DNA of 41,089 nucleotides from Bacteroidia bacterium. Lineage in GTDB: Bacteria; Bacteroidota; Bacteroidia; NS11-12g; UBA955. The notes under the pieces were generated by a model. The model saw only the letters and a list, made by a program, of their open reading frames with translations. It searched no databases and was not told where the DNA came from. Numbering within the stretch: position 1 is the stretch's first letter; every line of letters starts with the position of its first letter. This document shows positions 1 to 41,089 of the stretch, piece by piece. Made by a program: the position numbers and the translations under genes. The stretch spans positions 1 through 41,089 of the forward strand of contig JACMRS010000185.1 in the NCBI GenBank assembly GCA_014376345.1, given 5' to 3'.

Positions 1-16
1 AACCGAAAAGAGGCTT

Positions 17-43
17 GTAGGGGCGCACGGCAGTGTGTCCACA
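17..43. repeat. Dispersed copy of the head motif (TGTAGGGGCGCACGGCAGTGTGTCCAC) of the intergenic element found in tandem at 8558-8812
   Basis: Near-identical 26-27 nt match to 8558-8583 and 8688-8714. It contains the hairpin GGCNCAC-GGCA-GTGTGTCC. The sequence diverges after the head motif. Confidence 0.6.
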
Positions 44-83
44 TGTTAATAAACTGGTGTAAATTTCCAATAATCAATTGAAA

Positions 84-108
84 TCAAAACCCTCTCCTTT
101 GAAGAGGG
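84..108 (-). terminator. Rho-independent terminator downstream of ybaB
   Basis: On the minus strand, CCCTCT/AGAGGG stem (90-95 / 103-108) is followed by TTTTGATTT, immediately after the stop at 127-129. A plus-strand T7 run at 121-127 suggests it may act in both directions. Confidence 0.6.
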
Positions 109-126
109 CAGGGTGAGGCCTTTTTT

Positions 127-429
127 TCAACCGCCAAAAAGCCCTGAAAGTCCTGGCATCATTGGTCCCGCAAGTTCTTTCATTTCCGCCTCACCGGCAG
201 AAGCAGCAGATTCAAGCGTTCTGTTTATCAATACACAAAGCTGATCTTCAAGCATTTCTCTGTCCAAAAGAGCCTGATCTGTTAAAGTAATATTCTTAAC
301 AGCCCTGTCTGCTGTGCATGTTACTGATATTCCATTAAGGGTTTCAGTAGCTTCTATTGAAGACATCCGGGCTTTGATTTCCTCAGCCTTTTTCTTCATT
401 TCCATCAATTGTGAGATATTTCCAAACAT
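127..429 (-). CDS. ybaB: YbaB/EbfC family nucleoid-associated protein
   Basis: 100 aa with ATG start. Typical YbaB layout: N-terminal MFGN..QLMEMKKKAEE helix, a core G.V.V....R.V..I.L region, and a C-terminal PGLSGLFGG tail. Confidence 0.9.
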   Translation of the reverse strand: MFGNISQLMEMKKKAEEIKARMSSIEATETLNGISVTCTADRAVKNITLTDQALLDREMLEDQLCVLINRTLESAASAGEAEMKELAGPMMPGLSGLFGG

Positions 430-512
430 GTTTTTTAGTCTTATTTTTGCAAAGCGAAGGTAATATTATAATCATTCATAGAAAAATAGAAGTAATATCA
501 GCCTATTTGATA

Positions 513-520
513 TATTTTTG
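513..520 (+). promoter_or_regulatory. Candidate Bacteroidota -7 promoter box (TATTTTTG, consensus TAnnTTTG)
   Basis: Match to TAnnTTTG 26 nt upstream of the ATG at 546. Confidence 0.3.
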
Positions 521-545
521 AATTTTGTTCACCTTTAAAAGTCAG

Positions 546-2231
546 ATGGTAAAAAAACTCTTTATTTCAGCAACCTTTTTTATAATGGTTGTCAATCTTT
601 CTGCCCAAAACGGACTTAAAGAAAAAATCGAATCTTATAAAAAAGTAAAACTTACCACTGATATTTCTTTGTTAAGTGAAGATGAAAAACATCTTCTTCA
701 GCTATTTATAAGAGCTGCAGAGGAGGCAGATCAGGTTTTCTGGAAGCAGGCAATCGATTCGAAGCAGAAATTTTTGAGTATGATTAAAGATTCTTTTCAA
801 AGAGAATTTGCTTTGATTAATTACGGTCCTTGGGACAGACTTGATAACAACAAACCTTTTGTTAAAGGATATGGCATAAAGCCATTAGGTGCCGGGTTTT
901 ATCCTGCAGACATGACAAAATCCCAGTTCGACAGCATTCCCGGTAAAGATAAATTCAGTCCTTATACTATCATTCAAAAAAGTAAATACGGAAAATTTAC
1001 AGTGGTACCTTATAATCTTGCTTATTTTCAAAACAACAGAAATATTTCGAACGCGCTTCTTCAGGCTTCCCAAATTGCAGGCTCAAAGCTTCAGGATACA
1101 ATGCTTCAAAAATATCTTCAACTGCGCTCGCGTGCTTTTTTAACCAATGATTTTATCAAAAGTGATATCGCCTGGCTTAATATGAAAGACAACAGGCTCG
1201 ACATTATTATTGGCCCGATAGAAAATTATGAAGACCAGCTTAATGGTTTAAAAACATCTTATGAAGCTTATGTTCTGGTAAAAGATATGGAATGGAGCAA
1301 AAGACTTGAGAAATATGTTTCTTACTTGCCCGAACTTCAGAAAAACTTACCTGTAGCTCAGATTTATAAGTCTGAAACTCCAGGTAGTTCCTCTCAACTC
1401 AATGCTTACGATGTAGTTTATTACGCTGGCGATTGTAATGCCGGAAGTAAAACTATTGCTGTGAATCTTCCCAACGACGAAACAATTCAGACAGAACACG
1501 GCACGCGTCGCTCTCAGCTTAAAAATGTGATGCAGGCTAAATTTGATAATATCATGTTGCCAATTGCAAAAGCGCTGATTGATCCCGCACAACAAAAACA
1601 TGTTACTTTTAATGCATTCTTCGTTAATACAATGTTTCATGAAGTGGCACACGGTTTGGGAATTAAAAATACCATTGATGGGAAAGGCACAGTACGCGAA
1701 GCTTTAGGGGCTGATTACAGCGCACTTGAAGAAGGAAAAGCTGACATTCTCGGATTGTATATGGTTACCAGATTGTTTGATGAAAAAGTATTGACAGAAG
1801 GCGAAATTGCAGATTATTACGTAACTTTCGTTGCAGGTATTTTCAGGTCAGTGCGTTTTGGTGCTTCAAGTGCTCACGGAAAAGCCAATATGGTTAGATT
1901 TAATTATTTCAATGAATTAGGAGCTTTTACAAGAGATACCAAAACGGGCTATTACACCGTTAATATTGAAAAAATGAAAGCTGCTATTGAATCATTGTCT
2001 GCATTAATTCTTGAACTTCAAGGCAATGGAGACCCGACTAAAGTACAGGAACTAACTAAAGAAAAAGGTATAATAGGAGCGCTGCTGAAAGCAGATCTTC
2101 AAAAGCTTGAAACACTTAAAATACCAGTAGACATTATATTTGAACAGGGTGTTGAAGTACTTGGACTGGCACCAGATAAAGGATTACAACAACAACGAGC
2201 TCCACTTCCAAAAGGAGTTATTAAACATTAA
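546..2231 (+). CDS. Secreted Zn-dependent hydrolase, DPP III (M49)-like family
   Basis: HEVAHGLG zinc motif followed by LEEGKAD, the M49-like second zinc-ligand motif. Signal peptide after the ATG at 546 (MVKKLFISATFFIMVVNLSAQ). The track start at 525 is a TTG, so the ATG at 546 is preferred. Confidence 0.75.
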   Translation: MVKKLFISATFFIMVVNLSAQNGLKEKIESYKKVKLTTDISLLSEDEKHLLQLFIRAAEEADQVFWKQAIDSKQKFLSMIKDSFQREFALINYGPWDRLDNNKPFVKGYGIKPLGAGFYPADMTKSQFDSIPGKDKFSPYTIIQKSKYGKFTVVPYNLAYFQNNRNISNALLQASQIAGSKLQDTMLQKYLQLRSRAFLTNDFIKSDIAWLNMKDNRLDIIIGPIENYEDQLNGLKTSYEAYVLVKDMEWSKRLEKYVSYLPELQKNLPVAQIYKSETPGSSSQLNAYDVVYYAGDCNAGSKTIAVNLPNDETIQTEHGTRRSQLKNVMQAKFDNIMLPIAKALIDPAQQKHVTFNAFFVNTMFHEVAHGLGIKNTIDGKGTVREALGADYSALEEGKADILGLYMVTRLFDEKVLTEGEIADYYVTFVAGIFRSVRFGASSAHGKANMVRFNYFNELGAFTRDTKTGYYTVNIEKMKAAIESLSALILELQGNGDPTKVQELTKEKGIIGALLKADLQKLETLKIPVDIIFEQGVEVLGLAPDKGLQQQRAPLPKGVIKH

Positions 2232-2272
2232 CAAAACTAAAACACACATAATTAATTCCGCTACGAAAGAAC

Positions 2273-4369
2273 ATGAAAAAAAATAAAATTCTCTTGCTCC
2301 TGCTGCTGCCTCTTACGGCTATGCTGTTTGGATTTTGTTTGTCAAAAAACAATTCAGGATCTGACGAAGATCTGTCTAAAATCATTCTGGATGTACTTGA
2401 AAATTACCATTATCAGCCTACCGCAGTTGATGATAAATTTTCCGGTGAACTTTTTGATCTTTATATCAAACGTCTTGATAACAACAAACGATTCTTTACT
2501 TCAGACGATATTGCTCAGCTTCAGCAATACAGAAAAGATCTTGATGATCAGGCAAAAGAAGGAAGGTATGAATTTTTCACTAAAGCCAATGCACTTTATT
2601 CTACAAGGTTAAAGATGCTTGAAGCTCATTATAAAACCGTTTTGGAAACTCCTTTTGATTTCACCACAAATGAATATTACGATTTTAATGAGGACAGTTC
2701 TCAGTTTCTTAAAAGTGAAGAAGAATTGAAAGAAAGCTGGAGAAAATCTCTTAAACTTCAGGTTCTTGAAAAACTTTACCGTAAAATTGATGTTCAGGAT
2801 AAGTCCAAAGACCGCAAGGATACTTTGCTTACCTTGAAATCTCAGGATACGCTTGAGGCTCATGCAAGAAAAGAAGTTCTTAAAACGCATAACGACTGGT
2901 TTAAAAGACTTAGTAAAGTTGATAAAGAAGAGTTAAAATCTCTTTATATTAACTGTATAACGGAGCTTTTTGATCCTCATACAAACTATTTCCCGCCAAA
3001 AGAAAAAGAAGATTTTGATATTAGAATGAGTGGTACACTCGAAGGTATCGGAGCAACGCTTTCAGAAAAAGATGGTTACATTAAAGTTGAGCGCATTGTA
3101 CCGGGAAGTCCTTCTTATAAGCAGGGTGAATTAAAATCGGGTGATTTACTTATTAAAGTTTCTCAAGAAACAGGCGATCCTGTAGATCTGGTTAATATGA
3201 AAGTGGATGATGCCGTTCAGTATATCCGTGGTAAAAAAGGAACTACAGTTAGACTGACAGTTAAAAAGCCTGATGAAAGTATTAAAGTGATTTCGATTGT
3301 AAGAGATGTGGTTGTGATTGAAGAAGGTTATGCAAAATCGGGAATTATCAGGAAAGATGGTAAAAAATACGGTTATATTAACCTTCCACAATTTTATACC
3401 AATCTGAACCAGTCTGGTGGCAGAACCTGTTCGAAGGATGTGGCCATTGAGGTTGAAAAATTAAAAAAAGACACTGTTGCCGGCATTATCCTTGATTTGA
3501 GGAACAATGGTGGTGGCTCTCTTGGAGATGTTGTTACTATGAGTGGTTTGTTTATAGAGCAAGGTCCGATTGTTCAGGTTAAATCCCGCAACAAAACTCC
3601 GGATATTCTGAATGATGAAGACCCTTCAGTTCAGTATGATGGTCCTTTAACGATTATGGTTGACGGTTACAGCGCATCTGCCTCAGAAATTCTTGCAGCA
3701 GCTTTACAGGATTACCACAGAGCAGCTATTATTGGTACAGGTACTTATGGTAAGGGCACTGTTCAGAGGTTTATAGATCTGGATCAGGGTGAAATGTTCT
3801 TTCAAAAGAAAAACGCAAAAAAACTTGGTGCACTTAAAATTACAATACAGAAGTTTTACCGTGTTAATGGCGGTACCACTCAGCTTCAGGGTGTAACACC
3901 GGATATTATTCTTCCGGACCGTTATCAGTTTATTGAACTGGGTGAAAAAGACAGTGAACATCCTTTGGGCTGGGACGAGATACCTAAAGCAAGCTATGGA
4001 ACGAAGTTGAATTATAGCAAGAAAATTAAGAAGGCTAAAGAAAACAGTGCTAAGCGAATGGAAAAAAACGAGGCTTTTAAAAAGATTATGGAGCTTGCTG
4101 TAAGGGCGAAAGAGCTTAATAAGAAAACCCATTTTACACTGAATCTTAAAGAATTTGCTGCTGAACAAAAGAAACTGGAAGCAGAAAATGTTAAGTTTGA
4201 CACTTTCCTTAAAACACTTTCTGAGAATAAGGTTTCAAATTTAACTGCTGATATTCAGGCTGCTGCAGGAGATGCGACAGTTTTGAAAATGAAGCAAGAC
4301 TGGCTAGGTAATCTTAAAAAGGATATCTATCTGGATGAAGCAGTAGAGATATTGAAGGATTTGAGATAA
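2273..4369 (+). CDS. Carboxy-terminal processing (tail-specific) peptidase, family S41
   Basis: 698 aa with a signal or lipoprotein leader. PDZ-like segment (LEGIGATL...GSPSYKQGELKSGDLLIKV) and S41 core motifs (DLRNNGGGS, GYSASASEILAAAL, GKGTVQ). Confidence 0.9.
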   Translation: MKKNKILLLLLLPLTAMLFGFCLSKNNSGSDEDLSKIILDVLENYHYQPTAVDDKFSGELFDLYIKRLDNNKRFFTSDDIAQLQQYRKDLDDQAKEGRYEFFTKANALYSTRLKMLEAHYKTVLETPFDFTTNEYYDFNEDSSQFLKSEEELKESWRKSLKLQVLEKLYRKIDVQDKSKDRKDTLLTLKSQDTLEAHARKEVLKTHNDWFKRLSKVDKEELKSLYINCITELFDPHTNYFPPKEKEDFDIRMSGTLEGIGATLSEKDGYIKVERIVPGSPSYKQGELKSGDLLIKVSQETGDPVDLVNMKVDDAVQYIRGKKGTTVRLTVKKPDESIKVISIVRDVVVIEEGYAKSGIIRKDGKKYGYINLPQFYTNLNQSGGRTCSKDVAIEVEKLKKDTVAGIILDLRNNGGGSLGDVVTMSGLFIEQGPIVQVKSRNKTPDILNDEDPSVQYDGPLTIMVDGYSASASEILAAALQDYHRAAIIGTGTYGKGTVQRFIDLDQGEMFFQKKNAKKLGALKITIQKFYRVNGGTTQLQGVTPDIILPDRYQFIELGEKDSEHPLGWDEIPKASYGTKLNYSKKIKKAKENSAKRMEKNEAFKKIMELAVRAKELNKKTHFTLNLKEFAAEQKKLEAENVKFDTFLKTLSENKVSNLTADIQAAAGDATVLKMKQDWLGNLKKDIYLDEAVEILKDLR

Positions 4370-4386
4370 TTCAAATTCATAAATTA

Positions 4387-4431
4387 AGCCCCGTAATCTT
4401 TTCTCAGGAAATTGGTTGCGGGGCTTTTTTT
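4387..4431 (+). terminator. Rho-independent terminator after the S41 peptidase gene
   Basis: AGCCCCG (4387-4393) pairs with CGGGGCT (4419-4425), followed by a T7 run. Confidence 0.8.
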
Positions 4432-4538
4432 GTTTGCTCTAAAATAAAATAAAATTCACTTTTAACCCGTTATTACGATAAAATTTAGCTTTTAGATTGA
4501 AAAATCAGGACATTTTTATTGTTTTTTAAAGTCAATCC

Positions 4539-4569
4539 TTTGCTAAATTGATATTTTCGTATAAGTTTG
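4539..4569 (+). promoter_or_regulatory. Candidate Bacteroidota promoter (-33 TTTG, 19 nt spacer, -7 TAAGTTTG)
   Basis: TTTG at 4539-4542 and TAAGTTTG at 4562-4569, 47 nt upstream of the ATG at 4616. The spacing fits the TTTG-N19-21-TAnnTTTG consensus. Confidence 0.4.
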
Positions 4570-4615
4570 TGAAATATTGTCAATAAATTTTTCTGATAGT
4601 TTAACCGTGATAAGA

Positions 4616-7600
4616 ATGAATAAAAACACACAAAAGATTTTTACCATAGTATTGATTTCTTTTTCTTTGTTTCTTTTCTCCTGTAAGAACAATCTTGCAG
4701 AAGGTGATAAAGCAAAGGCTCAGCTACGATATAAAGATGCAGCCGATTATTACACAAAGGCTCAGACTGACAAAGGAATAACACCTGAACAGAAGAAGAG
4801 GGCAATGGAAAATGCTGCTGAAGCTCATCGTATGGATAATAATTACGAAGCAGCTGCAAAAGCTTATGATAAAATTCTGAAAAAAGATCCAAAAAACACC
4901 GATGCTTTATTTTATAGCGGTGTTATGAATATGAAACTTATAACGTCTTCAAATCCGGATGCGGAAAAAAATGCCAGAGAAAGTTTCAGGAAATATTTGG
5001 AGGAAATTCCTAACGATCCTACAGTACTTGCAAAAATTGCAGGTATGGACAGTATGCAGAGCTGGAAAAATCAACCCAGCAGATTTCAAGTTACCAATTT
5101 AAAAGCTGCAAATACTAAATATAATGAGTTTAGCCCAATGGTGTTGGGTAAAAAAGATGAAGAGCTTTACTTCACTTCAGACCGTGACGGAGGAGTAACT
5201 AAAAAACCTTATGGCTGGACAGGTAATTTCTATACAGATGTTTGGTCTATGAAGAAAAAAGTTGCTAAAGGCAGAGCATCTAAAGATACTAAAAAAGAAA
5301 TAGCATGGGAAAATCCGGTTCTTACTTTAGGAACAATCAATTCTAAATTTAATGATGGTGTAACTACTTTCGATAGAAAGTTTGGTACTGTTTATTATAC
5401 GCAATGTAATGGTGAGGACGGCAAAGGTAAATATTGCAAAATATTTGAAGCCACTAAAAAAGGACTAGAGTGGGGAGATATTAAAATGCTGGAATTCTGC
5501 AGCGACAGTTTTAACTATTCTCACCCGGCTTTAAATGAAGACGGAACTAAAATGTATTTCACTTCAGATCGTGAAGGTGGTGAGGGTGGTTATGATCTTT
5601 GGGTTTCTAATTATGTTAAAAGAGGAAAAACATGGGGAGATCCAGTAAATCTTGGTCCGGTAATAAATACTAATAAAGATGAGGAATTTCCATATTGGAA
5701 TACTCATGATCAAAGTTTGTATTTTTCATCTAATGGTCATATTGGATTGGGATCTTTCGACATTTTCAAAAGTGAGGGTGGAGGAGATGAATGGTCTGCA
5801 CCTGAAAATTTAAGAGCTCCTTTGAATTCCGGGGGTGATGATTTTGGTATTACTTTCGACCTTAACAACCCTGTTCATGGCTATTTTACATCAAACAGAG
5901 ATATTGGCAAAAAAATAAATGATGATATTTATGAGTTCAATATTACACCACTTGTAATCAGGCTTAAAGGAATTGTTACAGATTGTAACAAAAAAGTTCC
6001 ACTTAAAAATTCACTTATTACTATTACCAACGATAAGGATACAAATAAAATTGTTATTTTCACCAACGAGCGTGGTGAGTATGATACAGCTCTGAAAGAA
6101 AAACGCAATTACGAAATTTCGTGTACCAACCGTGAACTTTATTATTTTGATGCACAATCTAAACAGCAAAGTACAGTAGGTGTTAAATTCTCAACTACAT
6201 TTATTAAAGATTTCTGTCTTGAATCTCAGATTATTGAAAAACCTTATCCTATTTATTATGACCTGAATAAAGCTATCATCAGACCTGATGCTGCCAAGAT
6301 TCTGGATGAAGAAATTCTGCCTTTGCTTATTAAATATCCTAAGTTAAGGGTAGAGTTGGGTTCACATACGGATTGTCGTTCATCTTATGAGTATAATATT
6401 GACTTGTCTCAAAGACGTGCAGATTCAGCGGTAAATTATCTTGTTAAACGAGGTATTGACCCAAGAAGAATTGTTGCAAAAGGTTATGGTGAATCCCAGT
6501 TAGTGAATGATTGTGCCTGCGAAGGAGCAGTTAAATCTAATTGTTCAGAGGCAGTGCATCAGGAAAACAGAAGAACAGTAATTAAAACACTGGATGTAAA
6601 CTTTGATCCTTCTGTTAAATTTATTGAGTCTACTGACCCAAACAATAAAAATGAAAAGCCAATTATTGTAAAACTTGGTAAAAAAGATGCACTTTATACT
6701 GTTGAGTCTGCCGGCAACGGTGTTGAAACAACTGTTCCTGCTCTGATAGCTACGGGTGAAGATTTATTGATTTCATTTATAGAGCTTAAAGCCCTTGTTA
6801 AAGCAAACAAAATTAAAGCTACAGATTTAACAGGAATAACTCTTGCAGATATTAATGCAGGTAGATTTAAAGCAAATGCAACTGTTAAAATGATGTCTCT
6901 TCGTGTTGGTCCGGCTTCTGCTGGTAAAACAATGACAGAAATAACCCTGAAAGTGGCTAACGATATTAAAGCACCTTACCAGCTTGGTATCAACGCACTT
7001 AAAAAGGAAGGTGGAACAATTAATACTGACGAAGATGAGTTGATATTTAAAAATGTAAACAAGGATGCACTTCAGGGAGGTCCGGTTGACAGTAAAATAT
7101 TGAACAATGCAGGTAACCCGGGCACAGGCAATACAGGTACTTCAAATACTCCGGGTGGTGCAGCTGCAGGAAATACTGGTACAACACCAAAACCTGCAGA
7201 TACTGTTTCATTGGATGGTTATACTAAAATTCCATTAATGTCCGGTGGTGCTGAAAAATCAGTTGCTACAATGATCAATGACAAAGAAAATGTGAACTGG
7301 AATGTTAACCTGGCAGGAAACAAAACTGAAATTGATGAAGAGACTGCTAAAAGACTTTATGAAAATGGAGTAATTAGTAAAGAAGATTTTGAAGATGGTG
7401 AAAGCATTAAAATTAATGGTACCAAGCTTAGAAGTAATACCTTTATTATCAAATCTCTTGAGATTAGCGGGGTAACTGTTGAAAACGTGAGAGTTGTAAT
7501 TAATGGTAAAATTTCAGATCCTGTATTGGGAAAATCATTCTGGAAGAAGCTTAACCCGATCGAGAAAAACGGTTCGATCTATGTAAAGCCTAAAGCTAAA

Positions 7601-7624
7601 AAAGCCGGCAAGTCCGACGATTAA
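4616..7624 (+). CDS. PorE-like T9SS-associated outer-membrane lipoprotein (TPR + PD40 beta-propeller + CarboxypepD_reg-like + OmpA_C) with a long extra C-terminal extension
   Basis: Lipobox LFLFSC. TPR-like N-terminus. Repeated PD40/TolB-like motifs (LYFTSDRDGG, MYFTSDREGGEGGYDLW, LYFSSNGH, GYFTSNRD). OmpA_C motif (YYDLNKA.IRPD....LGSHTDCRSS..YN..LSQRRADSAVNYLV..GI...R....GYGES). About 340 further residues follow OmpA_C. The ATG at 4616 is preferred over the TTG at 4577. Confidence 0.75.
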   Translation: MNKNTQKIFTIVLISFSLFLFSCKNNLAEGDKAKAQLRYKDAADYYTKAQTDKGITPEQKKRAMENAAEAHRMDNNYEAAAKAYDKILKKDPKNTDALFYSGVMNMKLITSSNPDAEKNARESFRKYLEEIPNDPTVLAKIAGMDSMQSWKNQPSRFQVTNLKAANTKYNEFSPMVLGKKDEELYFTSDRDGGVTKKPYGWTGNFYTDVWSMKKKVAKGRASKDTKKEIAWENPVLTLGTINSKFNDGVTTFDRKFGTVYYTQCNGEDGKGKYCKIFEATKKGLEWGDIKMLEFCSDSFNYSHPALNEDGTKMYFTSDREGGEGGYDLWVSNYVKRGKTWGDPVNLGPVINTNKDEEFPYWNTHDQSLYFSSNGHIGLGSFDIFKSEGGGDEWSAPENLRAPLNSGGDDFGITFDLNNPVHGYFTSNRDIGKKINDDIYEFNITPLVIRLKGIVTDCNKKVPLKNSLITITNDKDTNKIVIFTNERGEYDTALKEKRNYEISCTNRELYYFDAQSKQQSTVGVKFSTTFIKDFCLESQIIEKPYPIYYDLNKAIIRPDAAKILDEEILPLLIKYPKLRVELGSHTDCRSSYEYNIDLSQRRADSAVNYLVKRGIDPRRIVAKGYGESQLVNDCACEGAVKSNCSEAVHQENRRTVIKTLDVNFDPSVKFIESTDPNNKNEKPIIVKLGKKDALYTVESAGNGVETTVPALIATGEDLLISFIELKALVKANKIKATDLTGITLADINAGRFKANATVKMMSLRVGPASAGKTMTEITLKVANDIKAPYQLGINALKKEGGTINTDEDELIFKNVNKDALQGGPVDSKILNNAGNPGTGNTGTSNTPGGAAAGNTGTTPKPADTVSLDGYTKIPLMSGGAEKSVATMINDKENVNWNVNLAGNKTEIDEETAKRLYENGVISKEDFEDGESIKINGTKLRSNTFIIKSLEISGVTVENVRVVINGKISDPVLGKSFWKKLNPIEKNGSIYVKPKAKKAGKSDD

Positions 7625-7632
7625 TATTTGAA

Positions 7633-7662
7633 GAAAGGCGGTTTTAACCGCCTTTCTTTTTT
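7633..7662 (+). terminator. Rho-independent terminator after the PorE-like gene
   Basis: GAAAGGCGG / CCGCCTTTC 9-bp stem with a TTTTAA loop, followed by T6. Confidence 0.85.
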
Positions 7663-7691
7663 AGTAACAGTATCTTTCTGATTATCAGTAT

Positions 7692-8522
7692 TTGAAAAAA
7701 GGCCCTATTTTTTTCAGCAGGCACCAGGGTATCGGTGATGCCGTATTTGTAAATACTGTTGCCTGGCATTGCGGGCATTTTAATAAGTGCAAAGTAATTA
7801 TTGGCACTAACCATAAAGAAATTTTCAGGAACAACCCTTACGTGAGGATATTTCCTTTTACATCAGAAAAAATGTTTTTCCGCTTTGTAAGACTGCTTAG
7901 AATTCTAGGTTTTAGTCCGCAACATTTTGTTATGACATACCAGGCAGAATTAAAAGAAACGCCGCATATTATGGATGCGCTTTGTAAGAAGGCTGGAATG
8001 CACATTCATCTCAGTAAGCCATTAATATTCCTAACAGAAAAGGAACTTTCGAAAAAGCAGTTGCCTGTCGGTGAAAAACCATGGCTGGCGATTCATTCAA
8101 CCGGACTTACAGACTGGACAGACAATAAAAACTATTACCCTGAAAGGTTTGAGGAAGTGGTACTCGCATTAAAGTCGAAGTATAATATTGTGCAGCTCGG
8201 ACTGGAATCTGATCCTGCTTTATCAGCAGATTTAGATTTAAGGGGAAAGTTAACAGTAAGAGAAACTGCAGCCCTGTTTTACGAATGTAAATTGTTTATT
8301 GGTCAGGTGGGGTTTTTAATGCATGCTGCAGAAGCAGCCTCATGTCGCAGCATAATCATCTACGGTGGATTTGAAGCACCATGGCAGCACGATTACCCTC
8401 ACCAACAGTCAATATACTCACCAGTGTCCTGTGCGCCCTGCTGGCAACTCATTTGCCCCTACGATAAAAAATGTATGGATATGATTATGCCTTCTACGAT
8501 TGTTGAAATGGCATTGGGTTGA
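7692..8522 (+). CDS. Glycosyltransferase family 9 (heptosyltransferase-like)
   Basis: N-terminal I.F.R...IGDAV..T motif, a central W..HS.G......K.YP..F segment, and a C-terminal CAPCW....CPYDKKCM motif typical of GT9. Apparent TTG start; short for the family at 276 aa. Confidence 0.65.
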   Translation: MKKGPIFFSRHQGIGDAVFVNTVAWHCGHFNKCKVIIGTNHKEIFRNNPYVRIFPFTSEKMFFRFVRLLRILGFSPQHFVMTYQAELKETPHIMDALCKKAGMHIHLSKPLIFLTEKELSKKQLPVGEKPWLAIHSTGLTDWTDNKNYYPERFEEVVLALKSKYNIVQLGLESDPALSADLDLRGKLTVRETAALFYECKLFIGQVGFLMHAAEAASCRSIIIYGGFEAPWQHDYPHQQSIYSPVSCAPCWQLICPYDKKCMDMIMPSTIVEMALG

Positions 8523-8557
8523 ATGAATTGAGAATTGCCTATTGATTATGAATAATT

Positions 8558-8672
8558 GTAGGGCACACGGCAGTGTGTCCACCTGTGAGGACGTGTGGGT
8601 TTTTCATTCATCCCTTGGGACGGTGCCCCAAGTTGAGATGTTAAAGGCCTTCAGCCTTGGTTGAATCTGCAT
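8558..8672. repeat. Intergenic structured repeat element, copy A
   Basis: Roughly 85-90% identical by eye to copy B, with a 12-nt indel. Three internal hairpins: GGCACAC-GGCA-GTGTGTCC, CTTGGG-ACGGTGC-CCCAAG and AAGGC-CTTCA-GCCTT. Confidence 0.8.
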
Positions 8673-8687
8673 TGGTTGTGATCGGAT

Positions 8688-8812
8688 GTAGGGGCACACG
8701 GCAGTGTGTCCACCTGTATGGATGTGTTGGTTTTTCATTCATACTCATATTGTCTTGGGACGCTGCCCCAAGTTGAGATGTTAAAGGCCTTCAGCCTGGT
8801 TGAGTCTGGATT
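8688..8812. repeat. Intergenic structured repeat element, copy B (tandem to copy A)
   Basis: Same head motif GTAGGGGCACACGGCAGTGTGTCCACCTGT and the same conserved block CTTGGGACG.TGCCCCAAGTTGAGATGTTAAAGGCCTTCAGCC as copy A. Confidence 0.8.
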
Positions 8813-8839
8813 TCAGGAGTGTTTCCGGTTTCTTACCCA

Positions 8840-9715
8840 TTAACCTACGACTTTATGTTTCAGCAACTGCAACAAATAATCACCATAACCGCTTTTTTTC
8901 AATGGAGTAGCGATTACTCTTAACTGATCATCGTTGATAAATCCCATCTGCCACGCTACTTCCTCGATACACCCTACTTTCAATCCCTGACGCTCTTCTA
9001 TCACCTGAACAAATTGTCCGGCTTGCATCAAACTGGCAAACGTTCCTGTGTCGAGCCAAGCAGTGCCTCTGTTCAGAATGCCGACTTTCAACTCACCCAT
9101 CTTAAGATATTCTTTATTGACATCGGTGATTTCGTATTCTCCTCTGTGACTGGGTTCTAAAGCTTTGGCAATGCCGACAACACGGTTGTCGTAAAAATAT
9201 AAACCGGGAACAGCAAAATTGGATTTTGGGTTGGCAGGTTTTTCTTCGATACTAACTGCATTATTGTCTTTGTCAAATTCAACCACGCCGTAACGCTCAG
9301 GATCGGAAACATGGTAGGCGAATACGACTCCGCCAACAGGGTCGGCATTGTCTGTAAGAAGCTTCTGAATGGATGCCCCAAAGAAAATATTGTCTCCAAG
9401 TATTAACGCAACTTTATCGTTGCCGATAAATTTCTCGCCAATTACAAAAGCCTGCGCCAAACCGTTAGGCACCGACTGCTCAGCATAAGAAAACTGACAT
9501 CCCAGCACGCTGCCATCTCCTAAAAGACTTTTAAAATGAGGTAAATCATGCGGCGTTGAAATAATCAGGATTTCATTAATTCCCGCCATCATCAGCACTG
9601 ACAAAGGATAATAAATCATTGGCTTGTCGTAAACAGGCATCATTTGCTTGCTCATAGCAAGCGTCAACGGGTGTAAACGTGTGCCGGATCCCCCGGCGAG
9701 AATAATTCCTTTCAT
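8840..9715 (-). CDS. rfbA: Glucose-1-phosphate thymidylyltransferase
   Basis: [18 protein letters not shown]...[26 protein letters not shown] and the rest of the protein are the classic RmlA sequence. Confidence 0.95.
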
Positions 9716-9891
9716 GTTTTATTTAATTTCTGATGAGGTGTTTCATTTGTTTTCATAAATATCCGGATGCCAGATGAATGATCATTTTAACTGAATTTTC
9801 ATTTTACCTGAATCTGAAATTTCTACGAAGATATAAATTTCCTTTAAACACCAAACAAGCTTTTCGCTCAAGGGCATGATTTTATGATAAC

Positions 9892-10518
9892 TTACAGTTT
9901 CTTGTTAATTTTCACTGTAACCGTTTTATTTATGTAATCACCTTGGTCTTCGTTAAAATATTCAATTCGAAACCTGAATTTAGTATTATCAACTTTAGTG
10001 ATCAGATTTTTATAGCTGTCTTGTTCATATCTGTTATTTTGTGCAAGCCTTACCCATTTACCATTATAATAAGACATAATATAAATATTAACATGTGTTC
10101 CAATAAACCATCCCGTTTGAAAGATAATTTCATTTATGCCATCACCATCCAGATCTTTTGTTTTTTCGACAAATCCCCATATTGAATTTTCGATAGTAAA
10201 TTCAGGTAGCTTACATGAAAATCTGACCCTGTTATAATCGAAATTATCCACAAATCCTTCAAACATTGAATCTGATGTTATTGATGTATCACTGTATCCA
10301 TAATAAGGCGGATAATAAATAAAAGCAGTATCACTGATTTTATCGTTATTGATGTCACCTAAAATAAATGGTCTCCATTCACCCGCAACCAGAAATTTCT
10401 CATTCTTTTTCTTAATAGTAATTGTATCCTTAACAGAAATTGTTTTAGCTTTATCTGTAGGACTGTTACAACAATTAAGACTTAATAAAACAAACGAAGT
10501 GAGAAAGTAGTGTTTCAA
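9892..10518 (-). CDS. Hypothetical lipoprotein with FG-GAP/VCBS-like Asp-rich loops
   Basis: Leader ..FVLLSLNCC. GDINNDKISD and DLDGDGINEIIF Ca-binding-like loops. Apparent TTG start, with no nearby in-frame ATG. Confidence 0.55.
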   Translation of the reverse strand: MKHYFLTSFVLLSLNCCNSPTDKAKTISVKDTITIKKKNEKFLVAGEWRPFILGDINNDKISDTAFIYYPPYYGYSDTSITSDSMFEGFVDNFDYNRVRFSCKLPEFTIENSIWGFVEKTKDLDGDGINEIIFQTGWFIGTHVNIYIMSYYNGKWVRLAQNNRYEQDSYKNLITKVDNTKFRFRIEYFNEDQGDYINKTVTVKINKKL

Positions 10519-10612
10519 ATTCTGCTGGCCTAATTTAATAATTATGTTTTATTGCTTAAAATGTCTTTTAAATCTTATCCGGTTTGCAACTTGCTTTAGA
10601 ATGTTTTAAAAA

Positions 10613-11668
10613 TTATTTCCCCTCACCATACATCTCCTGATAATAATCTTTATAAGCACCACTTGTTACATGCTCCAGCCACTCCGAATTTTCAAGATAC
10701 CAATCTACTGTTTTTTCTAAACCTTCTTCAAATGTTACAGATGGTTTCCAGCCTAATTCCTGCATTAGTTTTCCTGAATCAATAGCATACCTGAAATCAT
10801 GACCGGCTCTGTCGGTAACATAAGAAATTAACTTCTCAGATTCACCCGAACTTCTGCCGAGTTTCCTGTCCATAATACCACAAAGTAATTTTACCAGATC
10901 AAGATTTTTCCACTCGTTGTTGCCACCGATATTATAAGTTTCTCCAACCTTCCCTTCATGAAAAATTAAGTCAATAGCCTTTGCATGGTCCTCTACAAAT
11001 AGCCAGTCACGCACATTTTCACCTTTGCCATAAACCGGCAACGGTCTGTTATTTTTAATATTATTTATGAATAAGGGAATCAGTTTTTCAGGAAAATGAT
11101 GCGACCCGTAATTATTAGAACAGTTGGAAATCTTAACAGGCAAACCATAAGTTTCATGATAGGCGCGAACGAAATGATCACTCGATGCTTTTGAGGCTGA
11201 GTAAGGCGAGTTAGGACTGTAAGAAGTACTTTCAGTAAACTTTCCCGAATCGCCCAGCGTGCCATAAACCTCATCTGTACTCACATGATAAAATATAAAA
11301 TCAGGATTTGTTTTATACAATTCTTTTGCTGCATTCAACAAATTGACAGTACCGATTACATTTGTCATTACAAATTCCAAAGGATTTGTAATGCTGCGGT
11401 CTACATGACTTTCAGCAGCAAGATGCACCACACCGTCAAATTTTTCTTCAGCAAAAAGCTTCGAAATAAATGCAGCATCAGTAATGTCTCCATGCACAAA
11501 TCTGTAATTTTTATTGTGATCAATGTCTTTCAAATTTTCAAGATTGCCGGCATACGTCAGCTTATCAAGATTTACAATTGTATCTCCAGGGTGTTCAGTA
11601 ATAAAACGTCTCACAAAATGTGAACCGATAAATCCTGCACCACCAGTTATTAATATTTTACGAGACAT
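10613..11668 (-). CDS. rfbB: dTDP-glucose 4,6-dehydratase
   Basis: ILITGGAGFIGSHF Rossmann motif, the STDEVYG and YSASKASSD catalytic region, and an extended-SDR RmlB-like C-terminus. Confidence 0.95.
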   Translation of the reverse strand: MSRKILITGGAGFIGSHFVRRFITEHPGDTIVNLDKLTYAGNLENLKDIDHNKNYRFVHGDITDAAFISKLFAEEKFDGVVHLAAESHVDRSITNPLEFVMTNVIGTVNLLNAAKELYKTNPDFIFYHVSTDEVYGTLGDSGKFTESTSYSPNSPYSASKASSDHFVRAYHETYGLPVKISNCSNNYGSHHFPEKLIPLFINNIKNNRPLPVYGKGENVRDWLFVEDHAKAIDLIFHEGKVGETYNIGGNNEWKNLDLVKLLCGIMDRKLGRSSGESEKLISYVTDRAGHDFRYAIDSGKLMQELGWKPSVTFEEGLEKTVDWYLENSEWLEHVTSGAYKDYYQEMYGEGK

Positions 11669-11669
11669 T

Positions 11670-12539
11670 TTATTTGACTTTAAGAATATTCATTTCATAA
11701 ATTAATGTTGATTCAGGTGGTACAATGCCCTCAACGCCATTGCTGCCAAAACCCTGATCAAAAGGCAGTATAAACTGACCCTTTTCGCCTGCACGCATTT
11801 TCATCAGCATCGCATTTAAACCAATCGGCAGTTTTTGTTTTCCAACTTCAATAATAACACTTTTACCCGAACTGTAAGTGTTCACAAACTCAACCTCATC
11901 AAGCAGTTTGCCGATGCAATGAAACTCAACTGTATCACCTTCCTGAATAAATGGCTTGTCTGTTTTCTGAATAATATTGTACATAATCCCAGTTGCAGTA
12001 TCAGTCTTCATTACCAGGTAACTATTCTTTTTCAGATAGTCGTTGATGTTGTCAATTTCATTCTGATAACGCTTAAGTTTTTCCTGATTATAAATAGCCT
12101 CAGCTTCAAGTGGTGTCAGTATTGCAACAGTTTTAATTACGATTTTAATGTCACTACCCGGTTTGATAAAAGCAGGCAAAGTTTCTTTTTTAGTGACGGT
12201 GTAAAACGAATCTGCAGATACCATAAAACGCGCACTGTCGCCAGGACTCAACATGCCCAGAGCCTCCATAAAATCACCACCTTTATGAGTAGGATTGTTA
12301 AGGATAAGTATGGCAGGCGATTTGCCGAAATTTGAAAATACCAGTGAATCATTGCTCGTACTGATGCTGTAAAAACACTGAACAATATCACTCTTTACAG
12401 GCAGTTTTTGATTGTCAGAATGTTTCAGCACTTTAAAGCGCAAGCCACTTTCCGTTTTACCATAATTATTACAGGAAATAAGACCTGTTATCAGCAGAGT
12501 TAGTGAAGCTAAAAGTATCAGTTTAAAACCTGTTTTCAT
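11670..12539 (-). CDS. FKBP-type peptidyl-prolyl cis-trans isomerase lipoprotein
   Basis: Lipobox LISC. C-terminal FKBP core (GDTVEFHCIGKLLD..EF.NTY....V.IEVG.....GLN..L.KMRAGEKG.FILP...GFG..G..G.VPP.STLIYE..ILKV), preceded by a second degenerate FKBP-like half. Confidence 0.85.
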   Translation of the reverse strand: MKTGFKLILLASLTLLITGLISCNNYGKTESGLRFKVLKHSDNQKLPVKSDIVQCFYSISTSNDSLVFSNFGKSPAILILNNPTHKGGDFMEALGMLSPGDSARFMVSADSFYTVTKKETLPAFIKPGSDIKIVIKTVAILTPLEAEAIYNQEKLKRYQNEIDNINDYLKKNSYLVMKTDTATGIMYNIIQKTDKPFIQEGDTVEFHCIGKLLDEVEFVNTYSSGKSVIIEVGKQKLPIGLNAMLMKMRAGEKGQFILPFDQGFGSNGVEGIVPPESTLIYEMNILKVK

Positions 12540-13552
12540 GATGTTAATTCTTTAATATGTAAAGGAAGTACTTTTTTAAATCTTGCAACTGTCTCTTCCA
12601 GAGTTTCAGTACTGCTGCCGCCTGCAGCGTTAATATGACCACCACCATTAAAGTGAAGTCTTGCAAATTCATTCACATTAAAAGTACCTTTCGATCTGAA
12701 ACTCATTTTCACCAGTTTGCCCCTATCAATTATCAGAACCGCCAGCCTGATGCCGTTAACTCCAAGACCGAAATTAACAAGTCCCTCAGTATCACCTGTC
12801 TGACTTTCATATTCCTTCAGCTCATCGCTTGTAATCGTTATCAGTGCAGTGTTGTAGGAGCGCATTATCTCCAGTTTTTTACTTAAAGCATAGCCGATAA
12901 AGCGCACCCTGTTTTCAGTAAAACTATCAAAAAGGCGTTCCTGAATATCAACATGATCCACACCCAGCGAGATTAGTTCAGCCGCAATTTTATGTGTTTC
13001 GGCTGTACAGTTGCTGAATTTAAAAGAGCCGGTATCCGTCATAATACCTGTATACAAACAGCTCGCAATCTCTTTATTCATCAGGTTTTTAAGTCCCGAC
13101 TTATCAATCAGTCTGAAAATAAGTTCACACGTACTGCTTGCTTTAGGATCCCAGAAACTCAGGTGTTCAAATTTCTGAGGAAGTTGGTGGTGGTCTACCA
13201 AAATTAATTTCGCCGTACTCTCTTTCACCCGCTCACCCATTTCGTTAATGCGACTCAGGTTATTAAAATCCAGGCAGAAAATATAGTTAGCTTCCGCGAT
13301 CAGTTTATTTCCAACAACTTCATTTCCCTCATAAATAATGACAGATTCGTTACCCTTCATCCAGGAAAGAAAAGCAGGGTAGTCGGTAGGAGTGAGCACC
13401 TGCGAAGGAATGCCCGCAGCTTTCAGAAATAAGTGTAACCCCAGCGAAGAGCCCATAGCATCTCCATCCGGTTTATGGTGAGTGGTAATCACAATTTTAA
13501 CATTTTCCCCCGCCTGTTTAAGTTCAGCGAGTAATATAGCAGCCTGTTCCAT
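12536..13552 (-). CDS. nrnA: DHH-family bifunctional oligoribonuclease / pAp phosphatase NrnA
   Basis: HHKPDGDAMGS, DHH (LVDHHQ) and DHHA1 GGGH.NAAGG motifs. ATGA overlap with the downstream FKBP gene. The ATG at 13552 is preferred over the track's TTG at 13579. Confidence 0.85.
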   Translation of the reverse strand: MEQAAILLAELKQAGENVKIVITTHHKPDGDAMGSSLGLHLFLKAAGIPSQVLTPTDYPAFLSWMKGNESVIIYEGNEVVGNKLIAEANYIFCLDFNNLSRINEMGERVKESTAKLILVDHHQLPQKFEHLSFWDPKASSTCELIFRLIDKSGLKNLMNKEIASCLYTGIMTDTGSFKFSNCTAETHKIAAELISLGVDHVDIQERLFDSFTENRVRFIGYALSKKLEIMRSYNTALITITSDELKEYESQTGDTEGLVNFGLGVNGIRLAVLIIDRGKLVKMSFRSKGTFNVNEFARLHFNGGGHINAAGGSSTETLEETVARFKKVLPLHIKELTS

Positions 13553-13613
13553 TCTTGTATTTACTGCAAAAATGGTCAAAAAAGGGCAATAATCAAATGA
13601 ATAGTTCGGAAAG

Positions 13614-13678
13614 AAATTACGAATTGAGGGAGAATTAATGAAATTACGAATTACGGAATTATGAATTAAGAATTGAGG
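13614..13678 (+). repeat. AATTACG-type repeat array L1 (AATTACGAATT orientation)
   Basis: AAATTACGAATTGAGGGAGAATT...GAAATTACGAATTACGGAATTATGAATTAAGAATTGAGG. It is in inverted orientation relative to L2, on the other side of the four-helix-bundle gene. Confidence 0.8.
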
Positions 13679-13700
13679 CTGATTAATATTGAATTGACAA

Positions 13701-14061
13701 CTACAAATTTCGTGCTTTGATGGTTCTTTGGCTACTTCCTGTTATTTTTTGAAGTACCAATACATCGTTTAATAAACTTTCACTTTGATCATAAGATAAA
13801 TAGCCGGTATCTATCAATAATCGAATCCAGTAATGTGTTTCTCTGGTTTCTTTGTATGAAATAGTTAGTTTAGCAAAAAAATCCTTTTCACTTTGTCCAC
13901 CAATTGCCTCTTCAACATTTGCACCTATTGAAGTCCCGCATCTCAGCAATTGTTTGCTTAAGTTAAATTCTCTTTTTTCATCACACAAATACTGATATAC
14001 TTTAACAATACGAACTGCAAATGCATAGCTTTTCTGTTGAATAAGATTGTTTTTTTTTCAT
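13701..14061 (-). pseudogene. Four-helix-bundle protein (23S rRNA intervening-sequence protein family), frameshifted in an A9 tract next to the start codon
   Basis: The C-terminal 95 aa match the family (LLRCGTSIGANVEEA.GGQS.KDF..KL.IS.KE.RET.YW..L). In-frame sequence upstream of the track start encodes ..NNLIQQKSYAFAVRIVKVYQYL, the family's first helix. It is cut off from the ATG at 14059-14061 by an in-frame TGA. With A8 instead of A9 (14050-14058) the frame opens as MKKNNLIQQKSY... Confidence 0.7.
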
Positions 14062-14153
14062 AGGTATTGAGGTTAAATGTCCTACTTGCAGATCTTAAAG
14101 TATCCATTGCAGGTACTATTAATACAAATATAATCACTTTTTAAATCAAATTA

Positions 14154-14235
14154 AATTCATGATTATTTTCTTCATTCATAATTCTGTAATTCATGATTCA
14201 GTAACCCATTCGTAATTCGTAATTAAATCCCCCTC
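14154..14235 (-). repeat. AATTACG-type repeat array L2 (ATTCGTAATT orientation)
   Basis: ...TTCATAATTCTGTAATTCATGATTCAG...CATTCGTAATTCGTAATTAAATCCCCCTC. Its reverse complement shares AATTACGAATTACG, GAATTATGAAT and GAGGG.GA blocks with L1. Confidence 0.8.
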
Positions 14236-14339
14236 ACCAACTAGTTTTATTCAGTTGTAAATTAATTCCTTCGCCATGCTTTTAATTAAGGGCAGGCCTT
14301 CAGAATAACAAGGCTCTAGAAGATAAATCAGAAATTTTT

Positions 14340-14385
14340 CATTCGTAATTTGTAATTCCGTAATTCGTAATTAAATTCCCTCCCC
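14340..14385 (-). repeat. AATTACG-type repeat array L3
   Basis: CATTCGTAATTTGTAATTCCGTAATTCGTAATTAAATTCCCTCCCC. It overlaps the last codons and the stop of the CDS at 14371-15135. Confidence 0.8.
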
Positions 14386-15135
14386 AACAGCCTTCAAAAC
14401 CTCTTTCACTTTTAATAAATCTGCTTCTGGGTTGCGGACGATTTTATGCTGATTGTCATTTTTGAACAAGTCGTACGATATAGATATTAGTTTTATGCCA
14501 TGTAATGGCAATTCTGTAGCTCTTCGTTGATCGTAGATAAGGCGCTGTTCTCCTCTGTGTACACCGCTGACTGTTGTTACATCCTGTTTATCGAAAATGG
14601 CGTGAGAAACAGTGTGTTGCGATTCTTTATACTCTATCACCAATTGGTAACTTGGGTAATAAGCATCAACCGGCAATTTGGTTCTCGAAAAACCATCTTT
14701 ATGCAAATCTCCTAAAAGAAAATCAAAACGTTTCTGACGCTCAGCCTTTTCTCCTAATACCTTATCACACAGATCCAGGACGTAGGTTTCATCACTCTGT
14801 AAACGCATTTGATTGGCGGTTTCCTTTTTAACAGAAACCTGCTCTTTGTAAAAGGTAGTAGGGGCAGATTCATTTTTAGGAATAAAATACCAATATGTAT
14901 TGGCCTCTTTGCGCTCCGCATGCAAGAATGGAATGAGTGACAGCTGATCGTCACTGTCTAATTCTCTAAGAACATCACGAAGAGGTTTTCCGTTTTTATG
15001 GTCTTTTTTAAAGATACCCGCTTTAATAAATTCCGGCATCAGTTCTTTAGCCGGCACAATTTTAAGTCCAGAGTTGTTAACGAAAAATGCTTCAATAGCG
15101 TTGTTAATATTTTGTATTATTGATTTGTCTGTCAT
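14371..15135 (-). CDS. Hypothetical protein with a C-terminal Vsr/DUF559-like (PD-(D/E)xK restriction-endonuclease fold) motif
   Basis: 254 aa with ATG start. KLPVDAYYPSYQLVIEYKESQH fits the D-x11-E-x-K / (V)D(F)...(V)E(V)DG..H pattern of DUF559/Vsr-like nucleases. I do not recognise the N-terminal ~130 aa. Confidence 0.45.
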   Translation of the reverse strand: MTDKSIIQNINNAIEAFFVNNSGLKIVPAKELMPEFIKAGIFKKDHKNGKPLRDVLRELDSDDQLSLIPFLHAERKEANTYWYFIPKNESAPTTFYKEQVSVKKETANQMRLQSDETYVLDLCDKVLGEKAERQKRFDFLLGDLHKDGFSRTKLPVDAYYPSYQLVIEYKESQHTVSHAIFDKQDVTTVSGVHRGEQRLIYDQRRATELPLHGIKLISISYDLFKNDNQHKIVRNPEADLLKVKEVLKAVGEGI

Positions 15136-15190
15136 TGTTTTTTTTTAAAGTGAACCCTCGCAGTTCACCTCTGTATTTGCAATCCTGTAA

Positions 15191-15616
15191 TTACTTAATA
15201 TAATTAGGAGATTCGCACATTTGCCAATACTCAACGATGGTTTTTAAAACATTTTTTAAACCCTCCATACTTGTTGGTTTTACAAAGAAACCTTGAATTG
15301 ATTTAGAGTATGCATCAATAACAGCTTCTTGCTCTGCGCTTGTAGTAAAAAATAAATATGGAATAGTTTTGATACGGATATCCTCATTTTCATGAATCTG
15401 ATTTCTTAGTTCCATACCATTAAGTTTAGGCATATTGATGTCTGAAAAAACGATAAAAGGCTCAGTTGTTTTTGCAGTCAGGTAAGCGAGCGCTTCTTGT
15501 CCGTCATTAAAAAAAACAATTTCATTTTTGTAATTGAGTTCTTTAAATACTTCGCTAAACATTTCCTGATCATCAGAGTCATCTTCAACAATAATAATTG
15601 CACCTTTTTTATTCAT
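15191..15616 (-). CDS. Stand-alone response-regulator receiver (CheY-like)
   Basis: IIVEDDSDD acidic pocket, phospho-acceptor VFSDINMP, FFTTS and FFVKP signature residues. No output domain. Confidence 0.85.
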   Translation of the reverse strand: MNKKGAIIIVEDDSDDQEMFSEVFKELNYKNEIVFFNDGQEALAYLTAKTTEPFIVFSDINMPKLNGMELRNQIHENEDIRIKTIPYLFFTTSAEQEAVIDAYSKSIQGFFVKPTSMEGLKNVLKTIVEYWQMCESPNYIK

Positions 15617-15724
15617 TTTTATTTTATTTTTTAATTTACAAATGTATGCTTATAAAATCATTTAATACTCAAGTAAATGTGCGGTTAAATGGGGTTGTAA
15701 GGTGAAATCTAGCGTTTCAAGCCA

Positions 15725-16024
15725 TTATAAAAAAGTAAGTCCGATTGTTTTATTTAATCCAAGTTCAAAAATTCTGATTAATGTAGACAATTGAATATTG
15801 CCTTTTGCATTTTCTATTTTAGAAATATAACTTTTTTTGGTGCCAGTTTTTTCTGCAAGTTGTTCCTGAATTAAATTTGCTTTTTTTCTTGCTTCTTTTA
15901 GCATTTCACTGATAATAAACATTTGGGAATTCTCTTCGTATTTATATCTCTTTTCAGTTCCTGTTTTTCCGTTTTCAACTTTAATGAGTTGATCAAATGT
16001 GTTTATGTTATCGTACTTTTTCAT
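15725..16024 (-). CDS. XRE-family helix-turn-helix transcriptional regulator (antitoxin-like architecture)
   Basis: LKEARKKANLIQEQLAEKTGTKKSYISKIENAKGNIQLSTLIRI is a canonical HTH_3 motif. It has an N-terminal ~35-aa extension, as in HigA-like Bacteroidota proteins. No partner toxin ORF is visible. Confidence 0.8.
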   Translation of the reverse strand: MKKYDNINTFDQLIKVENGKTGTEKRYKYEENSQMFIISEMLKEARKKANLIQEQLAEKTGTKKSYISKIENAKGNIQLSTLIRIFELGLNKTIGLTFL

Positions 16025-16076
16025 GTTTTTTTTAAAGAGTTACGTTTTAAAAAATGAGACCAAATCATAATTTGTA

Positions 16077-16116
16077 TCCCCTAATTCGTAATCTGTAATT
16101 CCCTAATTCGTAATTC
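16077..16116 (-). repeat. AATTACG-type repeat array L4
   Basis: TCCCCTAATTCGTAATCTGTAATTCCCTAATTCGTAATTC, lying between the stop of the REC gene (16120) and the start of the HTH gene (16024). Same orientation as L2 and L3. Confidence 0.8.
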
Positions 16117-16119
16117 TTT

Positions 16120-16521
16120 TCAAAAATACCCTCTCAGTTCCTCAACATTCAAAGGTTTGCTAAGTATGGCTTTAACAAATGGATCGGCTAATGCTTTCTC
16201 CTGATCGCCTTTATCAATGGTAGAGGAGAGTAAGAATAATGTAGAAGCACTAGTTATTTTTTCGGGAAGCTTCGCATACTCTTCTAAAAATTCAAAACCA
16301 TTCATTCCCGGCATTTGTATATCCAAAAGAATGATGTCGGGAATCAGTTTTTCGTTTTCTGCATTTGCTTTTAGGTATTCAAGGGCTTCTGAACCCGAAT
16401 TATAAGTTAAAGTTTTTGAAGCAGCCTTGTTAAGCTCCAGAATTTTTACCACAACAAAAATGTCAAGCTGATTGTCGTCAACGCACATGTAAAATGCATT
16501 CAGATAATCATGATTTTTCAT
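16120..16521 (-). CDS. Stand-alone response-regulator receiver, last gene of the phosphorelay operon
   Basis: CVDDNQLD, phospho-acceptor ILLDIQMPGMNGFE, LLSST and ILSKP. 14-nt overlap with the upstream hybrid kinase gene. Confidence 0.85.
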   Translation of the reverse strand: MKNHDYLNAFYMCVDDNQLDIFVVVKILELNKAASKTLTYNSGSEALEYLKANAENEKLIPDIILLDIQMPGMNGFEFLEEYAKLPEKITSASTLFLLSSTIDKGDQEKALADPFVKAILSKPLNVEELRGYF

Positions 16522-17599
16522 TCGGAATTGTTATTTTAAATGTAAGTCCACCTTCGATATTTGTTTCTACCGAAACAGAGCCTTTTAAAAGATCCACAGC
16601 TTCTTTAACAATATAAAGACCAATGCCGGTGCCGCTGTTGTTATTCTGAGCCTTAAAAAACATTCTGAAGAGCTTATCTTTGTCTTCCTCACGGACACCC
16701 GATCCATTGTCTTCAATCGTAAATCTGGCTTCTTTTTTATCTGTTTCAACACTGATCCTGATTCTTTTATCAGGATTGTCCTGCCTTTGAAATTTAACTG
16801 CATTAGAAAGCAGGTTCCCCAAAATAATTCTCACTCTGAAGGGTGTACTGTAAAAAGTTTCTTCAATGCGGTAATCTTTAATAATGCTTACCGAGCCAAA
16901 ATTGCTGTAATTAGATATGCTGCCGAGAATCTCGTCAACCATTTTCTCCAAATTTACTTCTGAATGCGAAGCGTCAATTTTTTTATTCTGATGGTATTCT
17001 ATAATGTTTCTTATAAAAATATCGAGCTTTTCAACACTCTGACCAATCATGCCAAAATACTCCATCAGCTTTTCAGTGTCTGCACCAAAACCTGCAATGT
17101 TAACAATGCCAAGTATCGACATCAGTGGTGCCCTCAACTCATGCGAAACACTATAAACAAAACGACTCAGCTCCTGATTGGCTTTGTCGAGTGCCGCAAT
17201 TTTTTCTGTAAGTACAGATTCTGTCATGTACTTTTGATACGCATTATCAATAGTAATTTTTAATAAGTTAACATCCCATGGTTTGTCTAAAAATTGATAA
17301 ACACCACCTTTATTGATTGCCGCAATAGCAGCTTCCATATCAGAATATCCTGTTAAAAGAATTTTGATTGCTTTAGGATATTTTGCTGTAACAATTTCGA
17401 AAAACTCCACACCTGTCATGCTTGGCATACGTTGGTCTGAAATGATAACTTGATATTCTTTGCTTTCCAGTTTTTTCAAGCCTTCAACGCCACTAATGGC
17501 AGTAGAGATGTTATACTCGCGTCTGAAAGTAGCCATGAAAGAATTAAGATTCTCCTCTTCATCGTCTACATATAATACAGTCACCTTGTTATCCTTCAT
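16508..17599 (-). CDS. Cytoplasmic hybrid response regulator / histidine kinase (REC-HisKA-HATPase_c)
   Basis: REC domain (VLYVDDEEENL, IISDQRMP, LLTGYSD, LDKPW). H-box SHELRAPL, N-box LLSNAVKF, G1 EDNGSGV, G2 GTGIGLYIV. No TM segments. Confidence 0.9.
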   Translation of the reverse strand: MKDNKVTVLYVDDEEENLNSFMATFRREYNISTAISGVEGLKKLESKEYQVIISDQRMPSMTGVEFFEIVTAKYPKAIKILLTGYSDMEAAIAAINKGGVYQFLDKPWDVNLLKITIDNAYQKYMTESVLTEKIAALDKANQELSRFVYSVSHELRAPLMSILGIVNIAGFGADTEKLMEYFGMIGQSVEKLDIFIRNIIEYHQNKKIDASHSEVNLEKMVDEILGSISNYSNFGSVSIIKDYRIEETFYSTPFRVRIILGNLLSNAVKFQRQDNPDKRIRISVETDKKEARFTIEDNGSGVREEDKDKLFRMFFKAQNNNSGTGIGLYIVKEAVDLLKGSVSVETNIEGGLTFKITIPNEKS

Positions 17600-17602
17600 G
17601 GT

Positions 17603-19762
17603 TTAAGATGGTTGATGCCGTGGCAAAGTTATAATAAATTCTGTCATTTTATCCGGTTCAGATTCAACTCTGATAGTTCCGTTGTGTGATTCAATAATCT
17701 GGTAAACAATAGAAAGACCTAAACCTGTGCCATGTCCAACATCTTTTGTAGTAAAAAATGGTTCAAAAATACGTGCTTTAACATAGTCTGGAATACCCGG
17801 GCCATTATCCTTAATGCGTATTTCTACGCCGTCTTCTAATTCATTAGTAGTTATAGTTATCGTACATTTTTTATTGTGGCATTCTTTTAATGCTTGCACT
17901 GCATTATTCAGAATATTCATAAATACCTGGTTCATTTTTCCCGGGTAACATTCTATTTTTTTATCAAGATTATAATCTTTAATAATCTCAATGTCATTTC
18001 CCAATTCACTTTTCAGGATAATTAATGTGCTGTCTATACCTTCCTGAATATCAGTAAACTTCAAATCACTTTCGTCCAGTCTGGAAAACAATCTCAGTCC
18101 TTTAACAATTTCTGCTGTTCTTGAAGCACCATGGGCAATGCCTTCAAGTAATGTATTTATTTCTGTTTTAAGAAAGTCGAGATCAATTTTAGTTTTATAT
18201 TTTTCTATTTCTTTTAAATGGCTCTCCTTGTCATCTTTATGAATAGTTTGATCATACAAATCTAACAAACCATACATATCTTCAATGTCCATTTTAAGGG
18301 GTCTTATGTTACTACTTACAAAGTTAATAGGATTGTTGATTTCATGGGCGATACCGGCAGTAAGCTGACCGAGACTTGCCATTTTTTCTGCACTTACAAG
18401 TTGTGCCTGTGCTTCTTTAAGATCTTTAATAGCTCCGCTTAAATTGGTGTTTGCTACCTGAAGTTTTTCAGTTCTCTCTTCAACTTTTTGTTCAAGCATT
18501 ACATTCTGCTCACTGATAATTTTAGCATTTTCTTTAACTGCTTCAAGTGCTTCTGCCTGAGAGGCTTCTTTGTCTCTTCTAAGCACGTTTATTTTATCTG
18601 CAAGCGCAATAGAAAGCATTACAGCTTCGAGAGCAGATCCGATCTGCATAATGTAATAAGTGAAATCATTGTATGGCAGAATGCCAAAGTCTCTGAGCAC
18701 GAAAATAAAAACACCTACTAAAAATACAACCCAGGCGAAAAGGAAAAATTTAGCCTCCCTGATCTTCTTTCTGTAAAGTATCACACTTAAAATAAGCATG
18801 TACGTAGCAGTTAGTGATACTGCAATCTGTAATATTAAATAGCTAAGTCTGTAGATGCCGGCTAAAGACAAACTTAAAGAGATTCCATACAATATAAATG
18901 CAATGAAAAATCCTTTATCAAGTCGTGGAATATTACGTGCAGTATTTAGGAACTGACGCATAAATAACACTGCTGCCGGACCAACGAGGGTGCTGCTGAT
19001 ATACACACTTTCATTAGCCATCCAGGGCCAGTTGGCAAAGAAATATTTAAATGAATAGCCTTGCAAAGTGGCTTGTGTCAGACCTACTATAAAAATATAA
19101 ATTACGTAGTATAAGTATTCTTTGTTGTCGCCTTTAACAGTGAAATAAAGTGCCAGGTTATACAGCAGCATCACCAGTATAATTCCGAAATAAATGCCTG
19201 CAAAAATATCTTTTAAAAGAAGAGATTGAAAGATGCTTTTTTCAGTTCCTGCGTAAACCGGAACCTGAAGTTGTTCATTGGTACGCACTTTCAGAAGTAT
19301 GCTTGCAGACTCACCTTGACCAATTAAAACATCAAAAATATAATGGTGGTGAGGGTAACTTCTTTTGTTGAAAACATACATGTCACCAGAGGTGTCACTT
19401 CTGATCACACTGTCACCTTTCAACTGCATAAAAATTACTTCATCTGTAGTTGCCTGAGCAAGTTCTAGAAGTACTTTATCAGCATTCGTATTGTTTGTAA
19501 TATTGAGTTTAAGCCAGTATGATGATGCTGTAATGCCAAGATTATGAACGTCAATGGGAACATAAGTAAACTTAAGAGAAAGTGCTTCCTTTACAGTAAA
19601 GTTATTCTGTGGATCTTCAAGCCAGGATATGTTTTTGCCAATCAGAAAATGTTTGTCTCCGATTATTTTAACTGTATCTTGTGCATAGGAAGGTAATTGC
19701 AATAGCAGTAATAAAAACAATACCGGCAGGCTTTTGTATTTTTTGAGTGTTTTCAATTTCAA
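17603..19762 (-). CDS. 7TMR-DISM family sensor histidine kinase (DISMED2 extracytoplasmic domain + 7 TM + HisKA + HATPase_c)
   Basis: Signal peptide, a ~150-aa extracytoplasmic domain, then about seven hydrophobic helices (res ~185-390) and a coiled coil. H-box AHEINNPINF, N-box ILNNAVQA, G1 KDNGPGI, G2 GTGLGLSIV. Apparent TTG start overlapping the upstream stop (TTGA). Confidence 0.85.
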   Translation of the reverse strand: MKLKTLKKYKSLPVLFLLLLLQLPSYAQDTVKIIGDKHFLIGKNISWLEDPQNNFTVKEALSLKFTYVPIDVHNLGITASSYWLKLNITNNTNADKVLLELAQATTDEVIFMQLKGDSVIRSDTSGDMYVFNKRSYPHHHYIFDVLIGQGESASILLKVRTNEQLQVPVYAGTEKSIFQSLLLKDIFAGIYFGIILVMLLYNLALYFTVKGDNKEYLYYVIYIFIVGLTQATLQGYSFKYFFANWPWMANESVYISSTLVGPAAVLFMRQFLNTARNIPRLDKGFFIAFILYGISLSLSLAGIYRLSYLILQIAVSLTATYMLILSVILYRKKIREAKFFLFAWVVFLVGVFIFVLRDFGILPYNDFTYYIMQIGSALEAVMLSIALADKINVLRRDKEASQAEALEAVKENAKIISEQNVMLEQKVEERTEKLQVANTNLSGAIKDLKEAQAQLVSAEKMASLGQLTAGIAHEINNPINFVSSNIRPLKMDIEDMYGLLDLYDQTIHKDDKESHLKEIEKYKTKIDLDFLKTEINTLLEGIAHGASRTAEIVKGLRLFSRLDESDLKFTDIQEGIDSTLIILKSELGNDIEIIKDYNLDKKIECYPGKMNQVFMNILNNAVQALKECHNKKCTITITTNELEDGVEIRIKDNGPGIPDYVKARIFEPFFTTKDVGHGTGLGLSIVYQIIESHNGTIRVESEPDKMTEFIITLPRHQPS

Positions 19763-20445
19763 CGGATTATCAGATCATAACTTATTTCAACTTCGCCTTT
19801 TGGCACTTTTTCTTTTCGTATATGTACAGGATTATTTCTAAGATCCATTACTGAAGCCTTTACTTCAGCGGCTGCAGTTGTTAATAAATGTGGATTCTGA
19901 CTCAAAACTCTTGCTACGTAATTTGAGTTAGGATAAATAAATGTTCCATCATTTCCAAGACTTGTTTCAACCTGAAAGCCAATCCTGGTTGCCATTCTTA
20001 AAGTGTAAGCTGCAACTATGGTAAACATAGACGTAACAGGTAACTGGTTAACAATTGACATGCCTGCAATTACCAGTAAAAATGTAATACCCATGTTAGG
20101 TGCTTCTTCTCTTGAATTCCATAAACCGCAAAGCTCACAGGTACCACCGTTGTCAGAATATTGTTTTACCATGTTAAAAATATTCTTATCAAAATGTCCT
20201 ACTGCATCTTCCACAGGCAATGGATTTATTCCATCTGCAATTTGAATACGAATACCACCTAGCAGGTGTTCGGAATTATCTGATTTTGCAGTAATGACGT
20301 AGATATTCGGATTTTTAGGCCAGGTAGGTTTGTTAGTTGAAATATTTGTCAGATTAAAGCCTTCAAGCACACGGCGGTGACCCTCGATAAATTGCTGACA
20401 ATTTTCCGGGTTGTCAATTGCTCTGAATGCTTTGAATGATATCAT
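19759..20445 (-). CDS. Orphan 228-aa protein, possibly GNAT-like acyltransferase fold
   Basis: ATG start, wedged between the E1/nitroreductase gene (5-nt gap) and the kinase gene (4-nt overlap). The central ..GGTCELCGLWNS...APNMGITFLL...M.. and later AAYTLRMATRIGF..E..LG..GTF.YP segments resemble the beta4-alpha3 and alpha4 region of GNAT or autoinducer-synthase-like folds. This is pattern recognition only. Confidence 0.35.
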   Translation of the reverse strand: MISFKAFRAIDNPENCQQFIEGHRRVLEGFNLTNISTNKPTWPKNPNIYVITAKSDNSEHLLGGIRIQIADGINPLPVEDAVGHFDKNIFNMVKQYSDNGGTCELCGLWNSREEAPNMGITFLLVIAGMSIVNQLPVTSMFTIVAAYTLRMATRIGFQVETSLGNDGTFIYPNSNYVARVLSQNPHLLTTAAAEVKASVMDLRNNPVHIRKEKVPKGEVEISYDLIIR

Positions 20446-20450
20446 CTGTA

Positions 20451-22751
20451 TTAAAGCCTGAAAAATAACTCAGTTAATGGTTTTCTAAGACTTCTTACTT
20501 CGTGTTTTTCCGCTTCAAATATTCTGAAAATAAAAACAGGTTCTCTATTTTCATCAAGAAACTTTCTATTGAATTCTGCTTGTTGGTCTTTCATTTCTTC
20601 TATATCCTCTTGAGATAATCCTTCCCCTTTACCATAATTAACTCTATGCCATATTGCAATAGGAGAAAGCATTGGTTGCATTCCCCAGTTTTTATGGTTC
20701 AATAATAGCCATAATCTTTGGATTGCCCTACCTGAATTTATATACTTAACAACAGTATCCTGACCTGTAAAGCTTAAAATGCCTAGTGCAGTGGAACTTG
20801 CTATTAATTTTTTACTTAATTTTCCAAGTCCTGCTCCTTTATTCCAGCTTCTGAGTAAGGAAATTACTGCAGGATAAGATGCCATGTGAAGTCCTGCCAC
20901 ATCAAGCGGTCCGAAACCTGCGGTGCGAATATCCAGTCCGTCGCGTTCCTTCTCTGCCTGCTCTTTCGTCCAGCGCATTTCCTTTACAAAGAAATCAGGA
21001 TGCCCTTCTTTATGCATCAGTCTGATTCTGTCAGCAAGTGCAATTGTATTGGCAATAAACATCATATCTTCTTGATTATCCACAAGAGTTATTGACAAGT
21101 CATCTGAATGCCCGATACAGTTTTTAAGGTCATTTTCAACATCAGAAGGCAGTGGTTTTTTATTGCCCTTGTTTCTGTTTGTATACCTTGCGCCAATTTC
21201 ATTTGCCAGATTAATATCGCATTCATCCATTTCAACACCACTGCGTTTTATTGAAATTGTAGCCACTAAATTCTCACTTTCACCTGCAGGAAATAAATCA
21301 ATATTAGGTTGAAACCCCATTCTTTTTGATTCTAAAGAAAATGTTTCAATGGCTGTTCCTAAAGCGATCTGGGCGATAAAATTATTGTGATCCATAAAAG
21401 AAACGGAACTCGATCTGTCGTGAAACAAATAAAAGATGCCGTTGTAAAGCGCCCATTTCCAGGGTTGTGTATTTCCTGCTGAAGGCGCAAGTAAAACTGC
21501 ATTAATCAGCGTTTCTATTTCACTTTCTGAAGCAGTCATTTCAGCAGTGTCTTTTTTAAAGTTTGTTTTCAGGAAATTGTGAATCCACTCTTTAGTAAGA
21601 GGTGTTAAAGTGTTTTGTTTTAAAACAGTTTTTTCTGAAGAAACAGGATCGCAGAAAATCTCATCCATATCAACATGAAATCTTCCTGATTTGTGAAATT
21701 CATCAAGAAGAATTTTTCTAGAAACATCAGCAGTAATGCCACCTCCGAGCGTTACGGCTGAAGCTAGTTGTGGCCAGGTAGTAATGGTTTCACCAATTTC
21801 AAGCATTGATGCTTTTGTGCGCTCAGAAACTGTATGCAGTCCTACTATTTGTAACATGTAAGGAATTTTATCCTCATTTGTTTTAAGTGATTTGAGGATG
21901 TCGATATTGATGTCTCCAACCAGTCCGTGAAGGAGTGGGCGGTCGGGTTCCAGATCGAATCTTTCAATATCTACCATTCCACGGTCGCTAGCTTCCTGCA
22001 CAACAGGGATGCCAAGTGAACGCGCCTTCAAACGTGCCAGTATTTTTATATCCAGTCCGTCAGATTCATCAATCAACAGGTCTAGTTTGCCATCACCTGT
22101 AAAAAAACTATCCATGTTTTCTTCTGTAATGCCATCATGAAAACATACCACATCGAGGTACGGATCTATTTCTGCAATTTCACGGGCTACAGAAACAGTT
22201 TTCAATAAACCAAGATTGTGAAGTGGTGTTCTGATTCTGTTGTAATTACTGAGTTCCAGTATGTCATAATCTGCAATCCTCAATTGTCCGAATCCGCGTT
22301 CCATAGCTAATGTTACTGAAACTGACTGTCCCACAGAAAGTCCGATTACACCTATTTTTTTTGTTGAAAGTGTGTTTCGTTCCGCAAGTGTTATTTTATA
22401 GTTATTGCGTGAAGTTCTGAGTTCAATAAAATCTTCTTTGTGAAGGATATGAACTAGCCTGAAACTCCAGGGATAATATACCCATGTTCCGATATGCGAG
22501 GTATCACCTCCCGAAATGTACTTAATTACTGCATCATTAAGAGATTGTGATGTGTATGTTATTTGGGCATTTCTGCATTTTATAAGTTCTGCAAGCTGTC
22601 CAATTATCTCATCGCATATTTGGATATGTGGATTTTCAGTCAGAAGTTTTTCTAGTGCTTCAGCTTGCCCGGGCTTACTTTTGTCAAAGAAATCCGGACG
22701 TGTTTTATGTTTTTCAAGGTGATTTATTTTAGCGGTTGTTTGCTCTTGCAT
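20451..22751 (-). CDS. Rv1355c-family protein: N-terminal E1/ThiF-like adenylyltransferase domain fused to Acg-type tandem nitroreductase-fold domain
   Basis: ThiF-like core (KKIGVIGLSVGQSV...LRIADYDILELSNYNRI....LG..K.....EI.EIDPYLDV...DG.T..N.D.F......DLLIDESD.LDIK...R..ARSLGIPVV...SDRG.VDIERFDLEPDRPLLHGL). A C-terminal ~370 aa carries the nitroreductase signature APSAGNTQPWKW. 766 aa in total. Confidence 0.7.
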   Translation of the reverse strand: MQEQTTAKINHLEKHKTRPDFFDKSKPGQAEALEKLLTENPHIQICDEIIGQLAELIKCRNAQITYTSQSLNDAVIKYISGGDTSHIGTWVYYPWSFRLVHILHKEDFIELRTSRNNYKITLAERNTLSTKKIGVIGLSVGQSVSVTLAMERGFGQLRIADYDILELSNYNRIRTPLHNLGLLKTVSVAREIAEIDPYLDVVCFHDGITEENMDSFFTGDGKLDLLIDESDGLDIKILARLKARSLGIPVVQEASDRGMVDIERFDLEPDRPLLHGLVGDINIDILKSLKTNEDKIPYMLQIVGLHTVSERTKASMLEIGETITTWPQLASAVTLGGGITADVSRKILLDEFHKSGRFHVDMDEIFCDPVSSEKTVLKQNTLTPLTKEWIHNFLKTNFKKDTAEMTASESEIETLINAVLLAPSAGNTQPWKWALYNGIFYLFHDRSSSVSFMDHNNFIAQIALGTAIETFSLESKRMGFQPNIDLFPAGESENLVATISIKRSGVEMDECDINLANEIGARYTNRNKGNKKPLPSDVENDLKNCIGHSDDLSITLVDNQEDMMFIANTIALADRIRLMHKEGHPDFFVKEMRWTKEQAEKERDGLDIRTAGFGPLDVAGLHMASYPAVISLLRSWNKGAGLGKLSKKLIASSTALGILSFTGQDTVVKYINSGRAIQRLWLLLNHKNWGMQPMLSPIAIWHRVNYGKGEGLSQEDIEEMKDQQAEFNRKFLDENREPVFIFRIFEAEKHEVRSLRKPLTELFFRL

Positions 22752-22776
22752 AATTTAAAAAATAAAGTACCCCGGT

Positions 22777-22784
22777 CAAATATA
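22777..22784 (-). promoter_or_regulatory. Candidate -7 box (TATATTTG) for the minus-strand operon
   Basis: TAnnTTTG match on the minus strand, 25 nt upstream of the ATG at 22751, inside the 146-bp divergent intergenic region. Confidence 0.35.
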
Positions 22785-22897
22785 AGTAGCGAAAGTCATT
22801 TTAATATAATATTTAATTTTTTTTTTCACTATTTTATCATAAAGTAACAAAATGACCTGTTTTTTACATAATCTTGCATACTGTGTAGAAATAAATT

Positions 22898-23362
22898 ATG
22901 TCTGAAGAAAGAATTAAAATTCTGTATGTGGATGATGAAATTCACAATCTGAATGCTTTTAAAGCATTATTCAGAAGAGAATATGATATTTTTACTGCCG
23001 AATCTGCGGAAGATGGCATGAAACTTCTCAAAGAGCAGCAACCTCATATAATTTTAACAGATCAGCGAATGCCTGTTTGCACGGGAATAGAGTTTCTGGA
23101 GCAGGTAATACCGCTTTATCCTGATCCTATTCGAGTATTGGTTACCGGATATTCTGATATCAATGCGGTAATTGATTCGATTAATAAGGGTCAGATATTT
23201 AAATACATTCCAAAGCCCTGGAAAGAAGAAGATCTGCGCATGCACATCAACAATGCTTACGAGGTTTTTCGTCTTCGAAAAGAAAATAAAGAACTGACAG
23301 CAAAGTTGCTAGTAGCCAACGAACAACTTGAATTTCTGCTGCGGCAGAAATTATTATCGTAA
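22898..23362 (+). CDS. Stand-alone response-regulator receiver with a C-terminal coiled-coil tail (divergent from the operon)
   Basis: ILYVDDEIHNL, ILTDQRMP, LVTGYSD and IPKPW. By eye about half its residues are identical to the REC domain of the hybrid kinase at 16508-17599. Confidence 0.9.
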   Translation: MSEERIKILYVDDEIHNLNAFKALFRREYDIFTAESAEDGMKLLKEQQPHIILTDQRMPVCTGIEFLEQVIPLYPDPIRVLVTGYSDINAVIDSINKGQIFKYIPKPWKEEDLRMHINNAYEVFRLRKENKELTAKLLVANEQLEFLLRQKLLS

Positions 23363-23381
23363 ATGTGATCTGTAAACTTTT

Positions 23382-23402
23382 GGGGAACCGCAAGGGTTCC
23401 CC
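23382..23402. terminator. GC-rich hairpin between convergent genes (weak terminator candidate)
   Basis: GGGGAACC-GCAAG-GGTTCCCC 8-bp stem. No good downstream U-tract on either strand. Confidence 0.35.
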
Positions 23403-23418
23403 TTACACGGTTGACCCT

Positions 23419-23955
23419 TTATTTCCACTCCTGACTTTTACAAAAATTAAATATCTGCAGGCTATGGTGCTTGCCATGCCAGGCATACAAACCTATAATG
23501 TGTGCCAGTGAAATATTTTTTTTCTGTTCGGGATGGTAAAAGGTTCTGCTGAAATCTTCAAGCTTCATGCTTTTTAAAAGGGTCACCCATCTGGAGTGCA
23601 AATGCTTAACTATTATTACAGAATCCTGAACAGGTGCTTCAAGTACATCAGCTGTAGTAACCCAGGCATCCTGATCATAAGGTTTGATGGTTGGATTTTC
23701 TTCGGTAAGCGCCAGCTTGAAACGGGTAAAAGCCTGCAAATGACTGTCAGCAATGTGATGCACTACCTGTTTCAATGTCCAGCCACCATCTCTGTAAGGT
23801 GTATTAAGCTGGTTATCTGTAAGTCCTTCGATAGTATTGCTCAGCAAATTAGGAAGGGTTTCTATTTCAATAATCTGTGCCGCAATAAAAATTTCTGTAA
23901 ATTCTTCCAGCGCGTTATATGACCCAATCGGGCGTATGATTTCTTCAGTTGTCAT
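23419..23955 (-). CDS. DinB/YfiT-family putative metal-dependent hydrolase or thiol transferase
   Basis: The His triad pattern of the family (VVHHIADSH, ...H.., AWHGKHH), a four-helix DinB-like length (178 aa), and W.L.Q...H motifs. Confidence 0.75.
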   Translation of the reverse strand: MTTEEIIRPIGSYNALEEFTEIFIAAQIIEIETLPNLLSNTIEGLTDNQLNTPYRDGGWTLKQVVHHIADSHLQAFTRFKLALTEENPTIKPYDQDAWVTTADVLEAPVQDSVIIVKHLHSRWVTLLKSMKLEDFSRTFYHPEQKKNISLAHIIGLYAWHGKHHSLQIFNFCKSQEWK

Positions 23956-23958
23956 GTT

Positions 23959-24954
23959 TTATTTAAAATTAATTTCTGCGCTGTCGCCAAGGTTAAGACT
24001 GTAAATTGTGCCATAAAGGCTGGCATCATTTCCGATTAGTGAATTCTGTAAAACAGCATGTTCCAGATGCGCATAAGGTCCGATAATAGACTCTTTTATT
24101 ATGGATGATTCAATGATAGTATCCTCGCCAATACTGACATTCGGACCGATAATAGAATTGCGGATTTTAGAACCTTTGCCAAAATAAACCGGAGGTACTA
24201 TAATGCTGTTCTCTACGTTTTCTGCTTCATAAGATGTGAAATTGCCACGTTTTAAAAGCAGTTGATTTGTTTGAAGTAAAATTTCTTTCTTACCGCAGTC
24301 AAACCAGCTTTCAACATCAAAAGTACTAAACTTTACACCTTGTAAAATCATACACATCAGTCCGTCTGTCAGGTGAAATTCTCCTTGTGTACGCACATTA
24401 TTTTCGATATTGTGTTGCAGACAATTCATTAATTGTGCAGATTCTTTAATTTTATAAAGCCCTACCAATGCAAGGTTTGATTTTGGAATATTGGGTTTTT
24501 CAACCAACTTGGTAATAAATCCATCTTTATCTGTTTCTGCTACTCCAAACTGTCTTGGATCATCTACTTTTTTAACGCCCAGCGAAGAATGCTGATCAGA
24601 CAATACTTTCTTAAGATTGATTTCGCAGATGGTATCTCCCAAAACAATAAAAATTTCCTCGTCTTTACCGATGGCATCTTTAGCCAGCCAGATAGCGTGA
24701 CCGGTACCTTTGCCAACCGTTTGTATAACAAAAGTGGCATTTATTCCGGGATAATTAGAAACAATATAATCTTCTATTTTATCACCAAGGTAGCCGATAA
24801 TGAATACAAAATCAGTGAACCCTTCAGATACAAGCTGGTCTACTATATGCGCAAGTATGGGCTTACCCGCCACCGGTATCAGCGATTTAGGCTGGGTGTG
24901 AGTGTGTGGACGAAGTCTTGTTCCGATACCTGCAACAGGAATGATGGCTTTCAT
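23959..24954 (-). CDS. Sugar-phosphate nucleotidyltransferase with a C-terminal left-handed beta-helix
   Basis: MKAIIPVAGIGTRLRPHT...PK.LIPVAGKPIL NTP-transferase signature. C-terminal hexapeptide-like repeats (I.PPVY.G.GS.I.NS.IGPNVSIGEDT.I..S.I..S.IG). Confidence 0.85.
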   Translation of the reverse strand: MKAIIPVAGIGTRLRPHTHTQPKSLIPVAGKPILAHIVDQLVSEGFTDFVFIIGYLGDKIEDYIVSNYPGINATFVIQTVGKGTGHAIWLAKDAIGKDEEIFIVLGDTICEINLKKVLSDQHSSLGVKKVDDPRQFGVAETDKDGFITKLVEKPNIPKSNLALVGLYKIKESAQLMNCLQHNIENNVRTQGEFHLTDGLMCMILQGVKFSTFDVESWFDCGKKEILLQTNQLLLKRGNFTSYEAENVENSIIVPPVYFGKGSKIRNSIIGPNVSIGEDTIIESSIIKESIIGPYAHLEHAVLQNSLIGNDASLYGTIYSLNLGDSAEINFK

Positions 24955-25055
24955 TTTTTTAATTTTATCAGGATGACAAATTTAACAGGAAATTATTTAA
25001 CAATTCAAATAATTCATGTAAAGGGAATATTAATTTATAGGGTAACTTTGCCTTT

Positions 25056-26327
25056 ATGCAACCGATGCCACAAATTCCGCTAGCAGAGCGCATGAGACCG
25101 GCAACTCTCGATACTTTTATTGGTCAGGAACATCTGCTTGGTGCAAACGGTCCATTAAGCAAAGCGATTGAAAATAAGTCTGTTCCGAGTCTGATATTCT
25201 GGGGTCCTCCGGGTGTTGGAAAAACAACCCTTGCCGGGTTAATTGCAGAGGCATTAGAATGGCCAATATTTAAGCTGAGTGCAATTAGCAGCGGTGTGGC
25301 AGAAATAAGGAAGGTAATTGAAGAGGCTACTAAAACCGGCAAAGCTTTATTGTTTATTGATGAAATACACCGATTCAATAAATCACAACAGGATGCGTTA
25401 TTAGGTGCTGTTGAGAAAGGAACTGTTACCCTAATTGGCGCCACTACAGAAAATCCTTCTTTTGAAGTCAATAATGCTTTATTAAGCCGATGTCAGGTTT
25501 ATGTTCTTCAGGAATTTTCGCAGGAGGAGCTTTTGTCAATGTTACAGCAGGCAATTGATACGGATGATTATCTTTTGCAATATAAAATTGATTTAAAAGA
25601 AACTGAAGCACTGATGCTTTATTCAGGAGGAGATGGCAGGAAACTGCTGAATCTTTTAGAGTTGATAGTAGGCACTTCAGAAACCAATGGGGTTGAAATT
25701 ACAAATGAAAAAGTAACAGCAGTTCTGCAAACCAAAATGGCTTTGTATGATAAAAGTGGTGAGCAGCATTACGATATCATTTCTGCGTTTATAAAAAGCA
25801 TGCGAGGCAGCGACCCAAATGCTGCAGTATATTGGCTGGCGCGGATGTTAGAAGGAGGGGAGGACATTAAATTTATTGCAAGAAGAATGATTATTCTTGC
25901 GAGTGAGGACATTGGAAATGCAAATCCTAATGCGTTGCTTCTTGCAAATAATTGTTTTCAGGCTATCAATGTAATCGGCAATCCGGAAGCAAGAATTATT
26001 TTATCACAAACAGCAGTTTATCTCGCCTGCAGCGCTAAAAGCAATGCTTCATATCTGGCGATAAATGCAGCGATGTCTTTAGCTTCGAAAACAACAAATT
26101 TACCTGTTCCGTTAAACATCAGAAATGCGCCTACAAAATTGATGAAAGATCTGAATTATGGCAAAGGTTATGCCTACGCACATAATTACGATAACAACTT
26201 TGTAGCACATGAGTTTTTGCCGGATGCAATTAAAGGAACTGTCTTTTACGAACCCGGAAGTAATGATAGAGAAAACGATGCAAGAAAGTTTTTAAGGCTG
26301 CGCTGGCAAACGAAATATGGCTATTGA
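25056..26327 (+). CDS. rarA: Replication-associated recombination protein A (AAA+ ATPase)
   Basis: PLAERMRP..LD.F.GQ.HL, Walker A GPPGVGKTT, Walker B LFIDEIHRFNK.QQD, and the MgsA C-terminal HYD..SA..KS.RGSDP.AA.YWLARM..GGED..FI.RR. Confidence 0.95.
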   Translation: MQPMPQIPLAERMRPATLDTFIGQEHLLGANGPLSKAIENKSVPSLIFWGPPGVGKTTLAGLIAEALEWPIFKLSAISSGVAEIRKVIEEATKTGKALLFIDEIHRFNKSQQDALLGAVEKGTVTLIGATTENPSFEVNNALLSRCQVYVLQEFSQEELLSMLQQAIDTDDYLLQYKIDLKETEALMLYSGGDGRKLLNLLELIVGTSETNGVEITNEKVTAVLQTKMALYDKSGEQHYDIISAFIKSMRGSDPNAAVYWLARMLEGGEDIKFIARRMIILASEDIGNANPNALLLANNCFQAINVIGNPEARIILSQTAVYLACSAKSNASYLAINAAMSLASKTTNLPVPLNIRNAPTKLMKDLNYGKGYAYAHNYDNNFVAHEFLPDAIKGTVFYEPGSNDRENDARKFLRLRWQTKYGY

Positions 26328-26346
26328 TTTATCAATAAAAAAATAA

Positions 26347-27144
26347 TTATTTAACAGACTCACCTTGCTTCACTAAATTAATATCTGTTTTTTTTGTAAG
26401 TCTTTTTATAAGATAAATAATAGCTGTAATACCCGTAATAATTGCGGCTACCATGGCAGTTAATTCAACAGTTGAATCATAACCTATCACCTTCATTTTG
26501 ATAGCAATGGTTGCCCAGGCAACTACTGCCGGGAATATAGGATCTTTGTAGCTAATTCCGGTAATCAGTGCTGCAATAGTTGCCACCGTTATCATGATAA
26601 CTGTCCAAACTGTTTCGCTTATTCCTGCGCCATTCCAGCCAATTGAAACCAGCCAGGACGAAACACTTGCAATAACAGCCACCGAAATCCATCCAAAGAA
26701 AAGTGCAAATGGAATGGTCACTTTATAACCAAGTGTGTATGCAGCTTTATAAGATCTGATAAACAAAATCATACCCAGAATTAGCATTGCAAAAATAACG
26801 ACAACACTCATGCCGATCCAGTAGTTTGTGTAAACAAAAATCCAGAGACTACCGCCGATATTTGCGAGTAATAATGGACCGCTTAGGAGTTCATATTCTT
26901 CGTGTTTTTGTGAACGCGGTAAGAGTTGAGTAATGCAATAAATGATAAAAGACAAATAGATTATTCCCCATATTGCAAAGGCATAAGGAGCGGGTGTGAA
27001 GAGGTTGTCATATTTGTCTGAAATTACTTTAACGCTGTCTACTCCGGAAAATTTTGCATAAAGATAATTGAAAGCAATATTGAGAATAACAACAATAAAT
27101 GTTGCCCATCTTAAAGCTGTGTTTGATTTAGTAGGATTTTGCAT
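26347..27144 (-). CDS. Multi-pass integral membrane protein (possibly TspO/MBR-related)
   Basis: About eight hydrophobic helices, rich in Trp and Tyr. The FTPAPYAFAIWGIIYL motif is reminiscent of TspO-related proteins. The family call is tentative. Confidence 0.4.
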   Translation of the reverse strand: MQNPTKSNTALRWATFIVVILNIAFNYLYAKFSGVDSVKVISDKYDNLFTPAPYAFAIWGIIYLSFIIYCITQLLPRSQKHEEYELLSGPLLLANIGGSLWIFVYTNYWIGMSVVVIFAMLILGMILFIRSYKAAYTLGYKVTIPFALFFGWISVAVIASVSSWLVSIGWNGAGISETVWTVIMITVATIAALITGISYKDPIFPAVVAWATIAIKMKVIGYDSTVELTAMVAAIITGITAIIYLIKRLTKKTDINLVKQGESVK

Positions 27145-27263
27145 TTTAATTTAGTTTTTACAAAAATGGCTGTTTTCATGTAAATAGTTTTACAAAATTT
27201 ATTGAAAGATTTATATGGTTTTGAAGTTAAATTGCTTTATTTGTAGAACATTGAATATATAAA

Positions 27264-27638
27264 ATGCTAAAAAGATCATTTAGTTTTAATGGCCGTGCTA
27301 GGAAGAAAGAGTATTTTCTATCAGTAGTAATTTTTTTAGTTTTAGTTTATGGTGGATCTTATTTTATAGATGTCATTACAAATAGTATCACAGGAAAAAA
27401 TTTTAGTGAAAAAAGTAGTGCTATGGAATGGTTGGAAGTATTAATTTTAATTATAGCATACTGGTTTATGCTTTCGCAGAGTACCAGAAGATGTCATGAT
27501 ATTGGGAGAAGTGGTTGGTGGTGTCTTTTACCATTCTACTGGCTTGTTTTAATACGACATCCCAGCAGTCCTGAAGGCGAAGATTACCAAAGTATTAAAA
27601 GGCGTAATGCAATGACTGATATTATTGATAGTGAATAG
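27264..27638 (+). CDS. DUF805-domain inner-membrane protein
   Basis: F.GRARKKEYF N-terminal motif, two or three TM helices, and the RRCHDIGRSGWW signature. Confidence 0.8.
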   Translation: MLKRSFSFNGRARKKEYFLSVVIFLVLVYGGSYFIDVITNSITGKNFSEKSSAMEWLEVLILIIAYWFMLSQSTRRCHDIGRSGWWCLLPFYWLVLIRHPSSPEGEDYQSIKRRNAMTDIIDSE

Positions 27639-27694
27639 TAGGGTTAATATATTTAATCCAAAAAATATTTCAGATTAAGCATCGTTAACAATTA

Positions 27695-28159
27695 ATGAAG
27701 CTGAAATCAAACATCAACCAGAAATATATGAAATTGGTTAAATGGTTTATAATTTCAATATTAGTAATGTTGGTTTATTGCAGTTATGCCGTTTGTTTTG
27801 GGAGCAGTAGACTTTCGGTTTTATTAAATCTCTACTCAACCAATTTTCCAGATGGTTTTAATGAAATTTCATTTGAAAGCCGCAGACTTTTTAAGGATCA
27901 TGTTTATTTTACCTGCACTTTAACTAAAGATAAGTGGGAAGATTGGATTAAGAAGGAAACTTTTGAAGTGATATTAAATCCTGTTCTGAATGGTCAAAAA
28001 GGCTATAGTCGTTATAATTCTATTCCATTAACTATGAAAAATTTTGAAATTCCTTATTCAGTTCAAATCCGCAAATCTAATGGTGATTGCATTTTATTTT
28101 TAATAAAAAATACGGATAGTGAGGAGATTAATTTACTGGTAAGTTGTGATTATAATTGA
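27695..28159 (+). CDS. Hypothetical protein with an N-terminal TM or signal anchor
   Basis: ORF with ATG start in a visibly A+T-rich block. No recognisable motif. An alternative start lies at the internal MKLVKWF. Confidence 0.45.
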   Translation: MKLKSNINQKYMKLVKWFIISILVMLVYCSYAVCFGSSRLSVLLNLYSTNFPDGFNEISFESRRLFKDHVYFTCTLTKDKWEDWIKKETFEVILNPVLNGQKGYSRYNSIPLTMKNFEIPYSVQIRKSNGDCILFLIKNTDSEEINLLVSCDYN

Positions 28160-28175
28160 GTTATAAATAATTATT

Positions 28176-28637
28176 ATGAAATTTAAAATGTTGTTATTTT
28201 CCATTCTCACTATCATTGGAATACTCTTTATTTCTGCCGCATTTTATAATCTTTATTACATATTAAATAGGGATTATATTGAATTGTCTTTATACAAAGT
28301 GAAACACTATGAAATGTCAGCAGGGAATTTATTAACGATAATATTTTACACCTTTTACTTTTGCAAATTCAGTGCTTATTTTTTATGTTTTATTATTTTA
28401 AAAGAATATTTTTATTTTTCAAATAAGTTGTACATGCTTGTTTTAATTGTTAGTGCTTTTTTAATTGAATGGATACTCAATCAAAAAGACATAATTATTA
28501 TAGAAAAATTTATTTACCAGAATATTGATACTAATATTTATTGTGAATTTTGTTTCTTTTTGTGTTTTTTAGTTTCAGGACTCTTTTTTTTGATTAAAGG
28601 AGCAAAACGAATAAGTGCTATTAGTCCATCTGTTTGA
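28176..28637 (+). CDS. Hypothetical multi-pass membrane protein
   Basis: Four or five hydrophobic segments rich in Phe, Ile, Leu and Tyr. No recognisable motif. Confidence 0.45.
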   Translation: MKFKMLLFSILTIIGILFISAAFYNLYYILNRDYIELSLYKVKHYEMSAGNLLTIIFYTFYFCKFSAYFLCFIILKEYFYFSNKLYMLVLIVSAFLIEWILNQKDIIIIEKFIYQNIDTNIYCEFCFFLCFLVSGLFFLIKGAKRISAISPSV

Positions 28638-28705
28638 TTCAATTTAGCATTACAGCCTAAACACGATTGAAATAATTTGAAGTTAAAAGCGTTTATATTT
28701 AAATT

Positions 28706-29329
28706 ATGCAATTCAGATATTTATATACAATTCTATTGTTGATTTTTATTTCTAAAAATCAGCATTCATTTGCACAAAAGATCAGAATGAACAGTTCAAT
28801 TGATTCAGTAATTACTGTTTCTGCTACTGAAAAAAGTATAGTTTATTCTTTCAAAAATGCCGATTCACTTAGTATTTGTAGAGAAAATTATACTTTAGTG
28901 TTTCAGGAAGATGAGTGTTTCAATTGTAAGCACATTAATATTAAGAAATTTTATTTTCAAGATTCAAGAGTTGTTAATCTTGGATATGCTGCGGAAAGAA
29001 TTATCTGGAATTATAGTTGGTGGAAAAATGGAAAAATTAAAACCGCTAATGAAGTTTTGAATGAATGTAATAATTTAATTATGATTCGCACTGAGTTCGA
29101 TTCAGTTGGAGTTGAAGTAAACTGCAGTAAATACAAATTTATTAAAGACACTCAGTTAATTGATTATCCACCGGGTTACGGTGTTACCGGATGGTTTAAA
29201 ATTTCTTTAAATGAGATCAACGATAATTTATTTTATTGTTATTCATTTGATGATCAATACATTATTTCTCGTAAATGCAGAATTAAAGACATTCCAAACA
29301 TACATAAAAACTTCGCTTTATCTGCTTAG
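28706..29329 (+). CDS. Hypothetical secreted protein
   Basis: Signal peptide (LLLIFISKNQHSFAQ). No recognisable catalytic motif. Confidence 0.5.
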   Translation: MQFRYLYTILLLIFISKNQHSFAQKIRMNSSIDSVITVSATEKSIVYSFKNADSLSICRENYTLVFQEDECFNCKHINIKKFYFQDSRVVNLGYAAERIIWNYSWWKNGKIKTANEVLNECNNLIMIRTEFDSVGVEVNCSKYKFIKDTQLIDYPPGYGVTGWFKISLNEINDNLFYCYSFDDQYIISRKCRIKDIPNIHKNFALSA

Positions 29330-29483
29330 CAGAAACAATACGACAGCTCAATGATCACCTTGTTTTTGCCTCAATGCACCAAATATTTTGCTTTAAAGAA
29401 ACATTCTTAATAAGTTCTTCGTTTCAAGTTCAATAAAAGTTTCGTCAAAATATTATTTTATTAAAAAGCACATCCAACAAAAA

Positions 29484-29512
29484 AGCCCCTGCAAATATTA
29501 TTTACAGGGGCT
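29484..29512. terminator. Bidirectional Rho-independent terminator between convergent genes
   Basis: AGCCCCTG / CAGGGGCT 8-bp stem. On the minus strand it is followed by TTTTTTG, which serves the giant T9SS cargo gene. On the plus strand it is followed by TTGAT. Confidence 0.8.
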
Positions 29513-29530
29513 TTGATAAATTTAAATTTA

Positions 29531-32500
29531 TTATTTAATTATCGCAAATTTCTCTGTTGTACTGCCACCGTTATACTGCATTGTTACAGTATAAATACCT
29601 TCGGGAAGTGCAATCAGATTAAGTGAATTTGTATTGAGTCCATCAGTAGCGCTGACCGTTTGGGTGTAAACATTTTTACCAACCATGTCAGTAACAGTTA
29701 CTTTTACAGCCTGCTCGTCATGTGAATTAAATTCAAGATTGAATAAACCTGTATTTGGATTTGGATAAATTTTAGCCTGTTCAATAGCTGCAGAACGTTT
29801 GTAAACCACAGCAATTGTTGAATAAGTTATGGTACCGTTTAAATCAATTTGTTTCAACCTGTAAGTTATCGGTCCTGCTGGAAGTTCATTCACATCATCA
29901 ATAAAATTATAACTTACGGGAGCACTTGTATTTCCATTTGATCTTACAAAACCCACTTTTTCAAAACCTTTGCTACCACTGTATAAACGTTCAACTTCAA
30001 ATCCTGCATTGTCAGTTTCTGAAGCTAGATTCCATTTTACTTTTGTTGTGCGGTTTTCAAAAAGATCAGCCGTAAAACTCAACATATGAACAGGTAATGC
30101 TGCTCCACTTGTCTGGAATTGATATTTACAAGAACTGAATCCGCAAGTTGGACTGTTATCATCTACTATCATGTAATATTCTGTAGCAGGAGCAAGTATC
30201 CATGTCAGAGTACCTGAACTTGAAATTGTCTGACAGGTACCCATTTGCGAACCTAAACCAGGACATACACCGGTGTTAAATATACTCACTCTTAAACCAT
30301 TCGAACATTTGCTGATATTTGAAAAGGCTGCATTAAACGGCTGGTAGTAAATTGAATTGTTTGTTCTAAATTTATACATGTTAGAATTACATGCTGCCTT
30401 GCCACAAGTTGCAGGTTCGCCTATTTCTGCTGTTGCTGCACACAAGCTGTCCAAACCGGAATTTAATTTTGCTGCTTTATATAATGAATCTGCAGAGCTA
30501 CAAGCATTGTTAACCATCGGGAATGAGTAACTTACTTTGGTAGAATCTATGCTCACACAATTACCATTTGTAATTGCCCATCTGAATGTATAATTGCCAT
30601 TAGTCAATCCTGAGATGCCTGTATTGCGTGTTGCAGGTGCAGCAATAGTAGCAGTATTAGGACCTGAAAGTTGTGTCCACATACCTGTTCCTACAGAATC
30701 TACGCTACCATTTAAAGTTGTAAAATTCTGACAGATTACCTGTCTTGCGCCTCCAATTGCAATTGCCGGTATTTTCACAATTTTTACTGTGTCGAAAGCA
30801 TCACTGGTAGGGCAACTTCCGCTTTTAATGCGCCATCTGTATATATAGGTGCCTGTATCAATTCCCAAAACTACAGGAGTAGGAGAGGTTGAATCTGTAA
30901 ATGAAGTACTGAATGGTCCTTTAATCTGCCTCCATGTTCCTGCACCTGATGAAGGATTGTTGCCATTTAAATTTACAGGTTGTCCGATACAGGTTTTAAT
31001 ATTAGAAGGACTTGCTGTTGCAACTGTAGGAAGGCTTGATAAAACATATTTTACAGTATCTCTTGAAACACATAAACCATTAGTGATAGTCCATATATAA
31101 TTATAAGTACCTGAAGTCGTTAATGTCAAACCTGAAGTGTTTGATGCCGGTGTTGCAATAGTAGATGACGGCACAACATTTTGTTTAGACCAAGCACCAG
31201 TTCCAATAATGGCACTGTTACCATTAAGAGCAGTAGTGGTTCTTACACATATTGCTGAATCTGAACCTGCATTAGAAACAGTTGGATTTAGAGAAGGTAC
31301 AAAAATGGCAATGGTATCAATGCTCGGTGAGCAAACAACGCCACCACTTCTGATGTCCCAAACATATTTGTAGGTTCCTGTTGAAGTCATACCCGTAATT
31401 TTTGTCGCAGGATTTGCCGGTTCCTCGATAACAGCTGATAGCGGACCGGAAACTTGTCTCCAGTTTCCAACACCAATTAAAGCAATGTTTGCACGCATTT
31501 TAACATAGCCAGGACAGATTGTTGTATCCGCGCCGGCATTAGCAGTTGTTGGTGCTGCAAAATTTTCAATTCTAACCTCATCAGCTCTCGAACAGAAACC
31601 ATTGGTAACAGTCCAGGTGAAAAGATAAAGTCCGGTAGTTACACCAGTAACTGTTGAGTTGAATAATGTTGGAGTGGTAATAGTTCCTGCTGGACCTGCA
31701 GATTTTGTCCATACCGCAGTATTTGGTGACACATTATTACCAGCCAGAGTAAATGAAGAAGCATTACATAAAGCCTGATCTGTACCTGCATTAGGCACTT
31801 TAGTGGTATCAGAAATTATCACTTGCATTGTATCAGTAGTTTGCGGACATCCCCATCTGGCAGGGACAGTAAATGCAAACTTATAAGGAGATCCTGCAGG
31901 CGAAATGCCTGTTACTATTGCGCTGTTGTTTGAGGTAGTTGTTACAGTGCCTGATCCGCCGGCAGCTTTGGTCCATGTGCCAATACTTCCTGAAGGTCCT
32001 ATTAAACTTGTACTTGTCAGATTGCAATATCCTGCATCAGCACCGGCTGCGGCACTTATCACAACTGTATCACTTACAAAAGCACTCTGTGCAGGGCACA
32101 AACCACCATTTGAATAGGCTGTATATTTAAAATTGTAAATGCCAGTTATTAAATTTGAAACCAATGTGGTAGCAGAATCAGGATCAGCAATATTGGGTAC
32201 ATTCGGAGCAGCACCATTCAGTGACCAGATTGAGACTCCGTTTTTAATTCTGTTGGCTGTTAGTGTTAGTGAAGTACCTCCGCAAAGTTTTTGTGAACCA
32301 CCAATTACAGGAATTATTGGTTTATTATCAATATTAATTTCAACTGTATCAGTTGATCCAGAACAAGCATTGTTTGTAACAGTCCATGCAAAACGATAGC
32401 CTCCTGAAATTAAACCTGTAAGTCTTGCTGTAGGAGAATGAATATCAGTAATTGACCAGCCTGCAGGGCCTGAGGCTAATGTCCAGGTTCCGATTCCTAT

Positions 32501-34807
32501 TGTAACAGGAGTTGCACTTAAGGTAACAGAGTTTCCGCAACTGTCTCTATCAATACCTGCATTTGCAACTGTTGCACTTGATGAAATTGTAATCATCACG
32601 CTGTCTCTGGTTGGTGCACAGGTGCCACGAATATTAATCCATTCGAAAATATAAGTACCGTTTGTCAATCCTGTTGCAGTCGTATTAAATAATGAATCAT
32701 TAGTGAATGACATAGCTGGTCCGCTCACTTTAGTCCACGCACCTTTAGCAGGTGCAGGATTGTTTCCTGCAAGAGTTATTGAAGTTGTTCCTGATGAAAT
32801 ACATCTATCAGATCCTGCATTTGCTTTGGGTGGTCCAAGTGAGCTATTGGTAGTAATTACAACTGTACTTGAATCTTTTCCGCAAATATTACTTACAACC
32901 CACTTAAAAGTATAAGCTGTGTTGGCAACCATACCGGTTACTACTGCATTTGGTTTGTTCACAGTAGTAATGGTAATACCTGCAGATGGTGTAACTGACC
33001 AAGTGCCGGTTTCTCCTTTTGCAGGAACATTGCCATCAAGGGTTATAGGAGTTCCATAACATACGGTTCGTGAAGATCCTGCAGAAATAGATTGGGGTAG
33101 AGTAGGCGCGAATACAACCTGAACATCACTTTCTGCTTTGGGGCATTTTGGCCCACCATTGATGGTCCATCTGAAAGTATATAAACCTCTTGAAAATCCT
33201 GTAACCAAGGTATTTGGATCATTTGGTCTTACAACGCTTGTTCCTGATGGTCCATTTAAAACAGACCATGTTCCGTAACCTATTAGTGGTACGTTACCTG
33301 CAAGGAGCGTTGTGTCTACGTTACAAGGCAAAAACTGAGGCGTTCCTGCATTGGCTCCGAGTGGAGTTTTTGAAGTAACAATTCTGAAATCGGTTGAAAC
33401 ATTGCTGCAGCCTACGCCATTATTTGTTGCTCTGGTAACTCTGATAATATAAGTTTCAGGTGCGGTTAATCCGTTAATTGTAAAAGGATTACTTGCAATA
33501 GGATTATTTCCTGATGGTGTAGAACCCCAGGCAACCGGTGCGCTTATTACTGTGTAATAAAGTTGGTTTCCACCTGAAGAAGTAACAGATACATTGGTTG
33601 AAATAACATTACAAGGTAGTATTGAGTCTCTTATAGAACTTATCGAAGGGGCATTTGTGTAACTGATTGATGCTGTTGTACTTGAATTACATCCTGTAAC
33701 ACTATTGGTAATTGTATATCTGAAAGTATAGGTACCTGAACCATTCAAATTAGAAATAGAGGTGCTTGATGCAGAATCGTTAGAAAATACAACACTGGAT
33801 GGATCGGATAATTGCGTCCAACGGACTTTCTCTCCTGAATAAGTTGCACTGTTTCCTACAAGAAAAGCAACTGTTCTAGCATCACAGAAAACCTGGTTTG
33901 GCGCAGACGTTGCTGAAGTGGATTGTGTAGGTGCCGGAATATAGATCGACATTGTATCCGATCCATTAGCACAAGGTCCGCTAACGGTCCATTTTAATTT
34001 ATAGGTACCCGGGCCAACTAATCCGCAAACATTACTTGTATTGCTGTGATTATTTGAAAAAGTAACATTTGTTGGACCTGTTACCAGTGTCCATGTTCCT
34101 TGTTGGCTACCGAAATTATTTCCTCCAAACGTAGCATTCAAATTATAGCATTGCGAAACAGAATAACATCTGCCTAATGCTGCATAAGGACCGGCATCAA
34201 CAGGTTGAACACCACCATAATTAGTAATAACAACATCATCGAAAGATGAGCATGTATTTGTATTTGTAATAGTCCATCTAAGTGTACTTGAACCAGCTGC
34301 AGAAGTAGTTGTTGATATTGTAGAAGTTGCTGAGGAAGGTGAATTGATAGTAACGCCGGCATTGTTAGCACTCACAATGCTCCATGAACCTGATTCATTG
34401 ACTCCGGGTGAATTACCTGCAAGTAAACTTGAACCAGGACATGCAGTCTGGTCCGGTCCTGCATTTGAAATTGTAATGGGCTGCGTAAACACTTTTACAT
34501 CATCAAAAATTTTGGTGCCATCGCTACATGTTGTTGAAAGTCTAAAAATGTACGTTTTGTTAGCACTGTATCCTGTTACTGAAGTTGTAAGTGAATTTGG
34601 AGAAACAATTACAACTGATGGTCCTGAAATTTGCGACCATGTGGAAGTATTAGGAGGCTGGAAAAGGCCGCTTTTACTTCCTGTCAGACTTAGGGATTGA
34701 TTTACACAAATGGTTTGGTCAATGTTGGCATTAACTGTACAATTTTGAGCAAATGTTTTTGCTGAAAGAAATAGCAAAAAAATTATTAGTGATAATTTTA
34801 GTTTCAT
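29531..34807 (-). CDS. Giant (1758 aa) repetitive cell-surface protein with a T9SS type-A C-terminal sorting domain
   Basis: Signal peptide. About 16 tandem ~85-90-aa Ig/PKD-like repeats with the pattern (N)AG.D...C.....L.GN.P..G.G.W...SGP......P....T.V.GL..G.Y.F.W.I.NG.C...D.V.I. These are followed by a Cys-rich domain and an Fn3-like domain. The C-terminus KIYPNPNTGLFNLEF...GIYTVTM..NG...T.KF.IIK is a T9SS CTD. Confidence 0.9.
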   Translation of the reverse strand: MKLKLSLIIFLLFLSAKTFAQNCTVNANIDQTICVNQSLSLTGSKSGLFQPPNTSTWSQISGPSVVIVSPNSLTTSVTGYSANKTYIFRLSTTCSDGTKIFDDVKVFTQPITISNAGPDQTACPGSSLLAGNSPGVNESGSWSIVSANNAGVTINSPSSATSTISTTTSAAGSSTLRWTITNTNTCSSFDDVVITNYGGVQPVDAGPYAALGRCYSVSQCYNLNATFGGNNFGSQQGTWTLVTGPTNVTFSNNHSNTSNVCGLVGPGTYKLKWTVSGPCANGSDTMSIYIPAPTQSTSATSAPNQVFCDARTVAFLVGNSATYSGEKVRWTQLSDPSSVVFSNDSASSTSISNLNGSGTYTFRYTITNSVTGCNSSTTASISYTNAPSISSIRDSILPCNVISTNVSVTSSGGNQLYYTVISAPVAWGSTPSGNNPIASNPFTINGLTAPETYIIRVTRATNNGVGCSNVSTDFRIVTSKTPLGANAGTPQFLPCNVDTTLLAGNVPLIGYGTWSVLNGPSGTSVVRPNDPNTLVTGFSRGLYTFRWTINGGPKCPKAESDVQVVFAPTLPQSISAGSSRTVCYGTPITLDGNVPAKGETGTWSVTPSAGITITTVNKPNAVVTGMVANTAYTFKWVVSNICGKDSSTVVITTNSSLGPPKANAGSDRCISSGTTSITLAGNNPAPAKGAWTKVSGPAMSFTNDSLFNTTATGLTNGTYIFEWINIRGTCAPTRDSVMITISSSATVANAGIDRDSCGNSVTLSATPVTIGIGTWTLASGPAGWSITDIHSPTARLTGLISGGYRFAWTVTNNACSGSTDTVEINIDNKPIIPVIGGSQKLCGGTSLTLTANRIKNGVSIWSLNGAAPNVPNIADPDSATTLVSNLITGIYNFKYTAYSNGGLCPAQSAFVSDTVVISAAAGADAGYCNLTSTSLIGPSGSIGTWTKAAGGSGTVTTTSNNSAIVTGISPAGSPYKFAFTVPARWGCPQTTDTMQVIISDTTKVPNAGTDQALCNASSFTLAGNNVSPNTAVWTKSAGPAGTITTPTLFNSTVTGVTTGLYLFTWTVTNGFCSRADEVRIENFAAPTTANAGADTTICPGYVKMRANIALIGVGNWRQVSGPLSAVIEEPANPATKITGMTSTGTYKYVWDIRSGGVVCSPSIDTIAIFVPSLNPTVSNAGSDSAICVRTTTALNGNSAIIGTGAWSKQNVVPSSTIATPASNTSGLTLTTSGTYNYIWTITNGLCVSRDTVKYVLSSLPTVATASPSNIKTCIGQPVNLNGNNPSSGAGTWRQIKGPFSTSFTDSTSPTPVVLGIDTGTYIYRWRIKSGSCPTSDAFDTVKIVKIPAIAIGGARQVICQNFTTLNGSVDSVGTGMWTQLSGPNTATIAAPATRNTGISGLTNGNYTFRWAITNGNCVSIDSTKVSYSFPMVNNACSSADSLYKAAKLNSGLDSLCAATAEIGEPATCGKAACNSNMYKFRTNNSIYYQPFNAAFSNISKCSNGLRVSIFNTGVCPGLGSQMGTCQTISSSGTLTWILAPATEYYMIVDDNSPTCGFSSCKYQFQTSGAALPVHMLSFTADLFENRTTKVKWNLASETDNAGFEVERLYSGSKGFEKVGFVRSNGNTSAPVSYNFIDDVNELPAGPITYRLKQIDLNGTITYSTIAVVYKRSAAIEQAKIYPNPNTGLFNLEFNSHDEQAVKVTVTDMVGKNVYTQTVSATDGLNTNSLNLIALPEGIYTVTMQYNGGSTTEKFAIIK

Positions 34808-34886
34808 TTAATGATACTTAATTTTTGCAAATTCAAATGAAAAGATGTAATTATTTATGAAAAAGATGTAAAGGTTATTATCTAAA

Positions 34887-35579
34887 TTATAAAATAATAC
34901 CAAAAAATGTACACAAAAATTTTGTAAGGTCAATAATGTTACAGGTTTCAACGGGATGTTTGGTTGACGATATAATTGAGAGTTGACAATTTTTCAAAAG
35001 CCCTTGAGTTTCTTTAGTTTCATCCAGACTTACCATTCTGTCAGAATCTCCAAGGCAAAACATTACCGGAATTGTAACTTTTTCGAGATCTTCATTTTTA
35101 ACCGGAGGTGCATTTCCCATATCTGTTAATAGTGTGGAAGTTGCCGATAAAAGTGATTTCCATCTTTCTTCTGAATGAAGAAGAATGAGTGATTGTGCGT
35201 AAGCTGGAACTTTTTCTTTTAATATTTCAGGATTGAGCATGGCTGTTTCCTTTTTAGCAATCTCTGGGTTCCACTGCCATTTTGTTGCCAGTGTAGCAAG
35301 TGCATTTATTTTTTGCGGAAAATTTATTGCCAAATACATTGCTACATAACCACCCATACTGTAACCAAAAAATGAGGCTGACTGAATATTGTTTTTATCC
35401 ATGTAATTAATCACTTCCTCAGCAAAATTGCTGATAATCATTTTAGAAGGAATTTCACTCCCACCATGACCTGAAAAGGTAAGAATGTGATTTTGATGTT
35501 CTCCTTTCAGAGCGTTAGCAATAGGTTCGAGTTGATGGGCAGTTCCAAGTGCGCCATGCAGAAAAATAAGATGTTCCAT
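34887..35579 (-). CDS. Alpha/beta-fold hydrolase (BioH/carboxylesterase-like)
   Basis: LIFLHGALG oxyanion region and the GYSMGG nucleophile elbow. Late D and H candidates (GDSDRMV, KHPV). Confidence 0.75.
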   Translation of the reverse strand: MEHLIFLHGALGTAHQLEPIANALKGEHQNHILTFSGHGGSEIPSKMIISNFAEEVINYMDKNNIQSASFFGYSMGGYVAMYLAINFPQKINALATLATKWQWNPEIAKKETAMLNPEILKEKVPAYAQSLILLHSEERWKSLLSATSTLLTDMGNAPPVKNEDLEKVTIPVMFCLGDSDRMVSLDETKETQGLLKNCQLSIISSTKHPVETCNIIDLTKFLCTFFGIIL

Positions 35580-36013
35580 TATTTTTCGATATAATATCTT
35601 ATTGCAAGTTCATAGCCTTTAAGTCCAAGACCGGTTATTGTACCTACGCAATATTTTGAAAGGAGGTCGGTATGACGCTCAGGTTCGCGTTTGTAAATAT
35701 TTGATATGTGAATTCCAATAACAGGTGTTTTGATTGCAGCAACAGCATCGGCAAGGGCAACAGAAGTGTGAGAGTAACCACCTGCGTTGAGTATAATGCC
35801 ATCAAATTTTCCATCGGCCTGCTGAACTTTATCAATAAGTTCTCCTTCTATATTACTCTGAATATAACTTAAAGCTGTATTTGGAAACAATGTTTTTAAA
35901 TGCTCAAATGTATTGTCAAATCCCTTAGTACCGTATATTTCAGGTTGTCTGCTACCAAGCAGGTTCAGGTTTGGACCGTGAATAATTAGTATGCGGATTT
36001 TTTCTTTAACCAT
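35579..36013 (-). CDS. aroQ: Type II 3-dehydroquinate dehydratase
   Basis: ILIIHGPNLNLLG.RQPEIYG, QSN.EGELID.VQ, ILNAGGYSHTSVAL.DA and IHISNI..RE..RH are canonical AroQ motifs. Confidence 0.95.
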   Translation of the reverse strand: MVKEKIRILIIHGPNLNLLGSRQPEIYGTKGFDNTFEHLKTLFPNTALSYIQSNIEGELIDKVQQADGKFDGIILNAGGYSHTSVALADAVAAIKTPVIGIHISNIYKREPERHTDLLSKYCVGTITGLGLKGYELAIRYYIEK

Positions 36014-36084
36014 AACAATTACAATAATACTATGTCGGGTTTAAATAATTGCTATAGTGTATTGAATGAAATAGTCTTAAAAGT

Positions 36085-36114
36085 AAAAAATCCCTTCCGC
36101 ATGAGCGAAAAGGA
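36085..36114 (-). terminator. Rho-independent terminator after the lipocalin-like lipoprotein gene
   Basis: The minus-strand RNA UCCUUUUCGC-UCAU-GCGGAAGGGA forms a 10-bp stem with two G-U pairs, followed by U6. It lies 30 nt past the stop at 36146. Confidence 0.7.
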
Positions 36115-36145
36115 TTTTTTTATATTTAATTAAATGCGAAATTTA

Positions 36146-36574
36146 TTATTCGAAATAGTAAGTGTAAGTATTACCACCATCATTTTCTTTCAGAATCAGT
36201 TCGTCATGAGCAAGACGCTGAATTTGAAAAATAGTAGTTTCGTTGTCTATATTGATCTTAACATCTTCTTTATCGTTAACAAATTCCCATGTACCTTCAC
36301 TTGTTTTAGTGGTAGTTGCACCGAAAAAAGTACCCTGTACTGTTTGAGTTAAAGAACCGCTTTTGTGAAAATTAAGTTTATACGTCTGTCCTTTTACATC
36401 CTGATTTTCACCGTTTTTCTCAACTTTAGTAAGAGTCCAATCGTTAGTAATACGTTGTTTTCTTGATCTTAATGAAAGTCCCGGATCATCTTCACCTTTT
36501 TTACATGACTGCATTGCAGGGAATACTGTAAGTGCAACTATGGCAGCTATCAGAATGTGTTTAAATTTTTTCAT
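36146..36574 (-). CDS. Small lipocalin-like lipoprotein
   Basis: Lipobox AMQSC. 142 aa with alternating beta-strand-like sequence (W.LTKVEKNGE...YKL.F.KSGS...), typical of Bacteroidota lipocalin-like proteins. Confidence 0.55.
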   Translation of the reverse strand: MKKFKHILIAAIVALTVFPAMQSCKKGEDDPGLSLRSRKQRITNDWTLTKVEKNGENQDVKGQTYKLNFHKSGSLTQTVQGTFFGATTTKTSEGTWEFVNDKEDVKINIDNETTIFQIQRLAHDELILKENDGGNTYTYYFE

Positions 36575-36719
36575 AATTTGTTTTTAAGTTTATGGTGCAA
36601 AGATGGGGCAGTGTCAACTAATTAAAGTTATAAAACTTCACATATAAGTTACATAATTCAAATCGTAATATTTGGTTTAAGAATAGCCTGAAACAGTGCA
36701 TTTAAGTTAAATTGTAACT

Positions 36720-37565
36720 TTATTTGTAATAATAGCTGTAATTTTTAATTCTGGGATCATACAAGTATTCAGCTGTTTTTTTTATAAAATATTGATTAGA
36801 AAACACTTCCTGAAGGTAAAAGTCTCTTGGAATTATTGATGATAAATATTTCGTAAAATTTAGACTGAATGACTTGAATTTATGATTTTTAAAAGTGCAA
36901 AGCCATGGAAGCATATACGGATTTTCTTTATCAGGATCTTTATTTACATATAAAGTGTCGTTGTTTAAGTTGATGAATTTAATATCAAAAATTGTTATTG
37001 ATGTTGAAAATGAATTAACTTCATAGTCCAGTATTTTTCTGATTGTAATACTCCCTGTGGTATCAATAAATGATTCGTCGGGAATGTTAATTTTATAGAA
37101 ATATTTATCTTTATGAAAATGATTATACCAGTTGTTATTCCTTATCCTGTGGAATTGTGCAATATCATTTTCCGTTATTTTGTAGCTACTAATACCTGCT
37201 ACTTTATTGTGATTAAACACCAGATCGAGCAAAATTGAATCTACAATATTAGTTTCAGTTATATTTTTGAAAATAAATGAATTTGTATCACCATCGCAAT
37301 AATTTGAAAAGTTTTCTGTTTCTGCATGCTTGTCATTTACTTTATAAATTATTTCATTAATATTCCAGTCGAAACATCCGGAATAACCAGCTCTAATGAT
37401 AATTTTATTTATAGGAAAAGAAAGAAAATTGCTGATTGAAGTATTAGGATGATGTTTTTTGTGATCTGATTTAAATAGTGGTTTATGAGTTTGTGTTAAA
37501 ACAGACATCACAAATAAAAGGCAAATAGAAATAGTAAATGCAATTATTACCGGTCCTTTTCCCAT
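36720..37565 (-). CDS. Hypothetical membrane-anchored protein
   Basis: The ATG at 37565 (MGKGPVIIAFTISICLLFV, a single N-terminal TM) is preferred over the GTG at 37604. It overlaps the stop of the upstream gene by 19 nt. Asn, Tyr, Phe and Lys rich, with no known motif. Confidence 0.5.
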   Translation of the reverse strand: MGKGPVIIAFTISICLLFVMSVLTQTHKPLFKSDHKKHHPNTSISNFLSFPINKIIIRAGYSGCFDWNINEIIYKVNDKHAETENFSNYCDGDTNSFIFKNITETNIVDSILLDLVFNHNKVAGISSYKITENDIAQFHRIRNNNWYNHFHKDKYFYKINIPDESFIDTTGSITIRKILDYEVNSFSTSITIFDIKFINLNNDTLYVNKDPDKENPYMLPWLCTFKNHKFKSFSLNFTKYLSSIIPRDFYLQEVFSNQYFIKKTAEYLYDPRIKNYSYYYK

Positions 37566-38176
37566 TTTCTCATAATTCCTCCTTTGCGATTTTCGGTTTT
37601 CCACCCTTTTTCATCCGCCAGTTTAAATACTTTTTTCCTGAGTCTGCGGGGATAAAATATTTTGCGGGATGTTTTACTGACTGTATATTCTGGTAAAATA
37701 TTTATTTTACTCAAAAGATCATAACCCGCTGCACCGCAACGCATGCCAAATAAAGCATAATCATAAGGCGATTGATTAAGATAAAGTTGAGCAATACTGT
37801 CAAAATGTTTCTTTTGATAGGCTGTAACCGGAATGTATACTATCGCTCTTTTAACACTGTCAGCATCGCTGCCGAATATGCTGTAAAAAGTTTCGATACT
37901 GTGAGTTGTAAATGTACTGTGTCTGTCTTTTTTCGGGAAAATGTGGAATTTTCCACTTGGAATAAAATCAATTATTTGACCATTCCCATTTTCAACACCC
38001 ACATGTCCTCCAAGTTTGCCGCCAAACCATTTACTCTCCGACTTTTTGTATTTTTTAAGTGGTTTTGAACCGTAAAGGAAATGAACTTTTATGTAGGCAG
38101 TATCCTGAGAATATAACTTCAGACAGCTTTGCATTAAAAAAGAAAGGATTACTATTGTCTTAAAAAGATGTTTCAT
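37547..38176 (-). CDS. Secreted protein, possibly a permuted papain-fold (YiiX/C92- or NlpC-like) hydrolase
   Basis: Signal peptide. GGHVGV (candidate His) precedes SPYDYALFGMRCGAAGYDLL (candidate Cys). This mirrors the sHvGI ... PYDf.F....YCSELV order of circularly permuted papain-like enzymes. Basic C-terminal tail. Confidence 0.35.
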   Translation of the reverse strand: MKHLFKTIVILSFLMQSCLKLYSQDTAYIKVHFLYGSKPLKKYKKSESKWFGGKLGGHVGVENGNGQIIDFIPSGKFHIFPKKDRHSTFTTHSIETFYSIFGSDADSVKRAIVYIPVTAYQKKHFDSIAQLYLNQSPYDYALFGMRCGAAGYDLLSKINILPEYTVSKTSRKIFYPRRLRKKVFKLADEKGWKTENRKGGIMRKWEKDR

Positions 38177-38419
38177 ATTTAAACTTTCAGTAATTTGATG
38201 TTTGTCTTATTGAAATTTGTTTTAATGAACAGATTTTAAGTTGGGTAAATATTTAAAAAATATTTAATGCACGCATCCTACACAAATTCTGGCCATTATT
38301 TTAAAACTCTCTTTTTTGTATTTTAGTATGCGATTAAGTAGAATGTTAGCCATTTCTTCGTTCATTATCGTTCAGAATATTCATCTTTAAACCCTCTTAT
38401 CTTAAATCAAGGTCTATAT

Positions 38420-38845
38420 TTAATATTTTCTGCCTTCAAGCAATTCAATTGTTTTTTTTATTAAATCCGGAAAACTCACTTTTTCATTTTTATTAAAATC
38501 AAACATCACCATCACATCCCAAGCTTCTGCAACGAGTGTGCCTTTTTCATTATAAATATTATGTGTAATGCTGAAGCTGGTATTTTTAATGTAATCAACA
38601 CTTGATGCTATGATTGCTTTACCGGGATAAAACAGAGGTGCTTTAAAATCACATTTACAGGACGCCAGCATTGGTCCTGTATTGGTTTCTTTGTGTAGTC
38701 TGGATATTCCGGTATGATCCCAGTAATTAACCCGTGCAGCCTGAACATATTTAAAAAAGGATACATTATTTACATGACCGAAATAATCAAGCTCGCTCTA
38801 GTCAATCCTGAGCTCTAATGTTATTTTAAATTTTGAATTAATCAT
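38420..38845 (-). pseudogene. 4HBT/YbgC-like acyl-CoA thioesterase interrupted by one in-frame TAG
   Basis: The reading frame from the ATG at 38843-38845 gives MINSKFKITLELRID*SELDYFGHVNNVSFFKYVQAARVNYWDHTG...MLASCKCDFKAPLFYP.... The TAG at 38798-38800 sits where this family normally has Trp (R..WSE.D..GHVNN). The rest of the frame is intact (142 codons). Confidence 0.7.
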
Positions 38846-38892
38846 TGTTTTCTATTTCAGCATATATTAAACCTTTCTAGTGCATTGGCTTT

Positions 38893-39501
38893 TTATTTTT
38901 TTTCTGAATGTTTAAAATGAAAGTTAAAAGCCGATTTGATAATACCTTTTTTAAATAACTTTTCATCTATCACCATTGATCCTGATATACAGCTATATTC
39001 TGCACTTCCTCCGGAAACCAGGCTATTAAGCTTTATAAATGCATAACATAATCCGTTTATTATCTCAATATTCAACGAGCAATGGGTTGCAATATTACAC
39101 AATGAATAACAGTGGATGCTGTCTTTATTGATTCTTTTAGCAATTAAATAATCAGTGCCTGCATATTCATAGCACCAGGCTTCGCATACCATAGAATGCT
39201 TAATGTGGGTAGTATCTACAATTTTGTAATAAGATTCCATAGAATCTTTCAGAATATGATCATTTGAATCTAGCATTTCCGGCAACCACACCCCGCCATC
39301 AAGCGCACCAATACTTCCATCATTGCGAACTCCGACACTTTCAGGATAGCTCCAAATATTATGAAATGAAAAATCTCCGAGAATTGATTGTGCCCATTTT
39401 ATTTTAACCGGAATTACTTTTGTTTTCGGATATTTCTGGCCATAAATTGTATTTGCAGTTACTACTAAAATTAAAAATATAGAAAGCTTTTTCAACATCA
39501 T
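38893..39501 (-). CDS. Hypothetical secreted Cys-rich protein
   Basis: Signal peptide (LSIFLILVVTANTIYGQ) and about nine Cys residues. One-nt overlap with the upstream gene's stop. Confidence 0.5.
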   Translation of the reverse strand: MMLKKLSIFLILVVTANTIYGQKYPKTKVIPVKIKWAQSILGDFSFHNIWSYPESVGVRNDGSIGALDGGVWLPEMLDSNDHILKDSMESYYKIVDTTHIKHSMVCEAWCYEYAGTDYLIAKRINKDSIHCYSLCNIATHCSLNIEIINGLCYAFIKLNSLVSGGSAEYSCISGSMVIDEKLFKKGIIKSAFNFHFKHSEKK

Positions 39502-40169
39502 TAATTTATCTTCTTCAGAATAACATTTTGAGGCAACTCAAATACTTTTTTATCTATTGTTTTACTTTCAATGTTTTTGATTTCGTAAGCTACCATGTAA
39601 TCCCCGAAATCCATTACCAACTTATAGTATAAACCTTTCATTTTTTGTGCTGAAAGGTCATTAAAATAGTCGTGATAATTTTTATAAAGTTCCGGATCTA
39701 TAAATTCATTGTCTTCAGGATAAAAATACGAAAGTGTGACTTTTCCGCCTCCTTTAACTTCAGTTCCGGTAACGTAAAATCCTTTGCAATCTTTGCCATT
39801 GATTATTTCATTTTCTAATGTGTCACTTTTTTCAAATATCAAGGAGTTATCAGAACAATCAGCATAAATAATGGTGTCGTGTCCATGAAATTTGGCATAG
39901 CATTTATTTTCTTTCTGTTTGTAAATAAAATAGTCGTACCCATGATTTCCTGTTTTTAGATAATCTCTTCTGATATCGCCTTCAGCATTGATTGTTAACT
40001 TCATTGTCTCGCCGTATTTTTCTTTATTGAAGGTATTGTATTCAACATCTTCAGTAAGGCCAACAACCGAAACTTTATAGGTTACAGTTCCCTCAAACTT
40101 TTTATTCTTTCCATTATTGCAACCGCAAATAAATAAAATTATGATTGTTGAATAAATTGTTTTAAGCAT
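39501..40169 (-). CDS. Hypothetical lipoprotein, paralog of 40178-40870 (DUF4412-like FEG.ITYK family)
   Basis: Lipobox LFICGC, followed by FEGTVTYKVSV.... Roughly 40% identical by eye to the adjacent gene along its whole length. Confidence 0.6.
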   Translation of the reverse strand: MLKTIYSTIIILFICGCNNGKNKKFEGTVTYKVSVVGLTEDVEYNTFNKEKYGETMKLTINAEGDIRRDYLKTGNHGYDYFIYKQKENKCYAKFHGHDTIIYADCSDNSLIFEKSDTLENEIINGKDCKGFYVTGTEVKGGGKVTLSYFYPEDNEFIDPELYKNYHDYFNDLSAQKMKGLYYKLVMDFGDYMVAYEIKNIESKTIDKKVFELPQNVILKKIN

Positions 40170-40177
40170 TATAAATA

Positions 40178-40870
40178 TTATTTATAATTTATTACTGGAA
40201 TACCTGACAAGTCAAATATTGATTTATCAAGTTGCTTTTTTTCAATGTTTACAAGTTCATATGTCACTTGATACTCCCCCGTATCCATAATCATTTTATA
40301 ATATGGTCCTTTAATTTTTGCGATTACCTTATCGTAAAAATATATTTTATATTTTTGATAGAATAAAGGATCAATAAATTCATTTTTTTCAGGATAAAAA
40401 TATGTAAGTGTGACTTTCCTTTTAGCCAGTGAATCAATACCAGTCATATAAAATCCTTTGCAGATTACATTGTTTATTGTTTCATTTGAAACATTGTTTT
40501 CATCATAAAATTTTAGTGTGTTTTTTGAGCAATCTGTGCTGATAAGTGTGTCAAAACTGACCAGCTTGACGTAAGCTTTATTTTCTTTTTGATTGTAAAT
40601 GCTGTACTCATAGCCCATTTTGCCCGCATCTTTATAGACTGTTTTATTGTTACCGTTTTTGGTAATATAGAACTTCATTTCTTTGCCAAATCTTTTGCTG
40701 ATATCTTTATCATAAGCACTGTCACCGCTAAATCCGGTAACAGATATTTTATAAGTGATTATTCCTTCAAAAGATTCTTTTTGATCATTGCTACAACCTG
40801 AAAGTATAATGCAGGAGGTTATTGTCAGGTAAATGAATTTTAATAGGTTATTTATTTTGGGTGTTCTCAT
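40178..40870 (-). CDS. Hypothetical lipoprotein, paralog of 39501-40169
   Basis: Lipobox ILSGC, followed by FEGIITYKISV.... Blocks shared with its paralog include KQKENK.Y.K, CKGFY.TG, KVTL.YFYPE.NEFIDP and Y.V.YE..NIE.K..DK..F.L. Confidence 0.6.
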   Translation of the reverse strand: MRTPKINNLLKFIYLTITSCIILSGCSNDQKESFEGIITYKISVTGFSGDSAYDKDISKRFGKEMKFYITKNGNNKTVYKDAGKMGYEYSIYNQKENKAYVKLVSFDTLISTDCSKNTLKFYDENNVSNETINNVICKGFYMTGIDSLAKRKVTLTYFYPEKNEFIDPLFYQKYKIYFYDKVIAKIKGPYYKMIMDTGEYQVTYELVNIEKKQLDKSIFDLSGIPVINYK

Positions 40871-40936
40871 TGTATTATAATATTCAATAAAAAGTCAAAT
40901 ATAAATAAAATTTAAAGACTGTGGAGTTAGTAAATC

Positions 40937-40965
40937 AAAAAGCCCCTTCCGTTACCGGAAAGGGC
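40937..40965 (-). terminator. Rho-independent terminator-like hairpin upstream of the lipoprotein block
   Basis: The minus-strand RNA GCCCUUUCCG-GUAA-CGGAAGGGGC forms a 10-bp stem with one G-U pair, followed by UUUUUGAUUU. No intact ORF is visible between it and the window end. Confidence 0.55.
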
Positions 40966-41089
40966 TTGTAAGCTGAGATGTAAAATATCAGTATTTAATA
41001 ACTTTTTTAAATGTAATCTTATTATTTGCAGCTGTAGCTTTAATAATATTATTGAATTAGGCATTTAGTTAATAATCATTTTATAAGGA

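Follow-up and report, generated by a model that had tools for sequence, protein, structure and literature searches.

A Bacteroidota gene cassette that may couple oxazolone-lipid synthesis to a dedicated phosphorelay

What do two biosynthetic enzymes make when their genes share an operon with two histidine kinases and a receiver, and could the kinases sense the product? The question was raised by a locus in a 41,089-nt stretch of DNA from a Bacteroidia bacterium (GenBank assembly GCA_014376345.1, contig JACMRS010000185.1; hereafter the window), for which the original prediction, made from the sequence alone, had offered either a make-and-sense (autoinducer-like) module or a sensor-controlled modification pathway. 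Our analysis partly supports that interpretation. We propose, with a probability of roughly 0.45, that the locus is a self-contained Bacteroidota cassette that would couple oxazolone-lipid synthesis to a dedicated multi-step phosphorelay in an autoinducer-like, make-and-sense manner, an idea that survives and has gained support from synteny and covariation.

The six genes and their domains

A re-check of ORFs and coordinates in the window returned five head-to-tail minus-strand genes and a divergent receiver (REC) gene, with every ORF, coordinate and junction as first described. The features of this six-gene set are:

22751..20451 (feature span 20451..22751), minus strand: TrzS/OxzB-like gene, 766 aa, followed by a 5-nt gap to the 228-aa gene
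21657..22421, minus strand: ThiF-like adenylating/cyclase domain of the 766-aa protein (aa 111-365; Pfam ThiF, E 8e-15)
20454..21521, minus strand: flavin-dependent oxidase (FDO, nitroreductase-superfamily) domain of the 766-aa protein (aa 411-766; Pfam Nitroreductase)
20445..19759, minus strand: TrzA/OxzA-like gene, 228 aa, with a 4-nt overlap with the 719-aa gene
19762..17603, minus strand: 7TMR-DISM kinase gene, 719 aa, with a 3-nt gap before the 363-aa gene
17599..16508, minus strand: REC-HisKA-HATPase gene, 363 aa, with a 14-nt overlap with the 133-aa gene
16521..16120, minus strand: stand-alone REC gene, 133 aa
22752..22897, no strand: A+T-rich divergent control region, 146 bp (from sequence and motif scan)
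22898..23362, plus strand: stand-alone REC gene, 154 aa, divergent from the operon across the 146-bp spacer

The motif scan placed a Bacteroidota-type -7 box (TATATTTG, 22784..22777, minus strand) 26 nt upstream of the operon's first ATG; this single match to TAnnTTTG within the spacer is, as a consensus match only, a candidate promoter.

Pfam and NCBIfam searches bore out the first domain calls for all six proteins. The 719-aa protein starts at a TTG codon, after which its N-terminus is signal-peptide-like, and comprises the signal peptide, DISMED2 (aa 42-170), 7TM (aa 185-390), a coiled coil and an AtoS/ZraS-type DHp and catalytic domain (Pfam 7TMR-DISM_7TM, E 6.5e-53; 7TMR-DISMED2, E 5.6e-25; HATPase_c, E 5.9e-27; also HisKA), with H473, N620, D652 and G678 invariant in 68 orthologues. 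The soluble 363-aa protein consists of REC, HisKA and HATPase_c, its REC being of NtrC/RpfG type and its kinase core hybrid-kinase-like (ArcB/TorS/BarA/LuxQ-like), and keeps D55, H153, N266 and D297 in 60-61 of 61 orthologues. Only a REC domain was found in the 133-aa protein, of hybrid-kinase-receiver type with the receivers of ArcB, BarA, TorS and LuxN as best matches; its D15 and K122 never vary, and 47 of 48 orthologues have D67. The 154-aa protein is likewise REC only by domain search, plus a conserved C-terminal helix, with D12, D13, D55, T83 and K106 invariant in 59 orthologues; no other protein of the cassette is as well conserved (59% identity; 52% in the tail). Throughout the cassette, all catalytic and phospho-acceptor residues are conserved. 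The 154-aa receiver had been taken by eye for a paralogue of the REC domain in the hybrid kinase, and indeed it shows 45% identity over 144 residues to the 363-aa N-terminus (E 1e-44), a similarity that extends through the linker helix and stops where the kinase H-box begins.

The predicted product of the enzyme pair

The statement that the Rv1355c family has no established function no longer holds, as Rv1355c and Rv1356c are TrzS and TrzA, which make N-acyl tryptazolones and whose activities were both shown in vitro (PMC12856293; JBC, Dec 2025), TrzA (Rv1356c) being an N-acyltransferase (PMC12856293). The homologous OxzAB (bioRxiv 10.1101/2020.06.11.147165) and TyzACB (PMC10404671) are tyrazolone makers.

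The 766-aa protein is built from an N-terminal domain of ~110 aa, the ThiF-like ATP-dependent cyclase, a linker and the FDO of Acg/nitroreductase type. It scored 721 bits against the NCBIfam equivalog NF005901 'Rv1355c family' (cut-off 476), aligns over 96% of its length with actinobacterial Rv1355c-family proteins at 30-32% identity, and has all residues that are invariant between the Bacteroidota homologues and actinobacterial TrzS, among them the MoeB-D130-type Asp (D231) and the FDO arginines. Its best-conserved part is the ThiF domain (mean pairwise identity 65%), with G134/G137/G141, D161/D163, N171/R172, D231 and D256 invariant in 79 orthologues. The mean pairwise identity of the FDO is only 34%; its residues 415-698 matched the NCBIfam 'Acg family FMN-binding oxidoreductase' with 112 bits, and an APSxGNxQPW motif, R522, R526 and R577 are conserved among orthologues.

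The 228-aa protein had been called an orphan, and it has no Pfam or NCBIfam match; Pfam FeeM, absent in the window protein, weakly matched only 6 of 39 family members. Fold search and hhalign place it instead as a remote member of the TrzA/N-acyl amino acid synthase lineage. The best PDB match of its AlphaFold2 model (pLDDT 90.6) was FeeM (2g0b; E 1e-7, TM 0.79), followed by the AHL synthases BjaI and EsaI, suggesting a GNAT/autoinducer-synthase fold; the structural neighbours reported for TyzA are the same (PMC10404671). By hhalign, the family aligned with the TrzA family, which was anchored by Rv1357c-1356c-1355c-type synteny in M. haemophilum, with a probability of 84% (E 7e-6, 181 columns, 14% identity in aligned columns). 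H23, G64, E104, W109, Y171 and P172 are invariant in 73 orthologues, and in one metagenome protein ThiF is fused to a domain of this type.

Since the 766-aa protein lies above the NF005901 cut-off and the 228-aa protein is remotely homologous to TrzA, the likeliest product of the pair is an N-acyl-amino-acid oxazolone. The adenylating, FMN-redox and acyltransferase-like flavour first noted for these enzymes now resolves, because the function of the Rv1355c family is known and the 228-aa protein belongs remotely to the TrzA lineage, into three defined steps: N-acylation, ATP-dependent cyclisation and O2-dependent desaturation. Based on fold, remote homology and synteny, the 228-aa TrzA/FeeM-like enzyme would N-acylate an amino acid from acyl-CoA or acyl-ACP. 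Equivalog-level homology to TrzS, a reference enzyme characterised in vitro, together with the conserved residues suggests that the ThiF domain would then adenylate the carboxylate and cyclise it to the oxazolone, and that the FMN oxidase domain would desaturate the C-alpha/C-beta bond. The proteins thus map onto a known pathway, but one of specialised-metabolite rather than housekeeping type.

Conservation and covariation of the cassette

Synteny was evaluated in the best 80 of at least 586 genomic matches, which are species genomes, all of Bacteroidota type. Among these best 80, the acyltransferase (A) adjoins the synthetase (S) in 76 of the 77 loci that could be evaluated, in two gene orders (55 S>A, 21 A>S), and the 7TMR-DISM kinase comes immediately after the enzyme pair in all 68 evaluable loci, labelled Sphingobacteriia, Chitinophagia, Flavobacteriia and Cytophagia. 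In the same sample the REC-kinase directly adjoins the 7TMR-DISM kinase (54/66 loci), a small REC of the 133-aa type follows the REC-kinase (43/54), and a 154-aa-type REC is present (68/76); median gaps, approximate as they were computed from longest-ORF starts, are 5.5 nt from enzyme pair to kinase, 9 nt from kinase to REC-kinase and -4 nt from REC-kinase to REC. The flanking genes of these best 80 loci vary, and a search among them for a seventh conserved gene gave none. As first stated, the REC proteins are without an output domain, and this holds across ~70 genomes, with none supplied by such a gene. There are exceptions: at one locus (L003) an acyltransferase homologue stands beside a REC-DHp fragment only, kinases and synthetase being absent, and another (L092) has a ThiF-acyltransferase fusion without a kinase. 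Dozens of species-level genomes share this gene set, and their junctions are comparably tight, which puts the arrangement far beyond chance and supports the tightly coupled unit that was first proposed. A literature search found no paper describing a system of this composition, in line with the original prediction, so that the link of oxazolone-type enzymes to kinases is apparently new to the literature.

Sequence distances of the FDO correlated with those of the kinase 7TM (r 0.71-0.75) and DISMED2 (0.65-0.71), and less so with those of its own ThiF (0.54-0.58), while 7TM and its own kinase half gave 0.28-0.33. In partial Mantel tests controlling for all other domains, FDO versus 7TM kept r 0.44 (p 0.002), with negative controls at ~0. 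The sensor-domain distances track the enzyme oxidase domain, not the kinase's own cytoplasmic half. Phylogenetic signal is greater in fast-evolving than in slow domains. In S>A loci the strongest partial correlation with 7TM was that of the adjacent acyltransferase (0.39; FDO 0.22), and in A>S loci that of the adjacent FDO (0.53; acyltransferase ~0); because the strongest 7TM partner is the adjacent gene in each order, covariation follows gene adjacency in part, and shared recombination history could explain part of it.

The strongest covariation of the 154-aa REC was with the 7TMR-DISM kinase's cytoplasmic half (partial r 0.59, p 0.002), which also covaried with the REC of the 363-aa kinase (0.25); the 363-aa kinase core covaried with the 133-aa REC (0.39, p 0.002). 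NCBIfam family types agree with these pairings. Family type and covariation suggest that the 7TMR-DISM kinase may phosphorylate both NtrC/RpfG-type receivers, those of the 154-aa and 363-aa proteins, and that the 363-aa kinase and the 133-aa REC may form a split hybrid kinase in which phosphate would pass from kinase to REC.

What the relay may sense and control

In the make-and-sense reading, the lipophilic, hydrolysis-prone product, or an N-acyl (dehydro)amino acid form of it, would reach the membrane or the medium and be sensed by the 7TM and/or DISMED2 input of the predicted co-transcribed kinase. Output would come from the phosphorylated single-domain receivers contacting other proteins, or from an unlinked Hpt protein or response regulator. 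In its logic the cassette resembles quorum-sensing pairs that have the gene of a synthase next to that of a polytopic membrane kinase receptor, and it is the first candidate sensing circuit for N-acyl-amino-acid oxazolone lipids. DISMED2 domains are usually regarded as carbohydrate-binding, which fits an external cue too. In favour of make-and-sense, actinobacterial trzAS loci likewise adjoin signalling genes, a GGDEF gene in one and EAL and LuxR-type genes in another, and a signalling role for oxazolones was raised by the authors of the TrzAS paper (PMC12856293); counting against it, actinobacterial tryptazolones are mostly intracellular and cell-associated (PMC12856293), and De Rond et al. 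saw no phenotype in bacteria exposed to oxazolones.

A somewhat doubtful alternative is that the 7TMR-DISM kinase responds to an external or envelope stimulus that has nothing to do with the product (polysaccharide, surface, stress) and the relay tunes synthesis of a compound that is a stress lipid, membrane component or antimicrobial and not a signal sensed back. DISMED2 is the least conserved of the domains (27% identity), as expected for varied environmental ligands; oxazolone output in proteobacteria is induced by antibiotics, tyz genes are linked to oxidative-stress resistance (PMC12856293, PMC10404671), antimicrobial N-acyl tyrosine derivatives come from Stieleria (PMC12856293), and the chiefly cell-associated tryptazolones fit too. 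The cassette, however, lacks a transcriptional output that could act on its own genes, nor is one conserved in its neighbourhood; the enzymes are predicted to be co-transcribed with the sensor and not under its control, and such a scheme would not predict that the sensor covaries with the enzyme specificity domain over the kinase's own transmitter.

It is unlikely, though it would account for the lack of an encoded output domain in the ~70 genomes, that the enzymes are themselves the missing output, bound by the single-domain receivers (154 aa and/or 133 aa) under post-translational control. A possible contact site is the ~110-aa N-terminal domain of the synthetase, which correlates with the kinase cytoplasmic half (r 0.56), the 154-aa REC (0.51) and, in 17 A>S loci, the transmitter block (0.83), above its own ThiF (0.45) and FDO (0.44); the L003 acyltransferase homologue, still beside a REC-DHp fragment, points the same way. 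But the domain is also conserved in actinobacterial TrzS, which is without such a relay, and its covariation may be no more than a consequence of lying next to the divergently transcribed REC gene (154 aa).

We consider it very improbable that the enzymes perform a different chemistry and, instead of using an N-acyl amino acid, modify the C-terminus of a peptide or protein (RiPP-like, MccB/PaaA-like or E1-like conjugation) or take part in sulfur transfer. Such reactions are known for other ThiF-family enzymes (PMC12596934), identity to characterised TrzS is only ~30%, and the acyltransferase call depends on remote homology. However, junctions of 5, -4, 3 and -14 nt and the 146-bp spacer leave no room for a precursor-peptide or ubiquitin-like gene, nor is there a conserved seventh gene among the best 80 of at least 586 matches. 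The 766-aa protein exceeds a family-specific cut-off, and where the family has a near-invariant Cys in its DECD motif, the window protein has Ser; its 228-aa partner has the predicted fold of small-molecule N-acyl synthases, in a family whose C-termini are variable, unlike those of E1 substrates.

That the enzyme and kinase genes are neighbours by descent only, with no functional link, is hardly credible and already disfavoured by kinase adjacency in 68/68 evaluable loci over four class labels (best 80 of at least 586 matches), by flanks that vary while both internal gene orders keep the kinase beside the enzyme pair, and by tight or overlapping junctions.

Organization and conservation of the cassette

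The cassette consists of five genes on the minus strand and a divergent receiver (REC) gene. The ORF list of the window reproduced exactly the arrangement, gaps and overlaps of the original prediction, which had described a five-gene operon and a divergent REC gene, and the domain calls were matched by Pfam and NCBIfam:

22898-23362, plus strand: 154-aa protein, REC alone, divergent, with a 146-bp spacer to the operon
22751-20451, minus strand: 766-aa TrzS-like synthetase, ThiF and nitroreductase domains
20445-19759, minus strand: 228-aa TrzA-like putative acyltransferase, 5-nt gap from the 766-aa gene
19762-17603, minus strand: 719-aa kinase, 7TMR-DISMED2, 7TMR-DISM_7TM, HisKA and HATPase_c domains, 4-nt overlap with the 228-aa gene
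17599-16508, minus strand: 363-aa kinase, REC, HisKA and HATPase_c domains, 3-nt gap from the 719-aa gene
16521-16120, minus strand: 133-aa protein, REC alone, 14-nt overlap with the 363-aa gene

Over 144 residues, linker helix included, the 154-aa REC shares 45% identity with the N-terminal part of the 363-aa kinase, and the similarity ends at the start of the H-box; this agrees with the paralogy previously suggested between it and the REC domain of that kinase. The window is part of a metagenome-assembled genome of a "Bacteroidia bacterium"; the flanks of the cassette are ordinary chromosomal genes, and an Rfam search of the window gave no match. Between 15 and 24 kb, scans for sigma-70 promoters (36 versus 31 in shuffled sequence, using a sigma-70 consensus from which Bacteroidota promoters differ) and for intrinsic terminators (5 versus 5) were uninformative on internal transcripts, and in a motif scan TAnnTTTG boxes occurred within the operon at close to the background rate.

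We scanned one genome per species (GTDB representatives) for the conserved TrzS motifs, obtaining at least 586 confirmed relatives, and examined the loci of the best 80, classifying their ORFs against the window proteins and the family profile. All 80 carry the Bacteroidota-type gene, and their labels include Pedobacter, Mucilaginibacter, Parapedobacter, Daejeonella, Chitinophagaceae, Flavipsychrobacter, Cryomorphaceae, Flavobacteriales and Cytophaga. The acyltransferase gene is adjacent to the synthetase gene and on the same strand in 76/77 evaluable loci (synthetase first in 55, acyltransferase first in 21), and the 7TMR-DISM kinase gene lies directly downstream of the enzyme pair in all 68 loci with enough sequence. 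The gene of the 363-aa type, here named REC-kinase, comes next in 54/66 loci, being displaced rather than absent in several others, and is followed by a 133-aa-type REC gene in 43/54; a 154-aa-type REC gene is present in 68/76 loci, either divergent upstream or convergent downstream. Individual locus look-ups were consistent with these counts, which bear out the co-occurrence of the 766- and 228-aa genes with kinase and REC genes that had been proposed as a check of the original prediction.

Junctions across the loci are as tight as those of the window (median gaps 5.5, 9 and -4 nt, approximate values from longest-ORF starts), while flanking genes vary between genomes. The same gene set, joined tightly and surrounded by different neighbors, thus indicates a real, self-contained six-gene unit, whose functional unity is nearly certain. 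Consistent with this, essentially every orthologue retains the kinase histidines and ATP-lid residues as well as the Asp/Thr/Lys of the receivers. More specifically, H473, N620, D652 and G678 of the 719-aa kinase are invariant, and this protein matches, besides HATPase_c, PF07696 (DISMED2) with E 5.6e-25 and PF07695 (7TM) with E 6.5e-53 over positions 2-205 of 205.

All-against-all clustering of neighbors in the 80 loci revealed no seventh conserved gene, whether for an Hpt protein, a transporter or a DNA-binding regulator; the best candidate occurred in 12/80 loci and reflects genus-level synteny. The absence of an encoded output domain, already remarked on from the window, therefore holds across the related loci and is a conserved property rather than an accident of the contig. 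In the window, the sole DNA-binding protein near the cassette is a 99-aa XRE/HTH_3 protein (15725-16024, minus strand), encoded downstream on the operon strand after a 95-nt gap, and beyond it, after a further 108-nt gap, lies a fourth stand-alone REC of 141 aa (15191-15616, minus strand); neither gene is kept beside the cassette in the 80 related loci.

Several reduced or rearranged forms were found. Locus L002 has a ThiF-only synthetase (a 366-aa gene, 8828-9928) with the rest of the cassette intact, L003 has an acyltransferase beside a REC-DHp fragment alone, and in L092 a ThiF-acyltransferase fusion stands alone (6409-8307). One locus that had seemed to join acyltransferase and kinase without a synthetase (L093) was discarded, as BLAST identified its downstream ORF as the synthetase, in the acyltransferase-first order. 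On a Streptomyces plasmid (L010, 7917-9715), a ThiF-only gene that shares 44% identity with the ThiF half of the window protein is followed by an unrelated GNAT gene. From the variants lacking the oxidase domain (L002, L092 and L010) one would expect oxazolones that are saturated and more reactive, or else simple N-acyl amino acids. Bacteroidota-type cassettes were also seen in five loci (L027, L050, L060, L063, L077) from metagenome-assembled genomes labelled Janthinobacterium lividum, Bifidobacterium sp., Bordetella parapertussis and Azovibrio restrictus, labels that probably stem from mistakes in binning or labelling and not from horizontal transfer.

Predicted chemistry of the enzyme pair

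The TrzA/TrzS pathway was described in Mycobacterium tuberculosis, M. smegmatis and Rhodococcus jostii by Kleetz and colleagues (JBC, December 2025; PMC12856293). TrzA (Rv1356c) transfers an acyl group from acyl-CoA onto the nitrogen of tryptophan, and TrzS (Rv1355c), whose chemistry was followed by heterologous expression and LC-MS, performs an ATP-dependent cyclisation of the TrzA product and then an O2-dependent desaturation, so that the pathway ends in an N-acyl tryptazolone (PMC12856293). The same chemistry had been described earlier for OxzAB of Pseudoalteromonas rubra (bioRxiv 10.1101/2020.06.11.147165) and for TyzACB of M. tuberculosis (PMC10404671). The view that the Rv1355c family has no established function, taken in the original prediction, is thus out of date.

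The match of the 766-aa protein to the NCBIfam model NF005901 ("Rv1355c family") extends over aa 13-761 and reaches 721 bits (cut-off 476). The protein shows 30-32% identity over ~96% of its length to Rv1355c-family proteins encoded on Mycolicibacterium and Rhodococcus plasmids. Aligned with Mycolicibacterium, Rhodococcus and M. haemophilum homologues, it keeps all invariant residues of both domains. In the ThiF site, the Gly-rich loop (G134/G137/G141), the DxD (D161/D163) and SNxNR (N171/R172) motifs and D231 are invariant in 79 Bacteroidota orthologues and in three actinobacterial TrzS homologues; D234 is kept in 71/79 orthologues, the window protein having Asp at both 231 and 234. By motif, we take D231 to occupy the position of MoeB D130 and ThiF D127. 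In the flavin-dependent oxidase (FDO) domain, of which aa 415-698 match the NCBIfam Acg-family FMN oxidoreductase model, the APSxGNxQPW motif, R522, R526 and R577 are present and are invariant or nearly so in the 79 orthologues (R577 in 78/79), and position 692 alternates between Q and H (39/40), with H in the M. haemophilum TrzS. Published TrzS mutants were mapped onto the window protein with a constant offset; D217 of M. smegmatis would correspond to D231 or D234, and the FMN-site mutants R540 and Q651, for which the offset is given as +10, to R577 and Q692.

The 228-aa protein has no Pfam domain and no NCBIfam match, and its relatives are named only "hypothetical protein", with 306 matches in a 90%-identity collection and 647 representative clusters at E <= 1e-3 in a 50%-identity library. 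An AlphaFold2 model built from an alignment of 39 family members (pLDDT 90.6, pTM 0.88) found FeeM chains as all of its best PDB fold matches (2g0b, E 1e-7, TM 0.79 on the target), followed by the acyl-homoserine-lactone (AHL) synthases BjaI and EsaI; the same structural neighbors were reported for TyzA by the Eltis group (PMC10404671). The model shares with FeeM and the LuxI/BjaI/EsaI enzymes an invariant Glu on a central strand, but the 228-aa protein lacks a Pfam FeeM or Autoind_synth match and has motifs of its own (GG[IV]RxQ, ExxGLWN, F/YxYP). A weak Pfam FeeM match was obtained in 6/39 relatives, and searching PDB chain sequences with the protein or with its family profile gave nothing significant.

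We compared this family by profile-profile alignment (hhalign) with a TrzA family seeded with the 260-aa gene beside the Rv1355c-family gene of Rhodococcus qingshengii. Relatives of this 260-aa protein all come from mycolic-acid actinobacteria, and the one in M. haemophilum lies in the order EAL, 242 aa, 715-aa ThiF protein, which is the layout of Rv1357c-Rv1356c-Rv1355c. The two families align with a probability of 84% and E 7e-6 over 181 columns at ~14% identity, and their invariant motifs coincide (GG[IV]RxQ, the Glu and Trp of ExxxxW, and YP). The protein previously called an orphan is thus predicted to be a remote TrzA-type N-acyl amino acid synthase, a case that becomes convincing when its modelled fold and TrzA-like synteny are added to the profile match. 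Two other ORFs, a 304-aa one after the Rv1355c-family gene of Mycolicibacterium TY66 and one annotated "GNAT family protein" that follows a ThiF-only gene in Streptomyces, were rejected as relatives (hhalign E about 0.2 for each). One Saprospiraceae metagenome protein has a ThiF domain fused to a domain of the 228-aa type, and in three further metagenome proteins (P0412, P0399 and P0492) this domain is fused to TIR, leucine-rich repeats or HATPase_c; each of the three is a single sequence, may be an artefact of gene calling or assembly, and was given no weight.

The Bacteroidota pair shares with TrzA/TrzS the architecture of the synthetase (N-terminal domain, ThiF cyclase and FDO), the active-site residues, and an adjacent, co-oriented gene for a putative N-acyltransferase, which has a modelled FeeM/AHL-synthase fold and is probably homologous to TrzA. 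It differs in sequence (identity ~30% for the synthetase and ~14% for the acyltransferase), in gene order, usually with the synthetase first, and in context, as the Bacteroidota pair is hard-wired to a 7TMR-DISM relay, whereas the actinobacterial trzAS-type loci have no kinases and lie beside c-di-GMP genes. Indeed, GGDEF adjoins such genes on a Rhodococcus plasmid (L009, 3803-4954), as do EAL and a LuxR-type regulator in M. haemophilum (L011, 1-4619), so that oxazolone genes neighbor signalling genes in a second phylum too. With OxzA/OxzB and TyzA/TyzB/TyzC (tyrazolone, phenazolone) the pair has in common the sequence of N-acylation, ATP-dependent cyclisation and flavin-dependent desaturation, the fusion or adjacency of ThiF and nitroreductase-superfamily domains, and a suggested signalling role. 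However, oxzAB is a two-gene operon without a linked sensor, and these enzymes belong to other subclusters of the ThiF and FDO families, TrzS standing apart from TyzB and OxzB (PMC12856293). Taken together, the enzyme pair very likely converts an N-acyl amino acid into an oxazolone.

Probable relay wiring and covariation of enzyme and sensor domains

By best NCBIfam matches, the 719-aa kinase has an AtoS/ZraS-like core, and receivers of the NtrC/AtoC/ZraR kind make up the 154-aa REC and the N-terminal part of the 363-aa kinase. The top match of both NtrC-type receivers is the receiver of REC-containing c-di-GMP phosphodiesterases (NF053512, NosR family; 146-157 bits), a family that we take to be RpfG-like. 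The 363-aa kinase core resembles, in the same library, the hybrid kinases ArcB, TorS, BarA and LuxQ, and the 133-aa REC resembles the receivers of hybrid kinases of this type; these two proteins look like a split hybrid kinase.

Covariation was analyzed on pairwise distance matrices for each domain in 43-63 orthologous cassettes, with partial Mantel correlations in which every other domain was controlled for. The distances fall into two blocks, one formed by the acyltransferase, FDO, ThiF, DISMED2 and 7TM domains, and the other by the 133- and 154-aa RECs, each half of the 363-aa kinase and the cytoplasmic half of the 719-aa kinase (within-block r 0.72-0.93). In the second block, the cytoplasmic half of the 719-aa kinase is correlated with the 154-aa REC (partial r 0.59, p 0.002) and with the REC of the 363-aa kinase (partial r 0.25, p 0.002), and the 363-aa kinase core with the 133-aa REC (partial r 0.39, p 0.002). 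This supports a predicted wiring in which the 719-aa kinase would phosphorylate the 154-aa REC and the receiver domain of the 363-aa kinase, and the 363-aa kinase would phosphorylate the 133-aa REC. Since the 154-aa REC gene lies at the end of the cassette far from the 3' half of the kinase gene, covariation in this block is not merely a matter of physical proximity.

The N-terminal ~110 aa of the synthetase follow the kinase/receiver block more closely than they follow their own ThiF or FDO domains, with r 0.56 to the cytoplasmic half of the 719-aa kinase, rising to 0.83 in 17 acyltransferase-first loci. This covariation could come from contact with relay proteins, or from linkage to the adjacent 154-aa REC gene.

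In the first block, FDO distances correlate with those of 7TM (r 0.71-0.75) and DISMED2 (r 0.65-0.71) more strongly than with those of the fused ThiF domain (r 0.54-0.58), and 7TM and DISMED2 reach only r 0.28-0.33 with their own cytoplasmic half. The 719-aa kinase is, judged by these distances, an evolutionary chimera. With all other domains controlled, FDO still correlates with 7TM (r 0.44) and DISMED2 (r 0.36; p 0.002), and the negative controls (synthetase N-terminal domain versus 7TM, 133-aa REC versus 7TM, cytoplasmic half versus FDO) are near zero. The least conserved domains are FDO (34% identity), acyltransferase (43%), DISMED2 (27%) and 7TM (40%), which should be the parts that set chemical specificity, while ThiF (65%) and the kinase core (54-57%) are better conserved.

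Signal-sensor co-diversification would look like this pattern, which is however not a proof of it. When loci were split by gene order, the strongest partial correlation was with the domain encoded beside the kinase, namely the acyltransferase in synthetase-first loci and FDO in acyltransferase-first loci, so that shared recombination history may contribute; in synthetase-first loci, FDO remains significantly correlated with both sensor domains when the acyltransferase is controlled (partial r 0.22 and 0.21). A further caveat is that phylogenetic signal is stronger in fast-evolving domains than in slow ones. Binning pairs by transmitter distance, which gave r 0.96 for FDO versus 7TM among close transmitters, was not retained as evidence, as ThiF (0.83) and acyltransferase (0.76) correlate as well and the signal is thus mostly phylogeny; four-cluster partitions of the cassettes were unstable and were also abandoned.

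Proposed role of the relay and other features of the window

The reading that we favor is that the cassette makes and senses its own signal: a lipophilic, hydrolysis-prone product, or its hydrolysed form, would be sensed by the co-transcribed 7TMR-DISM kinase. We give this whole chain a rough probability of 0.45. It had been raised as a possibility in the original prediction, and the FDO-sensor covariation, with its caveat of gene adjacency, lends it indirect support. In LuxM/LuxN, CqsA/CqsS, LqsA/LqsR/LqsS and RpfF/RpfC/RpfG, too, the synthase gene adjoins that of a polytopic membrane kinase. The cassette resembles these systems in placing a small-lipid synthase beside a multi-pass membrane histidine kinase (68/68 cassette loci) and in relaying through receiver domains without DNA-binding outputs, but its synthases and sensor domains are non-homologous to theirs and it has two kinases in series and two stand-alone receivers. 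No NCBIfam LuxN, LuxQ, LuxM or Cqs model reaches its cut-off with the cassette proteins, matches being confined to generic kinase and REC cores; the cassette is therefore an analogue, not a member, of these systems, and the likeness is one of logic.

Somewhat less probable, and itself rather unlikely, is that the kinase responds to an envelope or glycan cue that has nothing to do with the product, with the relay controlling synthesis of a stress lipid or antimicrobial. RetS, LadS and NicD of Pseudomonas are 7TMR-DISM hybrid kinases or diguanylate cyclases that respond to carbohydrate, calcium or amino-acid cues; the 719-aa kinase shares their DISMED2 and 7TM input, with its full-length Pfam 7TM match, although we know of no receptor of this type that is co-transcribed with a lipid-biosynthetic pair. 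A direct action of the receivers on the enzymes, hinted at by the odd covariation of the synthetase N-terminal domain with the transmitter block, appears improbable. Even less can be said for peptide- or protein-directed ThiF chemistry, as the cassette has no room for a substrate gene and no seventh gene is conserved. Mere neighborhood of enzyme and kinase genes is hardly credible given their conserved linkage.

A wider extension of the make-and-sense reading, doubtful at present, would be a self-contained system of cell-cell or self-signalling throughout the Bacteroidota, with an N-acyl oxazolone, or the N-acyl dehydro-amino acid formed by its hydrolysis, as autoinducer, the 7TMR-DISM kinase as receptor, and co-diversification of signal and sensor by lineage. 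If true, oxazolone lipids would for the first time have a receptor and a physiological role, and a phylum with no established lipid quorum-sensing chemistry would have a native one.

The discovery of oxazolone lipids dates from 2020-2021, and how M. tuberculosis makes them was elucidated in 2023-2025; to our knowledge, no oxazolone receptor or regulon is known. Their physiological role has been called "a major unresolved question" (PMC12856293). Our literature search, which covered few subscription journals, found no paper on oxazolones together with 7TMR-DISM proteins, and the papers found on oxazolone-type compounds do not discuss Bacteroidota homologues or kinases. In the literature searched there was likewise no report of oxazolones or N-acyl tyrosines in Bacteroidota, N-acyl tyrosines being stated as known from three other phyla, and no characterized system of this composition, as had been supposed. 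By sequence, the enzyme pair is a new and distant representative of the TrzAS/OxzAB/TyzACB pathway, and the sensory part combines domains that are already known; apparently new is the obligatory union of the oxazolone pair with a 7TMR-DISM relay, of which we found no description.

The cassette thus brings a biosynthetic pair and a complete sensory relay, with a candidate receptor, into one operon in dozens of species, and by prediction extends the pathway to a phylum without reports of such compounds. It also gives a predicted function to the unannotated family of the 228-aa protein, which numbers at least 647 clusters (50% identity), and a specific predicted wiring to an unusual relay in which two kinases are combined with two stand-alone receivers; the product, the wiring and the response to ligand are all explicitly predicted. 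The carriers include cultured, non-pathogenic bacteria (Pedobacter, Mucilaginibacter, Parapedobacter, Daejeonella, Cryomorpha), so that the signalling hypothesis is directly testable outside slow-growing pathogens.

Three other features of the window were recorded. A DinB-fold protein (23419-23955, minus strand), which matches the YfiT-family bacillithiol transferase equivalog with 215 bits against a cut-off of 160, directly adjoins the 154-aa REC gene. The stretch 27000-29500 has a G+C of 0.25-0.30 compared with ~0.36 elsewhere in the window, contains, besides a DUF805 gene, three to four small ORFs without Pfam match, and may be a foreign islet. Finally, the 1758-aa protein encoded at 29531-34807 (minus strand) is, by its PKD-like repeats and type IX secretion C-terminal sorting domain, a predicted large secreted or surface protein.

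Follow-up and report, generated by a model that had tools for sequence, protein, structure and literature searches.

A predicted N-acyl oxazolone synthetase is encoded with an acyltransferase partner and a 7TMR-DISM phosphorelay in Bacteroidota

Our results indicate that a 766-residue protein encoded in the window (the whole 41,089-nucleotide stretch of Bacteroidia DNA analysed here) belongs to a family of oxazolone-forming enzymes and heads an operon whose make-up is conserved across the phylum. The explanation that we prefer, with a probability of roughly 0.78, is that the protein is a two-activity synthetase of the TrzS/OxzB type that works with the acyltransferase encoded downstream, in one operon with a phosphorelay for which the product would be either the cue or the output. 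The locus is most likely a unit for small-molecule synthesis that is linked to a phosphorelay, and its product is possibly a signal with its own receptor. This synthetase–acyltransferase–kinase context appears to be unreported. The first-pass annotation had placed the protein outside any molybdopterin, thiamine or RiPP context; the protein does have a context, the conserved operon. The annotation had also called its substrate completely open, which is outdated now that Rv1355c is known as TrzS (PMC12856293). Because TrzS has been characterised and an acyltransferase partner lies directly downstream, the substrate class becomes predictable as an N-acyl amino acid that is adenylated on its free carboxylate.

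The features of the window that bear on this reading are as follows.

16120-16521, minus strand: 133-aa response regulator, REC-only, at the end of the operon (Pfam Response_reg)
16508-17599, minus strand: REC-HisKA-HATPase hybrid, a response-regulator-controlled kinase, 363 aa (Pfam)
17603-19762, minus strand: 7TMR-DISM sensor histidine kinase, 719 aa (Pfam)
19759-20445, minus strand: predicted N-acyl amino-acid synthase of the FeeM/AHL-synthase fold, 228 aa (model and profile match)
20451-22751, minus strand: predicted TrzS/OxzB-type oxazolone synthetase (P0001), 766 aa
22395-22751, minus strand: synthetase residues 1-119, conserved N-terminal domain
21642-22394, minus strand: synthetase residues 120-370, ThiF-like adenylating cyclase domain
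Synthetase residues 371-405, minus strand: linker, low confidence in the model
20454-21536, minus strand: synthetase residues 406-766, Acg-like tandem nitroreductase-fold flavin oxidase
22752-22897, no strand: A+T-rich divergent control region, read from the sequence
22898-23362, plus strand: REC-only response regulator, 154 aa, divergent, with a C-terminal helical tail (Pfam Response_reg)

The predicted synthetase matches the Rv1355c family along its full length

The reading frame of the synthetase runs uninterrupted from 22751 to 20451. Pfam recognized ThiF at residues 120-310 (E 7.8e-15) and Nitroreductase at residues 408-436, and the Rv1355c-family model NF005901 gave a score of 721.2 bits against a cut-off of 476, with residues 13-761 aligned to model positions 7-716 and the same result in a genome-level search. 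By this match, the protein belongs to the Rv1355c family over its full length. A profile built from 26 orthologues was compared with the PDB: positions 406-698 matched Acg (2ymv) with an E-value of 1.8e-19, and positions 129-263 matched TcdA with an E-value of 2.5e-8, the best sequence match to a ThiF-type protein of solved structure. Foldseek searches with the AlphaFold2 model (pLDDT 81) returned Acg 2ymv with a TM-score of 0.82 (normalised to the target) and ThiF/MoeB/Uba5 with TM-scores of about 0.7, with MccB and PaaA as weaker structural matches. The first-pass annotation had proposed a ThiF/E1-like domain joined to an Acg-type tandem nitroreductase fold, and Pfam, the profile–PDB comparison and the structural model all uphold that architecture. 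The Rv1355c-type motif variant GLSVG that it described lies at residues 137-141, where it had been placed, with ADYDILELSNYNR at 160-172 and APSAGNTQPWKW at 422-433.

Two other family assignments were rejected on score. The model for the Acg family proper (NF047509) gave 112 bits against a cut-off of 199, so that the fold is common to both but the protein is not an Acg-proper (FDO-B) member. Models for MoeB/ThiF sulfur-carrier adenylyltransferases, to which the old 'MoeY' label refers, gave 20-50 bits against cut-offs of 150-650.

Rv1355c, formerly 'MoeY', is TrzS, an N-acyl-tryptazolone (oxazolone) synthetase whose partner N-acyltransferase is TrzA (Rv1356c); the enzyme combines an ATP-dependent cyclase with an FMN- and O2-dependent desaturase to convert N-acyl-tryptophan to the oxazolone, and the pathway is found in M. 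tuberculosis, M. smegmatis and Rhodococcus jostii (PMC12856293). [quoted passage not shown]

Functionally important TrzS residues appear to be conserved

Substitution of D217 with alanine abolishes the cyclase activity of TrzS, and the R540A and Q651A substitutions impair FMN binding and desaturation (PMC12856293). In the window protein, the conserved counterpart of D217 is D231, and those of R540 and Q651 are probably R577 and Q692. The equivalence of R540 and Q651 is one that we infer, because their numbering was carried over, with offsets of 10-13 residues, through the M. haemophilum orthologue (about 30% identity to the window synthetase over about 700 residues, with the gene layout EAL-trzA-trzS) and not from the M. 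smegmatis sequence. Conservation among 82 orthologues is at least 97% at D231, R577 and the ATP-site residues G137-G141, D161, N169, N171, R172 and K184, and these residues are also identical in three actinobacterial orthologues. Across 28 aligned sequences, 84 columns are invariant, including D231, R577, G137, G141, D161, N169, N171, R172 and K184, and position 692 is Q or H. Alignment with TcdA places D231 in the 'IDAID' motif. A check of the supplement to PMC12856293 for Bacteroidota members and residue tables found none.

The ATP- and FMN-site residues, whose conservation the first-pass annotation had proposed checking, are retained. It had also proposed inspecting the catalytic-Cys positions of E1 enzymes; the orthologue alignment contains no conserved Cys in this domain and no CxxC zinc site.

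We infer the chemistry of the window enzymes from these characterised relatives. The acyltransferase would N-acylate an amino acid from acyl-CoA or acyl-ACP, after which the ThiF-like domain would use ATP to adenylate the free alpha-carboxylate of the N-acyl amino acid. Attack of the amide oxygen on the acyl-adenylate would then close the 5(4H)-oxazolone ring without passing through a cysteine thioester, and the C-terminal FMN oxidase domain would desaturate the C-alpha/C-beta bond with O2. The product would be functionally tied to the phosphorelay, as cue or output, because both enzymes share a conserved operon with the kinase, the hybrid and the REC-only proteins.

Other known enzymes resemble this arrangement in part. 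OxzAB of Pseudoalteromonas rubra, a tyrazolone/phenazolone synthetase (de Rond et al., bioRxiv 10.1101/2020.06.11.147165), also comprises an N-acyltransferase and a ThiF–nitroreductase fusion and makes N-acyl oxazolones from an aromatic amino acid and fatty acyl-CoA. The FDO and ThiF domains of OxzB, however, fall in subclusters other than those of Rv1355c (PMC10404671, PMC12856293), whereas the window protein scores with the Rv1355c model, and kinase linkage is not reported for oxzAB. TyzBC, of the M. tuberculosis TyzACB system, carries out a reaction equivalent to that of TrzS; TyzACB has the same three activities, and the nearest structures to TyzA are FeeM and BjaI, as for the 228-aa protein (PMC10404671), but its cyclase and oxidase are separate proteins where the window protein has them fused. 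TcdA, the tRNA t6A dehydratase, is likewise ThiF-like and, by adenylating a carboxylate, drives the closure of a ring within its substrate, but it acts on a tRNA nucleoside and has neither a flavin domain nor an acyltransferase partner.

The downstream gene encodes a candidate N-acyltransferase partner

Single-sequence and profile searches with the 228-aa protein found no match in Pfam, NCBIfam or the PDB; because it has no Pfam match, the acyltransferase had gone unrecognised at first reading. Fold and profile–profile comparison were the sole informative methods for this protein. With its AlphaFold2 model (pLDDT 90), Foldseek ranked FeeM (2g0b) first (E 1.5e-7, TM 0.79-0.81), followed by the AHL synthases EsaI and BjaI. 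Using hhalign, the family profile matched the mycobacterial/rhodococcal TrzA-like family with a probability of 84.8% (E 6.6e-6, 183 columns) and one Rhodococcus TrzA-like sequence with a probability of 15.7%; the relation to TrzA is visible with a family alignment, single-sequence comparisons being insufficient. Two such comparisons, with a single Streptomyces plasmid GNAT that adjoins a ThiF-only gene and with a 164-aa ORF beside the M. dioxanotrophicus Rv1355c homologue, showed no relation. The FeeM-like fold is common to many GNATs, and the TrzA profile match is of moderate probability (85%).

The 228-aa protein is predicted to be the equivalent of OxzA, TrzA and TyzA, a partner that would supply the substrate of the synthetase. 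A natural fusion of ThiF and acyltransferase (P0354) was also found. TrzS, too, has an adjacent FeeM-fold acyltransferase that is kin to the window's protein at profile level, but the Bacteroidota family has diverged so far that no Pfam or NCBIfam model covers it.

A phosphorelay accompanies the enzyme pair

The synthetase is the first gene of a tightly packed operon with gaps of 5, -4, 3 and -14 nt, a spacing that suggests co-transcription; the start of the kinase gene (19762) overlaps the acyltransferase stop. The 719-aa kinase contains a DISMED2 periplasmic domain, 7TM, HisKA and HATPase domains, and the REC domain of the divergent 154-aa protein is paralogous to that of the hybrid kinase. 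The response regulators of the module all lack output domains, whether DNA-binding or enzymatic, and the genes thus reveal no feedback loop; nor does the module contain an exporter gene. The control region holds a match to the Bacteroidota -7 consensus TAnnTTTG: TATATTTG, at 22777-22784 on the minus strand, which lies about 25 nt upstream of the ATG of the synthetase. A promoter and terminator scan gave sigma-70 results at chance level, the sigma-70 model being unsuited to Bacteroidota.

This arrangement recurs throughout the Bacteroidota loci that we compared. Of 84 loci, 83 have the acyltransferase next to the synthetase, and in all 80 with enough sequence the enzyme pair is followed by a 7TMR-DISM kinase. 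Where there was room for the gene, the REC–kinase hybrid was present in 61 of 69 loci, the 133-aa REC-only protein in 51 of 61 and the divergent 154-aa REC-only protein in 75 of 79. In an unbiased sample of 301 genomes, the kinase adjoins the acyltransferase in 13/13 acyltransferase-positive genomes, and the best twelve matches to the kinase sensor domain beyond its own genome all came from acyltransferase-positive genomes and adjoined the acyltransferase. The acyltransferase (NAT) and kinase-sensor trees have broadly congruent topologies, and show a module that was inherited as a unit. Signal-transduction neighbours are also a feature of TrzAS loci, mycobacteria and Rhodococcus having c-di-GMP enzymes there, but the 7TMR-DISM phosphorelay is tied to the Bacteroidota module and absent from the actinobacterial loci, and the usual Bacteroidota gene order of synthetase then acyltransferase is unlike that of TrzAS.

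The step after acylation varies, with ThiF plus FDO, ThiF alone or a carboxyl methyltransferase. On the acyltransferase and kinase-sensor trees the oxidase domain has been lost at least three times, and some oxidase-less relatives have no FDO anywhere in their genomes, which suggests that a desaturated oxazolone is not always the end product. Two relatives have an ICMT-type (ICMT/PEMT-family) carboxyl methyltransferase in place of the whole synthetase. As predicted from the genes, each variant would always mask the carboxylate; the expected product is a saturated oxazolone for the ThiF-only cassettes and an N-acyl amino-acid methyl ester for the methyltransferase cassettes. A distant acyltransferase relative (L096) adjoins a response regulator and has no kinase. 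Across the 84 loci, no acceptor-supplying gene is conserved, and the small beta-grasp or precursor genes for which a search of homologous loci had been proposed are not conserved either.

Alternative explanations

Because the synthetase is almost always packaged with the acyltransferase and a sensor-kinase relay, the compound may be a chemical signal. The quorum-sensing systems CqsA/CqsS and LuxM/LuxN pair a small-molecule synthase gene with a neighbouring gene for a polytopic membrane histidine kinase, from which a phosphorelay runs, and conserved adjacency of a synthase and a membrane kinase, as expected of an autoinducer synthase with its receptor, is found in this module too. The N-acyl oxazolone or its hydrolysis product might then be a diffusible, autoinducer-like signal sensed by the 7TMR-DISM kinase, with phosphate flowing from kinase to REC–kinase hybrid to REC-only protein in the CqsA/CqsS or LuxM/LuxN manner. 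This would refine, and not contradict, the preferred explanation, and we consider it a serious possibility that falls somewhat short of even odds. It is consistent with the strict, side-by-side co-occurrence of the synthase pair with one kinase lineage, the congruence of their trees, the FeeM/AHL-synthase fold of the acyltransferase and interchangeable post-acylation steps that would all mask the carboxylate, as expected if the molecule is to be neutral and membrane-permeant. Oxazolones do not last in water, acid and methanol destroy them (PMC12856293), and authors have proposed that they may be signals. However, adjacency and trees fit a sensor of the product and a regulator of its production alike, and the regulators without output domains, the invisible feedback loop, the missing exporter and the kinase-less locus of L096 all weigh against a signal, as does the lack of a phenotype when tyrazolone was added to producer strains in published work. 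The module also has no synthase or receptor homology to CqsA/CqsS or LuxM/LuxN.

Somewhat less likely is that the kinase senses an external or envelope cue that has nothing to do with the product, and that the relay only times the making of an N-acyl oxazolone whose role is that of a membrane lipid, an antimicrobial or a protectant against stress. Regulators often flank biosynthetic operons, a variety of external cues has been linked to known 7TMR-DISM proteins, long-chain tyrazolones of mycobacteria are lipids associated with the cells, and N-acyl tyrosine derivatives can have antimicrobial activity. Yet the module has no DNA-binding regulator for transcriptional control, the enzyme genes precede the kinase genes in a shared operon, and persistence of the module through a methyltransferase swap and repeated oxidase loss is harder to square with a specific structural lipid.

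Improbable in our view is a different chemistry, in which the adenylated N-acyl amino acid or another carboxylate would be handed to an external nucleophile, giving an ester or amide in place of a ring, and the flavin domain would be a reductase or act on another substrate. ThiF-like enzymes do have many post-adenylation outcomes (PMC12596934), ThiF-only variants without any FDO exist, and identity to TrzS is low, but the equivalog score for NF005901 is well above cut-off, TrzS orthologues have identical residues at the catalytic and FMN-site positions, and the module conserves no gene to supply an acceptor. Strongly disfavoured are modification of the C-terminus of a peptide or protein, by RiPP-like azoline/azole or microcin-type chemistry, and a sulfur-carrier adenylyltransferase ('MoeY') role: E1-like and nitroreductase-fold dehydrogenase pairs occur in azole RiPP systems, and MccB and PaaA are among the weaker structural matches, but genes for YcaO, a precursor, ThiS/MoaD or rhodanese are absent within about 10 kb and are not conserved in the 84 loci, operon gaps of at most 5 nt leave no room for a hidden small gene, the conserved Cys and CxxC zinc site are missing, and the founding member, Rv1355c, acts on N-acyl amino acids. 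The first-pass annotation had correctly noted that YcaO, a MoaD/ThiS-like carrier and a precursor are missing nearby, and the analysis found no YcaO, ThiS/MoaD, molybdopterin or thiamine gene within about 10 kb on either side; its azole-RiPP analogy is only a distant mechanistic parallel.

Implications

The 2025 TrzAS paper described the physiological role of oxazolones as "a major unresolved question" (PMC12856293), and the literature consulted lists producers of N-acyl-tyrosines and oxazolones solely from Pseudomonadota, Actinomycetota and Planctomycetota (PMC12479983). The window adds a Bacteroidota lineage, in which the predicted pathway is always linked to one kinase lineage and the carboxylate-masking step appears swappable, and it provides a putative function for a family of several hundred "hypothetical" 230-aa proteins. 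More tentatively still, the module may be a Bacteroidota cell–cell signalling cassette in which a carboxyl-masked N-acyl amino acid is the autoinducer and the co-encoded 7TMR-DISM kinase its receptor; the autoinducer would be an oxazolone in most lineages and a saturated azlactone or methyl ester in others. Carriers named for this cassette are Pedobacter, Mucilaginibacter, Daejeonella, Cryomorpha and Chitinophagaceae, and the signal hypothesis becomes directly testable in cultured non-pathogens of soil and water; cultured carriers include Pedobacter caeni DSM 16990, P. glucosidilyticus DSM 23534 and Daejeonella lutea DSM 22385. If true, the cassette would represent the first physiological role for oxazolones, and Bacteroidota would gain a native acyl-amino-acid quorum-sensing system.

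A distant member of the Rv1355c family

The synthetase gene runs unbroken for 766 codons on the minus strand of the window (22751 to 20451), and the whole protein falls in the NCBIfam family NF005901, "Rv1355c family protein" (721 bits, cut-off 476). Pfam locates its domains as follows:

aa 120-310, ThiF domain
aa 408-436, start of the nitroreductase domain

A profile of 26 orthologues matched the ThiF-like tRNA dehydratase TcdA over positions 129-263 (E 2.5e-8) and the M. smegmatis Acg homologue 2ymv over positions 406-698 (E 1.8e-19). An AlphaFold2 model (pLDDT 81) aligned with 2ymv along the entire chain at TM 0.82, normalised to the target, and with ThiF, MoeB and Uba5 at TM approximately 0.7; the N-terminal 119 residues are also conserved. 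These results uphold the E1(ThiF)-like and Acg-type nitroreductase halves proposed in the first-pass annotation, and the motifs quoted there lie where it placed them (GLSVG at 137-141, ADYDILELSNYNR at 160-172 and APSAGNTQPWKW at 422-433). As it also claimed, the roughly 10 kb on each side of the synthetase hold no gene for YcaO, ThiS/MoaD, molybdopterin or thiamine. The source genome is assembled in 376 contigs and is 77% complete.

Rv1355c is TrzS, which together with the N-acyltransferase TrzA (Rv1356c) forms N-acyl tryptazolones by an ATP-requiring cyclisation followed by a desaturation that requires O2 and FMN; D217A abolishes all products, and R540A and Q651A impair FMN binding and desaturation (PMC12856293). 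OxzAB of Pseudoalteromonas rubra (bioRxiv 10.1101/2020.06.11.147165) and TyzACB of M. tuberculosis (PMC10404671) catalyse the same reactions with tyrosine or phenylalanine as the amino acid. The window synthetase aligns over about 700 residues with full-length actinobacterial orthologues at about 30% identity. One of these is a 715-aa ThiF protein of M. haemophilum, natively preceded by an EAL protein and then a 242-aa protein; two further actinobacterial orthologues are both plasmid-borne.

Across all 28 synthetase sequences compared, 84 columns are identical. They include the ATP-site residues (nucleotide-loop G137/G141, D161, N169, N171, R172 and K184), D231 at the position of ThiF D127, MoeB D130 and M. 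haemophilum D204, R577 (M. haemophilum R530), and the motifs RxTNR and APSxGNxQPW. At Q692, which aligns with position 641 of the M. haemophilum protein, the residue is either Q or H. Because M. haemophilum numbering is offset from that of M. smegmatis TrzS by 13, 10 and 10 residues, D231, R577 and Q692 are likely the equivalents of TrzS D217, R540 and Q651. The catalytic cysteine of E1 enzymes, which the earlier annotation had singled out alongside the ATP and FMN positions, is not conserved: the E1 domain has no conserved cysteine among the orthologues, with position 230 being Ser in the window synthetase and Cys in 84% of orthologues. This is consistent with ring closure directly on the acyl-adenylate and counts against thioester or persulfide chemistry. 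The synthetase is a new and remote relative within an enzyme family whose chemistry has been characterised.

An adjoining putative acyltransferase makes the substrate predictable

The next gene encodes the putative partner:

19759-20445, minus strand, 228-aa ORF starting 5 nt downstream of the synthetase

The protein had no sequence match in Pfam, NCBIfam or PDB. Its family comprises at least 306 proteins, the named ones being unannotated Bacteroidota proteins, and an exhaustive profile search gave 648 representatives at 50% identity clustering. Its AlphaFold2 model (pLDDT 90) matches FeeM best (2g0b, E 1.5e-7, TM 0.79-0.81), followed by the AHL synthases EsaI and BjaI; the same structural neighbours are reported for TyzA. 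A TrzA-like profile, seeded with a 260-aa gene beside a Rhodococcus Rv1355c homologue and taking in the M. haemophilum protein between the EAL gene and trzS, matched the 228-aa family with 84.8% probability (E 6.6e-6, 183 columns). In one metagenomic protein (P0354) a ThiF domain is fused to an acyltransferase of this type. Other members carry a TIR domain (P0291) or leucine-rich repeats (P0273); the ThiF fusion alone bears on the oxazolone finding.

With this partner adjoining the synthetase, the E1-like domain can be predicted to act on the free carboxylate of an N-acyl amino acid that the neighbouring enzyme supplies. Given this and the family membership (Rv1355c being TrzS), the first-pass view that the substrate was "completely open" is unsupported. 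The acyltransferase would N-acylate an amino acid, the carboxylate of the product would be adenylated, and ring closure and then desaturation would follow. Judging from family membership and conserved residues, we consider this enzymology probable (about 0.78).

The module includes a conserved phosphorelay

The minus-strand operon continues, in order, with a 7TMR-DISM histidine kinase, a REC-HisKA-HATPase hybrid and a REC-only protein, the gaps between its five successive genes being 5, -4, 3 and -14 nt. A second REC-only gene is divergent from the operon, across a 146-bp A+T-rich region with a TAnnTTTG-type motif. Elsewhere in the window lie:

13614-16116, short cassette immediately following the operon, made up of a 254-aa ORF, an XRE-type HTH gene (15725-16024) and, at 15191-15616, a REC-only gene
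13701-13988, 23S-rRNA-IVS-family four-helix-bundle gene next to this cassette
29531-34807, minus strand, 1758-aa ORF

We compared 84 related loci selected by similarity, from four metagenome contigs and 80 species representatives (Cryomorphaceae, Flavobacteriales, Sphingobacteriaceae, Chitinophagaceae and Cytophagaceae), with synthetases 41-47% identical to that of the window.

Module genes in the related loci (last four rows: among loci with enough sequence to hold the gene)
Adjacent acyltransferase: 83 of 84 (the lone exception stops at the end of its contig)
7TMR-DISM kinase: 80 of 80
REC-kinase hybrid: 61 of 69
133-aa REC protein: 51 of 61
Divergent REC protein: 75 of 79

Because these loci were similarity-selected, we added 301 evenly sampled Bacteroidota genomes. 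Hits to the acyltransferase profile came from 13 of them, in 11 of 144 genera. The 12 best matches to the kinase sensor domain outside the window's genome all came from acyltransferase-positive genomes and all adjoined the acyltransferase; once the kinase of the window is counted, sensor-domain matches cover all thirteen such genomes. Flanking genes vary among loci. The module is patchily distributed yet constant in make-up.

Acyltransferase and kinase-sensor trees separate two Pedobacter module lineages (L008/L012/L025/L028, which also have two tandem divergent REC genes, and L051/L064/L067/L069), pointing to horizontal exchange or old duplication. Typical Bacteroidota modules in metagenome-assembled genomes labelled 'uncultured Bifidobacterium', 'Akkermansia' or 'Janthinobacterium' (L071, L085, L022, L036) seem more likely to be mis-binned contigs than real transfers.

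Variants lack the oxidase domain or replace the synthetase

Instead of the fusion, three of the sampled genomes and a single metagenome contig have a ThiF-only gene (357-385 aa) that retains the acyltransferase and the 7TMR-DISM kinase as flanking genes. In two genomes the ThiF-oxidase fusion gene is replaced by one for a 212-213-aa ICMT/PEMT-family membrane carboxyl methyltransferase, located between acyltransferase and kinase:

L087 9331-10437, ThiF-only gene
L088 9169-10293, ThiF-only gene
L089 9724-10821, minus strand, ThiF-only gene
L095 5869-6942, ThiF-only gene
L092 9124-9762, plus strand, ICMT/PEMT-family gene
L093 8702-9343, minus strand, ICMT/PEMT-family gene

No homologue of the flavin-dependent oxidase domain was found anywhere in the three complete ThiF-only genomes, in a search that recovered its positive control, and these loci may yield a saturated oxazolone. 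ThiF-only forms are dispersed among fusion-type loci in the acyltransferase tree, which implies three or more losses of the oxidase domain. Enzymes of the ICMT family transfer a methyl group to the free alpha-carboxylate of a lipidated amino acid. The swap in these two genomes points to a methyl ester of an N-acyl amino acid as alternative product. Each of the three versions follows N-acylation with a step that neutralises the negatively charged carboxylate, and each keeps the kinase.

Signalling neighbours and possible role

Homologues of trzA and trzS lie beside a GGDEF protein on Rhodococcus qingshengii plasmid pLP1 (L100 2803-7127) and beside an EAL protein in M. haemophilum (L101 3711-8911), echoing the rv1354c/rv1357c neighbourhood of TrzAS (PMC12856293); signal-transduction neighbours recur across phyla. 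On a Streptomyces sp. NBC_01471 plasmid (L099 4818-7715), a MerR regulator precedes a ThiF-only gene and an Acetyltransf_3 GNAT. This ThiF protein is 44.7% identical to the N-terminal half of the window synthetase, more than the 30-35% of full-length actinobacterial homologues, and the GNAT has no sequence relation to the 228-aa family; the locus may be a further pathway variant.

Three features tentatively favour the reading that the product is a signal and the kinase its receptor: the module is strictly tied to a single kinase lineage, the acyltransferase has an AHL-synthase-like fold, and the carboxyl-masking step is interchangeable. Against a simple signalling loop, the module encodes no protein with an output domain, whether DNA-binding or enzymatic. 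That the relay merely regulates production of the compound, which adjacency alone would fit equally well, we regard as slightly less likely.

Literature searches found no published link between trzAS-type genes and a kinase; the accounts consulted describe only c-di-GMP genes nearby and speculate on signalling, leaving kinases unmentioned (PMC12856293, PMC10404671, PMC12596934). A conserved link to a 7TMR-DISM phosphorelay, an acyltransferase family that lacks annotation, and variants of the ThiF-only and ICMT kinds together give a new form of the oxazolone system. This Bacteroidota form opens the purpose of oxazolones to experiment.
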